A stretch of 52,015 bases of DNA from Burkholderiales bacterium (GTDB lineage Bacteria > Pseudomonadota > Gammaproteobacteria > Burkholderiales > JBOIGA01). The notes beneath the pieces are model-generated. The model was not told the origin of the DNA. It did not search any database and worked only from the letters and a program-made list of their open reading frames with translations. The position numbers and the translations under genes are program-made. Numbering within the stretch: the stretch's first letter is position 1; the number at the start of each line of letters is the position of its first letter. This document shows, piece by piece, positions 1-52,015 of this stretch. The stretch covers positions 1-52,015 of the forward strand of contig JBOIGA010000001.1 of the NCBI GenBank assembly GCA_050741875.1, written 5' to 3'.

Positions 1-1559
<1,559 letters not shown>

Positions 1560-1677
1560 TCAGGAACGATCTCACTTCTTTCGGTCTCCTCTGTCTTTTA
1601 CCCGTGCGCATTATATTCGATCGCAACACAACGTTTTTTCAATTCCCCGATTTTTCGGCGCGTATAATTTGTCAGTG

Positions 1678-3879
1678 ATGTCATTTCTTTCCGGGCTCAA
1701 TCCTGAGCAACTCAAAGCGGTCACGCTGCCGCGCGTTTCGGCATTGATCCTCGCGGGCGCGGGCTCGGGCAAAACGCGCGTGCTGACCACTCGAATCGCG
1801 TGGCTCATCCGCGAGGGACTCGCCAGTCCGCACGGGATTCTCGCGGTAACTTTCACCAATAAGGCGGCGCGCGAAATGCTGGCGCGGGTTTCGGCGATGC
1901 TTCCGCTCGATCCGCGCGGAATGTGGATCGGGACTTTCCACGGACTTTCGCACCGGCTTTTGCGCGCGCATCAGCGCGAAGCCAATCTGCCGCGCGAATT
2001 TCAGATCCTCGATTCGGCCGATCAGCAGTCGTTGTTGAAGCGCGTGATGAAAGGCTTGAATGTGGACGATGAGAAGTTCCCGCCGCGGCAAGTCGCTTAC
2101 TACATCAACGCCAACAAAGAGTCTGGACTCCGGGCGTCGAAGGTTGAGACCACCGACTATGTCTCGCGCCGAATGAACGAAATCTACGCGGCTTACGACG
2201 AGCAATGTCAGCGCGAAGGCTCGGTGGATTTCGCCGAGTTGCTGCTGAGGACCTATGAACTGCTCGAGTCGAACGCCTCCTTGCGCGAGCATTATCGCAG
2301 CCGCTTCGGCTACATTCTCGTGGACGAATTCCAGGACACGAATCTGTTGCAATACCAATGGCTCAAGCTCATGGCGGGACCGGACAATTCGGTTTTCGCG
2401 GTGGGCGACGACGACCAGTCGATCTACGCTTTTCGCGGCGCCAACGTGCGCAACATGCAGAACTTCAGGCGCGACTTCGAAGTCGAGCACGTGATCAAGC
2501 TCGAACAGAACTACCGCTCGGAAGCGAACATTCTCGACGCCGCCAATGCGCTGATCGCGAACAACCGCGGCCGACTGGGAAAAAATCTGTGGACCGCTGC
2601 GCCTGGCGCCGAGCCGCTCAAGCTCACGCAGACGATGAACGATCTTGAGGAAGCCGACAGCGTCGTCGAACGCGTGCGCGATTTGAATCGAAGCGGAGTC
2701 AAGCTTGCCGATATCGCGGTTTTCTATCGTTCGAACGCGCAATCGCGGGTGCTCGAGCACGCGCTTTTTCGCGCCGGCGTTCCCTACCGGGTGTACGGCG
2801 GATTGCGCTTTTTCGAACGGCAGGAGATCAAGAACGCGCTCGGCTACCTGCGTCTCGTCGCCAATCCCGAGGACGACGGGGCGTTCTTGCGAGTCGTCAA
2901 TTTTCCGGCGCGCGGAATTGGAATTCGAACGCTCGATTTGCTCGGCGAATACGCCCGTCAAAACAAGACGAGCTTGTGGAAAGCGGCGCTGGCAAGGGCG
3001 GGGAGGGAATCAGGGACTATTCATCCCTCATCCCTCATCCCACATCCTTCAAGAGATGCTCATCCCTCATCCCTCATCCCTCATCCCTCAAAAGGCGTCG
3101 AGAGTTTCGTCGCACTGATCGAGAGCCTGCGCGCAACGTGCGCCACCCTGCCGCTTCCGGAAGCGATCGAGCACGTCATCCAGCAAAGCGGACTTAGAAG
3201 CCACTACGAAAGCGAGCGGGAAGGCAAGGACCGCGTCGCCAACCTCGACGAACTCGTGAGCGCGTCGCAGAGCTTCGTCGCCGAGCAGGACGCGTTGCAA
3301 CCCGAAAACATGCTCGCCGAATTTCTCGCGCACGCCGCGCTCGAAGCCGGCGACTACCAGGCCGCGGCCGGCGATGACGCTTTACAGTTGATGACGGTGC
3401 ACGCCGCCAAGGGCCTCGAATTTCATTCCGTCTTTATCACCGGGCTCGAAGAAGGACTGTTCCCGCACGAGAATAGTTTGAACGATCCCGATGGCGTCGA
3501 GGAAGAGCGGCGCTTGATGTATGTGGCGCTGACGCGCGGGAAAAAGCGTGTGTACTTGAGCTTCACCGCATCTCGCATGCTGCACGGCCACACGCGCTAC
3601 AACATTCCATCAAGATTCATTCGTGAGATTCCCGATAAACTGATCGTCCGCAACGCGCCGGTAACATTTACTCGTTGGGGAACGATGGAGGCAGCAGCGC
3701 CTTCGCCGCAAGCTGAAGGGCCTTTTGCTGTCGGACATTCCGTCGCGCACCCGAAGTTTGGACACGGCGTCATCGTCAATATGGAGGGACGCGGGCTTGA
3801 CGCGCGTGTGCAGGTCAATTTTCGCGAGGCCGGAGTGAAGTGGCTCGCCCTCGAATACGCGAGACTTACGCGGATTTAG
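1678..3879 (+). CDS. uvrD: UvrD/Rep-family ATP-dependent DNA helicase II
   Basis: ORF 1669..3879. Walker A AGAGSGKTRVL, DEFQDTN motif and the C-terminal VHAAKGLEF..YVALTRGKK helicase motifs are present. ATG at 1678 (MSFLSGLNPEQ) is preferred over the TTG at 1669. Confidence 0.9.
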   Translation: MSFLSGLNPEQLKAVTLPRVSALILAGAGSGKTRVLTTRIAWLIREGLASPHGILAVTFTNKAAREMLARVSAMLPLDPRGMWIGTFHGLSHRLLRAHQREANLPREFQILDSADQQSLLKRVMKGLNVDDEKFPPRQVAYYINANKESGLRASKVETTDYVSRRMNEIYAAYDEQCQREGSVDFAELLLRTYELLESNASLREHYRSRFGYILVDEFQDTNLLQYQWLKLMAGPDNSVFAVGDDDQSIYAFRGANVRNMQNFRRDFEVEHVIKLEQNYRSEANILDAANALIANNRGRLGKNLWTAAPGAEPLKLTQTMNDLEEADSVVERVRDLNRSGVKLADIAVFYRSNAQSRVLEHALFRAGVPYRVYGGLRFFERQEIKNALGYLRLVANPEDDGAFLRVVNFPARGIGIRTLDLLGEYARQNKTSLWKAALARAGRESGTIHPSSLIPHPSRDAHPSSLIPHPSKGVESFVALIESLRATCATLPLPEAIEHVIQQSGLRSHYESEREGKDRVANLDELVSASQSFVAEQDALQPENMLAEFLAHAALEAGDYQAAAGDDALQLMTVHAAKGLEFHSVFITGLEEGLFPHENSLNDPDGVEEERRLMYVALTRGKKRVYLSFTASRMLHGHTRYNIPSRFIREIPDKLIVRNAPVTFTRWGTMEAAAPSPQAEGPFAVGHSVAHPKFGHGVIVNMEGRGLDARVQVNFREAGVKWLALEYARLTRI
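3021..3090. repeat. two blocks of heptanucleotide repeats (TCATCCC x3 and x4) inside the uvrD reading frame
   Basis: Direct reading: tcatccctcatccctcatccc..(18 nt)..ctcatccctcatccctcatccctcatccctc. Translated in frame as HPSSLIPHPSRDAHPSSLIPHPS. Confidence 0.85.
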
Positions 3880-4576
3880 GTTCGAAAATATCCAAGTAAC
3901 TTTCGTAGACCGAAGTAACGATGACGGGAATCAAAACCAGAAATCCCAACATGAAGGGAATCGCCGCGATAAACGCCAGGACAAGAAGAATCGCGCCGTA
4001 GACCAGGAAGGGAACGAAGTTGGTGAGGCAGGCGTAAAAACTCGCGGCGACCGAATTCAAAGGCGATTGCTCGCCGAGATAAACCAGAATCGGCGCGAAC
4101 CACAGCGCCATCATGAACGGAACCGAAAGCGCCGCCCCGACGAGAAGCGGCAGCAACAACACCTCCATCACGCGCTGCGGGTCCAGTTCTTCGGCGCTGG
4201 TCTCGAACAGCGAATACATTTCCTCGCCGCCGGCGAACAGCATCGCACCCATGATCAATACCTGCCCAATCGCATAAATTCCCCCGAGCGTGACGAGCGG
4301 AACCGGGTTCTTGCGGAAGCCGGCGAAAAGGTGGGCGATTTCCAGCTCGCCTCCGGCTGAGAGCGCGCGGCAACCTTCGATGAGCCCAGCCAAAAACACA
4401 GGTGAGAGCAAATAAAAAAGGAGCTGCCCGACCACGCCGATAGCGGATAAGGCCAATCCCACGCAGAAAAGAATGAGGGTGAGCGCGACCCAGATGATCG
4501 GATTTTTCTTAAAGAGCGCGAAACCCTCGTTGATCCAGCGAAAGCCGTACTCGGCGGGATAGGCGCGCATCTGCAT
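3866..4576 (-). CDS. polytopic inner-membrane protein (possibly BPSS1780-like family; family assignment tentative)
   Basis: 236-aa ORF with several long hydrophobic segments (IIWVALTLILFCVGLALSAIGVV, LLPLLVGAALSVPFMMALWFAPILV, FVPFLVYGAILLVLAFIAAIPFMLGFLVLIPVIV). Its 3' end overlaps the convergent uvrD by 14 nt. Confidence 0.55.
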   Translation of the reverse strand: MQMRAYPAEYGFRWINEGFALFKKNPIIWVALTLILFCVGLALSAIGVVGQLLFYLLSPVFLAGLIEGCRALSAGGELEIAHLFAGFRKNPVPLVTLGGIYAIGQVLIMGAMLFAGGEEMYSLFETSAEELDPQRVMEVLLLPLLVGAALSVPFMMALWFAPILVYLGEQSPLNSVAASFYACLTNFVPFLVYGAILLVLAFIAAIPFMLGFLVLIPVIVTSVYESYLDIFEPKSA

Positions 4577-5532
4577 CAGAGATGAGCGAAGAGGTCTCTC
4601 GCCCGAGCTTCGCCGCGCAAGTGATTTTGCAAAATGCGCTTGAAATGCTCGGGATTTTTGGCGTGCGTCAGTTCGCCTGGACGGGGCAGATGAAAATCGT
4701 AGAGACGCGATACCCAGAAGCGCAAGGCGCCGGCGCGCAGCATCACTGGAAGAGCTTCCGCTTCAACTTCGTTGAATTCTCGCACCGCATGGTATGCCGA
4801 GAGAAGGTGCGCCGCGTGCACTTCGTTAATGCGGCCTTCTTCATTCAGGCACCAATCGTTGATCGTGATCGCGACATCGTACAAAAGCACGTCGCTGCAG
4901 GCGAAATAAAAATCGATGACGCCGCCGACCCTGCCCTCCGCGAACAAGATATTGTCGCGAAAAAGATCGGCGTGAATAACGCCGCGCGCGAGTTCGTCGA
5001 AGCGGTGGCTGCTCTGAAAATGGATCTCGGCTTCGAGCATCGTTAAATCCTCGCGGTTGAGGAAAGGCGCAATTTCGGGCGCCGCCGCGTGCCACCATTT
5101 GGGGCCGCGTGGATTCGGCATGCTAAGCGCGAAGCTCGAACCAGCGAGATGCATGTCGGCGAGCAGCGCGCCGACCTCCGCGCAGTCGTCCGGCGTCGGC
5201 TGCGTCACGGAATGTCCCGGCAGGCAAGTGACCACGCTCGCCGGTTTGCCGTTGAGCTCGCCGAGATAATCGTTTTGCAGGTTGGCGATCGGAGTAGGAC
5301 ACGGGATGCCGTGCGACGACAGATGCGCCATCAGCTCGAGATAAAAAGGCAGCTCGGCGGCTTTGAGCTTTTCGAACAGCGTAAGGACGAAGCGTCCGTG
5401 CGAAGTGGTGACAAAGTAATTGGTGTTCTCGATTCCCGAAGCGATTCCTTCGAGATCCGTCAGCGCGCCGATCGAGTAGTTCTTCAGCCAGCGGCTCAAC
5501 TCGTTTTTCGAAACTTTGGTGAAAACGGACAT
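4576..5532 (-). CDS. thrB: homoserine kinase (ThrB, aminoglycoside-phosphotransferase-like type)
   Basis: 318 aa. N-terminus MSVFTKVSKNELSRWLKNYSIGALTDLEGIASGIENTNYFV and the HADLFRDNILF catalytic loop are typical of the Pseudomonas/Betaproteobacteria-type ThrB. Confidence 0.85.
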   Translation of the reverse strand: MSVFTKVSKNELSRWLKNYSIGALTDLEGIASGIENTNYFVTTSHGRFVLTLFEKLKAAELPFYLELMAHLSSHGIPCPTPIANLQNDYLGELNGKPASVVTCLPGHSVTQPTPDDCAEVGALLADMHLAGSSFALSMPNPRGPKWWHAAAPEIAPFLNREDLTMLEAEIHFQSSHRFDELARGVIHADLFRDNILFAEGRVGGVIDFYFACSDVLLYDVAITINDWCLNEEGRINEVHAAHLLSAYHAVREFNEVEAEALPVMLRAGALRFWVSRLYDFHLPRPGELTHAKNPEHFKRILQNHLRGEARARDLFAHL

Positions 5533-5556
5533 GCCGCCTGGGGATTACATCAATCG

Positions 5557-5901
5557 CTAGAACTCATGAATCACCCACAGGGGAACCTGGATGCTCTCGC
5601 CCGGGCCGTCGTAGCGCGAAAAATTTCCGTCGCCTTTGACGTCAATCAGATGGTAAGGCACGCCGTGCTTCGGAGTGATCCTGATCGCGTAAAGCCTGCC
5701 CGCGATGCGGTATTCCTCGATCTTTTCACCGCCGCGTTCGCGTATGGTGATTTCCGGCTCGAGCGAAGGATCGTCGAAAGGCAAACTCGGCGAAGGCGAT
5801 GGGACGGCGGATTCCGGCAGCGGTTCGAGATTGTCGGGCGTCTTCTGCGCAAAAGCGATGTTGAGCGTTAGCGCGAGCGCGAACAAGAGTTTTCGCATCA
5901 A
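5557..5901 (-). CDS. DUF2782-like secreted protein
   Basis: 114 aa with a signal peptide (MMRKLLFALALTLNIAFA). The motif ITIRERGGEKIEEYRIAGRLYAIRITPKHGVPYHLID and the position between thrB and polA match what is commonly seen for DUF2782. Confidence 0.65.
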   Translation of the reverse strand: MMRKLLFALALTLNIAFAQKTPDNLEPLPESAVPSPSPSLPFDDPSLEPEITIRERGGEKIEEYRIAGRLYAIRITPKHGVPYHLIDVKGDGNFSRYDGPGESIQVPLWVIHEF

Positions 5902-5915
5902 GCTTCGACCGCGCG

Positions 5916-6644
5916 CTACAGATTAAGTTGAATCTCGCGCTCCTGCACCGAAGGCTCGAAGCCGCGCTGCTCGTAGTGTTGGAAAATCGCGTCGACCACC
6001 TCTTTCGGCTCGTCTATCACCTTGATCAAGTCGAGATCTTCCGCGCCGATCATGCCTTCGCTCACGAGCGTTTCACGCAGCCAGGTCAGCATGCCCCGCC
6101 AGAAAGGTTCGTGGACGAGGATGATTGGGATGCGCCTGATCTTTTCCGTCTGCACGAGCGTCAACGCTTCGGTCAATTCGTCGAGGGTGCCAAAACCGCC
6201 CGGCATGACGACGTAAGCCAAAGCGAATTTGACGAACATGACTTTGCGCGCAAAAAAATGGCGGAATGTCTGGCTGATGTCCTGATACGGATTGCCGTGC
6301 TGTTCATTGGGGATCTGGATGTTCAAGCCCACGCTCGGCGATTTGCCGAAGAAAGCGCCTTTGTTCGCCGCTTCCATCGTTCCCGGTCCGCCGCCGGAAA
6401 TGACCGAGAAACCCGCGTCCGAAAGGCTGCGCGCGATGCGTTCGGTCAAAACAAAATACGGATGGCCGCGAGGAACTTTCGAGCTGCCAAAAATTGAAAC
6501 CGCGGGACGAATTCCAGAGAGACGCTCGGTCGCCTCGACGAATTCTGACATAATCCCGAACACGCGCCACGATTCCCGCGCCGACCAGGCCTTGTCCAAG
6601 AGTTCGGGCGCGATCGGCTGCGGCAGCTTGTCTTTTGCGCTCAT
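5916..6644 (-). CDS. LOG family / TIGR00730 Rossmann-fold nucleotide-binding protein (cytokinin riboside 5'-monophosphate phosphoribohydrolase-like)
   Basis: Motifs GGGPGTMEA and PGGFGTLDE. Start is placed at the internal ATG 6644 (MSAKDKL), preceded by AAGGGGA, rather than at 6713, which would overlap polA. Confidence 0.8.
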   Translation of the reverse strand: MSAKDKLPQPIAPELLDKAWSARESWRVFGIMSEFVEATERLSGIRPAVSIFGSSKVPRGHPYFVLTERIARSLSDAGFSVISGGGPGTMEAANKGAFFGKSPSVGLNIQIPNEQHGNPYQDISQTFRHFFARKVMFVKFALAYVVMPGGFGTLDELTEALTLVQTEKIRRIPIILVHEPFWRGMLTWLRETLVSEGMIGAEDLDLIKVIDEPKEVVDAIFQHYEQRGFEPSVQEREIQLNL

Positions 6645-6656
6645 GAGTGATTCCCC

Positions 6657-9335
6657 TTGATGAAAACGCTGTTGCTGGTTGACGGTTCGTCTTATTTGTA
6701 TCGCGCGTTTCACGCGCTGCCGGACTTGCGCAATCGGCTGAACGAACCGACCGGAGCGATCTACGGCGTTTTGAATATGCTACGCCGGCTGCACAAGGAT
6801 TACGCGGCGGATTATAGCGCGTGCGTTTTTGACGCAAAAGGCAAGACCTTTCGCGACGACCTTTACCCTGCGTACAAGGCCCATCGGCCGGCCATGCCCG
6901 AAGATCTCGCCGCGCAGATCGAGCCCTTGTGCGAAGCGATTCGCGCCCTCGGCTGGCCGCTGCTCATCGTCGATGGCGTCGAAGCTGACGACGTTATTTG
7001 CACGCTCGCAAACCGCGCATCGCACGAAGGCATGAAGTGCGTCGTCTCAACTGGCGACAAAGACATCGCCCAGCTCGTCAATTCGCGCGTCACTCTCGTC
7101 AATACCATGACCAACGAAACGCTCGACGAAGCGGGAGTCGTGAAAAAGTTCGGCGTCGCTCCTTCCCAGCTTCTCGATTATCTGACCTTGATCGGCGATT
7201 CGGTGGACAACGTTCCCGGGGTGGAAAAAGTCGGGCCCAAAACCGCGGCCAAGTGGATCGCGCAGTACGGCTCACTCGATGAACTCATTTCTCATGCCGA
7301 TGAAATCAGCGGCATCGTGGGCGAGAATTTGCGCAAAGCGCGCGAGTGGCTGCCGCACGCCCGCGAAGTGCTCAAAGTGAAATGCGATGTCGGGCTGCCA
7401 GTGACGTTCGAAGACCTCAAACTCCAGGCGCGCGATACCGCGAAACTCGAAAGTTTGTTCGAGCGGTTCGAATTCAAAAGCTGGCGCCAAGAGCTGCACA
7501 GCGAATCACAAAATAGCGTTGAGGTAGCGGCGGTCGCTTCCGTCAAAGCCGAGATCATCGTCTCCGAAACTCAGCTCAACGAATGGCTTGCGACAATGCA
7601 AGCCGCCGATTTAGTTTCGCTCAAAGCCGAAACGATCGGCGCGAACGCTGTGAGCGCAAAGCTTGTCGGCGTCGCCATCGCCACCGGCGACGGCGCGGCT
7701 TACGTTCCCGTCGCACACAGTTACGCCGGGGCGCCCGCGCAGCTTTCGTGCGGCACGGCTTTGCAGTGTTTGCGGCCGTGGCTCCAAGATCCGGCGAGAA
7801 AAAAAATTGGCCACAACCTCAAGTATGACAAACACGTTTTGGCCAATCACGGCATAACGCTAGTCGGAATCGCTGACGACATCCAGCTTGAGTCGTATGT
7901 TCTCGAGAGCCACGCGAGTAATTCACTGAAAGAGCTGGCAAGGCGCCACTTGCGCACCGATGCGACCGCGCTCGAAGACATCGCCGGCAAAGGCGTAGCG
8001 CAGGTCGGCTTCGATCAAGTCGCGATCGAGCGGGCGGCGGAATACTCGGCGCAATGCGCCACGCTCGCGCTCAAATTGCATCACGAGCTGCGGCCGAAAA
8101 TCGAGAACAACGCCGGTCTTGAATTCGTCTACGAGCAGATCGAGATGCCGCTCATCGAAGTTCTGTTCCGCATGGAACGTAACGGCGTTCTCATCGATGC
8201 CGCCAAACTTTCCGAACAAAGCCGCGAGCTTGCCGAGCAAATAAGAGAGTTGCAGGAGCGCGCTTTCGCCGAAGCAGGCGTGCCTTTCAATCTCGGATCG
8301 CCGAAACAAATCCAGGAGATCCTTTTCGATAAGCTTGGGCTTCCCGTTCTCAAAAAAACGCCGAGCGGAGTTCCCTCGACCGATGAAGATGTCCTGCAAA
8401 GGCTCGCGCTCGATCATCGCTTGCCGAAGATTCTGCTCGAGCATCGCGCCGTATCCAAACTCAAGAACACGTACACCGATAAATTGCCACAGATGGTGGC
8501 CGCCCAGTCGGGACGGATTCACACCAATTATTCTCAAGCCGTGGCCGTCACCGGGCGGCTCGCGTCACTCGAACCCAATTTGCAAAACATTCCCATCCGT
8601 ACCGCCGAAGGGCGCAAGATTCGCGAAGCGTTTATCGCCCCGCCTGGCTCGCACATCGTCTCCGCCGACTATTCGCAGATCGAACTGCGGATCATGGCGC
8701 ATCTATCGCAGGACGAAAATCTCCTGCGTGCGTTCGCCGCCGGCGACGACATCCATCGCGCCACCGCTGCTGAAGTTTTTGGCCTCGCACCCGAGGAAGT
8801 GAGCGCCGAGCAGCGCCGCCAGGTCAAGGCAATCAACTTCGGTTTGATTTACGGCATGTCGGCTTTCGGCTTGTCGCGCGAGTTGGGCCTCGAGCGCGCG
8901 GCCGCGCAGCATTACATGCAGCGTTACTTCGCGCGCTATCCAGGGGTGGCGAAGTACATGGAGCGCACGCGCGAAACGGCGCGAGCGCAAGGATATGTGG
9001 AAACCGTTTTCGGCCGCTGCCTCTGGCTGCCTGAAATCAAATCGTCAAACAATCTGCGGCGGCAAGCCGCTGAACGTGCAGCGATCAACGCGCCGATGCA
9101 AGGCACCGCGGCCGACTTGATCAAGCTCGCGATGATCGCGATCGATCGCTTTCTGTCCGACAAGCAATCCCAGCTCATTATGCAAGTGCACGATGAACTG
9201 GTGCTCGAAGTTCCCGATTCAGAGCTCGATCTGATTCAGCGCGAACTTCCGCGCCTCATGAGTGAAGTCGCGATTCTCGATGTGCCCATCGTCGTCGCCT
9301 TGGGCACCGGCAAGAATTGGGACAAAGCTCATTAA
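6657..9335 (+). CDS. polA: DNA polymerase I
   Basis: 892 aa. 5'-nuclease N-terminus (LLLVDGSSYLYRAFHA), 3'-5' exonuclease region, and polymerase motifs DYSQIELRIMAH, RRQVKAINFGLIYGMS and QVHDELVLE. Confidence 0.95.
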   Translation: MMKTLLLVDGSSYLYRAFHALPDLRNRLNEPTGAIYGVLNMLRRLHKDYAADYSACVFDAKGKTFRDDLYPAYKAHRPAMPEDLAAQIEPLCEAIRALGWPLLIVDGVEADDVICTLANRASHEGMKCVVSTGDKDIAQLVNSRVTLVNTMTNETLDEAGVVKKFGVAPSQLLDYLTLIGDSVDNVPGVEKVGPKTAAKWIAQYGSLDELISHADEISGIVGENLRKAREWLPHAREVLKVKCDVGLPVTFEDLKLQARDTAKLESLFERFEFKSWRQELHSESQNSVEVAAVASVKAEIIVSETQLNEWLATMQAADLVSLKAETIGANAVSAKLVGVAIATGDGAAYVPVAHSYAGAPAQLSCGTALQCLRPWLQDPARKKIGHNLKYDKHVLANHGITLVGIADDIQLESYVLESHASNSLKELARRHLRTDATALEDIAGKGVAQVGFDQVAIERAAEYSAQCATLALKLHHELRPKIENNAGLEFVYEQIEMPLIEVLFRMERNGVLIDAAKLSEQSRELAEQIRELQERAFAEAGVPFNLGSPKQIQEILFDKLGLPVLKKTPSGVPSTDEDVLQRLALDHRLPKILLEHRAVSKLKNTYTDKLPQMVAAQSGRIHTNYSQAVAVTGRLASLEPNLQNIPIRTAEGRKIREAFIAPPGSHIVSADYSQIELRIMAHLSQDENLLRAFAAGDDIHRATAAEVFGLAPEEVSAEQRRQVKAINFGLIYGMSAFGLSRELGLERAAAQHYMQRYFARYPGVAKYMERTRETARAQGYVETVFGRCLWLPEIKSSNNLRRQAAERAAINAPMQGTAADLIKLAMIAIDRFLSDKQSQLIMQVHDELVLEVPDSELDLIQRELPRLMSEVAILDVPIVVALGTGKNWDKAH

Positions 9336-9376
9336 AAAAGCAAAAAAAGCATTCATAAAAAAGTAATAACTTTCAA

Positions 9377-9405
9377 TTGACAGGCTATCTTTATTCAAGT
9401 ATGTT
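9377..9405 (+). promoter_or_regulatory. near-consensus sigma70 promoter (TTGACA-17 nt-TATGTT) in an AT-rich spacer
   Basis: ttgaca at 9377-9382, a 17-nt spacer, tatgtt at 9400-9405. Lies about 65 nt upstream of the ATG at 9470, which has a GGAGAGGAGA Shine-Dalgarno sequence. Confidence 0.5.
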
Positions 9406-9469
9406 GTGAAAAGCGTAGGAATGCAAAAACTTCCGGCGCTCCGAAATCCCTACCCTGCGGAGAGGAGAC

Positions 9470-9958
9470 ATGGCTGGCCAGATTAAGAAACTGATTGACA
9501 ACGTGGTGCAGGCGCGAAGCAAAGGCAATATCGCTCTCGCCACGATCACGCGTGCGAAGCTCGCTTTGAAGGGAATCAATCCAGACAAGTACACCGATAA
9601 CTCGCCCGATGATGCAGCAATAATTTCGAAGCTGCAGAGCATCGCTGATGACTTCAATGTGCGTCTGGGAGCGGCTGCCAACGATGCCGCCGCCGCGCGC
9701 CCTGAGCGAACGGTGGACGCGAGGGAAGCGCCGCGAATAGGCGCAAACGTCGAATCGAGGATGTCCGAGCTGCGGCACAAATATGCACAAAGAGAGCACC
9801 CCGCTGAACGCTTGGGCAGCAGGTTCAGTGACCTGGCCGGGACCAGTTACCAACGCAACAATCTGATCGAAGAGGAGAATCAGCGTTTAAGAAGCGCGGT
9901 TGCCGATCTCCAGATCGAGATTCAAATGCTCAAGGAAATACTGGCAAGACGGCCTTAA
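9470..9958 (+). CDS. hypothetical protein with C-terminal coiled-coil/leucine-zipper-like segment
   Basis: 162-aa ORF with a strong RBS. C-terminus is NLIEEENQRLRSAVADLQIEIQMLKEIL. I recognise no family. Confidence 0.5.
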   Translation: MAGQIKKLIDNVVQARSKGNIALATITRAKLALKGINPDKYTDNSPDDAAIISKLQSIADDFNVRLGAAANDAAAARPERTVDAREAPRIGANVESRMSELRHKYAQREHPAERLGSRFSDLAGTSYQRNNLIEEENQRLRSAVADLQIEIQMLKEILARRP

Positions 9959-10004
9959 AGCCTGCTTCGAATTACAACTTTTATTTTGGTTAGAGGGTAA
10001 AAGT

Positions 10005-11111
10005 ATGCGCGCCCAGATTGCTAAATCATCCAACTCTTCGATTGACGCCGCGATCGCGGAATTGAAGACGACGCTCGGCAAGGGGCCGTGGCGCTCGGTC
10101 CTGTATTTCGCTTCGGTCGTCTACGACCAATACGCCTTGGCCGCCAAGATGCAGGAAGCATTCTCTCCCGCCGACACGTTCGGCTGCTCGAGCTGTGGCG
10201 AAATCATCAGCGGTCACGTTACGAAGAAATCCATCGTCGCCATGGCATTCGGCGAAGAAGACATTTCCGACCTCAACATCCAGATGGTCGAAAACGCCAA
10301 CTCCGAGGCGAGCGTGAAGAAAGCCTTCGGCAATTTCGAACGCTATTTTGGCGTTCGCATGCAGGACATGGACCATCAAAAACACGTCGGGCTCATCCTG
10401 GTTGACGGAATGAGCGGTTCGGAAGAAGGGCTCATGGACCGCATCGGCAACTGGACCAACGTCACTTTCATCGGCGGTTCAGCCGGAGACGATCTCAAGT
10501 TCCAAAAAACCTGGGTTTACGCCAACGGCCGCGCGGCGAGTGGCGCCGCGGTGCTGGTCATCATAAAACCCGTGCGGGGATTCGACATCATCAAGACCCA
10601 AAGCTTCTGCGAAGGCAACCGCAAACTCATCGCCACCAAAGTGGACGAAGCGAATCGCGCCGTGGTCGAGTTCAACGGCCAAAACGCGGTAAAAGTCTAT
10701 GCCGCCGCGGTGAATACGACTCCGGACAAGGCTGGCAATCACTTCATGAGCCATCCGATCGGTCTGATGGTGAATTCGGAGCCGTATGTGCGCAGCCCAC
10801 AGCGAGTCGTTGACGGTAAGCTCGCTTTCTACTGCGCGGTCAAGGAAGGAATGGAATTATCGGTGCTGGAATCCACCAACATCATCGAGGACACCAGGAA
10901 CGCCATCAAGCAAAAGCTGCGCGAGCACGGCGGCGGTTCGGCGCTCATCAACTTCAACTGCATCCTGCGCACGCTCGAGATGGAGCAGAAGGGCCAGACC
11001 GAGGCGTACGGCAAATTGTTCGCCGAGATTCCCACGATTGGCTTTTCCACCTACGGCGAAGAATACATCGGTCACATCAATCAAACAGCGACGATGCTGC
11101 TGCTCATATAA
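10005..11111 (+). CDS. FIST-domain (FIST_N/FIST_C) sensory protein without an output domain
   Basis: Start at ATG 10005 (MRAQIAKSS, GAGGG RBS) within ORF 9900..11111. The ~370-aa length and motifs such as GCSSCGEI, FIGGSAGDDL and GFSTYGEE fit the FIST architecture. Confidence 0.65.
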   Translation: MRAQIAKSSNSSIDAAIAELKTTLGKGPWRSVLYFASVVYDQYALAAKMQEAFSPADTFGCSSCGEIISGHVTKKSIVAMAFGEEDISDLNIQMVENANSEASVKKAFGNFERYFGVRMQDMDHQKHVGLILVDGMSGSEEGLMDRIGNWTNVTFIGGSAGDDLKFQKTWVYANGRAASGAAVLVIIKPVRGFDIIKTQSFCEGNRKLIATKVDEANRAVVEFNGQNAVKVYAAAVNTTPDKAGNHFMSHPIGLMVNSEPYVRSPQRVVDGKLAFYCAVKEGMELSVLESTNIIEDTRNAIKQKLREHGGGSALINFNCILRTLEMEQKGQTEAYGKLFAEIPTIGFSTYGEEYIGHINQTATMLLLI

Positions 11112-11130
11112 AGGGGAGCGGAGGTCAGAA

Positions 11131-11163
11131 TGCGGCCCGGCATTCCGGGCCGCATTTTTTTGT
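11131..11163. terminator. rho-independent terminator between convergent FIST gene and lipA
   Basis: atgcggcccgg-catt-ccgggccgcat (11-bp perfect stem, 4-nt loop) followed by tttttttt. Confidence 0.7.
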
Positions 11164-11173
11164 GCTCCGAAAA

Positions 11174-12105
11174 CTATGCGACGCCGGCTTCGGATGCTTG
11201 CTGGTCGGTGTGATAACTCGACCGCACGAGCGGGCCGCATGCAGCGTGAATGAATCCGAGTTCGCTTGCCTTGCGTTCAAACTCCTCGAAAGCCTCCGGC
11301 GCAACGTAGCGCGCGACCGGAAGATGATGACGCGAAGGTTGCAGATACTGACCGATGGTTAGCATATCCACCTCATGCTTGCGCAGGTCGCGCATGACCT
11401 CAACGATCTCATCGTCGCTTTCCCCCAGACCCAGCATAAGCCCCGACTTGGTCGGAACTTGCGGATGCCGCAACTTGAACTCGTGCAGAAGCTTCAATGA
11501 ATGGCGATAGTCGGCGCCGGTCTCGCCGGCCGGTAAAGCCTGGGAACGGTTTCGAGGTTGTGGTTGAAGACATCGGGGGGTTCGGAAGCCAACCTGTCGA
11601 GCGCGACATCCAATCTGCCGCGAAAATCGGGGACGAGAACTTCGATTTTGGTGCCCGCCGAAAGCCGGCGTACTTCGCGTAGGCAATCGGCGAAATGCTG
11701 CGCGCCGCCGTCGCGCAAGTCGTCGCGATCAACGCTGGTGATGACCACGTAGGAAAGCTTGAGAGCCGCGATCGTTTTGGCGAGATTGAGGGGCTCGTTC
11801 GGGTCGGGCGCAAGCGGACGCCCATGCGCGACATCGCAGAAAGGACAGCGGCGAGTGCATAAGTCCCCCAGGATCATGAACGTCGCCGTGCCCTTGCCGA
11901 AGCATTCGCCGATGTTGGGGCACGAAGCTTCTTCACATACGGTGTGCAGGTTGTGCTCGCGCAGGATTTTTTTAATTTCGAAATAGCGCGCGCCGACACC
12001 GCTCTTGACCCGAATCCACGACGGCTTGCGCAAGGCGTCCGCGATCGGAATCAGCTTGATCGGATTCTTCGCGGTCTTCGCTTCGCCTTTCTGCGCCGGG
12101 ATCAT
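11174..12105 (-). CDS. lipA: lipoyl synthase, reading frame broken by an apparent 1-nt deletion near 11518
   Basis: The N-terminal part (ORF 11494..12105) carries the radical-SAM CTRRCPFC and CEEASCPN clusters and ends ..[16 protein letters not shown]. The C-terminal part (ORF 11174..11686) continues [25 protein letters not shown] in another frame. The junction ccggcgcc would read through if it were ccgggcgcc. Confidence 0.85.
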
Positions 12106-12731
12106 GATTTGTCCAGCATGGCGATCAAAGAGTCGCTTATCTCGTTCGCCAACTCGTCAACACTCGCGGTGATTCCTAAATCCTTCGTTTGAGTAATCGG
12201 CAGCGCGGGATAGCCGCAAGGGTTGATGAAGCGAAAAGGAGTCAAGTCCATATCGACGTTCAGCGCAAGCCCGTGATAACAGCATCCGCGCGTGACCCGC
12301 AAACCCAGCGCGGCTATTTTCGCGTTATCCACGTAGACGCCGGGCATCCCGGCGCGAACGTCTCCGATCACCGAATGCGTGCGCAAAACCTCGATCACAG
12401 CTTGCTCCATCATTCGAACCACCGCGCGAATGCCGAGCTTCTTGCGCTTCAGGTCGAGCAACAGGTAAACGATCGCCTGTCCAGGACCATGATAAGTAAT
12501 CTGTCCGCCCCGGTCCGTGGTGATCACCGGGATCCCGCTATCGTGTTTGGGAAAATGCTCGTTCTTGCCATTGAGCCCGGTCGTATAAACGGGAGTGTGC
12601 TCGAGCAGCCAGATTTCGTTTGGGGTATCGCTGTCGCGCCGCGCCGTGAATTCGCGCATCGCGCGCAAGGTTGGGAGGTAGCCAACAAGACCGAGCCGCT
12701 GAACCCGTAGTTCTGAACTAAGCGAATCCAC
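12102..12731 (-). CDS. lipB: lipoyl(octanoyl) transferase
   Basis: Motifs [20 protein letters not shown] and KIAALGLRV are present. GTG at 12731 is preferred, because the longer ORF to 12812 would translate the intergenic repeat. Overlaps the lipA start by 4 nt. Confidence 0.85.
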
Positions 12732-12740
12732 AACATAAGT

Positions 12741-12780
12741 CCTTCGAGACTCAATCCTCAGTCCCGAGTCCTCTGTCCTC
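12741..12780. repeat. copy 2 (inverted orientation) of the dispersed GAGG-rich repeat
   Basis: The reverse complement gaggacagaggactcgggactgaggattgagtctcgaagg aligns with 1498-1535. Confidence 0.6.
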
Positions 12781-13060
12781 ATAAAACCATCGCTACCATC
12801 GGGTGATCGCACAGTTCCTGATAGAGCGCGTCGAGCTGCTTTTTCGATTGCGCCTGAATCGTGCAGGTGAGGCTCAGATACTTGTTGGCCTTGCTCGTGC
12901 GCATCTCGATCGTCGATGGATCGAATTCCGGAGAATGACGCGAAACCACCGCGACAATTGCCTGCGCGAACCCGGGCCGCGAGCGCCCGAGTATCTTGAT
13001 CGGATATTCACAAGGGTATTCGAGCAAGGAAGTTTGGAGCTGCATTTCGGCAGTCGTCAC
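12779..13060 (-). CDS. ybeD: YbeD/DUF493 family protein
   Basis: 93 aa. The motif YPCEYPIKILGRS and its position directly upstream of lipB are typical of YbeD. Confidence 0.8.
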   Translation of the reverse strand: MTTAEMQLQTSLLEYPCEYPIKILGRSRPGFAQAIVAVVSRHSPEFDPSTIEMRTSKANKYLSLTCTIQAQSKKQLDALYQELCDHPMVAMVL

Positions 13061-13063
13061 TTT

Positions 13064-13915
13064 TCAACTCGCGCGCATGACTTTGTCCTTGTATTCCTGA
13101 TACCACCCGTACATTCGCCAGAAAACGGGTCCCGGCTTACCGCCGCCAACGGGCACTCGGTCAAACGACGTAATGGCAAGAACCTCTCGCGTCGAAGAAG
13201 TCATCCAAATTTCCTCAGCTTCGCGCACTTCGTTTTCAGCAACGTCGCGCACTTCAGATGCAAGCCCATGAGCTTCAGCAAGCTCGAGTACGACATCGTA
13301 TGTGATCCCAGGAAGCATGAGATGGTTCTTCGGCGGCGCCAAAAGGACGTTCTGGCGAATCACGAAAACATTGCTTGCGGCCCCTTCAGTGAGTAACCCA
13401 TGTCGAAACAGAATCGCCTCGGCGCACCCCTCGTCGACCGCCTGCTGACGCAAGAGAACATTGGCGAGCAGCGAAGTCGCCTTGATATCGCAGCGCAGCC
13501 AGCGATTGTCTTGCGCCGATATCGCCGACACTCCTCTCTTAACCTGATCTTCCGAGGGGGTCGCGAGCGGATTGCTCAGGATGAGCACGGTGGGTTCGAT
13601 ACCCTTGGGAAAGGCATGGTCTCGTTTGGCAACTCCACGCGTGACTTGCACGTAAACCGACTGATCCTCCGGTTCGTTTCGCGCGACCATTTCGGCGATC
13701 AACTCGGCCCAGCGATCGACGCTGTAGGGATTGGAAAGGCGGATGGCCGCGAGGTTCGTCTCAAGCCGGCGAAGATGCTCGCGCAACCGAAAAGGACGGC
13801 GCGAATAGACCGGGAGCAACTCGTAGATGCCGTCGCCAAAAATAAATCCGCGGTCGAGCACCGGAATGCGCGCTTCATCGACTGGCATGAAGCTGCCGTT
13901 CAGATACGCAATCAT
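13064..13915 (-). CDS. class IV (D-amino-acid/branched-chain) aminotransferase, likely D-alanine aminotransferase
   Basis: 283 aa with a fold-type IV PLP enzyme pattern (RGFIFGDGIYE, VTRGVAKRDH, LPGITY). Conserved neighbourhood between the DD-carboxypeptidase gene and ybeD. Confidence 0.75.
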   Translation of the reverse strand: MIAYLNGSFMPVDEARIPVLDRGFIFGDGIYELLPVYSRRPFRLREHLRRLETNLAAIRLSNPYSVDRWAELIAEMVARNEPEDQSVYVQVTRGVAKRDHAFPKGIEPTVLILSNPLATPSEDQVKRGVSAISAQDNRWLRCDIKATSLLANVLLRQQAVDEGCAEAILFRHGLLTEGAASNVFVIRQNVLLAPPKNHLMLPGITYDVVLELAEAHGLASEVRDVAENEVREAEEIWMTSSTREVLAITSFDRVPVGGGKPGPVFWRMYGWYQEYKDKVMRAS

Positions 13916-15036
13916 TTGAAATAGAGCTGCAGGCTGTCCCAGACCCGACCGAAAAAACCGGCGATCGGTACATCCTGCAGCGCGACCGCGGGCACTTCCG
14001 CGATCGGTTCGCCGTCAAGAGTCAGCTTGAGCGAGCCGATTTTGTCGCCCGCCGCGATCGGCGCGAAAATCGGCTGCCGGCTTTCAAGATTCGCTTGCAT
14101 GCGCTCGCGCTGGCCTTTGCCCAGCGTTAAAAACAAATCCTGGCCGATGCCGGCCTGCACGGTCTCCGAAGCGCCTTTCCAAACCGGCAAGGTCGAAAGC
14201 ACTTGGCCCTTTTCATACAAGCGCACGGTCTCATAGTTCTGAAAACCATAGTTCAGAAGCTTCTGGCTTTCGCTGAAACGCACGTTGTTCGTCGCCGCGC
14301 CAGCGACAACCGAAACCAGTCGCTGCGAACCTCTTTTCGCCGAAGAAATCAGGCAATAGCCGGCGTTTTCGGTGTATCCGGTTTTCACCCCGTCGACGTA
14401 GGGATCGGTGAAGAGAAGGCGATTGCGATTAGGCTGCGAAATATTGTTGTACTTGTATTCCTTGAGGGAATAGAGCGCGTAGTTGTCGGGAAAATCGCGA
14501 ATGATTGCCGCCGCGAGCAGAGCAAGATCATATGCCGTCGAATAGTGCTGCGGATGCGGAAGCCCGGTCGAGTTGACAAAATTCGTGTTCTTCATTCCCA
14601 GACGCGCCACTTCACGATTCATCATCTCGACGAATGCCTCCTCAGTCCCCGCGACGCCTTCGGCGAGCGCGATCGAGGCGTCGTTTCCTGACTGAACGAT
14701 CATCCCACGCAGCAATTCGTCCACAGTGACTGGCTTGTTGGGCTCGATAAACATCCGTGATCCTTGCGCCCGCCACGCCTGCTGCGAAACGGGGAGCACT
14801 CGGTCGAGCGTTAGATGCTTCTCCTTGAGCGCCCAGAAAGAGAGATACGCCGTCATGAGCTTGGTCAAAGACGCGGGCTCGATTTTTTCGTGCGGATTGT
14901 TGGTGGCCAACATCCGCAAGCTGAAAAAATCGAGGAGCACATACGACTTCGCCGCGACCGATGGCGTGGGTGGCACAAGCTGTGCTGGCGCAAACGCGGG
15001 AAAAAAAAGGAGGAAAAAAAAGAGGACGCGTTTCAT
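13912..15036 (-). CDS. D-alanyl-D-alanine carboxypeptidase (PBP5/6 family, S11)
   Basis: Start at ATG 15036 (MKRVLFFFLLFFPAFAPA signal peptide) within ORF 13912..15141. Motifs SLTKLMT (SxxK), SGND (SxN) and KTGYT (KTG). Confidence 0.85.
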   Translation of the reverse strand: MKRVLFFFLLFFPAFAPAQLVPPTPSVAAKSYVLLDFFSLRMLATNNPHEKIEPASLTKLMTAYLSFWALKEKHLTLDRVLPVSQQAWRAQGSRMFIEPNKPVTVDELLRGMIVQSGNDASIALAEGVAGTEEAFVEMMNREVARLGMKNTNFVNSTGLPHPQHYSTAYDLALLAAAIIRDFPDNYALYSLKEYKYNNISQPNRNRLLFTDPYVDGVKTGYTENAGYCLISSAKRGSQRLVSVVAGAATNNVRFSESQKLLNYGFQNYETVRLYEKGQVLSTLPVWKGASETVQAGIGQDLFLTLGKGQRERMQANLESRQPIFAPIAAGDKIGSLKLTLDGEPIAEVPAVALQDVPIAGFFGRVWDSLQLYFK

Positions 15037-15068
15037 GCGAGAGGCGGAAAGAAAACGCGGATTATATA

Positions 15069-15095
15069 GTGAGGATTGAGGAATGAGGATTGAGG
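15069..15095. repeat. related GAGGATTGAGG tandem motif (gtgaggattgaggaatgaggattgagg)
   Basis: Shares the gaggattgag core with 12741-12780. Lies in the chpA/DD-carboxypeptidase intergenic region. Confidence 0.5.
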
Positions 15096-15131
15096 CGTCG
15101 GAGGCGGGCCAAAAATTTGCAAACCGCAGAA

Positions 15132-15149
15132 GGGGCTGCAAGCAGCCCC
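15132..15149 (-). terminator. possible terminator hairpin downstream of chpA
   Basis: ggggctgc-aa-gcagcccc lies 35 nt after the chpA stop. Only a weak T-tract follows on the minus strand. Confidence 0.35.
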
Positions 15150-15183
15150 GCGGAACTACATGTACGCCCGCTATTAGCCGTTC

Positions 15184-18100
15184 TCAAGCCGTCGGCTGCG
15201 ACAGACGTCTGACGGTTGACGCAACCGGCTGATGGATAGGCGTTCTAATGAAGCTTTCGATGTGCCGAATGAGTTCTTCTTCCTGGTAAGGCTTGCCGAG
15301 AAAAACGTTGACGCCGAGCTGCAGCGCGTGATTGCGGTGCTTGTCGGCGGTGCGCGAAGTGATCATGATGATCGGAATGCCGGCGGTAGCCGGATCGCGC
15401 CTTAAGTTCTTGGTCAAGTCGAAGCCGTCCATGCGCGGCATTTCGATATCGACGAGCATGACTTCGGGTGTCAGGTCCTGCAACTGTTGCAGCGCGTCGA
15501 CGCCATCTTTGGCGGTGACGACCTGGTAGCCTTGGCGCGACAAGAGTCTTCCCGTGATCTTGCGCACAGTGAGCGAGTCGTCAACAACCATGACGATCGG
15601 CGCCATGTTCGCTTTTTCGACTCGGGTCTCGATCTGCACGGGAGTTTGCGACAGATACTCGCGCGCAGCGATCTGCACGGGATTCAGCACGAGCACCGGC
15701 TGGCCGTTCGGCATCACGGTCGCACCCGCGATTCCGGGCACGCGCGACAACTGCGGCCCGATGTTCTTGAGCACGACTTCCTGGTTGCGCACGAGCTCGT
15801 CAACGTGAATCGCGAGCCGGCTCTCACCGCTTTTCAACAGCATCACGCAGTTGTATGGCTTGGCTTCGTACTGATGTTCCATGTCGCCAAGCACGCGGGG
15901 AAGATAGTAAAAAGGATACGTGTGGCCGAGCCACTGCACTTCGCGCGTCGCGTACACGTTGTCGAGGACCGATGTCTTGTACTCCTGCACTTGCTCGACC
16001 ATGCTCGATGGAATGGCGTACAGGCGTTGCCCGGCGCGCACGACGACCGCCTGCGTGACCGCGAGGGTCAATGGCAGGAAAAGCGCGAAGCGCGTTCCAC
16101 GGCCAGGGTCGCTCGACACTTCCACGCGTCCGCCGAGGGCCTGGATGTCGGTTCGAACCACATCCATGCCGACCCCGCGTCCGGCGAATTCGGTCACTTC
16201 CTCGGCGGTAGAGAATCCTGGGTTGAAAATGAACTGGTTGATCTGCGTCGCGGTGACTGCGTCTCCCCTCGACAAAAGACCGAGCTCCATCGCCTTGCCG
16301 CGAATACGCTCCGAGTTTAAACCCGCGCCATCATCGGAAACAGTGAGTACGATTTCGTTGGCTTCCTGCCGCAGGTTCAAAGTCAGTTCTCCGAACTCCG
16401 GCTTTTGCAACGCAATCCGCTGCTCGGGAGACTCAAGCCCATGCGCGATTGCGTTGCGCAAGAGATGTTCGAGCGGCGCCGAAATCTTTTCGAGCACGCT
16501 CCGATCGAGCTCGACCTGGCTTCCCGTCACCTCCAGGTTGGCCCGCTTGCCGCAGTCTTTCGCGGTCTGGCGCACCACGCGGTAGAGCCTCTCGACAATG
16601 GTGGCGAAAGGGACGGTCCGGATGCGCATAAGCTCGTCCTGGAGGTTTCTGTTCAAGCGACCCTGGGCGAGCAACGCGGCGTTGGACTCGTCGAGGTTGT
16701 TGAACAGATTTTGCTGCACGGTGGAAACGTCGTGCACCGATTCGGCCATCATCCGCGTTAATTCCTGCAGGCGGGTGTAGCGGTCGAACTCGAGGGGATC
16801 GAATTCCTCCCGCTCCTGCATGCGCGAGAGCCGCGATTGCATCTGCGATTCCGCCTGGATTTCGACTTCGCGCAGTTGTCCGCGCAAACGCACGACGCTG
16901 TCGGACAACTCCATCAGCGTTTGCTTGAATCCGCGCATCTCCCCCTCGACCCGAGTGCGGGCGATACTGATTTCGCCCGCCGCATTCACCAATTGATCCA
17001 CGACGTCCGCGCGTACGCGGATCAAGACTTTCGGCGAGGTGTAATCGACGATTTCCAGCAGCGGCCCGGCTTCCGCCTGGCTTTGCGGCGCCGGACTTTC
17101 AACCCGTTCTTCCTGCTCCTCGGGCATCTCCTCGCCACGCTCGAGCGCCTCGAGCGCATCCGCCGCGCGGTCGAGCCGAGCTTCCAGGCCTTCGAACAAA
17201 TCGGGCGAGATCTCCTGGCTTTCGATCGTTTCCGCGACCGCGCTCTCCATATGGTGGATGAGCTCGCCGAGCCGCATGGCGCCGACCATGCGCGCGCTAC
17301 CTTTCAGTGTGTGCAGCGATCGGCGCAGCGATTGCGAAAGCTGGCTGTCGGCGGAGTCGTCTTTCCAGCGGCGCAAAGCTTCGCCAATCTGCGGAATCAG
17401 CTCCTGCGCCTCTTGCAGGAAAATTGGCAAGAGCTGGGTATCTATGTCGTCGCGGATGAGCCGGCGTTCGACGCGCGATTCGACTTCGCGCTCGGACTCG
17501 GCCTGGGGCAGCAGGGGATGAATCGCCAAGGATTCGGCCGAGTAGCCCAATTCCGCCTCAGGCTCGGCTTCGGTAAGCGAGACGAAAGTGCTGACAGGCT
17601 CGGACACCGCAGGCGCGATCGGCTCGCCGACCTCAAAAACGTCGTGGTCCACGCCGGTTTGTTTGGCGATTGCCGCGGCGAGCATCTGTTCGAGTTCGTA
17701 ACGTTCTCGATCGGCGGCGGGAGGCAGGCGGCGCTTTTCGATATCGCTGACCATGCGCAAAAGCTTGTCAATCGCGTTGCCCGAATTGATGATCCCTGTC
17801 GCTCCCGGATCGTGCGGCTTGCGCTGCAGTTGCAGTATCCACTTCTCGAGCGCAAAGCCGAGCTCAGCAACGTCGGAAAAGCCGGCGGTGCGCGAAATTC
17901 CCGACAAGGTGTGCGCGGCTCGCATGAATGCGTGGGCGGGAGCGCCTCCCGGAGCTTTTTTCCACTCTCCGAACTCGGCGTGCAGAGTTTTAAGGTGCTC
18001 CGAGGCTTCCTCAAGAAAGACGCTATAAAGGGAAGGGGAGACCGCGATTCCGCCGATCGAGATAGCTTCCTCGACAACGGGCTGTGGCGTTTCCGCGGGT

Positions 18101-20673
18101 TTCGGTTCACTTGGTTCGATCTGGGCGACGGCGGGTTCCGAAATAGCGGATTCGGGAACCGCCGCCTCGGAGATAACGGAGATGGCGGCGTCGGGGGCAA
18201 CGGCAGAAGCGGGAGCAATGACGATTCTTTCAAGCGAAGTCGCGGTTTCCAGATCTCCACGCAACTGTTTGGCAGTGGTGGCGAGCATCTTCGCATCGAC
18301 CTCGACTCGTCCCTCGTCGGCGAGTTTCTTTACCCAGTGCGCGAACGACTGGTGAGCCTCGGCGAGAAAAGCGATAAGCGGCGGAGTAGCATTTTTCTCG
18401 AGCTGCAGCCACTGGTTCAACGTCTGCTCGACTTCCCACGCGGCCTCGCCGAGATCGGTCAGGCCGACCATCCGCCCGCTGCCTTTCAAAGTATGGAACC
18501 CGCGTCGGATCGTCGTCATCCCCTCGCGGTTGTGCGGCTGTTCGCGGCAAACGGCGAGCTGTTCGCAAACGGTAGCGAGCACTTCGTCGGCTTCCTGCAG
18601 ATAGATTTGCAGTAGCTCGCGGTCCACTTGCTCTGGCTCGGCCGCGATCAAATGCTCGACTTCTTTCGACGGAACTGCTGCGGCCGGTGGACCGATGATG
18701 GTCGCGACCGCCTGCGTCATGTAGGAATCGGGCTTGGCATCGGGCTGCGATAGCATTTCGACGGCGATTTCGGTCTGCTGGCCGAGTTCGGCGTCGGCGG
18801 TCAGACGCGCGCCTTGATGCAGCACTTTGAAGCTCGTTTGTAGGTTGTCCTTGAGCGCTTCGTTGGCAGGGTCTTTGCGCCACTTGTTGTAAAGCCCTCG
18901 CGCCTTCTGTTTCTCGTCTTCCATTTCGGCTTCGAGACTGGGCTTGGGCAAGATTTCGGTTTCGACCGCGAAAAGCGGAACGGCGTCGGGGTTGAAACGG
19001 CGCAGGACGGCGACCATCATCTGCTCGGTGTCGCCCTGATTGTGGTGCAAGCCCTGCACGTAGAACCCCAGACTGGACAATCCGTCGGCGAGGAGGTTGA
19101 GATCGCTCTCGGTCGGCGCTTCCGCGGCGGCGGCGAATTTTTTGATCAGCGCATCGCACTCGGTCAAGAGCTTCACCGCCGTGTCGAGCCCCATCATGCG
19201 AAGCGCGCCCAAAATCTGGCGAACAAAAGGCTCGAGCCCGGCGAGCTGACTGCGCTGCGAAACATTGCGGAAGAACGAGTCGAGCACCTGCTCGATCTGC
19301 TGCAGATTGCTCTGCACTTCGTTGACAACTTGCGCAAGCAGCATCTTCTCCTGCGCTTTGCGGCCGATTTCGCCCAAAAGGTCCACGTCGGGCAAGCGGC
19401 CAGGCTTGTCGGAGAGCGCACCGAGGAGCCTTGCGGTGACGGCGTCAACCTGCTTCGCTAATTCCGGATTCACCTCGGTGTAGCGATCCACGGCGTTTTC
19501 AGCCACCAGAAGCGCGGTTGCCATTTCAAGCGCGATTTCCTCGCGTTTTTCCTTGAGATGCGAAGGCAGTTTGGCCGAGACACGCTCGACCAGATCGGAA
19601 AGTTTGGCCAGCGGCGCGTTGTTGAGCTCGCCAAAAATTTCCTTGAGCTTTTGTGCGCGCTCGCGAAACGCCGTCAAAGTATCTGGATTTCCACCGCTGT
19701 ATTTGACCCACGCGTCCTTGGCGACGCGCAAGACTTCCTTCGCTTCTCGCAGCGGCTTCTCAAACTTCGCATTCTTCACCTCGACCTGCGCCGCAGGCAG
19801 TTCGCTCAAAATGTGATTGTCGAGGTCGTAGAGCTCCTTGACCGCTTTGATGCGCTCGCCGGCAGGTTCGCTCAGGGCGACGTGGTACAAGACGTCGCGC
19901 AGCAGTCGTTCGGCGAAGTAGGCCGAGCCGGCAGCCAGGTTCTTCATCTGCAGGTCAATGCGCATGCAGATTTTGCGGACCGCGGAGGACGCAGCGATGC
20001 CTTTATGAACGATCGCTTCGATCAGCGCGGCGGAAGCCCACCAGAAGGTACGCTGGACCGGAAGCGGTTGCGCGCGCTCGATCGCGGCCAAAGCGTCGCT
20101 CATTACGGCGATACCTTCCGGATCATTCTTCAGCCACGAAAGCAGCCCGCGTTCGAAGCGCGCGCGTTGGCGCCTGATATATTGCGGCATCCCGTCTTCG
20201 GAAACGGGTTCGGGCGCGGGATGGTGCGGCGGCCTGCGATCGAGATCCGGAAAGAACAATTCGACTTCGGAGACTTCGGTCGCGCCTTGCGCCTGGCACA
20301 ATTCGCGGAACAAAGGAAAGAGCCGCGCCGGAATATTGGGCTGCGAATTCATCAGCTCGTCGAGGTATTGGGCAAGCGCTGATAACGCCCGGCGCAAGAG
20401 CGCTATTCCTTCCTGTCTGGCGTTGGCTTCGCGCTGAGTGAGTCCTGAAAGCAGGTTCTCGGTTTCCTCGGCGAAACGCGCAAGTCCGTGCAGTCCGACG
20501 ACCTGTACCGCTCCGGTCACCTGATGCAGGTGCGTTTTGGCGGCCTTGAGCTCATTGCCATCGCCCGGATTACCGGCGAAACGGTCGAGACACTGGCGCG
20601 CGCGTTCGAGCGCGTGGTCAATCTCCGGCTTGACCCACGACAGCGGACCTGAGTCGAAAGTAGAGGTCGTCAC
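15184..20673 (-). CDS. chpA: ChpA/PilL-type hybrid CheA histidine kinase of the Pil-Chp system (multi-Hpt, HATPase, CheW, REC)
   Basis: 1829 aa. At least four Hpt-like sites: [39 protein letters not shown] and [13 protein letters not shown]. CheA ATPase region ([25 protein letters not shown]), a CheW-like region and a C-terminal receiver ([18 protein letters not shown]). Confidence 0.9.
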
Positions 20674-22787
20674 AATTTGAATCCGGCGACTGAGCTCTTG
20701 AGTTCGCTCGCGAGTTTGGCGATCTGCCGCATGGATTGCGCGGTCTGCTGCGTGCCTTGGGTGGTCTGGCCGGTAATTTCAAGAATCGCGTCCATGTTTT
20801 CAGCGACCTTGATCGCCGATTCGGCCTGGATCCGCATGCCGAACGTAATACCTTCGACGAGCTCGGCAAGAATCCACGAAACGCGTCCGATCTCGTTCAA
20901 GGCGTCGCTGGTCGCGTCCGACATTCTGGTTTCCTCGACGACCTCCTGCGTGCTTCGCTCCATCGCCGCGACCGCGTCTTGCGTATCGGTCTGAATGGCT
21001 TTGACCAGAGTCGTGATCTGTTTAGTCGCTTCGGCCGAACGCTCGGCCAAGCGTTGCACTTCCTCGGCCACCACGGTGAACCCGCGCCCGGCTTCTCCCG
21101 CGGAGGCAGCTTGAATCGCCGCATTCAAGGCGAGCACGTTGGTCTGTTCGGTAATGTCGGCGATCAGCTCGACGATTTCACCGATCTCCTGCGAGCTTTC
21201 GCCGAGGCGTTTGATCCGCTTCGAGGTGTCCTGAATCTGGTCACGAATCGAGTTCATCCCGGTGATCGAATCCTGCACCACGCCCGCGCCTGTTTCCGCT
21301 GCCGCAATCGATTGTTCGGCGACTCGCGCGCACTCCTGCGCGGACATCGAAACCTGTTCGATGGATTGCACCATCTGCTGCACCGAGTCGGTCGTTTCCT
21401 GAATCTGCTGGGACTGAACCTGAGCAGCCTGAAGAAGCCGAGTGGAAACGGACTGCGCGACTTCGGTGCCCTGGCTTAATTGCGCCGCGGCCTTATTAAT
21501 TCCCGTGACGACTCCGCGGAGCTCTTCGACCGTGTAATTGACCGAGTCGGCGATCGCGCCCGTGATGTCTTCGGTCACTTTGACCTGCACCGTCAAGTCG
21601 CCGTCGGCGAGGGTGCCCATTTCATCGAGCAGGCGCAAAATAGCTTGCTGATTGCGGCTGCTTTCGGACTCGGCCTGGACCTTGCGCTGCTCGGCTTCGC
21701 TTGCCTGCCGGCGGCTTTCCGACAAGAACGACCATCCCAAAAGACCCGCGCAAAGAAGCGCGAGCACCGCCGACATTACGGCGCCAAGAACCAGACTTGT
21801 TTCGGCGCTTTCGGCGCCCGCTTCAAAAGCGTCGCCGAGCTTGCCCGAATCCGTAAGCAGGCTTTCGCTCTGCGTAATGATGCTGCGATTGGCTTCCTTT
21901 GACGCGATCAGCTTCTGCGCATTACCGAGAATCGTTCTCGCGTTGCCTTCGTAGTCTTTGAAAGCGACTTGCAACTCCTCGAGTTTCTTGCGGACTTCGT
22001 TGTCCCGAACGGCCGATACGCGCAATGCTTCGCTGCCCGTGGCAAGGCCGCCCAGACTCTCACGGAAGGAATTCGTGTCCTTGCTCAAGAGGAATATCAG
22101 TTCGGGGTCGATGACTTCGCCGGACAGAAGCGCGTTGGCGTTTTTTGCCATCCGCTGAGTCAACATGACCTGTTGATTGGCGACCAGAAGTTCGCGGTTG
22201 CCAGCCCCCGACTGCGCCATGATCGAGACGATCGCTTCAGTCGTTTCCAACAGAGTAGAGTTACTGTCGTTGATTCCGGCGACACTCTTGCCGAAACTGG
22301 TCAACGCGTCTTGTTCGTTGAGGATTGCGGAGGCGCTTTTTTCAACGTCTTCCCAGCGCGCTTTCAGCCCGGATAACAAGGCGACGACTTCGCCGTCTTG
22401 CGCGGCCGAAAGGTCGATTCCCGCAGCGGTCCCGCCGTCGCTTAGAAGACGGAGGTTTGCGCCAAATTCGTCGCGGCTCTCCTTGAGCTGCTCGAAACCG
22501 ATCGCATTACCCTCGACTGCGAGTTCGCTGCCTTTCGCCATGCGCTGCGAAAGCATTTCCATTTCGGTCGCGGTGGCGATCTGCTGTGTCTGGCGTTTGC
22601 CTTCCTGCGCGGCAAAATACGTCAGCGCGGCCGCGAGCAGTAGAAACAAACCAAGCAATCCGGCAAGCAGCCAAAACTGCTGCGCCGCTGCCAGTCCGAA
22701 CATCGGCTGCGAAGGCGCGGCTACCGCCTTCTCTTTCTTTGGCTGCTCGACGGCAGCCTCGAGGCCTTCCGGTAACTTCAGATCCAT
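20670..22787 (-). CDS. pilJ: methyl-accepting chemotaxis protein PilJ
   Basis: 705 aa with two TM segments and a large periplasmic domain. Conserved MCP signalling hairpin ([48 protein letters not shown]). Confidence 0.9.
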
Positions 22788-22827
22788 GGCGTAGTCTCCT
22801 TAAAACTGATCGTTTTCTCTTCGTCGT

Positions 22828-23337
22828 TCAGGCTGCGATCTGAAGAAAGCTCGGATGCTGCAGCAATTCACGGGCATTGAGTTCGTTCCAAAGGTTGCCT
22901 TCGTCGTCCAGATAACGCGCGGCAAGCCAGGGCGCTGGATCGGGGTTGTCGGTCAAACGCAATTGATCGGGTTTTTTCAATCCCAGCATTCGGTCGACGA
23001 GCAAGCCGCAATTAAGTCCGTATCGCTCGCCGACCAGCAAGAGGCGGCTGCTGCCGCGGATCGGGGAAACCGCCCCGCCGAGAAAAGCCGCGAAATCGAC
23101 GATGCCAAAAAGGTTGCCGCGAACGTTCGCGAGTCCGCGAAACCAAGGTCGCGTCAGCGGCACGGGAGTCAGTTCGGGAACGGGCAAGACTTCTCCCGCC
23201 CCGGCGAGAGGCACTACCCAATTGCTCTCGCCGGCGGCAGCGCTCAATTTGGAACTGTCGGATTGCGTCGCCCCCGCTTTTTGCAAACTGTCCATGAGCG
23301 CGATCTGGTAATCGCGAAGATTGATTCGCTGCGCCAT
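22828..23337 (-). CDS. pilI: CheW-like coupling protein PilI
   Basis: 169 aa with a CheW-domain pattern (RPWFRGLANVRGNLFGIVDF). Positioned between pilH and pilJ. Confidence 0.8.
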   Translation of the reverse strand: MAQRINLRDYQIALMDSLQKAGATQSDSSKLSAAAGESNWVVPLAGAGEVLPVPELTPVPLTRPWFRGLANVRGNLFGIVDFAAFLGGAVSPIRGSSRLLLVGERYGLNCGLLVDRMLGLKKPDQLRLTDNPDPAPWLAARYLDDEGNLWNELNARELLQHPSFLQIAA

Positions 23338-23702
23338 TACGCGATCTCCGCGATCTTCTTCAATAGCTCGGCCTGATTGATCGGCTTCACCAGGTAATCC
23401 TTGGCGCCCTGACGCAGGCCCCAGATGCGATCGGTCTCCTGGCCTTTCGAGGAGCAGATGATGATCGGGATATGTTTGGTATCGTCGTCCTTGCTCAATG
23501 TGCGCGTCGCCTGAAATCCGTTTTGGCCGGGCATGACGATGTCCATCAGGATAAGGTCGGGCTTGAGCTGTTTAGTTTTTGTGACCGCCTCTTCGGCATT
23601 CTCCGCGCTGGAAACCTGGTAGCCGTTCTTGCTGAGGATTTCCCCCAGAAAAGTTCGATCGGTCGCGGAATCCTCCACGACGAGAATATGTTTGACCGCC
23701 AT
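23337..23702 (-). CDS. pilH: CheY-like response regulator PilH
   Basis: 121-aa single REC domain (ILVVEDS, LILMDIVMPGQNG, KP). The ATG overlaps the pilI region. Confidence 0.85.
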   Translation of the reverse strand: MAVKHILVVEDSATDRTFLGEILSKNGYQVSSAENAEEAVTKTKQLKPDLILMDIVMPGQNGFQATRTLSKDDDTKHIPIIICSSKGQETDRIWGLRQGAKDYLVKPINQAELLKKIAEIA

Positions 23703-23711
23703 AAATCGCTC

Positions 23712-24104
23712 CTAAACTCTCTCTTCGATTTTTTGGGAATGATTGCCCACTGCCTTCAACAAACTGTCCTTCGAAAAAGGTTTGGTCAGGTACTCGTCGG
23801 ACCCGACCATGCGCCCGCGCGCACGATCGAAAACCCCGTCCTTGCTCGATAACATGATGACCGGCGTGGCCCTGAACTTTGGATTCTTCTTGATCAGCGA
23901 GCATGCCTGATAGCCATCCAAACGCGGCATCATGATGTCAACGAATATGACGTCGGGATGATGGTCGGTGATTTTGGCGAGAGCGTCGAAACCGTCCTCG
24001 GCCAAAATGACCTGACAACCCGCTTGGGTCAAAAAGATCTCGGCGCTTCGGCGTATGGTATTGCTATCGTCGATGATCATGACCTTAATTCCAGATAGGG
24101 TCAT
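23712..24104 (-). CDS. pilG: CheY-like response regulator PilG
   Basis: 130-aa single REC domain (VMIIDDS, VIFVDIMMPRLDG, YLTKP). First gene of the operon. Confidence 0.85.
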   Translation of the reverse strand: MTLSGIKVMIIDDSNTIRRSAEIFLTQAGCQVILAEDGFDALAKITDHHPDVIFVDIMMPRLDGYQACSLIKKNPKFRATPVIMLSSKDGVFDRARGRMVGSDEYLTKPFSKDSLLKAVGNHSQKIEERV

Positions 24105-24192
24105 ACCCGCTCATCCATTGTCATAGTGTGCTTGGTGAACGCGATTGCGCGTAGTGAAAAACGTCGACGTGAATCCCCTTTTTCCCGCTCTC

Positions 24193-24214
24193 AGTCCCCG
24201 CAATTGCGGGGACT
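24193..24214. promoter_or_regulatory. 22-nt perfect palindrome agtccccgcaattgcggggact upstream of pilG / downstream of the SBP gene
   Basis: Read directly from the sequence. Lies 89 nt upstream of the pilG ATG and 95 nt past the SBP stop. No flanking T-tract. Confidence 0.4.
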
Positions 24215-24308
24215 CGTTAGGCTACGCGTGGCCTTCAAAAAAATCAAGGTTGAAAAGAGTTTGTTTACGCTTGTTAACTGAATCCCTGAAGTCGTATTTA
24301 AACACAGA

Positions 24309-25433
24309 TCAGCGGATCAGCTTGTTGCCCTTGCCGATGATCGTCAGATCCACATACTTCGATCCGCCGTGATTGCTCGGCGCGAACGAGACGACGAAGC
24401 CGCCGACGTCGAGTTGACTGATCCTCTCCAGTTCGGCGATCAACTTGTCGCGAGTCAGGTCCTTGCCCACGCGGCGCAAACCCTCGACAAAGACCTTGGC
24501 GGCGACATAGCCTTCGATGCTCGTGTAGTCTAGCGCGCTCTGCGGGTTGACTCGCGCCATCGCTTTTTGATAATCGCGGACAACCGCTTCCGCGCCCCAC
24601 GGGAAAGGCATCACTTGCGAGACCGCAACGCCAACTCCATCGGTGCCCAGGTCATCGGCGAGCGATTTGGTGCCGACGAAAGAGACATTGAAAAACTGCG
24701 ATTTCATTCCGGCTTTCTTCGCCTGCCTGATAAATTCCGCGCAACTACGATATGCGCTGATCATGACCACAGCGTCGGGCTGTGCGGGGCCGATTGCTTT
24801 CACCGCCGCCGCGACATCGGTCGTATTGCGTTCCACCGTGCCGGTCGCGATGATTTTCAGCTTGCGTTTGGCCATCGCGCGCTCAACCCCCGCGAGGCCC
24901 GCTTTGCCGTACGAATCGTTCTGATACATGACCGCGATTTTTTCGATCGAGGTGGTGGTCAAGTGCTGCACGATCTTTTCGGTCTCGTCGTAATAGCTCG
25001 CGCGCACATTAAAAATGTATTTGTTGAACGGGTCGCGAAGCAGCTCAGCGCCGGTATAAGCGCCAAAAAACGGCACTTTTGCCGCAGTAAAGACAGGAAT
25101 CGAAGCCTGCGCGGTCGGCGTACCGACATAACCGAAAAGCGCAAAGACCTTTTCGTCTTCGATCAGCTTTTTGGTGTTCGGCGCGGCTCGATCGGGCTCG
25201 TAGCCATCATCGAGCGATTTCAATTCGATTTTTCGGCCGTGAACTCCGCCGTTGCGATTGACTTCGTCGAAGTAAGCCATCGCTCCTTCGCGCATTCCCG
25301 TGCCGAGGCCGGATGCGGGACCGCTTAGCGCAGCCGACTGACCGAGCACAATCGTATCCGGGTAAACTCCGTTTTCCGCGCGCGCGATTGAAAAGGCCGC
25401 GAGTAACACCAAGCCAAGTGGTAAGAACCTCAT
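24309..25433 (-). CDS. ABC-transporter periplasmic substrate-binding protein (LivJ/branched-chain amino-acid type I PBP family), orphan
   Basis: Start at ATG 25433 (MRFLPLGLVLLAAFSIARA, GGAGAA RBS) within ORF 24309..25634. Type I PBP pattern (LGQSAALSGPA, FGYVGTP). No permease or ATPase gene is adjacent. Confidence 0.8.
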   Translation of the reverse strand: MRFLPLGLVLLAAFSIARAENGVYPDTIVLGQSAALSGPASGLGTGMREGAMAYFDEVNRNGGVHGRKIELKSLDDGYEPDRAAPNTKKLIEDEKVFALFGYVGTPTAQASIPVFTAAKVPFFGAYTGAELLRDPFNKYIFNVRASYYDETEKIVQHLTTTSIEKIAVMYQNDSYGKAGLAGVERAMAKRKLKIIATGTVERNTTDVAAAVKAIGPAQPDAVVMISAYRSCAEFIRQAKKAGMKSQFFNVSFVGTKSLADDLGTDGVGVAVSQVMPFPWGAEAVVRDYQKAMARVNPQSALDYTSIEGYVAAKVFVEGLRRVGKDLTRDKLIAELERISQLDVGGFVVSFAPSNHGGSKYVDLTIIGKGNKLIR

Positions 25434-25527
25434 GATTTTTCTCCCCTGAGCGAGTTCTACAAGCGAACTGACGCGAAGGGGATAGCAACTTCCATGCCTA
25501 ATTTGCAGAAAAGCTGTTTTCGCCCCA

Positions 25528-26004
25528 ATGAGTTTCCGAATGAGCGTGACAAAAAGGCTTAAGTCGGCTCTTCGACTACGCTCAGGGCAGGCAGTGTTGC
25601 TGGCGGGGCTTTCTGCCGCGTGCGGATCAAACACGATCGAGGTCTGGGACGCCTGGGCACGGGCGACGGCGCCAGGACAAGAAGTCGCCGCAGCCTACAT
25701 GACGATCAGAAGCCCGGTCGAGACAGAGCTCATCGCCGCCGTAAGCGAGGTTGCGGAGGCGATCGAGATCCACAGCATGAGCATGGGGGATGGAATGATG
25801 CGGATGCGCAAGCTCGACAAGCTTAGTCTGCCGGCGCGCAAGGCATTTGCGCTCGAGCCAGCGGGTTATCACCTCATGCTGCTAAACCTGCGAAGGCCTT
25901 TGAATCAAGGGCAAACAATACCGCTCGTTCTCATCTTCGAGCGGGACGGCGAAACCCAAGTCAAGGTTGAAACGATCGCCCAAGTTCGCGGCCGCGCGGA
26001 TTAG
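25528..26004 (+). CDS. periplasmic copper chaperone PCu(A)C (DUF461)
   Basis: 158 aa. The pattern AWARATAPGQEVAAAYMTI..IEIHSMSMGDGMMRMRKL..GYHLMLLNL is the H(M)X10MX21HXM-type Cu(I) site region of PCuAC. The start is uncertain because codons 13-21 are contributed by a REP-like element. Confidence 0.8.
   Translation: MSFRMSVTKRLKSALRLRSGQAVLLAGLSAACGSNTIEVWDAWARATAPGQEVAAAYMTIRSPVETELIAAVSEVAEAIEIHSMSMGDGMMRMRKLDKLSLPARKAFALEPAGYHLMLLNLRRPLNQGQTIPLVLIFERDGETQVKVETIAQVRGRAD
25568..25591. repeat. REP-like module ctcttcgactacgctcagggcagg (inverted copy of the module at 42946-42969)
   Basis: The reverse complement cctgccctgagcgtagtcgaagag matches cctgtgctgagcgtagtcgaaggg at 21/24 positions. Confidence 0.55.
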
Positions 26005-26037
26005 GCAAAACGCCAGAATCTCGACTCTTTCGGCAAG

Positions 26038-26802
26038 TTATTGGCAAGCCTCGGGAGCCGCCTTCCAAGTCCCGAGTATCGCGTTTTCGCGCCGCAGGTT
26101 TTCCATTATTTCGAGTCCACCTTGCTTAACGGCGCGCAGATCTGAATCGGGGAGTTCCTGAACGATTCTCGACAGGGCCTGGGCTCCGGAAAGTTTGCCC
26201 GCTGCAAGCAATCGCACAAGCTTCGCGCTGACGGGATTGAGCACAATGAACCGTACCGCGTCACCCAAATCGCGGAAAACCAGCAGATGCGTAGGCTCCT
26301 CGCTCTGTGGCAAGTGCTTGGGCGAAATCTTGTGAACGGCGTAAGGGTAGTGAAGGAGAGATCGAACCGGGTTCAACGCGGGTCGCCTCGTAAGCAGATC
26401 GCCGTGCGGTTCGATCTTGGCGAATTCAATCTCCTCGTTCGAGGTGTCAACAGCGAGCTCAACCCACTCGTAGTGCGCGAGATGAATAAGCCAATCCGGA
26501 TCTCCCCGGCGGGATTGCAGGTGTTCGAGAAACTCTTCGGGAATTTGCCGAAACAGCGGAGTGCGGCACCGGTGGAAAGCGAAAAACTCGCGAACGATCT
26601 CATCCCATTTTCGCCTGCTCAAGACTTTCCGGCAGACGGGAAAACACGCGAGGAGAAAATTTTCGACATTGTTGTATAGGAGCTCGTCGTAGATTTTCAT
26701 CCGCCGCGCCGCAACGCCCGCGGGCGCCGGATGTTTTTTCGGGTCGCGAATGTGCCGGGTAAATTCGAACTGATAGCGCTGGAAATTAGGATGCCGCGGC
26801 AT
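26038..26802 (-). CDS. DUF2063-family protein, HvfC/BufC-like partner of the MNIO enzyme
   Basis: Start at ATG 26802 ([21 protein letters not shown]) within ORF 26038..27000. It overlaps the stop of the upstream DUF692 gene by 17 nt. The N-terminal FQxxFxxxIRDP pattern is typical of DUF2063. Confidence 0.75.
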
Positions 26803-27607
26803 GCTGCAGTCTGGCGATGTGCGCGACTTCCCTGGTGAGATCGGCGAGCGGTGGAATGTTGAAATCGCGCTCAAGCAAAGTCGGCTTGACGCCGAACAAC
26901 TCGTAGCTGAACTCGAGTAGACGCCAGACCGGGTTGATGACCGTGGCGGCATGCGTATCGACGAGCAAATCGGGAGCTTCGACGTAATGCCCCGCCACAT
27001 GCAGATACGCTACCCGGTCCCGCGGCAAGCATTCGATAAATTCGCGTGCGTCGTAACCATGATTGACACTGTTGACGAAGACGTTGTTTACATCGAGGTG
27101 CAAAAAGCAATCGGCTTCCTCGAGCACCGCGCGGATGAATTCGAGTTCCGACATCTCGTTGATCGCGGGAGCGACGTAGAAAGACGCGTTCTCGACGGCA
27201 ATTTTCCGCTCGAGAGTGTCCTGGACAGATCGAATACGTCCGGCGACGTAGCGCACGGCCTCTTCGGTAAACGGGATCGGAAGCAGATCGTACAAATGTC
27301 CGTCGTCGCTGCAGTACGAAAGGTGCTCGGTGTAGAGCGAAACGCCGTGCAATGTCAAAAACGCCTTGATTCGGCGCAGCAGCTCTTCATCGAGCGGCGC
27401 GGGGCCGCCGAGCGAAAGCGATAGACCGTGACAGACGAAAGGATAGCGCTCGGTGAAATAGCGCAAGTTTTTGCCGTGCGCGCCGCCGACCTCGATCCAG
27501 TTTTCCGGAGCGACTTCGAAGAACTCGATGACTTTGGGAACGCGCTTCTTGAGCGCCGGAATCAGTTCCCGGCGAAAACCCAAACCCGCGCCATGGACAC
27601 CGGTCAC
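26786..27607 (-). CDS. DUF692 / MNIO-family (MbnB/HvfB/BufB-like) multinuclear non-heme iron oxidative enzyme
   Basis: The core [72 protein letters not shown] is the TIM-barrel DUF692 signature. The start is provisionally the GTG at 27607. The 64 codons upstream in the ORF track are an out-of-frame reading of the precursor gene. Confidence 0.85.
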
Positions 27608-27626
27608 GGCGCGGGGTGACAAATGA

Positions 27627-27914
27627 CTACTTGCTGGCCCCGCACTTTCCTTCGCCACACTTGCCGTCGGCTTTCTTGTCGGAAGTCTTGTTCGCGCCGC
27701 ATTTGCCTTCACCACACTTGCCGTCGGCTTTCTTGTCGGCCGACTTGCTGGCCCCGCACTTTCCTTCGCCGCATTTGCCTTCCTTGTCCTTGGCTTCATC
27801 GGCGGCGACTTGATAGCCGGAGCTTAAGCTTTCCATTGCGAAAGGATTGGCATTCGCGACCGAGAAAGCCATCATCGACAACGCACTGCCCAATACTGCA
27901 ATCGACTGTTTCAC
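27627..27914 (-). CDS. secreted Cys-repeat precursor (HvfA-like): signal peptide + 3 x [..[15 protein letters not shown]]
   Basis: The GTG at 27914 lies 6 nt after AGGAG. Product: [22 protein letters not shown]|[73 protein letters not shown]. Six Cys, all in GKCG context. It lies 20 nt upstream of the DUF692 gene on the same strand. Confidence 0.8.
27630..27790. repeat. three tandem ~54-57-nt coding repeats inside the precursor gene
   Basis: The units cttgctggccccgcactttccttcgccacacttgccgtcggctttcttgtcgg, aagtcttgttcgcgccgcatttgccttcaccacacttgccgtcggctttcttgtcgg and ccgacttgctggccccgcactttccttcgccgcatttgcc are contiguous. Confidence 0.85.
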
Positions 27915-28120
27915 GTCTATCTCCTGAAGTTGAATTAATTGCAATCTTTCGTCGCCTGACCCAGCCTTCCCGCGTCAGTCACCAGTGTCTCTTTCAAGCT
28001 TCGCCCGACTATCTCGAAAAAATCTTCTTTCTATCTCGGCATTTCGGCCGACAACGATTTTCGGGTAAAAGCCAGCGGCCCGCAAACACTTACGGTGGCG
28101 CCCGCCAGTTGGATGAACCA

Positions 28121-28149
28121 CTTGAAATAAACGAGGCGGCACCCATTTT
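28121..28149 (+). promoter_or_regulatory. sigma32 (RpoH)-type heat-shock promoter for the hsp20 gene
   Basis: cttgaaa (28121-28127), then 14 nt, then cccatttt (28142-28149). The consensus is CTTGAA-N13-17-CCCCATnT. Lies about 48 nt upstream of the ATG at 28197. Confidence 0.55.
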
Positions 28150-28196
28150 GAGGCTGTCAGCGCCAAAGCGCTAAGTTAAAATATAGGAGATAAGAG

Positions 28197-28622
28197 ATGG
28201 CTAACGTTGTTCGCCACGGTCCTCTCGAGGACGTCCTTGACGACTCGTTTCGTGGATTCGTCATGCGACCGCTCGGTTTCGAACGCGAGACCGGCGCCGC
28301 GCATATCAAGGTCGACGTGTCTGAAAATGACAACGCCTACGTCGTTAAGGCGGAGCTTCCCGGCGTCAAGAAGGACGAGATAAACGTCACTATTAACGCA
28401 AACCAGGTCGCAATTTCGGCTGAAGTTAAAAAAGAGAAAGAACTCAAAAACGGTGACAAAGAGCTTCACACCGAGCGCTATTACGGCAAGATGTACCGCT
28501 CCTTCACTCTTGGGCAAGAGGTAGACGAAGGAAGTGCACAAGCGAAGTACACCGACGGCGTGCTCGAGCTTACACTCCCGAAGAAAGCGGCGACGCAAGC
28601 GAAAAAACTCGCGATCCGGTAA
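28197..28622 (+). CDS. Hsp20/alpha-crystallin small heat-shock protein
   Basis: 141 aa with the alpha-crystallin domain pattern (DVSENDNAYVVKAELPGVKKDEINVTI..GKMYRSFTL..AKYTDGVLELTLPK) and a strong AGGAGA RBS. Confidence 0.9.
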   Translation: MANVVRHGPLEDVLDDSFRGFVMRPLGFERETGAAHIKVDVSENDNAYVVKAELPGVKKDEINVTINANQVAISAEVKKEKELKNGDKELHTERYYGKMYRSFTLGQEVDEGSAQAKYTDGVLELTLPKKAATQAKKLAIR

Positions 28623-29612
<990 letters not shown>

Positions 29613-29632
29613 GCGAAGCGGAAGGGAGACGA

Positions 29633-30202
29633 ATGCCAGCCAGGCCAGGGGAAAGGCGCCAGCAGATTCTGCAGACTCTAGCGCAGATGCTCGAAAATCC
29701 GCTCGGAGAAAAAATCACTACTGCGGCGCTTGCCGACCGGCTCGATGTCTCCGAAGCCGCGCTTTACCGCCATTTTGCGAGCAAGGCGCAGATGTTCGAA
29801 GGGTTGATCGAATTCATCGAGCAAACGCTTTTCGGCCTCATCAATAAGATCACCGCCGAAGAGCCCGCCGGCGCGGCACAGATCGAGGCAATCGTTTCGG
29901 TGCTGCTCGGCTTTGCGCAGAAAAATCCGGGAATGACTCGTGTCCTCATCGGCGACGCGCTCGTCAACGAGCACGAGCGGCTGCAGGCGCGAATCAATCA
30001 GTTGCTCGATCGCGTCGAAGCGACGCTCAAGCAGTCGTTGAAATTCGCCGAAGCTGAAGGCCAGGAGTCGGGCAACGCGCAAGTCGCGGCCAACATTCTC
30101 GTTTGTTACGTTGTCGGCCGCTGGCATCAGCACGCCAAGAGCGGGTTCAAGCGCGATCCGCTCGCCGGTTGGTCTGACGCGGCGCAAGTGCTAATCAAGT
30201 GA
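29633..30202 (+). CDS. slmA: TetR-family regulator, nucleoid occlusion factor SlmA-like
   Basis: 189 aa. N-terminus RRQQILQTLAQMLENPLGEKITTAALADRLDVSEAALYRHFASKAQMFEGLIEFIE resembles SlmA. The assignment to SlmA rather than a generic TetR regulator is by recollection of that motif. Confidence 0.65.
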   Translation: MPARPGERRQQILQTLAQMLENPLGEKITTAALADRLDVSEAALYRHFASKAQMFEGLIEFIEQTLFGLINKITAEEPAGAAQIEAIVSVLLGFAQKNPGMTRVLIGDALVNEHERLQARINQLLDRVEATLKQSLKFAEAEGQESGNAQVAANILVCYVVGRWHQHAKSGFKRDPLAGWSDAAQVLIK

Positions 30203-30947
30203 CGCGTCCACATACCTCGCAGTCGCGATCTTTGCTGAGCTTGATTTCCCGCCACTCCATGGCGAGGGCATCTATCAGCAGCAGCCTGCCGGCGAGGGTT
30301 TGACCGGCGCCGGTCAACAGCTTTAATGTCTCAGCCGCCTGTATGGCGCCGATGATTCCGGTCAAGGGCGCAAAAACTCCCATCACTGCGCAGCGTTCCT
30401 CTTCGGCTTCGCCCATTTCCGGAAAAAGGCAGTGGTAGCACGCGCTGTCTTCACTTCGTAGATCGAACACCGCAACCTGACCATCAAATCGGATTGCCGC
30501 GCCGGAGACTAGGGGTTTTTTGAATTCCACGCACGCGCCGTTTGTCGCATGACGCGTGGCGAAATTGTCGCTGCAATCGAGCACAACATCGGCGTTTTTG
30601 ACAAGTACCGCTAGCTCGTCCCCAGCGACTTTTCTTGCGATTACCGCGATTTCAACTTCAGGGTTGATGCGGGCGAGCGTTCGCCGCGCCGATTCTGTCT
30701 TGAGCGTTCCGATCGCCGGCGTGTCGTGAACGATCTGTCGCTGCAGGTTGGTAAGATCGACTGTTTCGCCGTCGCATATCGTGATCTTGCCAACGCCGCT
30801 GGCCGCGAGATACAAGGCCGCCGGCGAACCCAAGCCGCCCGCACCGATGATAAGAGCGTGTGAGGCGAGCAGTTTTTGCTGCCCGCCAATTCCGATTTGC
30901 TGAAGAAGGATGTGCCGGCTGTAGCGCAGCAGTTGCTCGTCAGTCAT
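30195..30947 (-). CDS. moeB: molybdopterin-synthase adenylyltransferase MoeB (ThiF/HesA/MoeB family)
   Basis: Start at ATG 30947 (MTDEQLLRYSRHILL). Nucleotide loop IIGAGGLGSP and Zn motifs CYHC..CEVC. Confidence 0.8.
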   Translation of the reverse strand: MTDEQLLRYSRHILLQQIGIGGQQKLLASHALIIGAGGLGSPAALYLAASGVGKITICDGETVDLTNLQRQIVHDTPAIGTLKTESARRTLARINPEVEIAVIARKVAGDELAVLVKNADVVLDCSDNFATRHATNGACVEFKKPLVSGAAIRFDGQVAVFDLRSEDSACYHCLFPEMGEAEEERCAVMGVFAPLTGIIGAIQAAETLKLLTGAGQTLAGRLLLIDALAMEWREIKLSKDRDCEVCGRVT

Positions 30948-30984
30948 CTGCGAGCGAGAAAAGGCGCTGGCGCGCCTTTTTGTT

Positions 30985-32412
30985 TCAGTTGTTGTTCTTG
31001 GTGTTGACGATCTGCAGGCCTTTGAGCAGGTTGATCGCCTGATTGACCTGAAAATCGTTCTTGGAGACGACTTCAGCGGGATCAAGAGGAGCCTCCTCTT
31101 GCGCCTTAGTCGGCTCCTTGGCCGGCGCCAGAGTGCCATTTGGTTTGACCGGGGCGGGAGTAACAGTCGTCGACTTGGTCTCGGCTTTTTCCTCGCCGTT
31201 CATCAGATGTCCGAGTAGATCAGCTTCACGAACGCGAGCTTCGAGTTCTTTGGTCGCCGGATCCTCGACAACGATGTCGGGACTGATGCCTTTGGCCTGG
31301 ATCGAGCGCCCGTTCGGCGTGAAATAGCGCGCAGTCGTCAACTTGATCGCAGTGTTGTTGCCGAGCGGCAGGATGGTCTGCACCGAGCCTTTGCCGAAAG
31401 TCTGCGTTCCCATAATGATCGCGCGCTTATGATCCTGCAGCGCGCCGGCGACGATTTCAGACGCGGAAGCCGACCCGGCGTTTACCAGCACGACCATCGG
31501 CACCGATTTCACCGCGGGCGGCAGCTTCTTCAAGTAATCCTCCTTGAAGCTTCCGCGCAGATAGTTTTCGCTGCTCGCGGTCAACTTCATTCTTGCGTCT
31601 TCAGAGCGTCCGTCGGTGTAGACCACGAGCGCATCCTTGGGCAGAAACGCGGCTGAGACTGCGACCGCGCCATTCAGCAAGCCGCCCGGATCGTTGCGCA
31701 GATCGAGCACGAGGCCCTTCAACGCCGACTTGTTTTCTTCGTAAAGCGAAGTGATCGCTTTGGTGAGCGTCTCGCCGGTGTGCTCCTGAAACTGGGTAAC
31801 CCGAACATAGCCGAAGTCGGGCTCAATCAGCTTGTACTTGACGCTTTGCACCTTGATGATCGCGCGCATCAAAGTCACGACGAGCGGCTTGGACTCGCCT
31901 TTGCGCATGACCGTCAGGGTGATCGGCGTATTGGGTTTCCCGCGCATGCGTTTGATCGCGTCCGACAAGCTCATGCCCTTGACCGGAGTCTCGTCGAGTT
32001 TGACGATGAGATCGCCCGGTTTGATTCCCGCGCGGTAAGCCGGCGTGTCGACGATGGGCGACACGACCTTCACGAAACCGTCTTCCATTCCAACTTCTAT
32101 TCCAAGACCGCCGAATTCGCCTTGCGTGCCCACTTGAAGCTCCTGGAAAGCGTCGGCATCGAGATAGGCTGAATGCGGGTCGAGGCCCGAGAGCATCCCG
32201 TTGATCGCCTCGGTCAGAAGTTTCTTGTCCTCGACCGCCTCGACGTAGTCTTTCTTGATGCGGCCGAAAACCTCGGTGAACGCGCGCAGTTCCTCGATCG
32301 GAAGCGGGGTACCCGTGTCCTTTTCGGCAACGGCGGAGAAGTTGAGACTGAGCAATACGCCCAGCGTCGCGCCGAGCAGCACGAGGCTGAACTGTTGCAT
32401 CTTGTTGCGCAT
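30985..32412 (-). CDS. S41 carboxy-terminal processing protease (Ctp/Prc family) with PDZ domain
   Basis: 475 aa with a signal peptide, a PDZ region (GIKPGDLIVKLDETPV), the catalytic VVLVNAGSASASEI and TFGKGSVQ. Confidence 0.9.
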   Translation of the reverse strand: MRNKMQQFSLVLLGATLGVLLSLNFSAVAEKDTGTPLPIEELRAFTEVFGRIKKDYVEAVEDKKLLTEAINGMLSGLDPHSAYLDADAFQELQVGTQGEFGGLGIEVGMEDGFVKVVSPIVDTPAYRAGIKPGDLIVKLDETPVKGMSLSDAIKRMRGKPNTPITLTVMRKGESKPLVVTLMRAIIKVQSVKYKLIEPDFGYVRVTQFQEHTGETLTKAITSLYEENKSALKGLVLDLRNDPGGLLNGAVAVSAAFLPKDALVVYTDGRSEDARMKLTASSENYLRGSFKEDYLKKLPPAVKSVPMVVLVNAGSASASEIVAGALQDHKRAIIMGTQTFGKGSVQTILPLGNNTAIKLTTARYFTPNGRSIQAKGISPDIVVEDPATKELEARVREADLLGHLMNGEEKAETKSTTVTPAPVKPNGTLAPAKEPTKAQEEAPLDPAEVVSKNDFQVNQAINLLKGLQIVNTKNNN

Positions 32413-32469
32413 ACGACCTCCTCAAAAGCTTCAATTCAGTGTTCAGCGGACAGGGCGCTGAAGAGTCGC

Positions 32470-33618
32470 TCACTTTAATCTAACCCATGCGAGCGGGTCA
32501 AAAGGTTTTCCTTGGTGGCGCATTTCGAAGTAGACGCCCGCAGCTCGACTGCCTCCACTGCTGCCGACTTCGGCGATGATGTCGCCCGCGTGAATCGCCT
32601 CACCGACCTGGCGATGGAGGGTCTCGTTGTAGCCATAGAGACTCATATAGCCTTCGCCGTGGTCCACTATCATAAGGTTGCCATACCCGCGCAACCAGTC
32701 GGCGAAGACGACTTTCCCGGCCGCGATTGCTTTGACCGCGGCGCCCGGCCGCGCGGCAATGAACAGGCCCTTCCAACTCAAATCGCCATCCTCTCTGGGA
32801 GCGCCAAAGAGATTATTGAGTTCCCCGTTTACAGGCAAGTTCAGGCTGCCTTTCAAACGCGCAAACTCACTGCCATCGTCACCCGGCTCCGGGACGCGCT
32901 CGACTTCCGGCTTGCGCGGGGACTTTATCGCTTTGGCCAGACGAGCAACGAGTTCCGCCAGGCGCGCTTCGTTCTCTTTAAGCGTCGCAATCTCCTTTTG
33001 CTGCTCGCGAATCTGCTTCGCCACCTTGGCCAGGACCTCGGCCCGCTCCCGGCGCTGCTCTTTGAGCATCGCCTTCTCTTTCGCCTGCTGATCCTTGAGC
33101 GCTTCGATTTTCGCGCTTTCGTCGAGCGCAGCTGCCTGCAACTGGTTAATTGCTTCCACATCGGTCCTGAGCGATTGCAAGAATTCCGCGCGCGAACGGG
33201 CCAGGATCGAGTAATAAGCAAGCTCGCGCGGCAGTGCGTTCAAGTCTTCCCCTTTGAGCAGCAGTTTGAGCGCCTCATCGTTCCGGCTGCGATGCCTTTG
33301 CCGAAGAAACGCAGCCAGGTTCGATTTCTCATCAGCGACATCGGCTTCGAGCCGGCGGCTTTCAGCCGTCAAACGAGAATGCTCTTTGTTGGATTCCTGG
33401 AGCTGGGCATTCAGCTTGGCGAGCTCGCGGTTGGCATTGGAAATCGCGCGCTCGGATTCGCGCAAGGCGTCGGCGGCGTGCGATTTCGATTCTTCGGATT
33501 CGGCAAGCTCTTTGGTCAGCGCTTCGATGCGGCCGCGAAGCTCCTTGAGTTCTTCCTTGCCGTCGGCGAAAGATAAAAACGCGGCGGAAAGGGTGAGGAG
33601 AAAGACCAGAAAGCGCAA
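32470..33618 (-). CDS. envC: murein hydrolase activator EnvC-like (coiled coil + degenerate/active M23 LytM domain)
   Basis: 382 aa with a signal peptide, a long coiled coil, and a C-terminal M23 domain (GYGNLMIVDHGEGYMSLYGY..GGSRAAGVYFEMRHQGKPFDP). Confidence 0.75.
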   Translation of the reverse strand: MRFLVFLLTLSAAFLSFADGKEELKELRGRIEALTKELAESEESKSHAADALRESERAISNANRELAKLNAQLQESNKEHSRLTAESRRLEADVADEKSNLAAFLRQRHRSRNDEALKLLLKGEDLNALPRELAYYSILARSRAEFLQSLRTDVEAINQLQAAALDESAKIEALKDQQAKEKAMLKEQRRERAEVLAKVAKQIREQQKEIATLKENEARLAELVARLAKAIKSPRKPEVERVPEPGDDGSEFARLKGSLNLPVNGELNNLFGAPREDGDLSWKGLFIAARPGAAVKAIAAGKVVFADWLRGYGNLMIVDHGEGYMSLYGYNETLHRQVGEAIHAGDIIAEVGSSGGSRAAGVYFEMRHQGKPFDPLAWVRLK

Positions 33619-33622
33619 AGAC

Positions 33623-34363
33623 CTAGCCCGCTTTTCCCTGATTGGCGACTGCCTCAGCCGCGCGCTCGATACGCTTTTTGTCCCCCAGATAGTAATGCCG
33701 GATCGGCTTGAGCTTGTCGTTGAGCTCGTAGACGAGCGGCGCGCCCGTCGGGATGTTGAGGTTCAGGATGTCGTCATCACTGATTTTATCGAGATGCTTG
33801 ACGAGCGCGCGCAAGGTGTTGCCGTGCGCGCTGATGATGATTCTTTTGCGCGCCTGTACCGCGGGCGCAATAACTTCGTTCCAGTACGGCAGGAAACGGG
33901 CGACGGTGTCTCTAAGGGATTCGGTCCGCGGAATCTGCGCGAGCAGCTTGTAGCGCCGGTCGTTCGCCGGATTGCGCGGGTCGTCGGGCGTCAGCGCGGG
34001 AGGCGGAACGTCATAACTTCTTCGCCAAAGCAAGACTTGTTTTTCGCCGAATTTGGCGGCGGTCTCGGCTTTGTTCAGTCCGGTGAGCGCGCCGTAATGC
34101 CGCTCATTGATGCGCCACGAAAGATCGATCGGAATCCACAGAAGATCCATTTCGTCGAGCGCCATCCACAGGGTCTTGATCGCTCGCCGCAGAAGCGACG
34201 AGTAGGCGATGTCGAAAACGAACCCTTCCGCCTTCAACAATCGTCCCGCCGCACGGGCTTCGGCGACCCCTTGCTCGGTTAAATCCACGTCCACCCAGCC
34301 GGCGAAACGATTTTCCATGTTCCATATGCTTTGGCCATGTCGCAGCAGCACGATCTTGTTCAT
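33623..34363 (-). CDS. gpmA: 2,3-bisphosphoglycerate-dependent phosphoglycerate mutase
   Basis: Start at ATG 34363 ([32 protein letters not shown], the RHG motif) within ORF 33623..34441. Confidence 0.9.
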
Positions 34364-34443
34364 CGATTTAAATTCAAGCGGCGCACGCCGATAGTTTAGA
34401 ATACTTTCCCGCAAATCCAGCGATGCCCCGCGTTTAGACAAGA

Positions 34444-34854
34444 TTGGAATTCCTCGCAGAAAATATTCTGCTCGTGCTGCTTGCGCTGGTCAGCGGCGGC
34501 ATGTTGATTTGGCCGTTTATCGCGCGGCTCATCAGCGGCGCGAAAGAGCTGAGCGCGGCTGATGTGGTGAACCTCATCAATCGCCGCGACGCGCTCGTGG
34601 TCGACGTGCGCGAACCCGGCGAATTCAAATCGGGCCACATTCCGCGCGCGCGCAACATTCCTTTGTCGCAGCTCAAAGACCGCATGAAGGAGCTGGAAAA
34701 GCAAAAGGCGCGTCCGATCGTCTTGAGCTGCGCCAGCGGCAGTCGGTCGCTCAACGCCAGTCGGGTACTCAAGCAGCACGGGTTCAACGAAGTATTCGCC
34801 TTGCGCAAAGGTTTGCTTGGCTGGACCGAGGCCTCGATGCCGTTGGAAAAGTAA
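34444..34854 (+). CDS. membrane-anchored rhodanese-domain sulfurtransferase
   Basis: 136 aa with an N-terminal TM helix and a rhodanese domain with the active-site loop LSCASGSRS. Confidence 0.8.
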
Positions 34855-35132
34855 TGGCGCGAGTGCGAATGTATGCGAGCGGCTTTTGTCCCTACTGCAT
34901 CATGGCCGAGCGTCTGCTGCACGCTAAAGGCGTCGCCGACATCGCCAAGATCAGAGTCGATCTCGAGCCACAGGCGAGAGTCGAGATGATGCAAAAAACC
35001 GGACGTCGCACGGTGCCGCAGATTTACATTGGCGATAAACACGTCGGCGGCTACGACGATCTCGCCGATCTCGCCAAATCCGGCGAGCTCGATACGCTGT
35101 TGAAAGCGCAGAATCAACAAGGGTCCTCATGA
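34854..35132 (+). CDS. grxC: glutaredoxin 3
   Basis: 92 aa. CPYC active site, TVPQIYIG and GGYDDL motifs. TAATG overlap with the rhodanese gene. Confidence 0.9.
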   Translation: MARVRMYASGFCPYCIMAERLLHAKGVADIAKIRVDLEPQARVEMMQKTGRRTVPQIYIGDKHVGGYDDLADLAKSGELDTLLKAQNQQGSS

Positions 35133-35566
35133 GCGAAACCGTCTTCTCGATCGAAAAAATCTACGTCAAGGACTTGTCCCTGGAAGTGCCGAACGCACCA
35201 AAGATCTTTCTCGAGCGCGAGCAACCGAAAATAGACGTGCAACTGCAAACCAAAAGCGGCGCAATCGACGAAGGCCTGCACGAGGTCATGCTCACGGTGA
35301 CGATCACGGCGCGGATCGAAGACAAGACGATGTTTCTCGTCGAGGCCGTGCAGGCGGGCGTGTTTCAGACGAGGAACGCCAAACCGCAGGAACTCGAGCT
35401 GATCCTGGCGATCGGCTGCCCCAACATTCTTTTTCCTTACGCGCGCGAAACTGTGTCCGACCTCGTCACTCGCGCGGGCTTTCCGCCGGTCATTCTGAAC
35501 CCGGTCAACTTTGAGCACCTTTACCGCGAGCGGCAACGCCAGGCGGCCACGCCGACCAGCCATTAG
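35129..35566 (+). CDS. secB: protein-export chaperone SecB
   Basis: 145 aa. FSIEKIYVKDLSLEVPNAP..CPNILFPYARETVSDLVTRAGFPPVILNPVNFE is the SecB signature. Confidence 0.9.
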   Translation: MSETVFSIEKIYVKDLSLEVPNAPKIFLEREQPKIDVQLQTKSGAIDEGLHEVMLTVTITARIEDKTMFLVEAVQAGVFQTRNAKPQELELILAIGCPNILFPYARETVSDLVTRAGFPPVILNPVNFEHLYRERQRQAATPTSH

Positions 35567-36005
35567 ACGCCTGATCGCGGCGGTAGGGGTCGTGATGGCG
35601 CTCCTCGCGGCAAACGCCTTGGCGCTCGAATTCAAATCCGTCAACGACCCCGGCGCGGTACTTTTCGACGCTCCGTCGACGAGCGCCAGAAAACTCTACG
35701 TCGTCAGCCGGGGCTACCCGCTCGAAGTCGTCGTTACGCTGGAGAATTGGGTCAAGGTTCGCGACGCAAGCGGCGCGATATCCTGGATCGAAAGGAAGAG
35801 CCTCGCCGACAAGCGGATGGTGCTTGTGCTCTCGGCGACGGCGAATGTTCTTCAGTCTCCCGCGGCGAATTCGCCGATCGTGTTCAAAGCCGAGCGCGAT
35901 GTGGTGCTGGAATTCGTCGAGGCCGGCCCGCCGGGCTGGATCAAAGTCAGCCATCGCGATGGCCAATCGGGCTTCGTCGCGACCGGCGACGTCTGGGGCA
36001 GATGA
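35511..36005 (+). CDS. secreted bacterial SH3-domain protein (start uncertain)
   Basis: Signal-like RRLIAAVGVVMALLAANALA followed by two SH3b-like segments (YPLEVVVTLENWVKVRDASGAISWI; WIKVSHRDGQSGFV). The ORF start at 35511 overlaps secB by 56 nt. Confidence 0.55.
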   Translation: MSTFTASGNARRPRRPAIRRLIAAVGVVMALLAANALALEFKSVNDPGAVLFDAPSTSARKLYVVSRGYPLEVVVTLENWVKVRDASGAISWIERKSLADKRMVLVLSATANVLQSPAANSPIVFKAERDVVLEFVEAGPPGWIKVSHRDGQSGFVATGDVWGR

Positions 36006-36982
36006 AGATTGCGATTCTGGGAGCAGGCGCCTGGGGGACCGCGCTTGCGCTGGCGTTCGCCGCTCGTCACGAAATTACGCTTTGGCTTCGCGACAAAGAC
36101 TACGGCGCGGCCATGCGCCAAACGCGGGAGAATTCGCGTTACCTTCCCGGTTTCAGCTTGCCTGCGAGCCTGCGAATCGAGACCGATCTCGCTTTGGCTC
36201 TCGCCGATGTCGAGCTCGTCGTTGTGGTCGTTCCGACTGCAGGATTTCGCCAGGTCTTGAGAGAGATTCACGGTAGCGCCGCGCCGGTGATCTGGGGTTG
36301 CAAAGGTTTTGAGGTCGGAAGCGCCAAACTTCCGCATCAAGTCATCGCCGAGGAGCTGAAGCCGGATGCGAAAGCCGCCGTGCTTTCGGGACCGAGCTTC
36401 GCCGAAGAAGTCGCGCGCGGACTCCCCACCGCCGTCACTCTCGCTTCGGATGACCCTGGCTTCGCGCGCGAAATGGCGAAACAACTGCACAGTGCGCGAC
36501 TTCGCATCTATTCGAGCAGCGACGTCGTCGGAGTCGAAGTCGCTGGAGCGGTCAAGAACGTGCTCGCGATGGCCGCCGGAATCTCGGATGGTATGAATCT
36601 CGGCAACAATGCTCGCGCCGCGCTCATGACCCGCGGCCTCGCCGAAATGACTCGCCTGGGATTGGCGCTCGGCGGGCGCATGGAAACGTTTATGGGTCTG
36701 GCCGGAATGGGCGATCTTTTTTTGACCGCGTCGTCCGACCTTTCGCGCAATCGCCGGGTCGGTCTCATGCTCGCGCGGGGCAAGACGTTGTCATCTATAC
36801 TCGAAGAGCTCGGTCATGTCGCGGAAGGCGTTACGACCGCGAAAGAAGTTCAACGTCTCGGCCGGTTAGTCAATGTGGACATGCCGATCACGCAGACAAT
36901 CTGCCGCGTGCTGGGCGACGGTCTCGCTCCCGACGCCGCTCTAAGCGAATTATTGAGCCGCGAGCCAAGGACCGAGCACTGA
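36002..36982 (+). CDS. gpsA: NAD(P)H-dependent glycerol-3-phosphate dehydrogenase
   Basis: ATG at 36002 (MKIAILGAGAWGTALA) in an ATGA overlap with the SH3 gene. Motifs GPSFAEEV and KNVLAMAAGISDG. The longer ORF from 35747 has no homology logic. Confidence 0.9.
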   Translation: MKIAILGAGAWGTALALAFAARHEITLWLRDKDYGAAMRQTRENSRYLPGFSLPASLRIETDLALALADVELVVVVVPTAGFRQVLREIHGSAAPVIWGCKGFEVGSAKLPHQVIAEELKPDAKAAVLSGPSFAEEVARGLPTAVTLASDDPGFAREMAKQLHSARLRIYSSSDVVGVEVAGAVKNVLAMAAGISDGMNLGNNARAALMTRGLAEMTRLGLALGGRMETFMGLAGMGDLFLTASSDLSRNRRVGLMLARGKTLSSILEELGHVAEGVTTAKEVQRLGRLVNVDMPITQTICRVLGDGLAPDAALSELLSREPRTEH

Positions 36983-37002
36983 GACAGGCCAGGAGAGAAA
37001 AA

Positions 37003-37317
37003 ATGCGCAAGCTCGCTTTGATCCTGATCGCTTTCGTTTTCGCCTGCTCGGAGGAAAAACCCATCGAACCGAAAGCACCCGAGCGTAAACCCGCCGCGCA
37101 GAGAACGGTCGAGAAACGCGATGCCGATAAACTCGACATTAATACCGCAAGCGAAGAACAACTTTCGGAGTTGCCCGGAATAGGAAAAGAGCGCGCGAGA
37201 TCGATCATTCGCGGCCGGCCATGGGCAGCGAAAGACGAGCTTGTGGATAGAGGGGTTCTGCCGCCAGCGACCTACGACAAAATCAAGGAAGAGATCATCG
37301 CGCGGCAAAGGAAATGA
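37003..37317 (+). CDS. ComEA-like helix-hairpin-helix DNA-binding lipoprotein
   Basis: 104 aa with lipobox FVFAC. The HhH region is DINTASEEQLSELPGIGKERARSII. Confidence 0.7.
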   Translation: MRKLALILIAFVFACSEEKPIEPKAPERKPAAQRTVEKRDADKLDINTASEEQLSELPGIGKERARSIIRGRPWAAKDELVDRGVLPPATYDKIKEEIIARQRK

Positions 37318-37349
37318 GCGTCGGCGCGTCGACCAACCGGAGGATCCGG

Positions 37350-37766
37350 GTGAAAACCTTGTTCCTCGTCTTCGTATCCGGCGCGCTCTTTACCGGCTGT
37401 GCAAGCGGCCCTGTTGCGAGCTCGCAAGCCGAGAGTGTGCCTTCCTCCCGAATACTCACGAAAAAGTGGCTCTCGCCCTCGCCGGGAAGCGGGCGTCTGA
37501 TCGTCAAGCGCGATAGCGGCGTCGCACGAGCTGCATGCAACATCAGGGTTTATGTTGGCAAAACGGCTGTTGCCGATCTGGGTCCTGCGGAGAAAGTGGA
37601 ACTGTTTCTCCCTGCAGGCGATCACGTGATTAAAGGTGAAACCAGGGGCATCTGTGCCGGAGGGACAGCCGAAATCACCATGGCGATTTCACCCAAAGTG
37701 GAAAGAATCGTTCGCATCGTTTCCGGCAAGAGCGAAGGCATTGAGCTTCGCGCGACGTTTTTATAG
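37350..37766 (+). CDS. hypothetical lipoprotein
   Basis: The GTG at 37350 follows GGAGGA. VKTLFLVFVSGALFTGC is a signal peptide plus lipobox. No family recognised. Confidence 0.45.
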   Translation: MKTLFLVFVSGALFTGCASGPVASSQAESVPSSRILTKKWLSPSPGSGRLIVKRDSGVARAACNIRVYVGKTAVADLGPAEKVELFLPAGDHVIKGETRGICAGGTAEITMAISPKVERIVRIVSGKSEGIELRATFL

Positions 37767-37837
37767 CTTGAGGGTTCCTTCCGTCCGCGTTCATGCCGGC
37801 TCCGTGTACGCACTGGAAGGATCGAGCGCATAGGACT

Positions 37838-38521
37838 ATGCGGATTCTGATCATCGAAGATAATTCCGACATCCTCGCTAACCTCTATGAGTTTCTCGAA
37901 CCGGCGGGGTACGACCTCGATAGCGCTCGCGACGGCTTGACCGGCCTTGCTCGCGCAGCGGAAGAAGGTTATGACGCGATCGTCCTCGATCTGATGCTGC
38001 CGGGTCTCGATGGATTAACTTTGTGCCGCCGGTTGCGCCGTGAATTGCGCAAACCAACCCCAGTGCTCATGCTGACCGCGCGCGACACGATGGACGACAA
38101 GCTCGCCGGTTTCGACAGCGGCGCCGACGATTACCTGATCAAACCATTCTCGCTGCCCGAGCTCGATGCGCGCCTGAAGGCGCTGGTGCGGCGCGCTCGC
38201 GGCACTCAGACCGATGCCGTCTTAAGTCTTGGCGAACTTCGTTTCGACACTTCGACTTTCGAAGTCTCGCGCGCAGGGGCAAAAATCGAATTGACTCCTA
38301 CGGGCTACAAGCTGCTCGCTTGTCTGCTGCGTGCCTCGCCGCGAATCCTCACCAAGGAGGTCTTGGAGCGCGAAGTCTGGGGCGAGCAACCTCCCGACAG
38401 CGACGCTCTGCGCACTCATATCCATGCCTTGCGTCAGGCCGTGGACAAACCTTTTTCCGGTCCCATGTTGCGCACCGTGCACGGAATCGGTTACCGGCTG
38501 GTGGACAAGGATGCCGACTGA
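37838..38521 (+). CDS. OmpR-family two-component response regulator
   Basis: Start at ATG 37838 (MRILIIEDN). REC domain (VLDLMLPGLDG, KP) plus a winged-helix trans_reg_C domain (LTPTGYKLLACL..VHGIGYRL). Confidence 0.9.
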   Translation: MRILIIEDNSDILANLYEFLEPAGYDLDSARDGLTGLARAAEEGYDAIVLDLMLPGLDGLTLCRRLRRELRKPTPVLMLTARDTMDDKLAGFDSGADDYLIKPFSLPELDARLKALVRRARGTQTDAVLSLGELRFDTSTFEVSRAGAKIELTPTGYKLLACLLRASPRILTKEVLEREVWGEQPPDSDALRTHIHALRQAVDKPFSGPMLRTVHGIGYRLVDKDAD

Positions 38522-39743
38522 ACGATCGCTCCATACTCGAATTACGGTCGCCTTCGCTCTCCTTGCCGTCGTGGTCTGCGGGTTTTTCACGATTGTGGTT
38601 TACGTCTCCTTCGAAATCATCGAACACAACCTGTTTTCGGGCCACCTGGGCGCGGAAATCGAATGGCTTGCCGACGGCATGGAGAACGGCCGCGCGGTCG
38701 AAGTCCCACCGGGCCGGCGCTTCTTCACCGAAGCGACGGCGCCGGAAGATCTCAGAGCGTTGCCGCCCGGTTACCACGATCTCGAACGGGGTTTAAGCGC
38801 CTTGCACGTTTTCGTCCATGAGCGCGGCGACCAGCGCTTTATTTTAGTCAGCGAGGAACGAGATTTCGAACAACAAGAATCGCTCCTCTACCTGTGCCTA
38901 GGCATCGGCTGTGTTGCCGGCCTGGTAATCTCGATTTGGCTTGGACGTCTTACTTCGGGTCGAGTCATTGCGCCGGTGACCGCGCTGGCCCATGCCGTTC
39001 AGCAAAGAGAGGAGAAGTTGCCTTCGGTGACGGCGCCGGACGAAATCGGAACGCTGGCTCGCGCCTTCGCCGCACGCACAACCGAGCTTCGGCAATTCCT
39101 GGTGCGCGAGCGCCTGTTCACTGCGGATATCAGTCACGAACTGCGTACTCCCCTGACGGTGATCCTCGGCGCCGCTGAGGTGATCGGCCTGCACGCGAAA
39201 GATCAGCGCGGGCTCGTCACAGCCGCCGAGCGTATCCGGCGCACCGCTGCGGAGATGAGCGAACGAGTCAGCGCTTTTCTGCTCTTGTCGCGCGCGCCTG
39301 AAACGCTCGATGCGCCGAGGATCGCGTTGAATCCGATCATTGAGCGCGAGCTGGAGCGTTGCCAGCCACTCCTCGCCGGGAAAGAGGTAACACTGCATGC
39401 CGACGCGCCAACCCAGGTATTTGTTCACGCGCGGCCGGAATTGGCCGCGACCGCCATCGGCAATCTGATCCGCAACGCCTGCCAATACACGGAGCGCGGC
39501 GACGTGAGAGTGTGTCTGACCGCCGATTGTGTGATGGTCGAAGACTCTGGACCAGGGCTGCCCGATTCCGTGCGAAGCCATCTTTTCGAACGCTTTGTCC
39601 GCGGCAGCGAGGAAAATGTCCCCGGCTTGGGCTTGGGGCTCGCGATCGTCGAGCGCGTGACCGAACATCTCAACTGGAAGCTTCGGTTCGAAGATCGCCG
39701 CTCCGGCGGCAGCTGCTTCATCCTCAATTTCCCGCCTGCTTAA
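38511..39743 (+). CDS. sensor histidine kinase (2 TM, HAMP-like, HisKA, HATPase_c)
   Basis: The ATG at 38511 overlaps the regulator stop by 11 nt. H-box FTADISHELRTPL, N-box LIRNACQYT, G-boxes DSGPGL and GLGLGLAIV. Confidence 0.85.
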   Translation: MPTERSLHTRITVAFALLAVVVCGFFTIVVYVSFEIIEHNLFSGHLGAEIEWLADGMENGRAVEVPPGRRFFTEATAPEDLRALPPGYHDLERGLSALHVFVHERGDQRFILVSEERDFEQQESLLYLCLGIGCVAGLVISIWLGRLTSGRVIAPVTALAHAVQQREEKLPSVTAPDEIGTLARAFAARTTELRQFLVRERLFTADISHELRTPLTVILGAAEVIGLHAKDQRGLVTAAERIRRTAAEMSERVSAFLLLSRAPETLDAPRIALNPIIERELERCQPLLAGKEVTLHADAPTQVFVHARPELAATAIGNLIRNACQYTERGDVRVCLTADCVMVEDSGPGLPDSVRSHLFERFVRGSEENVPGLGLGLAIVERVTEHLNWKLRFEDRRSGGSCFILNFPPA

Positions 39744-39846
39744 CAAAATCCTGATGTTTTCCTAACGCGCGCTTAACGCCGCGTTCAATAGAGTTCCTTA
39801 GGAATCGTCGAGGGACTCGCGCCCTCGTCGCCCCGAGGGAGACGAA

Positions 39847-40485
39847 TTGAACGCCGCGTATTGCAACAAATATCAGAGCCCGCAAGCCGCGCAGGCCTAT
39901 CACGACGCGCATCGAAATGACCGGGCGAAGCAGCGCCGGACCAGAAAAGAAATTGAAATTCTCGGCGAGCTTTTGCGAACACAAAAAAGTTGCGATGCGA
40001 TCCTCGATCTGCCCTGCGGCGGCGGCCGGTTGAGCGGTCCCATCCACGCCGCGACCAAGCTGCTCATCGAGGCCGACATCTCTCTCTCGCAAGTCGTTTT
40101 TGCTTGTAACCATTCCAGCGCCGGAGCAAACCGAGTTTACTTTGCCGCGTCAGCGACGGAGATTCCGCTTCCCACAAACAGCGTTGACGCAGCCGTGTGC
40201 GCGAGGTTATCGCACCATCTGTCTACGCTGGAGCAACGCGAAAGCCTTATACGCGAGCTGCTTCGAATTGCACGGCGCTTTGTGATTGTTTCTTTTGCAG
40301 ACCGCCATTCGATCAAGAATCTATTACGTGTCCTAAGCGGCAAAGCGCCCAATCCGCATTCGATGTCCTCGCGTGAGATTGCCGGAATTGCAAAAAAATC
40401 ACAGGCCCGTCTCGCGGCGTGTCCTTCGGTATCGCTGCTCGGCTCCCGGCACCGATACGCCTTGCTGGTCAAAGATCCACCGTGA
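39847..40485 (+). CDS. class I SAM-dependent methyltransferase
   Basis: 212 aa (TTG start per ORF track). Motif I ILDLPCGGGRL. Confidence 0.65.
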   Translation: MNAAYCNKYQSPQAAQAYHDAHRNDRAKQRRTRKEIEILGELLRTQKSCDAILDLPCGGGRLSGPIHAATKLLIEADISLSQVVFACNHSSAGANRVYFAASATEIPLPTNSVDAAVCARLSHHLSTLEQRESLIRELLRIARRFVIVSFADRHSIKNLLRVLSGKAPNPHSMSSREIAGIAKKSQARLAACPSVSLLGSRHRYALLVKDPP

Positions 40486-40489
40486 CTCA

Positions 40490-41431
40490 ATGATTCGCTG
40501 CGCGTTCAAGTGGCGCGGTAGCAGGCTGTTTATTGCTTCAGGGTGGCGGGAAAAGCTCGCAAGCATCGGCATATCCGGGCAAAGCAATGATTGGGAGACG
40601 GTCACAAAGGGCGACCTCGTCTCCGCCTCGTCATCGATCACTCAATGCTACAAAGTCGCCCTTAACTCGGGTGAATCGATCTATTTCAAGCGCTACACGT
40701 ACAACCGCGATCGGTTTCGCTACTGGTTGCGTCGAAGTAAAGCAATGACTGAAGTGTGGGGCTACGGGGAGCTCAGTAGAATCGGGATTCCCGTTCCCGA
40801 AATCCTGGCATATGGCGAGCAGCGGCAATTCGGGTTCTTGCGCGCTGCGTTCATCGTGACTCTTGCGGTCGGCGAGAGCAAGGACCTGAAAAAGTTTACC
40901 GACGAACTTCAGTCCAGAATTGAACGCAAGCAAACGTACCGCATTCTTGCAAAACAACTGGCCAGTCAATTACGCGCCGCTCATGAGAAAGGTTTTTTCC
41001 ACCACGATCTCAAGTGGAAAAACATTTTGGTCAGGCAAACCGCGGGCGGATCTTCGCTCCACTGGATTGATTGTCCCCGCGCGCACCATAAGGCGTTCCA
41101 CCGGCAGCGCGCCGTGGTCTGCGACCTCGCTTCCTTGGCCCGCGACGCAAGAGACCACTTAAGTCCATTCGAGCAGCTGCGCTTTCTGCACGATTATCTT
41201 GGCGACGAATTCGACAAAGCGGCGTTGAGAAATCTGGTCCGCAAGATCAATGATCGCGTGTATGCGAAATCCGCGGCAAGCCTTGTGCACTGCGGGCAAG
41301 CCCTTGGCGAAGTTCAAGACTTGCGTCCCTACACACGCCTTCCAGTCCCTAGTTCAGCGAGTTTCCTGCCGGCGCCTGCCACGCTGGCCGAGACGAGGCG
41401 GATCGAACCCGCACGTCGCTCTTCGCTTTAG
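40490..41431 (+). CDS. lipopolysaccharide kinase (InaA/RfaP/Kdo kinase) family protein
   Basis: Start at ATG 40490 (MIRCAFKW). Kinase core YFKRY..E..LSRIGIPVPEILAYGE..HHDLKWKNILV. The last ~45 codons run through a tRNA-like fragment and may not be genuinely coding. Confidence 0.65.
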   Translation: MIRCAFKWRGSRLFIASGWREKLASIGISGQSNDWETVTKGDLVSASSSITQCYKVALNSGESIYFKRYTYNRDRFRYWLRRSKAMTEVWGYGELSRIGIPVPEILAYGEQRQFGFLRAAFIVTLAVGESKDLKKFTDELQSRIERKQTYRILAKQLASQLRAAHEKGFFHHDLKWKNILVRQTAGGSSLHWIDCPRAHHKAFHRQRAVVCDLASLARDARDHLSPFEQLRFLHDYLGDEFDKAALRNLVRKINDRVYAKSAASLVHCGQALGEVQDLRPYTRLPVPSSASFLPAPATLAETRRIEPARRSSL

Positions 41432-41563
41432 TTGTTATCCGGTAGTCCGCCGCTTACGCGACGCCTTAGATAGACGCCATGGAGCAATTCGTCAGTTTTA
41501 GCGTCAAAATTGATGGTCGAATTAATAGACGGCAAACGACTGAAAACTCCCGGTCAATCTCCC

Positions 41564-42838
41564 ATGCCCAAAAACAGCGAACGCGAAATCCTCGTCGTCG
41601 AGGGCCGCGAGATCGCGATTTCGAACCCCCGGAAGGTCCTTTTTCCGAAGGCGGGATACACGAAGCTCGATCTTGCACGCTACTCCCTCGCGGTGGCCGA
41701 AGGCGCGCTGCGCGGCGCCGGCGGACGGCCGAACGTGCTCGTGCGCTATCCCAACGGCATCACGGGCGAGTTTTTCTTTCAAAAGCGCGCGCCCCAATCG
41801 CGGCCCCCGTGGATTGAAGTCGTCTCCCTCAAGTTTCCGTCGGGCCGTAGCGCGGAAGAGGTGGTGCCCCGCGACGCTGCCGCGCTCATATGGATGGCGA
41901 ATCTCGCGTGCCTCGAGCTGCATCCGCACCCGGTCCGCGCCGACGATCTCGACCATCCCAACGAGCTTCGCGTGGACTTGGATCCGGTGCCGGGCGTGGA
42001 GTGGAGTCAGGTCGTGGAAGTCGCGCACGTCGTACACGCAACCCTGAAAGATTTCGGCCTTGTCGGCTGGCCTAAGACTTCCGGCTCGCGCGGGATGCAC
42101 GTGAACGTGCGCATCAAGCAACGCTGGACTTTCGATGAAGTGCGTAGAGCCGCGCTCGCACTCGGCCGTGAGGTCGAGCGGCGAGCGCCCAGCATTGCGA
42201 CGAGCAAATGGTGGAAAGAAGAGCGCCACGGTGTGTTCGTCGACTACAACCAAAACGCGAAGGACCGCACTGTCGCTTCCGCGTATTCGGTGCGGCCGAC
42301 TCCTGACGCTCGCGTATCGGCTCCGCTGACGTGGGATGAAGTCGAAACCTGCGATCCCCGCGATTTCACCCTCGCGACGATGCCCGCACGTTTCGCCCAG
42401 CTCGGCGATCGGCACGAGGGGATCGATCAGCATCCCTGCTCGCTCGCGAGTCTGCTCGAACTTTCGGCGCACCACGAGCGCGACGGCTTGGGCGACGCGC
42501 CTTGGCCGCCGCAATACAAGAAACAACCCGGCGAACCGCCGCGGGTACAACCCTCGCGCCGCCGTTCGGCGCAAACGCCTGGTCGCCGAGTGACAAAGCA
42601 TCCCTTGATCGAGATCGGCCGCGCGCAGCGGAAGGAAGATGCGCTCGCCGGATTCGAACGTTGGAAGAAGCGTCACCCAAACGCAGCCGCGCACTTGACT
42701 CCCGCCGACGTTCTCGTCGATTCGATGCGCGGCCGCTCATCCACTTGGACTCGCATACGCGTCAACCTGAAGAATGTGCCGGCGAAGCTTCGGCCAACTC
42801 AGGAAGCGCTCGATCCGGATGATGAACCGGAAAGTTAA
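41564..42838 (+). CDS. LigD-type polymerase/primase domain protein (stand-alone PolDom, Prim-PolC-like) with long basic C-terminal extension
   Basis: Start at ATG 41564 (MPKNSEREILVVEGREIAISNPRKVLFP). AEP primase-polymerase motifs PNGITGEFFFQK, ELRVDLDP, KTSGSRGMHV and VFVDYNQN. Confidence 0.85.
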   Translation: MPKNSEREILVVEGREIAISNPRKVLFPKAGYTKLDLARYSLAVAEGALRGAGGRPNVLVRYPNGITGEFFFQKRAPQSRPPWIEVVSLKFPSGRSAEEVVPRDAAALIWMANLACLELHPHPVRADDLDHPNELRVDLDPVPGVEWSQVVEVAHVVHATLKDFGLVGWPKTSGSRGMHVNVRIKQRWTFDEVRRAALALGREVERRAPSIATSKWWKEERHGVFVDYNQNAKDRTVASAYSVRPTPDARVSAPLTWDEVETCDPRDFTLATMPARFAQLGDRHEGIDQHPCSLASLLELSAHHERDGLGDAPWPPQYKKQPGEPPRVQPSRRRSAQTPGRRVTKHPLIEIGRAQRKEDALAGFERWKKRHPNAAAHLTPADVLVDSMRGRSSTWTRIRVNLKNVPAKLRPTQEALDPDDEPES

Positions 42839-42856
42839 GAGAACCCTTCAACAAGT

Positions 42857-42983
42857 CGTTCGCCCTGAGCTTGTCGAAGGGAGCCTGTCGAAGGGCGATT
42901 CGTAAGGATTCATTTCGCAACTTGCGCCGTTCATGGTTTGACAAGCCTGTGCTGAGCGTAGTCGAAGGGATCACCACGAACGG
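42857..42983. repeat. composite REP/MITE-like element (cgccctgagcttgtcgaaggg / cctgtcgaaggg / cctgtgctgagcgtagtcgaaggg modules, bracketed by ccgttcatggt..accacgaacgg inverted repeat)
   Basis: Read directly from the sequence. The inverted repeat is 42927-42937 versus 42973-42983 (10/11). The module is shared with 25568-25591. Confidence 0.6.
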
Positions 42984-43012
42984 AGAATCATTAGAGCTTC
43001 TGTAGGCCCGAA

Positions 43013-43175
43013 TCACCGCTGCCGCTGCCCGGCCCCAAAAACCTTCTCCAGCTCGTAAGGGCTTGTGACTTCGAGCTGGTCGTAGCGGCAATCGCTTGGG
43101 CGTTTGTCCGGCCGCCATCGCAGGAAAATCGCCGCGTGACGAAAGCGAAATTCCTGCAGTTGGGTGCAAAACCGG
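43013..43175 (-). pseudogene. orphan 3'-terminal fragment of an ATP-dependent DNA ligase gene (diverged duplicate of 44020-44180)
   Basis: Translates as ..LQEFRFRHAAIFLRWRPDKRPSDCRYDQLEVTSPYELEKVFGAGQRQR*. It is about 88% identical at DNA level to the 3' end of the ligase gene, including a 41-nt perfect core tagcggcaatcgcttgggcgtttgtccggccgccatcgca. Confidence 0.7.
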
Positions 43176-43217
43176 CGTCCCGACACGAAGCTGCGCGCGA
43201 TGGGAACCGACTTGGAC

Positions 43218-43685
43218 CTACTTCGCAGGGGCAGGCATGGCAGATGAATGATGATCGACGACCAGCCACTTTCCGCCTTTCTTCACGAGGGTGAAGCTAT
43301 AGCGCGCCGGTAGCGTCACCGTCTGCCCTTCCTTCTCGTATGAAAACGTGTAGTAGCCGCTGTTGATCGCCGTATCGCCGCCATATATTCGGATGTGGGG
43401 CTCCTTGAATTCAACCGTCAGCTTCGGCAGCGCCTTGCAGGCATTGACGAAGTAGTCCGTCAGACCGGCCTTGTCGCTGCGGATTTTGGGGGAAATGGTG
43501 CCCCACAAGACGGCGTCCTCCGCGTACAGCGGAAGGATCTTGTCGGGGCCTCCGCCGCCGCACGCCAGGGCAAGGTTCTTTTTCCAAGCCTCCATGGCGG
43601 CGGTCACGGCAGCTTTGTCGTCGGCGGCCGCTGAGTTGAGGGAGTACAGCGCGAGCACCAGTGTCGTTATCAGCAAGCGGTTCAT
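43218..43685 (-). CDS. secreted SnoaL-like/DUF4440-like (NTF2 fold) protein
   Basis: ATG at 43685 after GAGGAG. Signal peptide MNRLLITTLVLALYSLNSAAA. The ~135-aa mature part has an NTF2-like pattern (YAEDAVLWGT..YTFSYEKEG..RYSFTLVKKGGKWLVVDHHSS). Confidence 0.6.
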   Translation of the reverse strand: MNRLLITTLVLALYSLNSAAADDKAAVTAAMEAWKKNLALACGGGGPDKILPLYAEDAVLWGTISPKIRSDKAGLTDYFVNACKALPKLTVEFKEPHIRIYGGDTAINSGYYTFSYEKEGQTVTLPARYSFTLVKKGGKWLVVDHHSSAMPAPAK

Positions 43686-44019
43686 GGTCCACTCCTCGGA
43701 GAGATGTTGCATTTGCAACGACGCGACCATAACCCAATGGAATATTGTGCGCAAGTACTGTGCGCTGCGGTGTCACAGGAGCGCAGCTGCGAATACAGCA
43801 GCACGTATCAGCCCAACGCGAATGTCCACGTGATTGCGCGGCCGATAAGCAAATATCAATTGTCGAACGCAGAGAGTATCGCCTCAGGACCAAGTGTAGG
43901 GCGGCGGCTGAAACGAACCAAAGTCGCGATGCAGCTCACGTGCGAAACGCGCCGAAATGGAAATTCAACGGCCGCCGGTGCTGTGCGTGCGTGGAGGCGG
44001 CAGAACTACAAGAACGTAG

Positions 44020-45140
44020 TCAGGCTCGGCGCGCCGCGCCAAAGACCTTCTCGAGTTCGTAAGGGCTTGTAACTTCAAGCTGATCATAGCGGCAATCGCT
44101 TGGGCGTTTGTCCGGCCGCCATCGCAAAAAAATCGCCGCGTGGCGAAAGCGGTTTCTCTGCAGGTGGTCGTACTTGACCTCGCATACCCGCGCAATCCGC
44201 AGCGGCTCCACGAGAGATCCTTGCCCGTACTCCAGCGGCTCTGGGCGCCGGGCATGCGCGTCATCTCGTCATTGGCCTGCGCCCATTCCTTCCAGGGATG
44301 ATTCTCGAACGCGTCCTTGCGCAGCGGTTCAAGTTCCGTCACGAGCTCTCTGCGCATCGCCATCGTGAACGATGAGGTGACGCCGACGTGTTGAAGCACG
44401 TCCCGATCGTCGTATAGCCCGAGCAGCAAGGATCCTACGGCATCTTTCCCGCTCTTGTGCCAGCGGAATCCCGCCACGACGCAGTCGGCGGTGCGCACGT
44501 GCTTCACTTTGATCAGCGCACGCTTGCCCGGTTGGTAGGGGATTTCCGCGGGCTTTGCGATCACGCCGTCGAGGCCGGCGCCTTCGAAGTGCGTGAGCCA
44601 ATCTTCGGCGATGCCGCGTTCGCACGTCATCGGCGTCAGGTAGACCGGCGGCTTGATCTCTGCGAGCAATTGTTCCAACGCGTCCCGGCGTTCGCTTTGC
44701 GGCGCCGACATCAGATTGCGGCCGTCACTCGCGAGCAGGTCGAACGCGACGAAAGAACTCGGCGTATCCTTCGCGAGCTTGGCAACGCGCGAGGCGGCCG
44801 GATGCAGCCGAAGCTGCAGCGCGTCGAAGTCGAGTCCGTTTGGCGTCGCGATCACAATCTCGCCGTCAATGACGCAATTCTTCGGGAGCTTCTCGAGCAA
44901 CGCCTCGTGCAGCTCAGGAAAATATCGATCGAGCGGGCGCAGGTCACGGCTTTGGATGAACACGTCGGATGCGCCGCGAAAAACAATCGCGCGAAATCCG
45001 TCCCACTTGGGCTCGAACAGGAACGTTCCGGCAGTCGGCAGCTCTTCCGTGAGCTTGGCGAGCATCGGCTCGATCGGTGGCGCAATTGCAAACGCTTGCG
45101 AAGTCAGGTCGGGGCTCTGCTGGAAAGATGTCGGACTCAT
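44020..45140 (-). CDS. ATP-dependent DNA ligase (LigC / LigD ligase-domain type), frame broken by an apparent 1-nt deletion near 44208
   Basis: ORF 43965..45140 carries the adenylation motif I EPKWDGFR, then motifs IV-V. After ..STGKDLSW the homologous sequence EPLRIARVCEVKYDHLQ..FRHAAIFLRWRPDKRP continues in ORF 44020..44211. The junction tcgtggagccg would be in frame as tcgtgggagccg. Confidence 0.85.
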
Positions 45141-45225
45141 TGGTTCTTAATAGTGCCTATTTGTTGAATGGATTCTTGACTATCTGGTCAATTAGCTTTC
45201 GGCAACCCACACAACGGAGGACCTC

Positions 45226-46701
45226 ATGCCTCAGCAACACGATCCCGAAGGGCGACGACTTCCCATCAAACTTGACACCGCTAGCAACGGCGAATTCGCG
45301 CCGATACCGCTGGAGCCGGTGCATCATCACGCGCGCCGGCTCGCATCCGATCTCGCCACCGAAAACGCGAAACGGCGAGGTGTTTCTCGTCGGTCTTTTC
45401 TGGTTTCCGCGTGCGGCGCGGCTTCGACCTTGCTCGCAATGAACGCAGCTTATGCGGCTGCGGGGCGGAACAGCGGATTTTATGAGCTTGCCAATTCGGC
45501 CGCGCTCGACCCCGAGATCGCAGCGGCTGAATTGGACAGCAAGGAATTTATTTTCGACGTGCAAGGGCACTTCGTGAACCCCAACGGCGCCTGGCTCAAG
45601 AAAGTGCCTTCGGATGCGAAGCCGCTATCCAGCTTTGAGAAGTCGGCCTGCGCGCTCGCGGACAAGCCGGGCAATCGCAGTTACCTGCAGTGCTTGAGTT
45701 CGGACGAATTCATCAAGGACGTCTTCATGGATTCGGACACGGACATGATGGTGCTGTCTTTCGTGCCCTCGCGCCGCGATGCCGAACCGCTCACCATCGA
45801 AGAGGCCGCCGCCACAGCCGAAATCGTCGAGCGCATGGATGGCACGCACCGGCTGCTGATACACGGGCGCGTCAACCCCAATCAGGACGGCGATATGCAG
45901 GGCATGGAGGAGTTGGCCGAGCGCTGGAAAGTTTCTGCCTGGAAGACTTACACGCAGTGGGGGCCGAACGGCAAAGGATTTTTCCTAAGCGACGACATCG
46001 GCCTCGCCTTCATCGACAAGGCGCGAAAGCTCGAGATCAAAAATATCTGCGTGCACAAAGGCATTCCATTTGGCAAACAATCTTATGAGCACTCGCTGTG
46101 CGATGACATCGGCAAGGTCGCGAAGCGTTATCCCGATGTCAATTTTCTGATCTACCACTCGGGATTCGTACCCGGCCAAGCCGAAGGCGCATACGATCCC
46201 AAGCGCAATGAAGGCATCGATTCGCTGATCAAGACCGTCGTCGAGAACGACGTGCCGCGGAACAGCAACGTGTACGCGGAGCTCGGCAGCACCTGGCGCC
46301 AGCTCATGCGCGATCCGAATAGCGCGGCGCATGCGCTCGGCAAGCTGTTCAAATACGTAGGCGAGGACAATGTGCTGTGGGGCACCGATTCGATCTGGTA
46401 TGGCTCACCGCAGGATCAGATACAGGCCTTTCGGACTTTTCAGATTTCGGAGCAGCTTCGTGAGAAACACGGTTACCGCGAGATCACGCCCAAGCTGCGG
46501 GCCAAGGTTTTCGGATTGAACGCGATGACGCCTTACCGCGTCAGCACGGACGAGATGAAACGCTACATGGTGCAAGACCGGATCGCCAACGACCGGATCG
46601 CCTATCGCGACGCGCCGAACCCGCACTTCCGCACGCACGGGCCAAAAACGCGCCGCGAATTCTTGAATCTGCTGGCGTGGAATGGTGGGCAGCGGGTTTG
46701 A
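45226..46701 (+). CDS. Tat-exported amidohydrolase-family (TIM-barrel metal-dependent hydrolase) protein
   Basis: 491 aa. Twin-arginine signal RRGVSRRSFLVSACGAASTLLAMNAAYA. Amidohydrolase_2-like core (FDVQGHF..ICVHKG..YHSG..LWGTDS). Confidence 0.75.
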   Translation: MPQQHDPEGRRLPIKLDTASNGEFAPIPLEPVHHHARRLASDLATENAKRRGVSRRSFLVSACGAASTLLAMNAAYAAAGRNSGFYELANSAALDPEIAAAELDSKEFIFDVQGHFVNPNGAWLKKVPSDAKPLSSFEKSACALADKPGNRSYLQCLSSDEFIKDVFMDSDTDMMVLSFVPSRRDAEPLTIEEAAATAEIVERMDGTHRLLIHGRVNPNQDGDMQGMEELAERWKVSAWKTYTQWGPNGKGFFLSDDIGLAFIDKARKLEIKNICVHKGIPFGKQSYEHSLCDDIGKVAKRYPDVNFLIYHSGFVPGQAEGAYDPKRNEGIDSLIKTVVENDVPRNSNVYAELGSTWRQLMRDPNSAAHALGKLFKYVGEDNVLWGTDSIWYGSPQDQIQAFRTFQISEQLREKHGYREITPKLRAKVFGLNAMTPYRVSTDEMKRYMVQDRIANDRIAYRDAPNPHFRTHGPKTRREFLNLLAWNGGQRV

Positions 46702-46785
46702 TTGCGAAACATCGGGCGCACGCGAAAGACAATCGCACGACCGTTTCACTGTATTATCCATGGCAATACATCGCGAGAGAGATAG

Positions 46786-46992
46786 ATGAAAAATCCCTGG
46801 ACCAAGAAGAACCCTCTGATGAGCATGTGGATGAGCGGCGCCAATGCCGTGGTCAGCGCAGCGCGCAGCCGAGCCACCGCAGAGGTCAAGCGCCAAGCGG
46901 CGACTATGATGACGAAGGGCGCCAAGCAAATGGTCAGTTTCTGGACCGGTGCGCTGATGGCTCCGCCGCCGAAAAAGAAGAAGCGTCGTTAA
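46786..46992 (+). CDS. small hypothetical protein with poly-Lys/Arg tail
   Basis: 68-aa ORF preceded by GAGAGAGA. Ends PPPKKKKRR. No family recognised, so coding status is uncertain. Confidence 0.35.
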   Translation: MKNPWTKKNPLMSMWMSGANAVVSAARSRATAEVKRQAATMMTKGAKQMVSFWTGALMAPPPKKKKRR

Positions 46993-47100
46993 GCTGCGCC
47001 ATCGCCCACGCGATGCCGATCGAACGGCCGGCGGAACGCGAGCGCGCGTAGAGCAGCGGCCTCGCGCCGAGCCTGTCCGAATCGTAACCCCAACCCAGCC

Positions 47101-47700
47101 CTAAACGATCGGCGGGTCAGTCTCGCGCTCAAAATGCCGATGTTTGGCAAGCGCCCGCAGGAAGACAGCAACCGCCGCGTCAGCTTTTCCGGAAGAACCA
47201 AACACCAGTCCCGGGTCCGCTTTACCGCCCGGCAGTTCAAGCGGCACACCCGCGTTCTTCAGCAACTCGGAAGATGCCCCGAACGCGAGAATCGGTTTGC
47301 AATACCGGTATTGATCCTTGATGAAGTCCATGAGACGAGCGTCGGAGGCGAGCGCCGCCAAGTCTTTGCCGTCGGGCAGTACCCGCGCGTCGAACAGCGC
47401 GGGTGGCGCGGCTTCCATCGACACGTCGACGCTGATCTCGGTACCCGTCGTCTTTACGAGGCCGAGTTTTTTGCCGACGAAGCGTGGCGTCGCGCCCGCT
47501 TCGGCCAAGGCTTGGTACACCGCCAGCAGAGACTCGCCTGCAACACCTTCCGCGCTTTGGGCATGGGATCGGGAACTTCCATGCCGAGGCCGTCGGCAAT
47601 ACCGGCAACGAGTTCATCGTCCACGTTTTCGCATCGAGACAAGCCTCGCTGCGACAAGCGAGTCTGAACCTCTAAAACAAGAAGGCAGCCTCGAAGGCGG
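47101..47700 (-). pseudogene. remnant of the C-terminal (DJ-1/PfpI-like) domain of a large-subunit catalase (KatE/HPII type), N-terminally truncated and frameshifted
   Basis: ORF 47101..47520 (..FDARVLPDGKDLAALASDARLMDFIKDQYRYCKPILAFGASSELL..) matches the clade-2 catalase C-terminal domain. The preceding segment ..ENVDDELVAGIADGLGMEVPD lies in another frame (ORF 47454..47657). No catalase heme core lies upstream. Confidence 0.6.
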
Positions 47701-47734
47701 TCTTTTCGGGAAATCTAAACGGGAGATTTAAAAC

Positions 47735-47809
47735 TTAGCGGTTGAAAATATACATTGTGACTTCGAAACCAAACCGCATATCGGTAAGTTCGGGTTTGCT
47801 CCAGGCCAT
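47735..47809 (-). CDS. pqqA: pyrroloquinoline quinone precursor peptide PqqA (orphan copy)
   Basis: Not in the ORF track because it is only 24 codons. My translation is MAWSKPELTDMRFGFEVTMYIFNR*, with AGGAG 6 nt upstream. It matches the PqqA consensus WxKPxxxxxRxGxEVTxYxxxR, including the cross-linked Glu-x3-Tyr. Confidence 0.75.
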   Translation of the reverse strand: MAWSKPELTDMRFGFEVTMYIFNR

Positions 47810-47968
47810 GGTCAACTCCTAAGTTGTTTGTGTTGAATCGAATGACGATTGCAGTGTGCGCTGTATCCGGATGGAGTGATAGCAGAAAAGCCTGATCGCG
47901 GACTAAATGCTTTTCATGTCTTCGAACTTACCCAGACGCAGCCTCGCGGTCAGCCGGTAATCCTATCT

Positions 47969-49276
47969 CTACTTCGAATGCCCAAAGAAAAATCGCACCA
48001 TTTCGCGCGTCGCATCGGGGCCTTGGGGATCGGTGTAGGAGCCCTCAACGCTGCCGCCCGACCACGCATGACCGGCGCCGTGGATTAGCCAGCGCTCCAT
48101 GACGATTGCGCCGTCGGCATCGTGATAAACCGAGAGCGTATAGCTGCGTCCGTTAGGCGCCTGCCCGCGCTCGGTCGTCGCGCGCGGCTTCGTCCCTTGC
48201 CCATGGATTAACCCTTGTTCGAGCACTAAGTCGCCGTTGCGCGGATGGACGGTCTTGTCCTGATCGCCATGAAACACGATCGTTGGAACGATCTTCGACG
48301 ATGACAAGGCATGCGCCGATTGCATCGCACGCGCGCCGCCCTTCTGCATCGCCGCGAAGGCCGAAGGCAGATCGTGCGCGGCGCCGTGAGCCAAACCCGA
48401 ATGCACGCCGATGGCGGCATAAAGATCGGGATAAGCAGCACCCATGATCGCCGCCATGGCGCCGCCGGCAGACATTCCGGCGACGTACACGCGCCGGCCG
48501 TCGAGCTTGTAATCGCTCACGATCGCACGCGTGATGCCAGCGATGATCGAGGGCTCGCCGGAATCGCGTTGCTGGTGGTTGGGAACAAACCAGTTCCAGC
48601 ATTTATTGTGATTTGCGGACTGCGCCTGTGCCGGATACGCGACCAGAAACAGCTCGGTTTCCGCAAGTGCATTCAGGCGCGTGCCGGCCGCTGCATCGTC
48701 GGGATTCTGGGTGCAGCCATGCAGCATCACGACCAGCGGCAAAGCCTGGCCCTGGTAACCGCTCGGGATATAAAGCTTGTAGGCGCGCGTGCCGGCTGCG
48801 TTGGTATAGACGCTTTCGATGAAGCGCGCATCCGGGGCGATATGAACGGATGGGTGGCTTTGCGTGCGGTCCGACGAGGGCTTTACGCGCCCAGGCGTGC
48901 GCAGCAAAGCGCGTAGGCGCTCCGACCATTTCGATTTTTGCGGTGCGGCGGGCGTGTGTTCGGCAGAAGCCGGGCCGCCAAAGCGATGTTCGGTTTCTTT
49001 TCCGTTTTCCGGGGCTACTAGATCCTTAGCGGCCGAGCGCTGAGTGAACGATCCCGCGGTGCTCGATTGTCGAGTCGCATCTTGAGCAGCGTCCGCTGCG
49101 TCGTCGACCACACGGTAGCTGCCTTCGATCGCGGGTTCTGCCTGATCCGTTCGGGCCGCCGCTCGTGGTTCGGTGCCCTTCAGCAGCCGTTGAATGAACG
49201 CAGTCGCCTCGAGCAGTTTTCCGCTCCGAGTCAGTCGAGTCGCTTCCGCCATTCCGGCTTGAATTTTTTGCTTCAT
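47969..49276 (-). CDS. PHB-depolymerase-family esterase (alpha/beta hydrolase, LpqC-like)
   Basis: 435 aa. LPLVVMLHGCTQNPDD..NKCWNWF..VAGMSAGGAM (GxSxG) is typical of the TIGR01840-type esterase family. The N-terminal ~180 aa are low complexity. Confidence 0.8.
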   Translation of the reverse strand: MKQKIQAGMAEATRLTRSGKLLEATAFIQRLLKGTEPRAAARTDQAEPAIEGSYRVVDDAADAAQDATRQSSTAGSFTQRSAAKDLVAPENGKETEHRFGGPASAEHTPAAPQKSKWSERLRALLRTPGRVKPSSDRTQSHPSVHIAPDARFIESVYTNAAGTRAYKLYIPSGYQGQALPLVVMLHGCTQNPDDAAAGTRLNALAETELFLVAYPAQAQSANHNKCWNWFVPNHQQRDSGEPSIIAGITRAIVSDYKLDGRRVYVAGMSAGGAMAAIMGAAYPDLYAAIGVHSGLAHGAAHDLPSAFAAMQKGGARAMQSAHALSSSKIVPTIVFHGDQDKTVHPRNGDLVLEQGLIHGQGTKPRATTERGQAPNGRSYTLSVYHDADGAIVMERWLIHGAGHAWSGGSVEGSYTDPQGPDATREMVRFFFGHSK

Positions 49277-49381
49277 TTATTTCCTTAGTAAACGTTAGCC
49301 GTTCCCATCGCCGTCATTCTCGCGGAAACGGTAATCCAGAGCTTCAGTCGTCCAAACAGTTTCAGCGTGATGACCAGTTCA

Positions 49382-49792
49382 TCAGCGTATGCGATCCGCC
49401 AGCGCCGCCCGGACTTCCGGACTCGCGTGCAAAGCCCCGAGCACGACGATGGATTCGACGACGGCGCGCGCCAGTTCGGGGGAAACGTCATCAGCGATGG
49501 TTGCAAGCCCGAGCACCTGAATCTGGAGTTTTTGTCCTGATTCGCGTAGCGCTTCGAGATCCCGCCGAGTGTAGCGCTGCAGACCGAGCGCCAATGTTTT
49601 GCGGGATACGGTTTGCTTGACGACCTCGGCGTGAGTCGCAAGCTGGTTGCGGATCGATGTCCGAATGAAATCGGTGCGATTCGAATAAAAACCTTCGTGC
49701 ACCAGGAGATCGATCTGTCCGAGGTCGATATACCCTAGATTAATCGTGATTTTTTCCGTCTCGCCCGCTGTCAGACCCATTCTTTTTGCCAT
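49382..49792 (-). CDS. ribbon-helix-helix (CopG-like) domain protein
   Basis: 136 aa. The N-terminal EKITINLGYIDLGQIDLLVHEGFYSNRTDFIRTSIRNQL fits a beta-alpha-alpha RHH fold. The C-terminal domain is unassigned. Confidence 0.55.
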   Translation of the reverse strand: MAKRMGLTAGETEKITINLGYIDLGQIDLLVHEGFYSNRTDFIRTSIRNQLATHAEVVKQTVSRKTLALGLQRYTRRDLEALRESGQKLQIQVLGLATIADDVSPELARAVVESIVVLGALHASPEVRAALADRIR

Positions 49793-49960
49793 CCTGTTAC
49801 CATCCTATGACCATCCATTTAGATGGGCATAATATCAGAAAAATGATCAGCAAGAAGGGAATTGGCTGAAATGCAGCGTCCACGGCGCCGCTCGAACCTT
49901 CACCATACTCACTTGTGAGCTCGGACGACGCGACACGCCGTCCAAGCGGCCGAAAGTCCG

Positions 49961-50050
49961 GCTACCGATTCGATCTGGTACGGCTCGCCGCAGGATCAGA
50001 TCCAGGCTTTCCGGACCTTTCAGATTTCAGAAAAGCTTCGCGAAAATTCG
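49961..50050 (+). pseudogene. ~90-nt fragment homologous to the interior of the amidohydrolase gene (46381-46470)
   Basis: gctaccgattcgatctggtacggctcgccgcaggatcagatccaggctttccggacctttcagatttcagaaaagcttcg aligns with ggcaccgattcgatctggtatggctcaccgcaggatcagatacaggcctttcggacttttcagatttcggagcagcttcg at about 85% identity. It would encode TDSIWYGSPQDQIQAFRTFQISEKL. Confidence 0.6.
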
Positions 50051-50159
50051 GACGCAAATTTGGTGTCTACCACCGCATCGGCCATATGTAGCCGCGTTCC
50101 CGCAACAAGAGTTAGCGCAGCAGGCGGCCGTGTGACCAATTTCTTTACGGAGACCTTTC

Positions 50160-51649
50160 ATGCGCCACCTTCTGATTGCTGTTTGTCTGGCCACCACGGC
50201 GCTCCTCCCTGGTTGTGCCACCGTCGAGAACCCCGTCACCGGCAAGGTCGAGCGCACCGTCATGGACGAGCGCAGCGAGATCGCCGAGGGCAAGAAAGCG
50301 CACCCGCAGGTCCTCGCTGCATTCGGCGAGTACGAGGATCCGAAGCTACAGGCCTACGTCAACGACATCGGCCAGCGACTGGCCAAGGCCTCGCACCGCC
50401 CCGAGCTCGATTGGCACTTTACCGTGCTCGACAGCCCTGATATCAATGCCTTCGCGCTGCCCGGCGGCTACGTGTACATCACACGCGGCATCATGGCTTA
50501 CATGCACAGCGAAGCCGACCTCGCGGGCGTAATCGGCCACGAGATCGGCCACGTCACGGCGCGGCACAGTGCGCAGCGCGCCACGCGCCAGCAGACGGCG
50601 GGCCTGGGCGTACTGGCGGCGACCATCCTCGGCGCCGTGCTCGAAAGCCAGGGGCTGCGCGGCGCCGCCCGGGGGGCGTCCCAAGCCTCGCAGGGCATCG
50701 CTGCCGGTTATGTCGCGAGCTACAGTCGGGAACAGGAACTGCAAGCCGACAAGCTCGGCGCCGAGTATCTGGCGGGCATCAATTACAACCCGACCAACAT
50801 GGTCGATGTGATCCAGCTCCTCGAAAATCAGGAACGCTTCGCCGCCGACCAGGCACGCGCCGCTGGCCGCGCGCCGCGGGAGGGAGGATCGGATTGGCTG
50901 GCATCGCACCCGACCAGCGTCTGCGCGACATCAAAGAGATCGCGAGCCAGTACAAGGGCAAGGCCACCTATGGCGATGAAGGCCACGCCCGCTATCTGCA
51001 AGCCATCAACGGCATGCCGTTCGGCGAGAGTTCCGAACAGGGTGTGACGCGCGGCCAGAACTTCTATCACGAGCCCTTGGGCATCGCATTAACCGCGCCG
51101 CCGGGCTGGAAGATTCAAAACTCGGCCGAGGCGCTCGCGCTCGTGAACGGCGAGGGCAACGCCGCGCTAATCGTCCAGACGGTGCCGCCGCAAGCCGGCA
51201 ATAGTCATGAGGAGATCATCCGCAATGCCGTCAAGCCAGATTCGGGCCGCGTCGAACGGCGCACCCTCAACGGACTACCGGCTACGCATTTCTCCGGTAC
51301 GCGCAAGAACGAGCGTGGGCAGTCGCAACAGATCGAACTGACCCTGGTCACCGGCCCGTCGAACCGCAACTACGCCTTCATCTACGTGGCCAGGGATCAA
51401 CAATCATTGCAGCGGGCGCTTCGCCAGATGCAAGAAGCGGAGTCTTCGTTCCGCGCGCTGACCGCAGCCGACCGCAACGCCGCGCGTCCATGGAAGCTGA
51501 AAACCGTGCCCTACCCGCGCGGCGGCTTCGCGGAACTGGCGCGGCAGTCGCCGCTGACGAGCAATGCGGAGCAACAGTTGAGGCTGCTGAACGGGGTCTA
51601 TGGCGGTGGGGACGTGAAGCCGGGAGAGCTGGTGAAGATGGTGGAGTGA
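50160..51649 (+). CDS. M48-family Zn metalloprotease lipoprotein, frame broken by an apparent 1-nt deletion at 50909-50911
   Basis: ORF 50160..51047 has the lipobox LLPGC and the HEIGH zinc motif (VIGHEIGHVTARH) and ends its homologous part at ..DWLASHP. The continuation DQRLRDIKEIA.. runs in ORF 50894..51649. The junction gcacccgacc would be in frame as gcaccccgacc. Confidence 0.8.
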
Positions 51650-52015
51650 GAGGGGCGCGGGAAGAAAGAGCTAAACCGGTTGGCTCAGCCTGATCCTATT
51701 TTTTCCCGCAGTGGCCGACCTTCTCCGCTGCCACCGCCGGTGGACTTACACGCAGTGGCGGCGCGAACGATTTCCGGCCGATGCAGCACATGGAGCATTC
51801 GCCGCAATACCCGCTAGTCGCCCCCTTTACTTGATCGCTTTCGGACGGACTGCTCTATCAATGACGTCGGTGCTTCTGCTTCCCATCAGCAAGACGCCGC
51901 TTTGACAGGGCGCAAACGCCGCGATGAAGTCGAGCAGCAATTGCGCGATCAAATTCAAGAATCGGCAATTCGATTATTCCTGTTGCAAAACCTGATCTAT
52001 CGCGACGAACACTTC

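Follow-up and report, generated by a model that had tools for sequence, protein, structure and literature searches.

Gene organization of the locus

Three consecutive genes on the minus strand and a convergent gene for a PCu(A)C copper chaperone lie on a contig of a Burkholderiales MAG, of which a stretch of 52,015 nucleotides, hereafter referred to as the window, was analyzed as a whole. The features and the basis of each assignment are as follows.

25528..26004, plus strand: PCu(A)C copper chaperone gene (longest ORF; deposited start at 25540, 154 aa)
26038..26802, minus strand: hvfC, PME1 partner (DUF2063 and RRE-type C-terminal domain), 254 aa, ATG start at 26802 (family models)
26786..27607, minus strand: hvfB, MNIO (DUF692) peptide maturase, 273 aa, GTG start at 27607 (family models, residues)
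27627..27914, minus strand: hvfA-like precursor gene, 95 aa (HvfA / Buf_EGKCG / Lys-Cys captophorin precursor family)
27639..27782, minus strand: core region with three [E/D]GKCGEGKCG double motifs and six target Cys (motif positions and 57-nt tandem repeat)
27753-27782, 27696-27725, and 27639-27668, minus strand: the individual double motifs
27849..27914, minus strand: predicted Sec signal peptide, residues 1-22, cleavage after ANA (sequence inspection)
27915..28196, no strand: intergenic stretch of 282 nt flanked by hvfA and the divergent hsp20 gene (83% identical to related locus L083, with conserved blocks)
28121..28148, plus strand: sigma32-type promoter match for hsp20, CTTGAAA-N14-CCCATTT (sole match in the window)

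The hvfB start is located 19 nt past the TAG stop codon of the precursor gene (27629-27627), and the hvfC start overlaps the hvfB stop by 17 nt, an overlap that was also seen in the related loci L024, L081, and L083. This spacing and overlap indicate one operon, which agrees with the initial annotation of this DNA, in which a three-gene operon had been proposed from distances of approximately 20 and 17 nt. The 33-nt gap between the end of the PCu(A)C ORF (26004) and the convergent hvfC stop was also as described there.

The precursor gene and its product

The precursor gene starts with GTG at 27914, 6 nt after AGGAG; the coordinates, start codon, and Sec-type signal previously given for this ORF were all reproduced. 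The tail of the product is built from three 19-aa (57-nt) units, each ending in an [E/D]GKCGEGKCG double motif, and all six Cys (residues 48, 53, 67, 72, 86, and 91) stand in a GKCG context, as had been noted. Tandem Repeats Finder placed a repeat with a period of 57 at 27629-27779 (2.6 copies, score 218). The predicted signal peptide has Lys2 as its n-region, a hydrophobic 16-residue core (residues 4-19), and an AxA site between ANA and NP, the mean Kyte-Doolittle value being +1.8 in residues 4-19 versus -1.1 in the mature part, which contains 15 Lys, 13 Gly, 6 Asp, and 6 Glu. In homologues of the precursor, a signal peptide of the same layout precedes a conserved NPFAMxxLxxGYxVA block.

The precursor matched the HvfA-family domain model NF050137 (KCGExKCG_twice) of NCBIfam over three stretches (83.6 bits, cut-off 19.5), and its score against the HvfA equivalog NF050188 was 72.6 bits, below the 95-bit cut-off; the Pfam search of the precursor returned no match. 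Because of this shortfall and the absence of an N-terminal Cys pair, we filed it under the HvfA family and not as the HvfA equivalog. Together with the lack of DoxX in the 52-kb window, these two features count against the reading of the locus as a cassette of this type. At least 5,889 clusters match among precursor homologues, and the class is a very large bacterial family making a secreted, modified Cys-repeat copper-binding peptide. The three-fold GKCGEGKCG architecture, which had been listed as unexplored, is not special; it is shared with H. influenzae HvfA and many environmental relatives. In related loci, the number of repeats varies and the KCG context is invariant; both EGKCG and DGKCG motifs were fully modified by FonBC in vitro (PMC12668002).

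Considering the neighborhood of the gene, hvfB was immediately preceded by a precursor gene in 66 of the 78 informative related loci (85%), as anticipated in the initial annotation. This frequency bears on the explanation that the product of the small ORF is a periplasmic Cys/Lys-rich peptide that binds metal without being modified, or that the ORF is untranslated, with the enzymes using another substrate. Unmodified HvfA has been reported to retain 2-3 Cu(I), albeit weakly, and the sequence scan described below yielded no promoter, both of which would fit such an explanation. However, conservation upstream of hvfB is at the protein level with the KCG context unchanged, the ribosome-binding site is a canonical AGGAG, the spacing and 17-nt overlap point to one operon, and a published genome survey found very few such precursor genes in genomes without MNIO and PME1. 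We consider this explanation to be extremely improbable.

The MNIO enzyme HvfB and its partner HvfC

The HvfB protein exceeded the cut-off of the HvfB family model NF003818 (421.7 bits, cut-off 360) and matched Pfam PF05114 (MbnB_TglH_ChrH) with 338.9 bits and PDB 3BWW with E=2.6e-80. The iron site was mapped from VcMbnB (H55, H91, E135, D165, N168, H194, D209, H211, E238, and D240); the corresponding residues H60, H95, E139, D172, N175, H203, D217, H219, E246, and D248 are all present in HvfB and invariant among 81 aligned sequences. The absence of these MNIO metal ligands had been regarded in the initial annotation as a finding that would speak against its proposal. N175, D217, and H219 are the counterparts of three site-3 residues probed by mutagenesis in H. 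influenzae HvfB (N175, D242, and H244), and the catalytic Asp equivalent to FonB D249 is also present and invariant in the 81 sequences. Judging from the sequence, HvfB is complete in its iron ligands and catalytic Asp. In FonB, R15, R16, and F250 have roles in selectivity for EGKCG substrates (PMC12668002), and the Lys-Cys-group selectivity residues R12, R13, and F249 were found in HvfB, being kept in 77, 80, and 80 of the 81 sequences, respectively.

Two other identities were tried for HvfB and rejected. Regarding BufB (NF050167), the score was 255.5 bits versus a cut-off of 310, and the precursor is of the Lys-Cys type, not the DUF2282/Cys-Lys type. Regarding MbnB (TIGR04159), the score was 32.3 bits versus a cut-off of 325, the partner is of the DUF2063 type, and the precursor carries a Sec signal.

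The HvfC protein scored 274.4 bits against NCBIfam NF050145 (cut-off 142), with the domains PF09836 (DUF2063, 87.6 bits) and PF22106 (NGO1945_C, 84.1 bits) and a match to PDB 3DEE (NGO1945; E=5e-14). A tblastn search with the Pfam-verified DoxX of relative L038 revealed no DoxX (HvfX) in the whole 52-kb window (best E=0.37); the same query found DoxX in 25 of the 80 relatives' loci. Clusters consisting of A, B, and C only are a known gene combination (PMC12452194). An ECF sigma/anti-sigma pair was found nowhere in the window; approximately one third of the relatives have an ECF sigma/zf-HC2 anti-sigma pair between hsp20 and hvfA.

Proposed mechanism of modification

The profile searches with Pfam and NCBIfam placed all three proteins above family cut-offs and, taken together with the intact catalytic residues and the conserved gene order, support the HvfABC-type MNIO cassette that had originally been proposed. 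The locus is very probably a three-gene hvfABC-type cassette of the EGKCG, or Lys-Cys, captophorins (Buf_EGKCG, oxazolin-type RiPPs) that operates in the following manner. Translation of hvfA from its strong ribosome-binding site would produce the 95-aa precursor with its Sec signal, which may be held in the cytoplasm by HvfC through its DUF2063 and RRE domains, HvfC also activating HvfB. The latter, a putative TIM-barrel multinuclear non-haem iron oxidase, would use O2 and a mixed-valent diiron centre for a four-electron oxidation (-4 Da) of every Cys in the three [E/D]GKCGEGKCG units, six in total, yielding 5-thiooxazole at each. The modified peptide would then be exported by Sec and cut after ANA, which would leave a 73-residue Lys/Gly-rich periplasmic peptide, the six thiooxazoles of which may bind several Cu(I) tightly and buffer periplasmic copper under metal or oxidative stress. 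Of these elements, the present analysis provided the gene content, family assignments, catalytic residues, motif context, and conserved synteny; the chemistry, partner requirement, and copper binding are those of published homologues; and export, the position of cleavage, and the role in the physiology of this organism are inferred.

In the H. influenzae system, HvfBC acting on a 95-aa three-repeat precursor converted six Cys with a loss of 4 Da each, and the product bound approximately 6-7 Cu(I) (PMC11252979). The initial annotation had assumed that HvfBC turns the six Cys into oxazolone/thioamide pairs of the methanobactin type. This was the first assignment for H. influenzae HvfA (PMC11252979), and the NCBIfam names still read 'oxazolone/thioamide-modified'. 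However, two independent groups, one of which comprises the original authors, have since revised the product formed from the Cys of EGKCG, which is now assigned as 5-thiooxazole in place of oxazolone/thioamide (PMC12668002; bioRxiv 10.64898/2026.06.05.730506), and the second group also found 5-thiooxazole in fontiphorin and gonophorin (PMC12668002). Since the HvfB protein of the window is, in addition, remote from MbnB, oxazolone/thioamide pairs are very improbable products here, and the database wording is chemically outdated, of which this locus serves as a reminder.

Comparison with known systems

Among the closest known systems to the thiooxazole-forming cassette proposed here is that for oxazolin in nontypeable Haemophilus influenzae, HvfA/HvfB/HvfC(/HvfX) (PMC11252979; bioRxiv 10.64898/2026.06.05.730506, 10.64898/2026.07.17.739211). 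Its precursor is likewise 95 aa long, bears a Sec signal, and contains three [A/K/D][E/D]GKCGEGKCG motifs with six target Cys, the order of precursor, MNIO, and DUF2063/RRE partner is shared, and the window proteins pass the HvfB and HvfC family models. On the other hand, the operon of H. influenzae has DoxX/HvfX as its fourth gene, which is missing from the window, the N-terminal Cys pair C38/C43 that forms a disulfide in H. influenzae HvfA has no counterpart, and a segment of approximately 15 residues between HxxGH and VDTH in 3BWW, which is 72% identical to H. influenzae HvfB, is missing in the HvfB of the window. Furthermore, H. influenzae is a pathogen, whereas the window is from an environmental betaproteobacterial MAG, and a PCu(A)C gene converges on the cassette in the window and not in the oxazolin system.

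Fontiphorin (FonABC, Fontimonas thermophila), gonophorin (NgoABC, Neisseria gonorrhoeae), and the captophorins belong to the same Lys-Cys (EGKCG) group (PMC12668002 / PMC13097082). They also use an MNIO with a PME1 partner, and their EGKCG-selectivity Arg-Arg, catalytic Asp, and Phe are kept in the HvfB of the window. FonA has seven sites versus six in the present precursor, and an upstream pair of ECF sigma and zf-HC2 anti-sigma genes, a likeness to this group in about a third of the window's relatives, is absent from the window itself.

The bufferins (BufA1 DUF2282 / BufA2, BufB, BufC, DoxX; PMC11626156, PMC12452194) similarly have precursors with Sec signals, closely related MNIO enzymes, and DUF2063 partners, and their 5-thiooxazole copper ligands and periplasmic copper sequestration are, by analogy, what we propose for the window. 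In contrast, the window precursor is neither of the DUF2282 nor of the Cys-Lys type, its enzyme misses the BufB cut-off (255.5 vs 310), and its product is repetitive and probably disordered, whereas a bufferin is a folded small protein. In methanobactin biosynthesis (MbnABC), an MNIO also oxidizes the Cys of a ribosomal peptide to a copper-binding heterocycle. However, similarity to MbnB is remote (32 bits vs 325), the window has no MbnC, MbnA has a leader peptide in place of the Sec signal, and oxazolone/thioamide and copper acquisition stand against 5-thiooxazole and sequestration, the latter being suggested for the window by analogy.

Upstream region

The intergenic region at 27915..28196 separates hvfA from the divergent hsp20 gene and must contain the hvfA promoter. 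A sequence scan of its minus strand gave no match to a sigma70-type promoter, and the region harbors an 8-bp direct repeat, CGAGATAG, at 28031-28038 and 28009-28016. The sigma32-type promoter that had been noticed at hsp20 was confirmed at 28121-28148 on the plus strand, 49 nt upstream of the hsp20 ATG; only 0.01 such matches are expected by chance in the window, and both hexamer regions are invariant in L083. This promoter, which had also been listed as an unexplored feature, is real but incidental, belonging to a neighbor outside the cassette. No regulator of the cassette was assignable. Since neither a promoter nor a regulator could be assigned, a copper-responsive role of the cassette is proposed by analogy alone.

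Existing annotation and prior knowledge

In the GenBank record, MGH8726575.1 is designated 'HvfB family MNIO-type RiPP peptide maturase' and MGH8726574.1 'HvfC family RiPP maturation protein', and the accession series has exactly one protein between HvfB and Hsp20. Curated NCBIfam models name all three products, which exceed the respective cut-offs of the HvfA-family domain, the HvfB family, and the HvfC family. The precursor had been described as hidden and liable to be missed by gene callers; however, the 95-aa gene and the 273-aa HvfB are called in two other public assemblies, with equivalents in a close relative. The spurious 64-codon extension with RKPTASV repeats was indeed present, in a 337-aa six-frame ORF (26786..27799) that runs out of frame across the precursor; over-extension of the MNIO gene into the precursor occurred in one JGI call only (300 aa).

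A 2025 survey placed approximately 2,000 proteins in the precursor class (PMC12452194), and the catalogue of MNIO-PME1 loci exceeds 24,000 entries. Biochemical work now covers three EGKCG members (oxazolin, fontiphorin, and gonophorin), and not a single one as had been stated. The cassette is an ordinary, already-named HvfABC member and not a discovery, because curated models, existing annotation, a huge family, characterized members, revised chemistry, and a precursor that had already been called all precede it. As a system, it is of small importance, being one more environmental member among thousands of catalogued loci. Nevertheless, its minimal A-B-C composition, with six sites and without DoxX or a linked ECF regulator, makes it suitable for heterologous expression. 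Overall, the observations of the initial annotation were confirmed, and its interpretation was partly supported.

Convergent pairing of hvfC with a PCu(A)C gene

The chaperone scored 116 bits against Pfam PF04314 (gathering threshold 29.4) and aligned to the PCu(A)C chains of PDB 9YAH and 2K6W, and residues 82-117 comprise an intact Cu(I) motif, HX10MX21HXM. Of 80 representative genomes, 19 have the tail-to-tail arrangement with hvfC, which was also seen in the sub-clade of the window (L083 and a JGI contig). In 20 of 22 loci, the two genes were between -7 and +98 nt apart, and their stop codons overlapped in six. This tight convergent pairing is conserved across the Thiobacillus-like clade and is the one minor novelty of the locus. 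It had been listed among the unexplored features and is the sole one that is genuinely so within the literature searched; the two published surveys of these loci that we searched do not mention it.

These results raise the possibility that PCu(A)C is a functional partner of the cassette. The thiooxazole peptide may store Cu(I) in the periplasm and exchange it with PCu(A)C, which would serve the metallation of cuproenzymes; alternatively, the convergent units may interfere in transcription, such that genes for sequestration and delivery are on under opposite conditions. Besides the recurrence of the arrangement and its close spacing, the chaperones of the paired loci share only 42-51% identity with the window's copy, and the pair is kept while flanking genes change, hsp20 and the ECF pair each being variably present at these loci. 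DoxX and PCu(A)C occurred together in none of the 80 loci, and no terminator-like hairpin was found in the 33-nt gap. PCu(A)C is an established periplasmic Cu(I) binder, and the other product, as published for oxazolin, is of the same nature.

However, the pairing is limited to one clade, namely, the Thiobacillus-like bacteria and the lineage of the window, and may, therefore, be explained by shared ancestry; the upstream synteny of argB and hsp20, which is unrelated, has a distribution at least as wide. Moreover, hvfC and PCu(A)C are not co-transcribed because they are on opposite strands, most HvfABC loci elsewhere lack PCu(A)C, and no support for a partnership was found in the literature searched. 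Considering both sides, we regard a functional partnership as rather unlikely. If true, it would tie copper buffering to cuproenzyme metallation or make the expression of sequestration and delivery mutually exclusive, and the finding that PCu(A)C, and not DoxX, is the neighbor of hvfC throughout a single betaproteobacterial clade provides a connection between buffering and delivery that can be tested. The gene past PCu(A)C in the paired loci encoded a TonB-dependent receptor (16 of 19) or a solute-binding protein.

Precursor and maturation enzymes of the hvfABC cassette

Regarding the cassette that the initial annotation assigned to the HvfABC family, the assignment is correct and the observation behind it accurate. 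The minus strand from 27914 to 26038 holds three closely packed genes, on which a copper chaperone gene converges:

27627-27914, minus strand: hvfA, precursor gene, from GTG at 27914 (6 nt after AGGAG) to TAG at 27629-27627
26786-27607, minus strand: hvfB, MNIO (DUF692) gene, start GTG at 27607, 19 nt after the precursor stop
26038-26802, minus strand: hvfC, DUF2063 gene, start ATG at 26802, overlapping hvfB by 17 nt
25528-26004, plus strand: copper chaperone PCu(A)C

The precursor ORF, its start, its repeats and the context of its Cys residues are all borne out by the sequence. Its product of 95 aa begins with a predicted signal consisting of a single Lys, a hydrophobic core of 16 residues and an AxA site, and continues as a tail of 73 residues containing 15 Lys, 13 Gly, 6 Asp, 6 Glu and 6 Cys. 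The Cys residues, at positions 48, 53, 67, 72, 86 and 91, all lie in GKCG within three 19-aa units that share one ending, and in the DNA these units form a tandem repeat with a period of 57 nt (score 218, 2.6 copies, 80% matches). Both EGKCG and DGKCG variants are present, and motifs of both kinds were fully processed by FonBC, the fontiphorin enzymes, in vitro (PMC12668002). The H. influenzae HvfA likewise has 95 aa, with a signal of 24 residues and three double motifs.

All three proteins are named by curated NCBIfam models above cut-off: the precursor by NF050137 (“HvfA family ... RiPP metallophore”; 83.6 bits, cut-off 19.5), the MNIO protein by NF003818 (“HvfB family MNIO-type RiPP peptide maturase”; 421.7 bits, cut-off 360) and its partner by NF050145 (“HvfC family RiPP maturation protein”; 274.4 bits, cut-off 142). 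Pfam identified MbnB_TglH_ChrH, DUF2063 and NGO1945_C in the enzymes and PCuAC in the convergent gene product, and structural relatives were found in Histophilus somni 3BWW for HvfB (E=2.6e-80) and in Neisseria NGO1945 (3DEE) for HvfC (E=5e-14).

The iron ligands known from the literature were transferred to the HvfB of the window through HMMER alignments, the sources being H55, H91, E135, D165, N168, H194, D209, H211, E238 and the base D240 of VcMbnB together with the site-3 residues N175, D242 and H244 of HvfB. The equivalents H60, H95, E139, D172, N175, H203, D217, H219, E246 and D248 are all present and do not vary among 81 aligned sequences, so that the metal-ligand set, the absence of which would have spoken against an MNIO enzyme, is complete. 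R15, R16 and F250 of FonB tune selectivity for EGKCG substrates (PMC12668002), and these residues occur here as R12, R13 and F249, retained in 77, 80 and 80 of the 81 sequences, respectively.

Conservation among relatives

In a scan in which each species was represented by a single genome, HvfB had more than 570 relatives, and the best 80, at 64-75% identity, were examined; these belong to Thiobacillus, Gallionellaceae, Nitrosospira/Nitrosomonas, Sulfuricellaceae, Methylophilaceae and various gammaproteobacteria. A small ORF lies immediately upstream of hvfB in 66 of the 78 loci with sufficient sequence on that side, and encodes a product that combines a signal peptide with the conserved block NPFAMxxLxxGYxVA and 2-12 Cys, mostly in KCG. 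Because these 66 loci carry it, the small ORF is clearly conserved beside DUF692/DUF2063 genes, the opposite of what the initial annotation had named as grounds for abandoning its reading. When the precursor was used as a protein query, at least 5,889 clusters matched at E<=0.001, many of which are called “HvfA family ...” (NCBI, UniRef) or “uncharacterized low-complexity protein” (JGI). The nearest relatives (69-78% identity) share the three-unit layout as well as the neighbourhood of argB, hsp20, hvfABC, convergent PCu(A)C, a solute-binding protein and pilG.

Between the KCG motifs of approximately 20 HvfA-like precursors of relatives, from Nitrosospira, Thiobacillus and some gammaproteobacteria, lie paired EF-hand calcium-binding motifs (DANKDGKISKEE...). 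Pfam EF-hand models matched the single precursor of this type that was tested, and similar proteins are named “EF-hand domain-containing protein / HvfA family” in the protein database. Examples, by locus, are:

L021, 5593-5973: EF-hand precursor
L007, L009, L011-L013, L016, L022, L025, L026, L032, L040, L057, L058, L073, L080: EF-hand precursors

Chemistry and proposed mode of action

In H. influenzae, HvfB and HvfC together modify all six Cys of HvfA, with a mass change of -4 Da per residue, and the modified product, oxazolin, binds approximately 6-7 Cu(I) with high affinity (PMC11252979). A 2025 survey with a “Buf_EGKCG/oxazolin” profile recovered approximately 2,000 precursors, mostly from Pseudomonadota, in clusters that combine RiPP, MNIO, DUF2063 and DoxX genes in various ways (PMC12452194). 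A different group, which compiled a catalogue of more than 24,000 MNIO-PME1 loci, proposed the class name captophorins and found 5-thiooxazoles in all three characterised products, fontiphorin, gonophorin and oxazolin (PMC12668002 / PMC13097082); the original authors have also reassigned oxazolin to 5-thiooxazole (bioRxiv 10.64898/2026.06.05.730506) and shown that the active species of HvfB is a mixed-valent diiron cofactor that depends on HvfC. Two earlier statements, that the chemistry is of the oxazolone/thioamide type and that only a single member of the class has been studied, are therefore superseded, the former by assignments from two groups and the latter by three characterised systems.

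The 5-thiooxazole chemistry and copper binding published for these homologues probably extend to the present cassette, for which we infer the following export route, stoichiometry and physiological role. By homology, the precursor would be made in excess, because its ribosome-binding site is strong and hvfB and hvfC, apparently translationally coupled, have none. HvfC would bind the precursor and enable the mixed-valent state of HvfB, which, in the cytoplasm, would convert the six Cys by oxidation into 5-thiooxazoles. The peptide would then be exported by Sec, with signal peptidase I predicted to cleave after Ala22, and the Lys-rich, probably disordered 73-mer may bind several Cu(I) in the periplasm and serve as a copper buffer.

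Annotation of the precursor gene

The system in the window is ordinary and already annotated. PGAP names on its record include HvfB family (MGH8726575.1), HvfC family (MGH8726574.1) and copper chaperone PCu(A)C (MGH8726573.1); since Hsp20 is MGH8726577.1, exactly one accession is free between hvfB and hsp20, which presumably belongs to the precursor gene. Five start variants of the precursor had no exact-sequence match in the cluster index. In the gene-position index, the 95-aa product and the 273-aa HvfB are called with identical sequence on two other public contigs, and the equivalent genes are called in L083, a close relative from the sub-clade of the window. The precursor is thus not hidden, contrary to what had been suggested. 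A six-frame ORF of 337 aa (26786-27799) does represent the MNIO frame running out of frame through the precursor repeats, and only one JGI call begins the MNIO gene inside the precursor (300 aa, 34-nt overlap); the risk of mis-calling exists and is minor.

Regulatory surroundings

The intergenic region of 282 nt between hvfA and the divergent hsp20 shows 83% identity to L083, with conserved blocks. The sigma32-type promoter previously noted before hsp20 was recovered as CTTGAAA-N14-CCCATTT at 28121-28148, the sole match in the window against a chance expectation of 0.01. On the hvfA side, a sigma70 scan gave no minus-strand match for a promoter, inspection by eye for sigma32-, RpoE- and SigR-type motifs revealed nothing convincing, and no clear motif was common to the upstream regions of hvfA in the window and its relatives. 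An 8-bp direct repeat, CGAGATAG in minus-strand reading, occurs at 28009-28016 and 28031-28038, 22 bp apart, within a block that L083 retains for the most part (GAGATCG / GAGATTG); the repeat may serve to bind a regulator or may have arisen by chance. An Rfam scan of the window gave zero matches.

In 29 of the 80 relatives, including the near L003 and L024, a TIGR02943-family ECF sigma factor and a small zf-HC2 (HxxxCxxC) anti-sigma factor are encoded between hsp20 and hvfA, as in the following loci:

L024, 2111-2880: ECF sigma/zf-HC2 pair
L019, 4748-5571: ECF sigma/zf-HC2 pair
L003, 4324-5123: ECF sigma/zf-HC2 pair

Searches of the whole window found neither protein, and this lack is not unique because the pair is also missing in L083, L016, L025, L041, L059 and L063. 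A tblastn search of the 52-kb window with a Pfam-verified DoxX detected no DoxX gene. A two-component system is encoded approximately 10 kb from the cassette:

37793-39743, plus strand: OmpR-family response regulator and histidine kinase

It could not be assigned to CopRS/CusRS: heavy-metal subfamilies of NCBIfam were the top matches, far below cut-off (178 vs 279; 113 vs 293), with scores similar to those for PhoB and PmrA. Since the CopRS/CzcRS models fall this short, no metal link may be claimed for it.

Adjoining hsp20, argB (acetylglutamate kinase) and slmA (NF007015, 281 bits) lie at 28713-30202 (plus strand). The order argB-hsp20-hvfABC is kept in many betaproteobacterial relatives, and a functional relation of these genes is not evident.

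Convergent pairing with PCu(A)C

The sole unexplored thread in this cassette is the conserved convergent pairing of hvfC with PCu(A)C. In the window, the PCu(A)C ORF ends 33 nt from the hvfC stop, and the protein looks functional, with an intact HX10MX21HXM motif and an alignment to PCu(A)C proteins of solved structure. The two genes are convergent in 19 of the 80 representative genomes, all of the Thiobacillus-like clade, and in the sub-clade of the window; in 20 of 22 loci the gap is between -7 and +98 nt, and six loci have overlapping stop codons. The PCu(A)C proteins of paired loci are just 42-51% identical to that of the window, and the pair is retained across loci that differ in hsp20, the ECF genes and the gene on the far side of PCu(A)C. 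That gene encodes a Leu/Ile/Val-type solute-binding protein in the window (24309-25434, minus strand) and a TonB-dependent receptor in 16 of the 19 loci:

L001, L016, L018, L019, L021, L025, L026, L029, L031, L032, L034-L037, L039, L044: TonB-dependent receptor beside PCu(A)C

The receptor was not assignable as a copper receptor (TIGR01778, 153 bits vs cut-off 472).

This persistence is suggestive. Shared ancestry is a sufficient explanation because the pairing is restricted to one clade, and the argB-hsp20 synteny, which is unrelated, reaches at least as widely. Among the 80 loci, hvfABC has DoxX beside it in 25 and PCu(A)C in 19, never both, a split that is largely taxonomic. No bidirectional terminator was found in the gap between hvfC and PCu(A)C, where the predicted fold is no better than that of shuffled sequence (z=0.27). 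Neither of the two survey papers mentions PCu(A)C, supplements included, and no literature linking it with MNIO, bufferin or oxazolin was found in main texts and supplements, a soft negative because the bracketed spelling “PCu(A)C” cannot be searched. We regard a functional basis for the pairing as improbable.

Other genes in the window

A PilG/PilH/PilI/PilJ/ChpA-like chemosensory cluster occupies 15184-24104 (minus strand) and comprises two single-domain response regulators, CheW, an MCP of 705 aa and a hybrid CheA of 1,829 aa, as assigned by ORF order and from the Pfam domains that a syntenic JGI contig encodes. A protein with a LigD primase-polymerase domain (41510-42838, plus strand) and a separate ATP-dependent DNA ligase (43965-45140, minus strand) represent split components of non-homologous end joining.

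Follow-up and report, generated by a model that had tools for sequence, protein, structure and literature searches.

A katE-linked pqqA gene outside the pqq operon as one of four precursor copies in a Burkholderiales genome

Multi-copy, stand-alone pqqA is already well documented and is the ordinary arrangement known from methanol-using bacteria. Members of the Methylophilaceae contain 3-12 pqqA copies, with the other pqq genes present as one set only (PMC4109929). Additional pqqA genes lie outside the operon in Methylovorus sp. MP688 and M. extorquens AM1 and are thought to differ in regulation and contribution (Ge et al. 2015; Toyama and Lidstrom 1998; as cited in PMC6520949). PQQ was still made when the operon pqqA of Methylorubrum extorquens AM1 was disrupted (PMC6520949).

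The window, the whole 52,015-nt stretch of DNA analyzed here, is contig C1 of a 3.30-Mb genome (407 contigs, 93.6% complete), which alone represents its family in the species set that was searched. Within the window, a pqqA gene is followed by the remnant of a large-subunit catalase gene (katE). It is likely that this window copy is an extra pqqA, either functional or only recently weakened, whose peptide feeds the PqqD, PqqE, PqqB and PqqC enzymes of contig C24 and which was kept by purifying selection as katE was lost. Nothing known about PQQ synthesis is altered by the window pqqA.

Identity of the window pqqA and its genome context

The 24-codon open reading frame of the window is a genuine pqqA. 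It occupies positions 47735..47809 on the minus strand, which reads ATGGCC...AACCGCTAA; the full minus-strand DNA at 47809..47735, ATGGCCTGGAGCAAACCCGAACTTACCGATATGCGGTTTGGTTTCGAAGTCACAATGTATATTTTCAACCGCTAA, translates to MAWSKPELTDMRFGFEVTMYIFNR* and ends in TAA. The product was detected by PF08042 (Pfam PqqA; 40.8 bits, gathering score 21.1, E 2e-10) and by TIGR02107 (NCBIfam; 39.8 and 37.6 bits, cut-off 20), that is, with scores about twice the curated cut-offs. The preliminary description had reported a match to the PqqA consensus, including the E-x3-Y pair, and an AGGAG sequence at the proper distance, and both observations hold. The pair corresponds to Glu16 and Tyr20, which lie within the sequence G-F-E-V-T-M-Y of the 24-residue peptide. 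The Glu and Tyr of the PqqA core become PQQ. The Shine-Dalgarno sequence AGGAG is at 47816..47820 on the minus strand, 6 nt ahead of the ATG, in a cTTAGGAG context common to a stand-alone pqqA copy of C24 (C24up) and to the ortholog in a relative from another family (G085). No Rfam family matched positions 47000-48400.

A chance ORF or an assembly artifact would suit so short a reading frame and a metagenome bin fragmented into 407 contigs, but such an origin is so improbable as to be negligible. The HMM E-values were about 1e-10, TIGR02107 exceeded its cut-off in none of the 14 control genomes scanned, and orthologs were detected in two other genomes (G085 and G121). The esterase-pqqA-catalase-fragment junction is repeated identically in a second public assembly, GCA_975254255.1, which has 99.98% identity to the window over 5951 nt and a sole mismatch at window position 46682, outside the pqqA locus. 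The genome's only other catalase gene (contig C360) encodes a small-subunit catalase and does not overlap with the locus. A mis-assembly, in which the catalase fragment would really belong with the C360 gene, was rejected, as the locus and C360 share no DNA. The gene list of GCA_975254255.1 has nothing called at the pqqA position. The annotation value of the locus lies here: gene callers often overlook 24-codon pqqA copies, and for this reason an apparently orphan pqqA should be weighed against the whole genome before it is named a relic.

The preliminary description had called the window pqqA an orphan, which is correct within the window but not at the level of the genome. A tblastn search of the 52-kb window with the genome's own PqqB, PqqC, PqqD and PqqE gave a best E of 0.55 and no remnants, confirming that no other pqq gene is present there. 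The window pqqA is not in the canonical site 5' of pqqB; the katE remnant comes next. Contig C24 contains a complete pqqABCDE operon whose products all scored above the curated cut-offs (PqqB 422, PqqC 378, PqqD 107-115, and PqqE 532 bits). The TIGR02107 search of the genome detected four pqqA genes above the cut-off, namely the operon copy (C24:17494-17568; peptide MQWSKPEFTDMRFGFEVTMYIFNR) and three stand-alone copies, C24up (C24:12044-12118, minus strand; MAWTKPEF...), a copy on contig C53 (C53:5098-5172, minus strand; MSWSKPEF...) and the window copy (MAWSKPEL...). Searching the whole genome for pqqBCDE and further pqqA genes thus recovered an operon on C24, with its own pqqA, and two more stand-alone pqqA genes, in agreement with the earlier suggestion of a dispersed extra precursor copy with a pqq operon elsewhere. 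By exact look-up among about 15 billion proteins, all four pqqA peptides were singletons found in this genome only.

The genome also encodes proteins that use PQQ. A methanol/ethanol-family PQQ dehydrogenase of 625 aa is encoded at C90:2774-4651 (706 bits, cut-off 480) and contains the sequence DEWDYDGVNE, whose D-Y-D motif we take to be the mark of lanthanide-dependent XoxF-type enzymes. A second, weaker PQQ methanol/ethanol-family dehydrogenase is encoded on contig C18. Upstream of the C90 gene are genes for von Willebrand-type proteins resembling MxaC/K/L. The source organism is probably a methanol oxidizer, because the C90 XoxF-type (DYD) dehydrogenase gene has MxaC/K/L-like genes ahead of it.

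PQQ synthesis proceeds by established steps from PqqD to PqqE and on to PqqB and PqqC. If the window gene is transcribed and translated, its 24-residue peptide would be bound by the chaperone PqqD, the radical-SAM enzyme PqqE would cross-link Glu16 to Tyr20, and the cross-linked product would be trimmed and finished by PqqB and PqqC. The window peptide would in this way be converted to PQQ by enzymes that are all encoded on C24, and the PQQ would serve the XoxF-type methanol dehydrogenase of C90 and other quinoproteins. Because one peptide is consumed per PQQ molecule, several precursor genes would be kept in genomes with a high demand.

Among the four pqqA copies, the peptides differ by only one or two residues, compared to 8-14 nucleotides in the genes, and the flanking sequences show no relationship. 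The flanks could not be aligned except for short elements, namely a palindrome and AGGAG ahead of the gene and, past the stop, an A-rich stretch leading into a GC hairpin and a T-run. Compared with each of the other three, the window copy has 9-14 differing nucleotides, with non-synonymous changes at two codons, one of which is the variable residue 2, and the resulting pN/pS was 0.06-0.11. The window copy has five substitutions of its own, of which F8L alone is non-synonymous; among five random substitutions, so few non-synonymous changes occurred in 0.3-1% of simulations (neutral P 0.003-0.01). The window PqqA has Leu at residue 8, whereas its paralogs and orthologs have Phe. Position 8 varies within the family, with Phe, Tyr, Val, Ala or Ser in relatives, which speaks for tolerance of F8L, but Leu8 was absent from every other PqqA examined here.

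Orthologs, the katE remnant and selection on the peptide frame

The closest counterparts of the window copy were found outside its own genome. G085 belongs to the same order as the source genome but to a different, sister family (f31), and its contig C58 contains a pqqA unit directly upstream of an intact katE of 829 aa. This unit aligns with that of the window from the palindrome through the terminator. A third ortholog, in G121 (contig C311) of the sister family, is intact and matches window positions 47926-47732 at 81.7% nucleotide identity; the contig ends just past the terminator. The three orthologs share synonymous states that are not in the paralogs, namely TAT for Tyr20 and a third-position T in codon 8. 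A chance match, which the preliminary description had tied to loss of the ORF from relatives with conserved flanks, is contradicted by the presence of the ortholog in G085 and G121. The upstream flanks of the three orthologous loci are unrelated, which leads us to define the conserved unit as a mini-gene of about 250 nt, together with katE where that gene is visible. In the window, this mini-gene comprises the palindrome, a -10-like hexamer, AGGAG, the 24 codons and the remains of a terminator.

The gene upstream of the window pqqA is, as described previously, an esterase of the PHB-depolymerase family (47969..49276, minus strand), with a type-1 short-chain PHA-depolymerase catalytic domain (PF10503, 144.7 bits; NF050058, 331 bits). 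It lies outside the conserved pqqA unit, since each of the three orthologous loci has a different upstream flank. Its closest relatives among 185,579 species genomes and a metagenome collection have at most about 56% full-length identity and come from many phyla, and none of these relatives was found beside a pqqA. The esterase was therefore rejected as an anchor for conservation of the locus. The nearest relatives are scattered among Burkholderiales, Rubrobacter, Nitrospirota and Desulfobacteraceae bins, and this patchy distribution is suggestive of horizontal transfer.

Multiple pqqA copies also occur in relatives of the source genome. Five of the nine pqqA-bearing relatives in the order had 2-3 pqqA genes, and the sister-family genomes had 2, 5 and 5 copies. 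On contig C378 of G121 (L211), two complete pqqA units (1495-1569 and 1780-1854) are arranged in tandem, 285 nt apart; they encode an identical peptide, and each has its own palindrome and terminator.

Downstream of the window pqqA, HMM searches and blastn against the G085 katE identified a katE remnant at 47101..47637 on the minus strand, representing about the last 640 nt (last quarter) of the gene. The preliminary description had noted a decayed catalase at this position, and the Catalase_C model (51.5 bits) confirmed it as the C-terminal part of katE only. The fragment covers positions 617-745 of 752 of the catalase HPII model and residues 605-743 of 750 of eKatE. In blastn, window positions 47101-47553 match the last 453 nt of the intact G085 katE at 79% identity, and positions 47552-47637 match a block of the same gene located 104 nt further upstream at 86%. 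From this two-block alignment, about 1.84 kb of the 5' part of katE is gone and an internal, frameshifting deletion of 104 nt is present near 47552/47553. The 149 surviving codons of the remnant accumulated 12 synonymous and 11 non-synonymous changes on the source-genome branch, compared to synonymous to non-synonymous counts of 11:3 and 19:7 for relatives with an intact katE. These codon counts fit a relaxation of constraint after a fairly recent truncation.

One part of the remnant is still an open reading frame. The 139-codon ORF at 47101-47520 (minus strand) encodes the katE C-terminal DJ-1/PfpI-like domain and is called as a gene in GCA_975254255.1, although no ribosome-binding site is properly spaced from its putative GTG start. 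Since the pqqA terminator has been lost, the 139-codon ORF may be transcribed by read-through.

The sister-family ortholog in G085 lies directly upstream of an intact katE; therefore, the pqqA-katE adjacency is ancestral, and in the source genome katE decayed and the peptide frame stayed intact. The adjacency is confined to this lineage, as none of 11 other katE loci of the order has a pqqA upstream. The G085 locus also bears on the proposal, made in the preliminary description, that the window pqqA is all that survives of a second, deleted pqq operon. Such a history would account for a deletion lying immediately downstream of a gene that normally heads pqqBCDE. It is nevertheless very improbable, since the lost DNA was katE rather than pqqB: the remnant matches the 3' end of the intact G085 katE at 79-86% nucleotide identity, and the orthologous pqqA of G085 is likewise followed by katE. 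An alignment of the flanks thus showed katE where a former pqqB might have been sought, and the window lacks PqqB-E remnants by tblastn, the intact operon being on C24.

The last step of PQQ synthesis yields H2O2. The release of H2O2 and the pqqA-katE order common to two families could be explained if the mini-gene served mainly as a promoter and leader unit that ties expression of the catalase gene after it to PQQ synthesis, and not as a source of precursor. We regard this as highly unlikely, because the 11 other katE loci of the order lack an upstream pqqA and because a strong terminator separates pqqA from the next DNA in G085 and G121. Any such role would in any case have been lost from the source genome, where katE is destroyed.

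In the katE-linked pqqA of G085 (L206/L214, G085:C58 522-674), 2 nt are missing directly behind the Tyr codon, and the predicted product is MAWAKPEFTEVRFGFEVTMY followed by 31 unrelated residues in place of the IxNR tail. Either a genuine frameshift or an error in the assembly could account for this deletion. As they stand, the two loci form a small natural experiment in which one pqqA-katE pair met opposite fates in two lineages: the source genome kept the peptide frame and lost katE, and G085 kept katE and has a frameshifted peptide tail.

The pattern of change differed between the peptide frame and its surroundings. Changes were counted on the branch between the source genome and the G085/G121 pair; these counts are unpolarized, involve small numbers and are blind to recent silencing. 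Codon positions 1 and 2 changed at 1 of 48 sites and codon position 3 at 4 of 25 sites. The non-coding DNA changed at 15 of 121 sites upstream and at 12 of 44 sites downstream, where a 15-nt insertion was also present. Fisher's test gave P 0.04 for positions 1 and 2 vs. the upstream DNA and P 0.008 vs. all less constrained sites pooled. With few substitutions in 72 nt and a long branch, these values suggest that the window peptide frame was under purifying selection while katE decayed.

These counts also bear on a different account of the locus, that of a decaying copy whose frame is intact only because it is short and was recently silenced, and which, with its activator site and terminator eroded and katE deleted, contributes little or no PQQ. 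This account, the main alternative, is rather unlikely. Several observations are in its favor. By simulation, a neutral 72-nt frame with five substitutions is free of stops about 85% of the time. The downstream flank is the fastest-changing part of the locus on this lineage, and the neighboring katE is wrecked. The 2-nt deletion replaces the C-terminal tail of the G085 ortholog, which would make the katE-linked pqqA dispensable in at least one relative. In addition, one of the several pqqA genes of Methylovorus MP688 has been reported to be dominant (Ge et al. 2015, as cited in PMC6520949). Against decay, the changes within the frame are concentrated at synonymous sites, with the 1 change at 48 first and second positions contrasting with 12-27% of sites in the flanks. 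The control elements described next contribute to both sides.

Control elements of the pqqA copies

A 17-bp palindrome, CTCATGA-AAA-TCATGAG (variant CTAATGAAAATCATTAG; consensus CT[CA]ATGAAAATCAT[GT]AG), was found upstream of most pqqA copies examined and is itself well supported. A site matching at 14-17 of the 17 positions was present at 16 of 21 scored copies, which were taken from this genome and from nine further families of the order (relatives L011-L025); outside these sites, the best match within the 3-kb loci reached 11-13 of 17. A -10-like hexamer, NANNNT, starts 44-47 nt past the palindrome. The sites in this genome are C24:12208-12224, C24:17353-17369, C53:5263-5279 and C16:20054-20070. 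With a weight matrix built from the relatives' sites only, three of the four pqqA copies were among the top four sites in 3.3 Mb, with scores of 30.6, 23.7 and 20.9 bits. The remaining top-four site, C16:20054 (22.6 bits), is ahead of an Mla-like ABC permease operon, with TACAAT 44 nt further on.

The window copy is the exception to this arrangement: its palindrome is degenerate, and it adjoins a catalase remnant rather than a regulator pair or an importer. In the degenerate box (GACATGAAAAGCATTTAG; 47903..47920, minus strand), a T has been replaced by G and the right arm contains an additional T. The box scored 2.5 bits ungapped, or 13.7 bits if the extra T is ignored, vs. 20.9-30.6 bits for the genome's other three copies. 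The boxes of the orthologs scored 19.7 bits (G121) and 13.7 bits (G085). The core of the window box, ATG-N5-CAT, is still present. The hexamer CACACT (47853..47858, minus strand) lies inside the conserved string GCGCACACTGCAATCGT, 44 nt past the palindrome end at 47903; this spacing recurs at the other copies, and the surrounding strings have homologs in G030, G085 and G121. CACACT is a candidate -10 element of the window copy.

The terminator of the window copy (remains at 47674..47702, minus strand) has kept its T-run and lost its hairpin, and it contains a 15-nt insertion relative to the orthologs. Its predicted fold was -9.1 kcal/mol (z +0.77), compared to hairpins of -18.8 to -23.8 kcal/mol (z -2.0 to -4.2) for the other three copies and both orthologs. 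The four paralogs differ clearly in the predicted quality of their control elements, and the regulatory parts of the window copy are the poorest of the four. Unequal control elements are consistent with multi-copy pqqA genes being non-equivalent.

The low box score and the lost hairpin are what would be expected of a decaying copy. On the other hand, the window copy has retained its Shine-Dalgarno sequence, ATG start, -10-like hexamer and spacing, and the core of its box survives, which argues against decay.

Genes for a sensor histidine kinase and a NarL/FixJ-type response regulator (C24:12234-14572, minus strand) are located immediately upstream of the C24up pqqA at C24:12044-12118. The response regulator scored below every equivalog cut-off. 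The same order, regulator and then pqqA, is repeated in G030 (L021) and G003 (L013), and we infer that the NarL/FixJ-type regulator of C24 is a candidate reader of the palindrome. A single pqqA in another relative (L016, G004:C32) has no palindrome; a sigma-54-like TGGCAC-N5-TTGCT is present about 130 nt upstream of its start.

We tentatively propose, as a speculative model that is somewhat less likely to be right than wrong, that all pqqA copies of the order belong to one undescribed regulon. In this regulon, the 17-bp palindrome, centered near -64 and 44-46 nt from the -10 element, would be read by the NarL-type pair encoded beside one of the pqqA genes and would also drive the Mla-like ABC transporter. 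The katE-linked window copy would have escaped through erosion of its box and terminator, so that it would now give either a box-independent, basal supply of precursor or nothing.

Comparison with known systems

The peptide encoded by the window copy resembles PqqA of canonical operons in its length, its W-x-K-P leader, its G-F-E-V-T-M-Y core with Glu and Tyr, and its HMM scores above the cut-off. It differs from them in its Leu8 and in that its gene has its own promoter-like region and is not followed by pqqB. A site ahead of pqqB is diagnostic of the operon copy alone, and extra copies in the known multi-copy genomes are likewise not upstream of pqqB (PMC4109929).

The window locus stands out in three respects only: it is orthologous to a katE-linked copy, the two partners decayed reciprocally in two lineages, and its control elements are eroded. 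As in Methylovorus sp. MP688 and M. extorquens AM1, the source genome contains extra pqqA copies outside the operon; differences among its copies are read only from the DNA itself, as box scores and terminators, in contrast to those two systems. The overall arrangement is that of the Methylophilaceae, in which near-identical, stand-alone pqqA genes are scattered, the biosynthetic enzymes are encoded once and an XoxF-type methanol dehydrogenase is encoded as well. Unlike the Methylophilaceae genomes, the source genome comes from a different and very poorly sampled family, its four PqqA peptides are singletons, and the control elements of its window copy are eroded.
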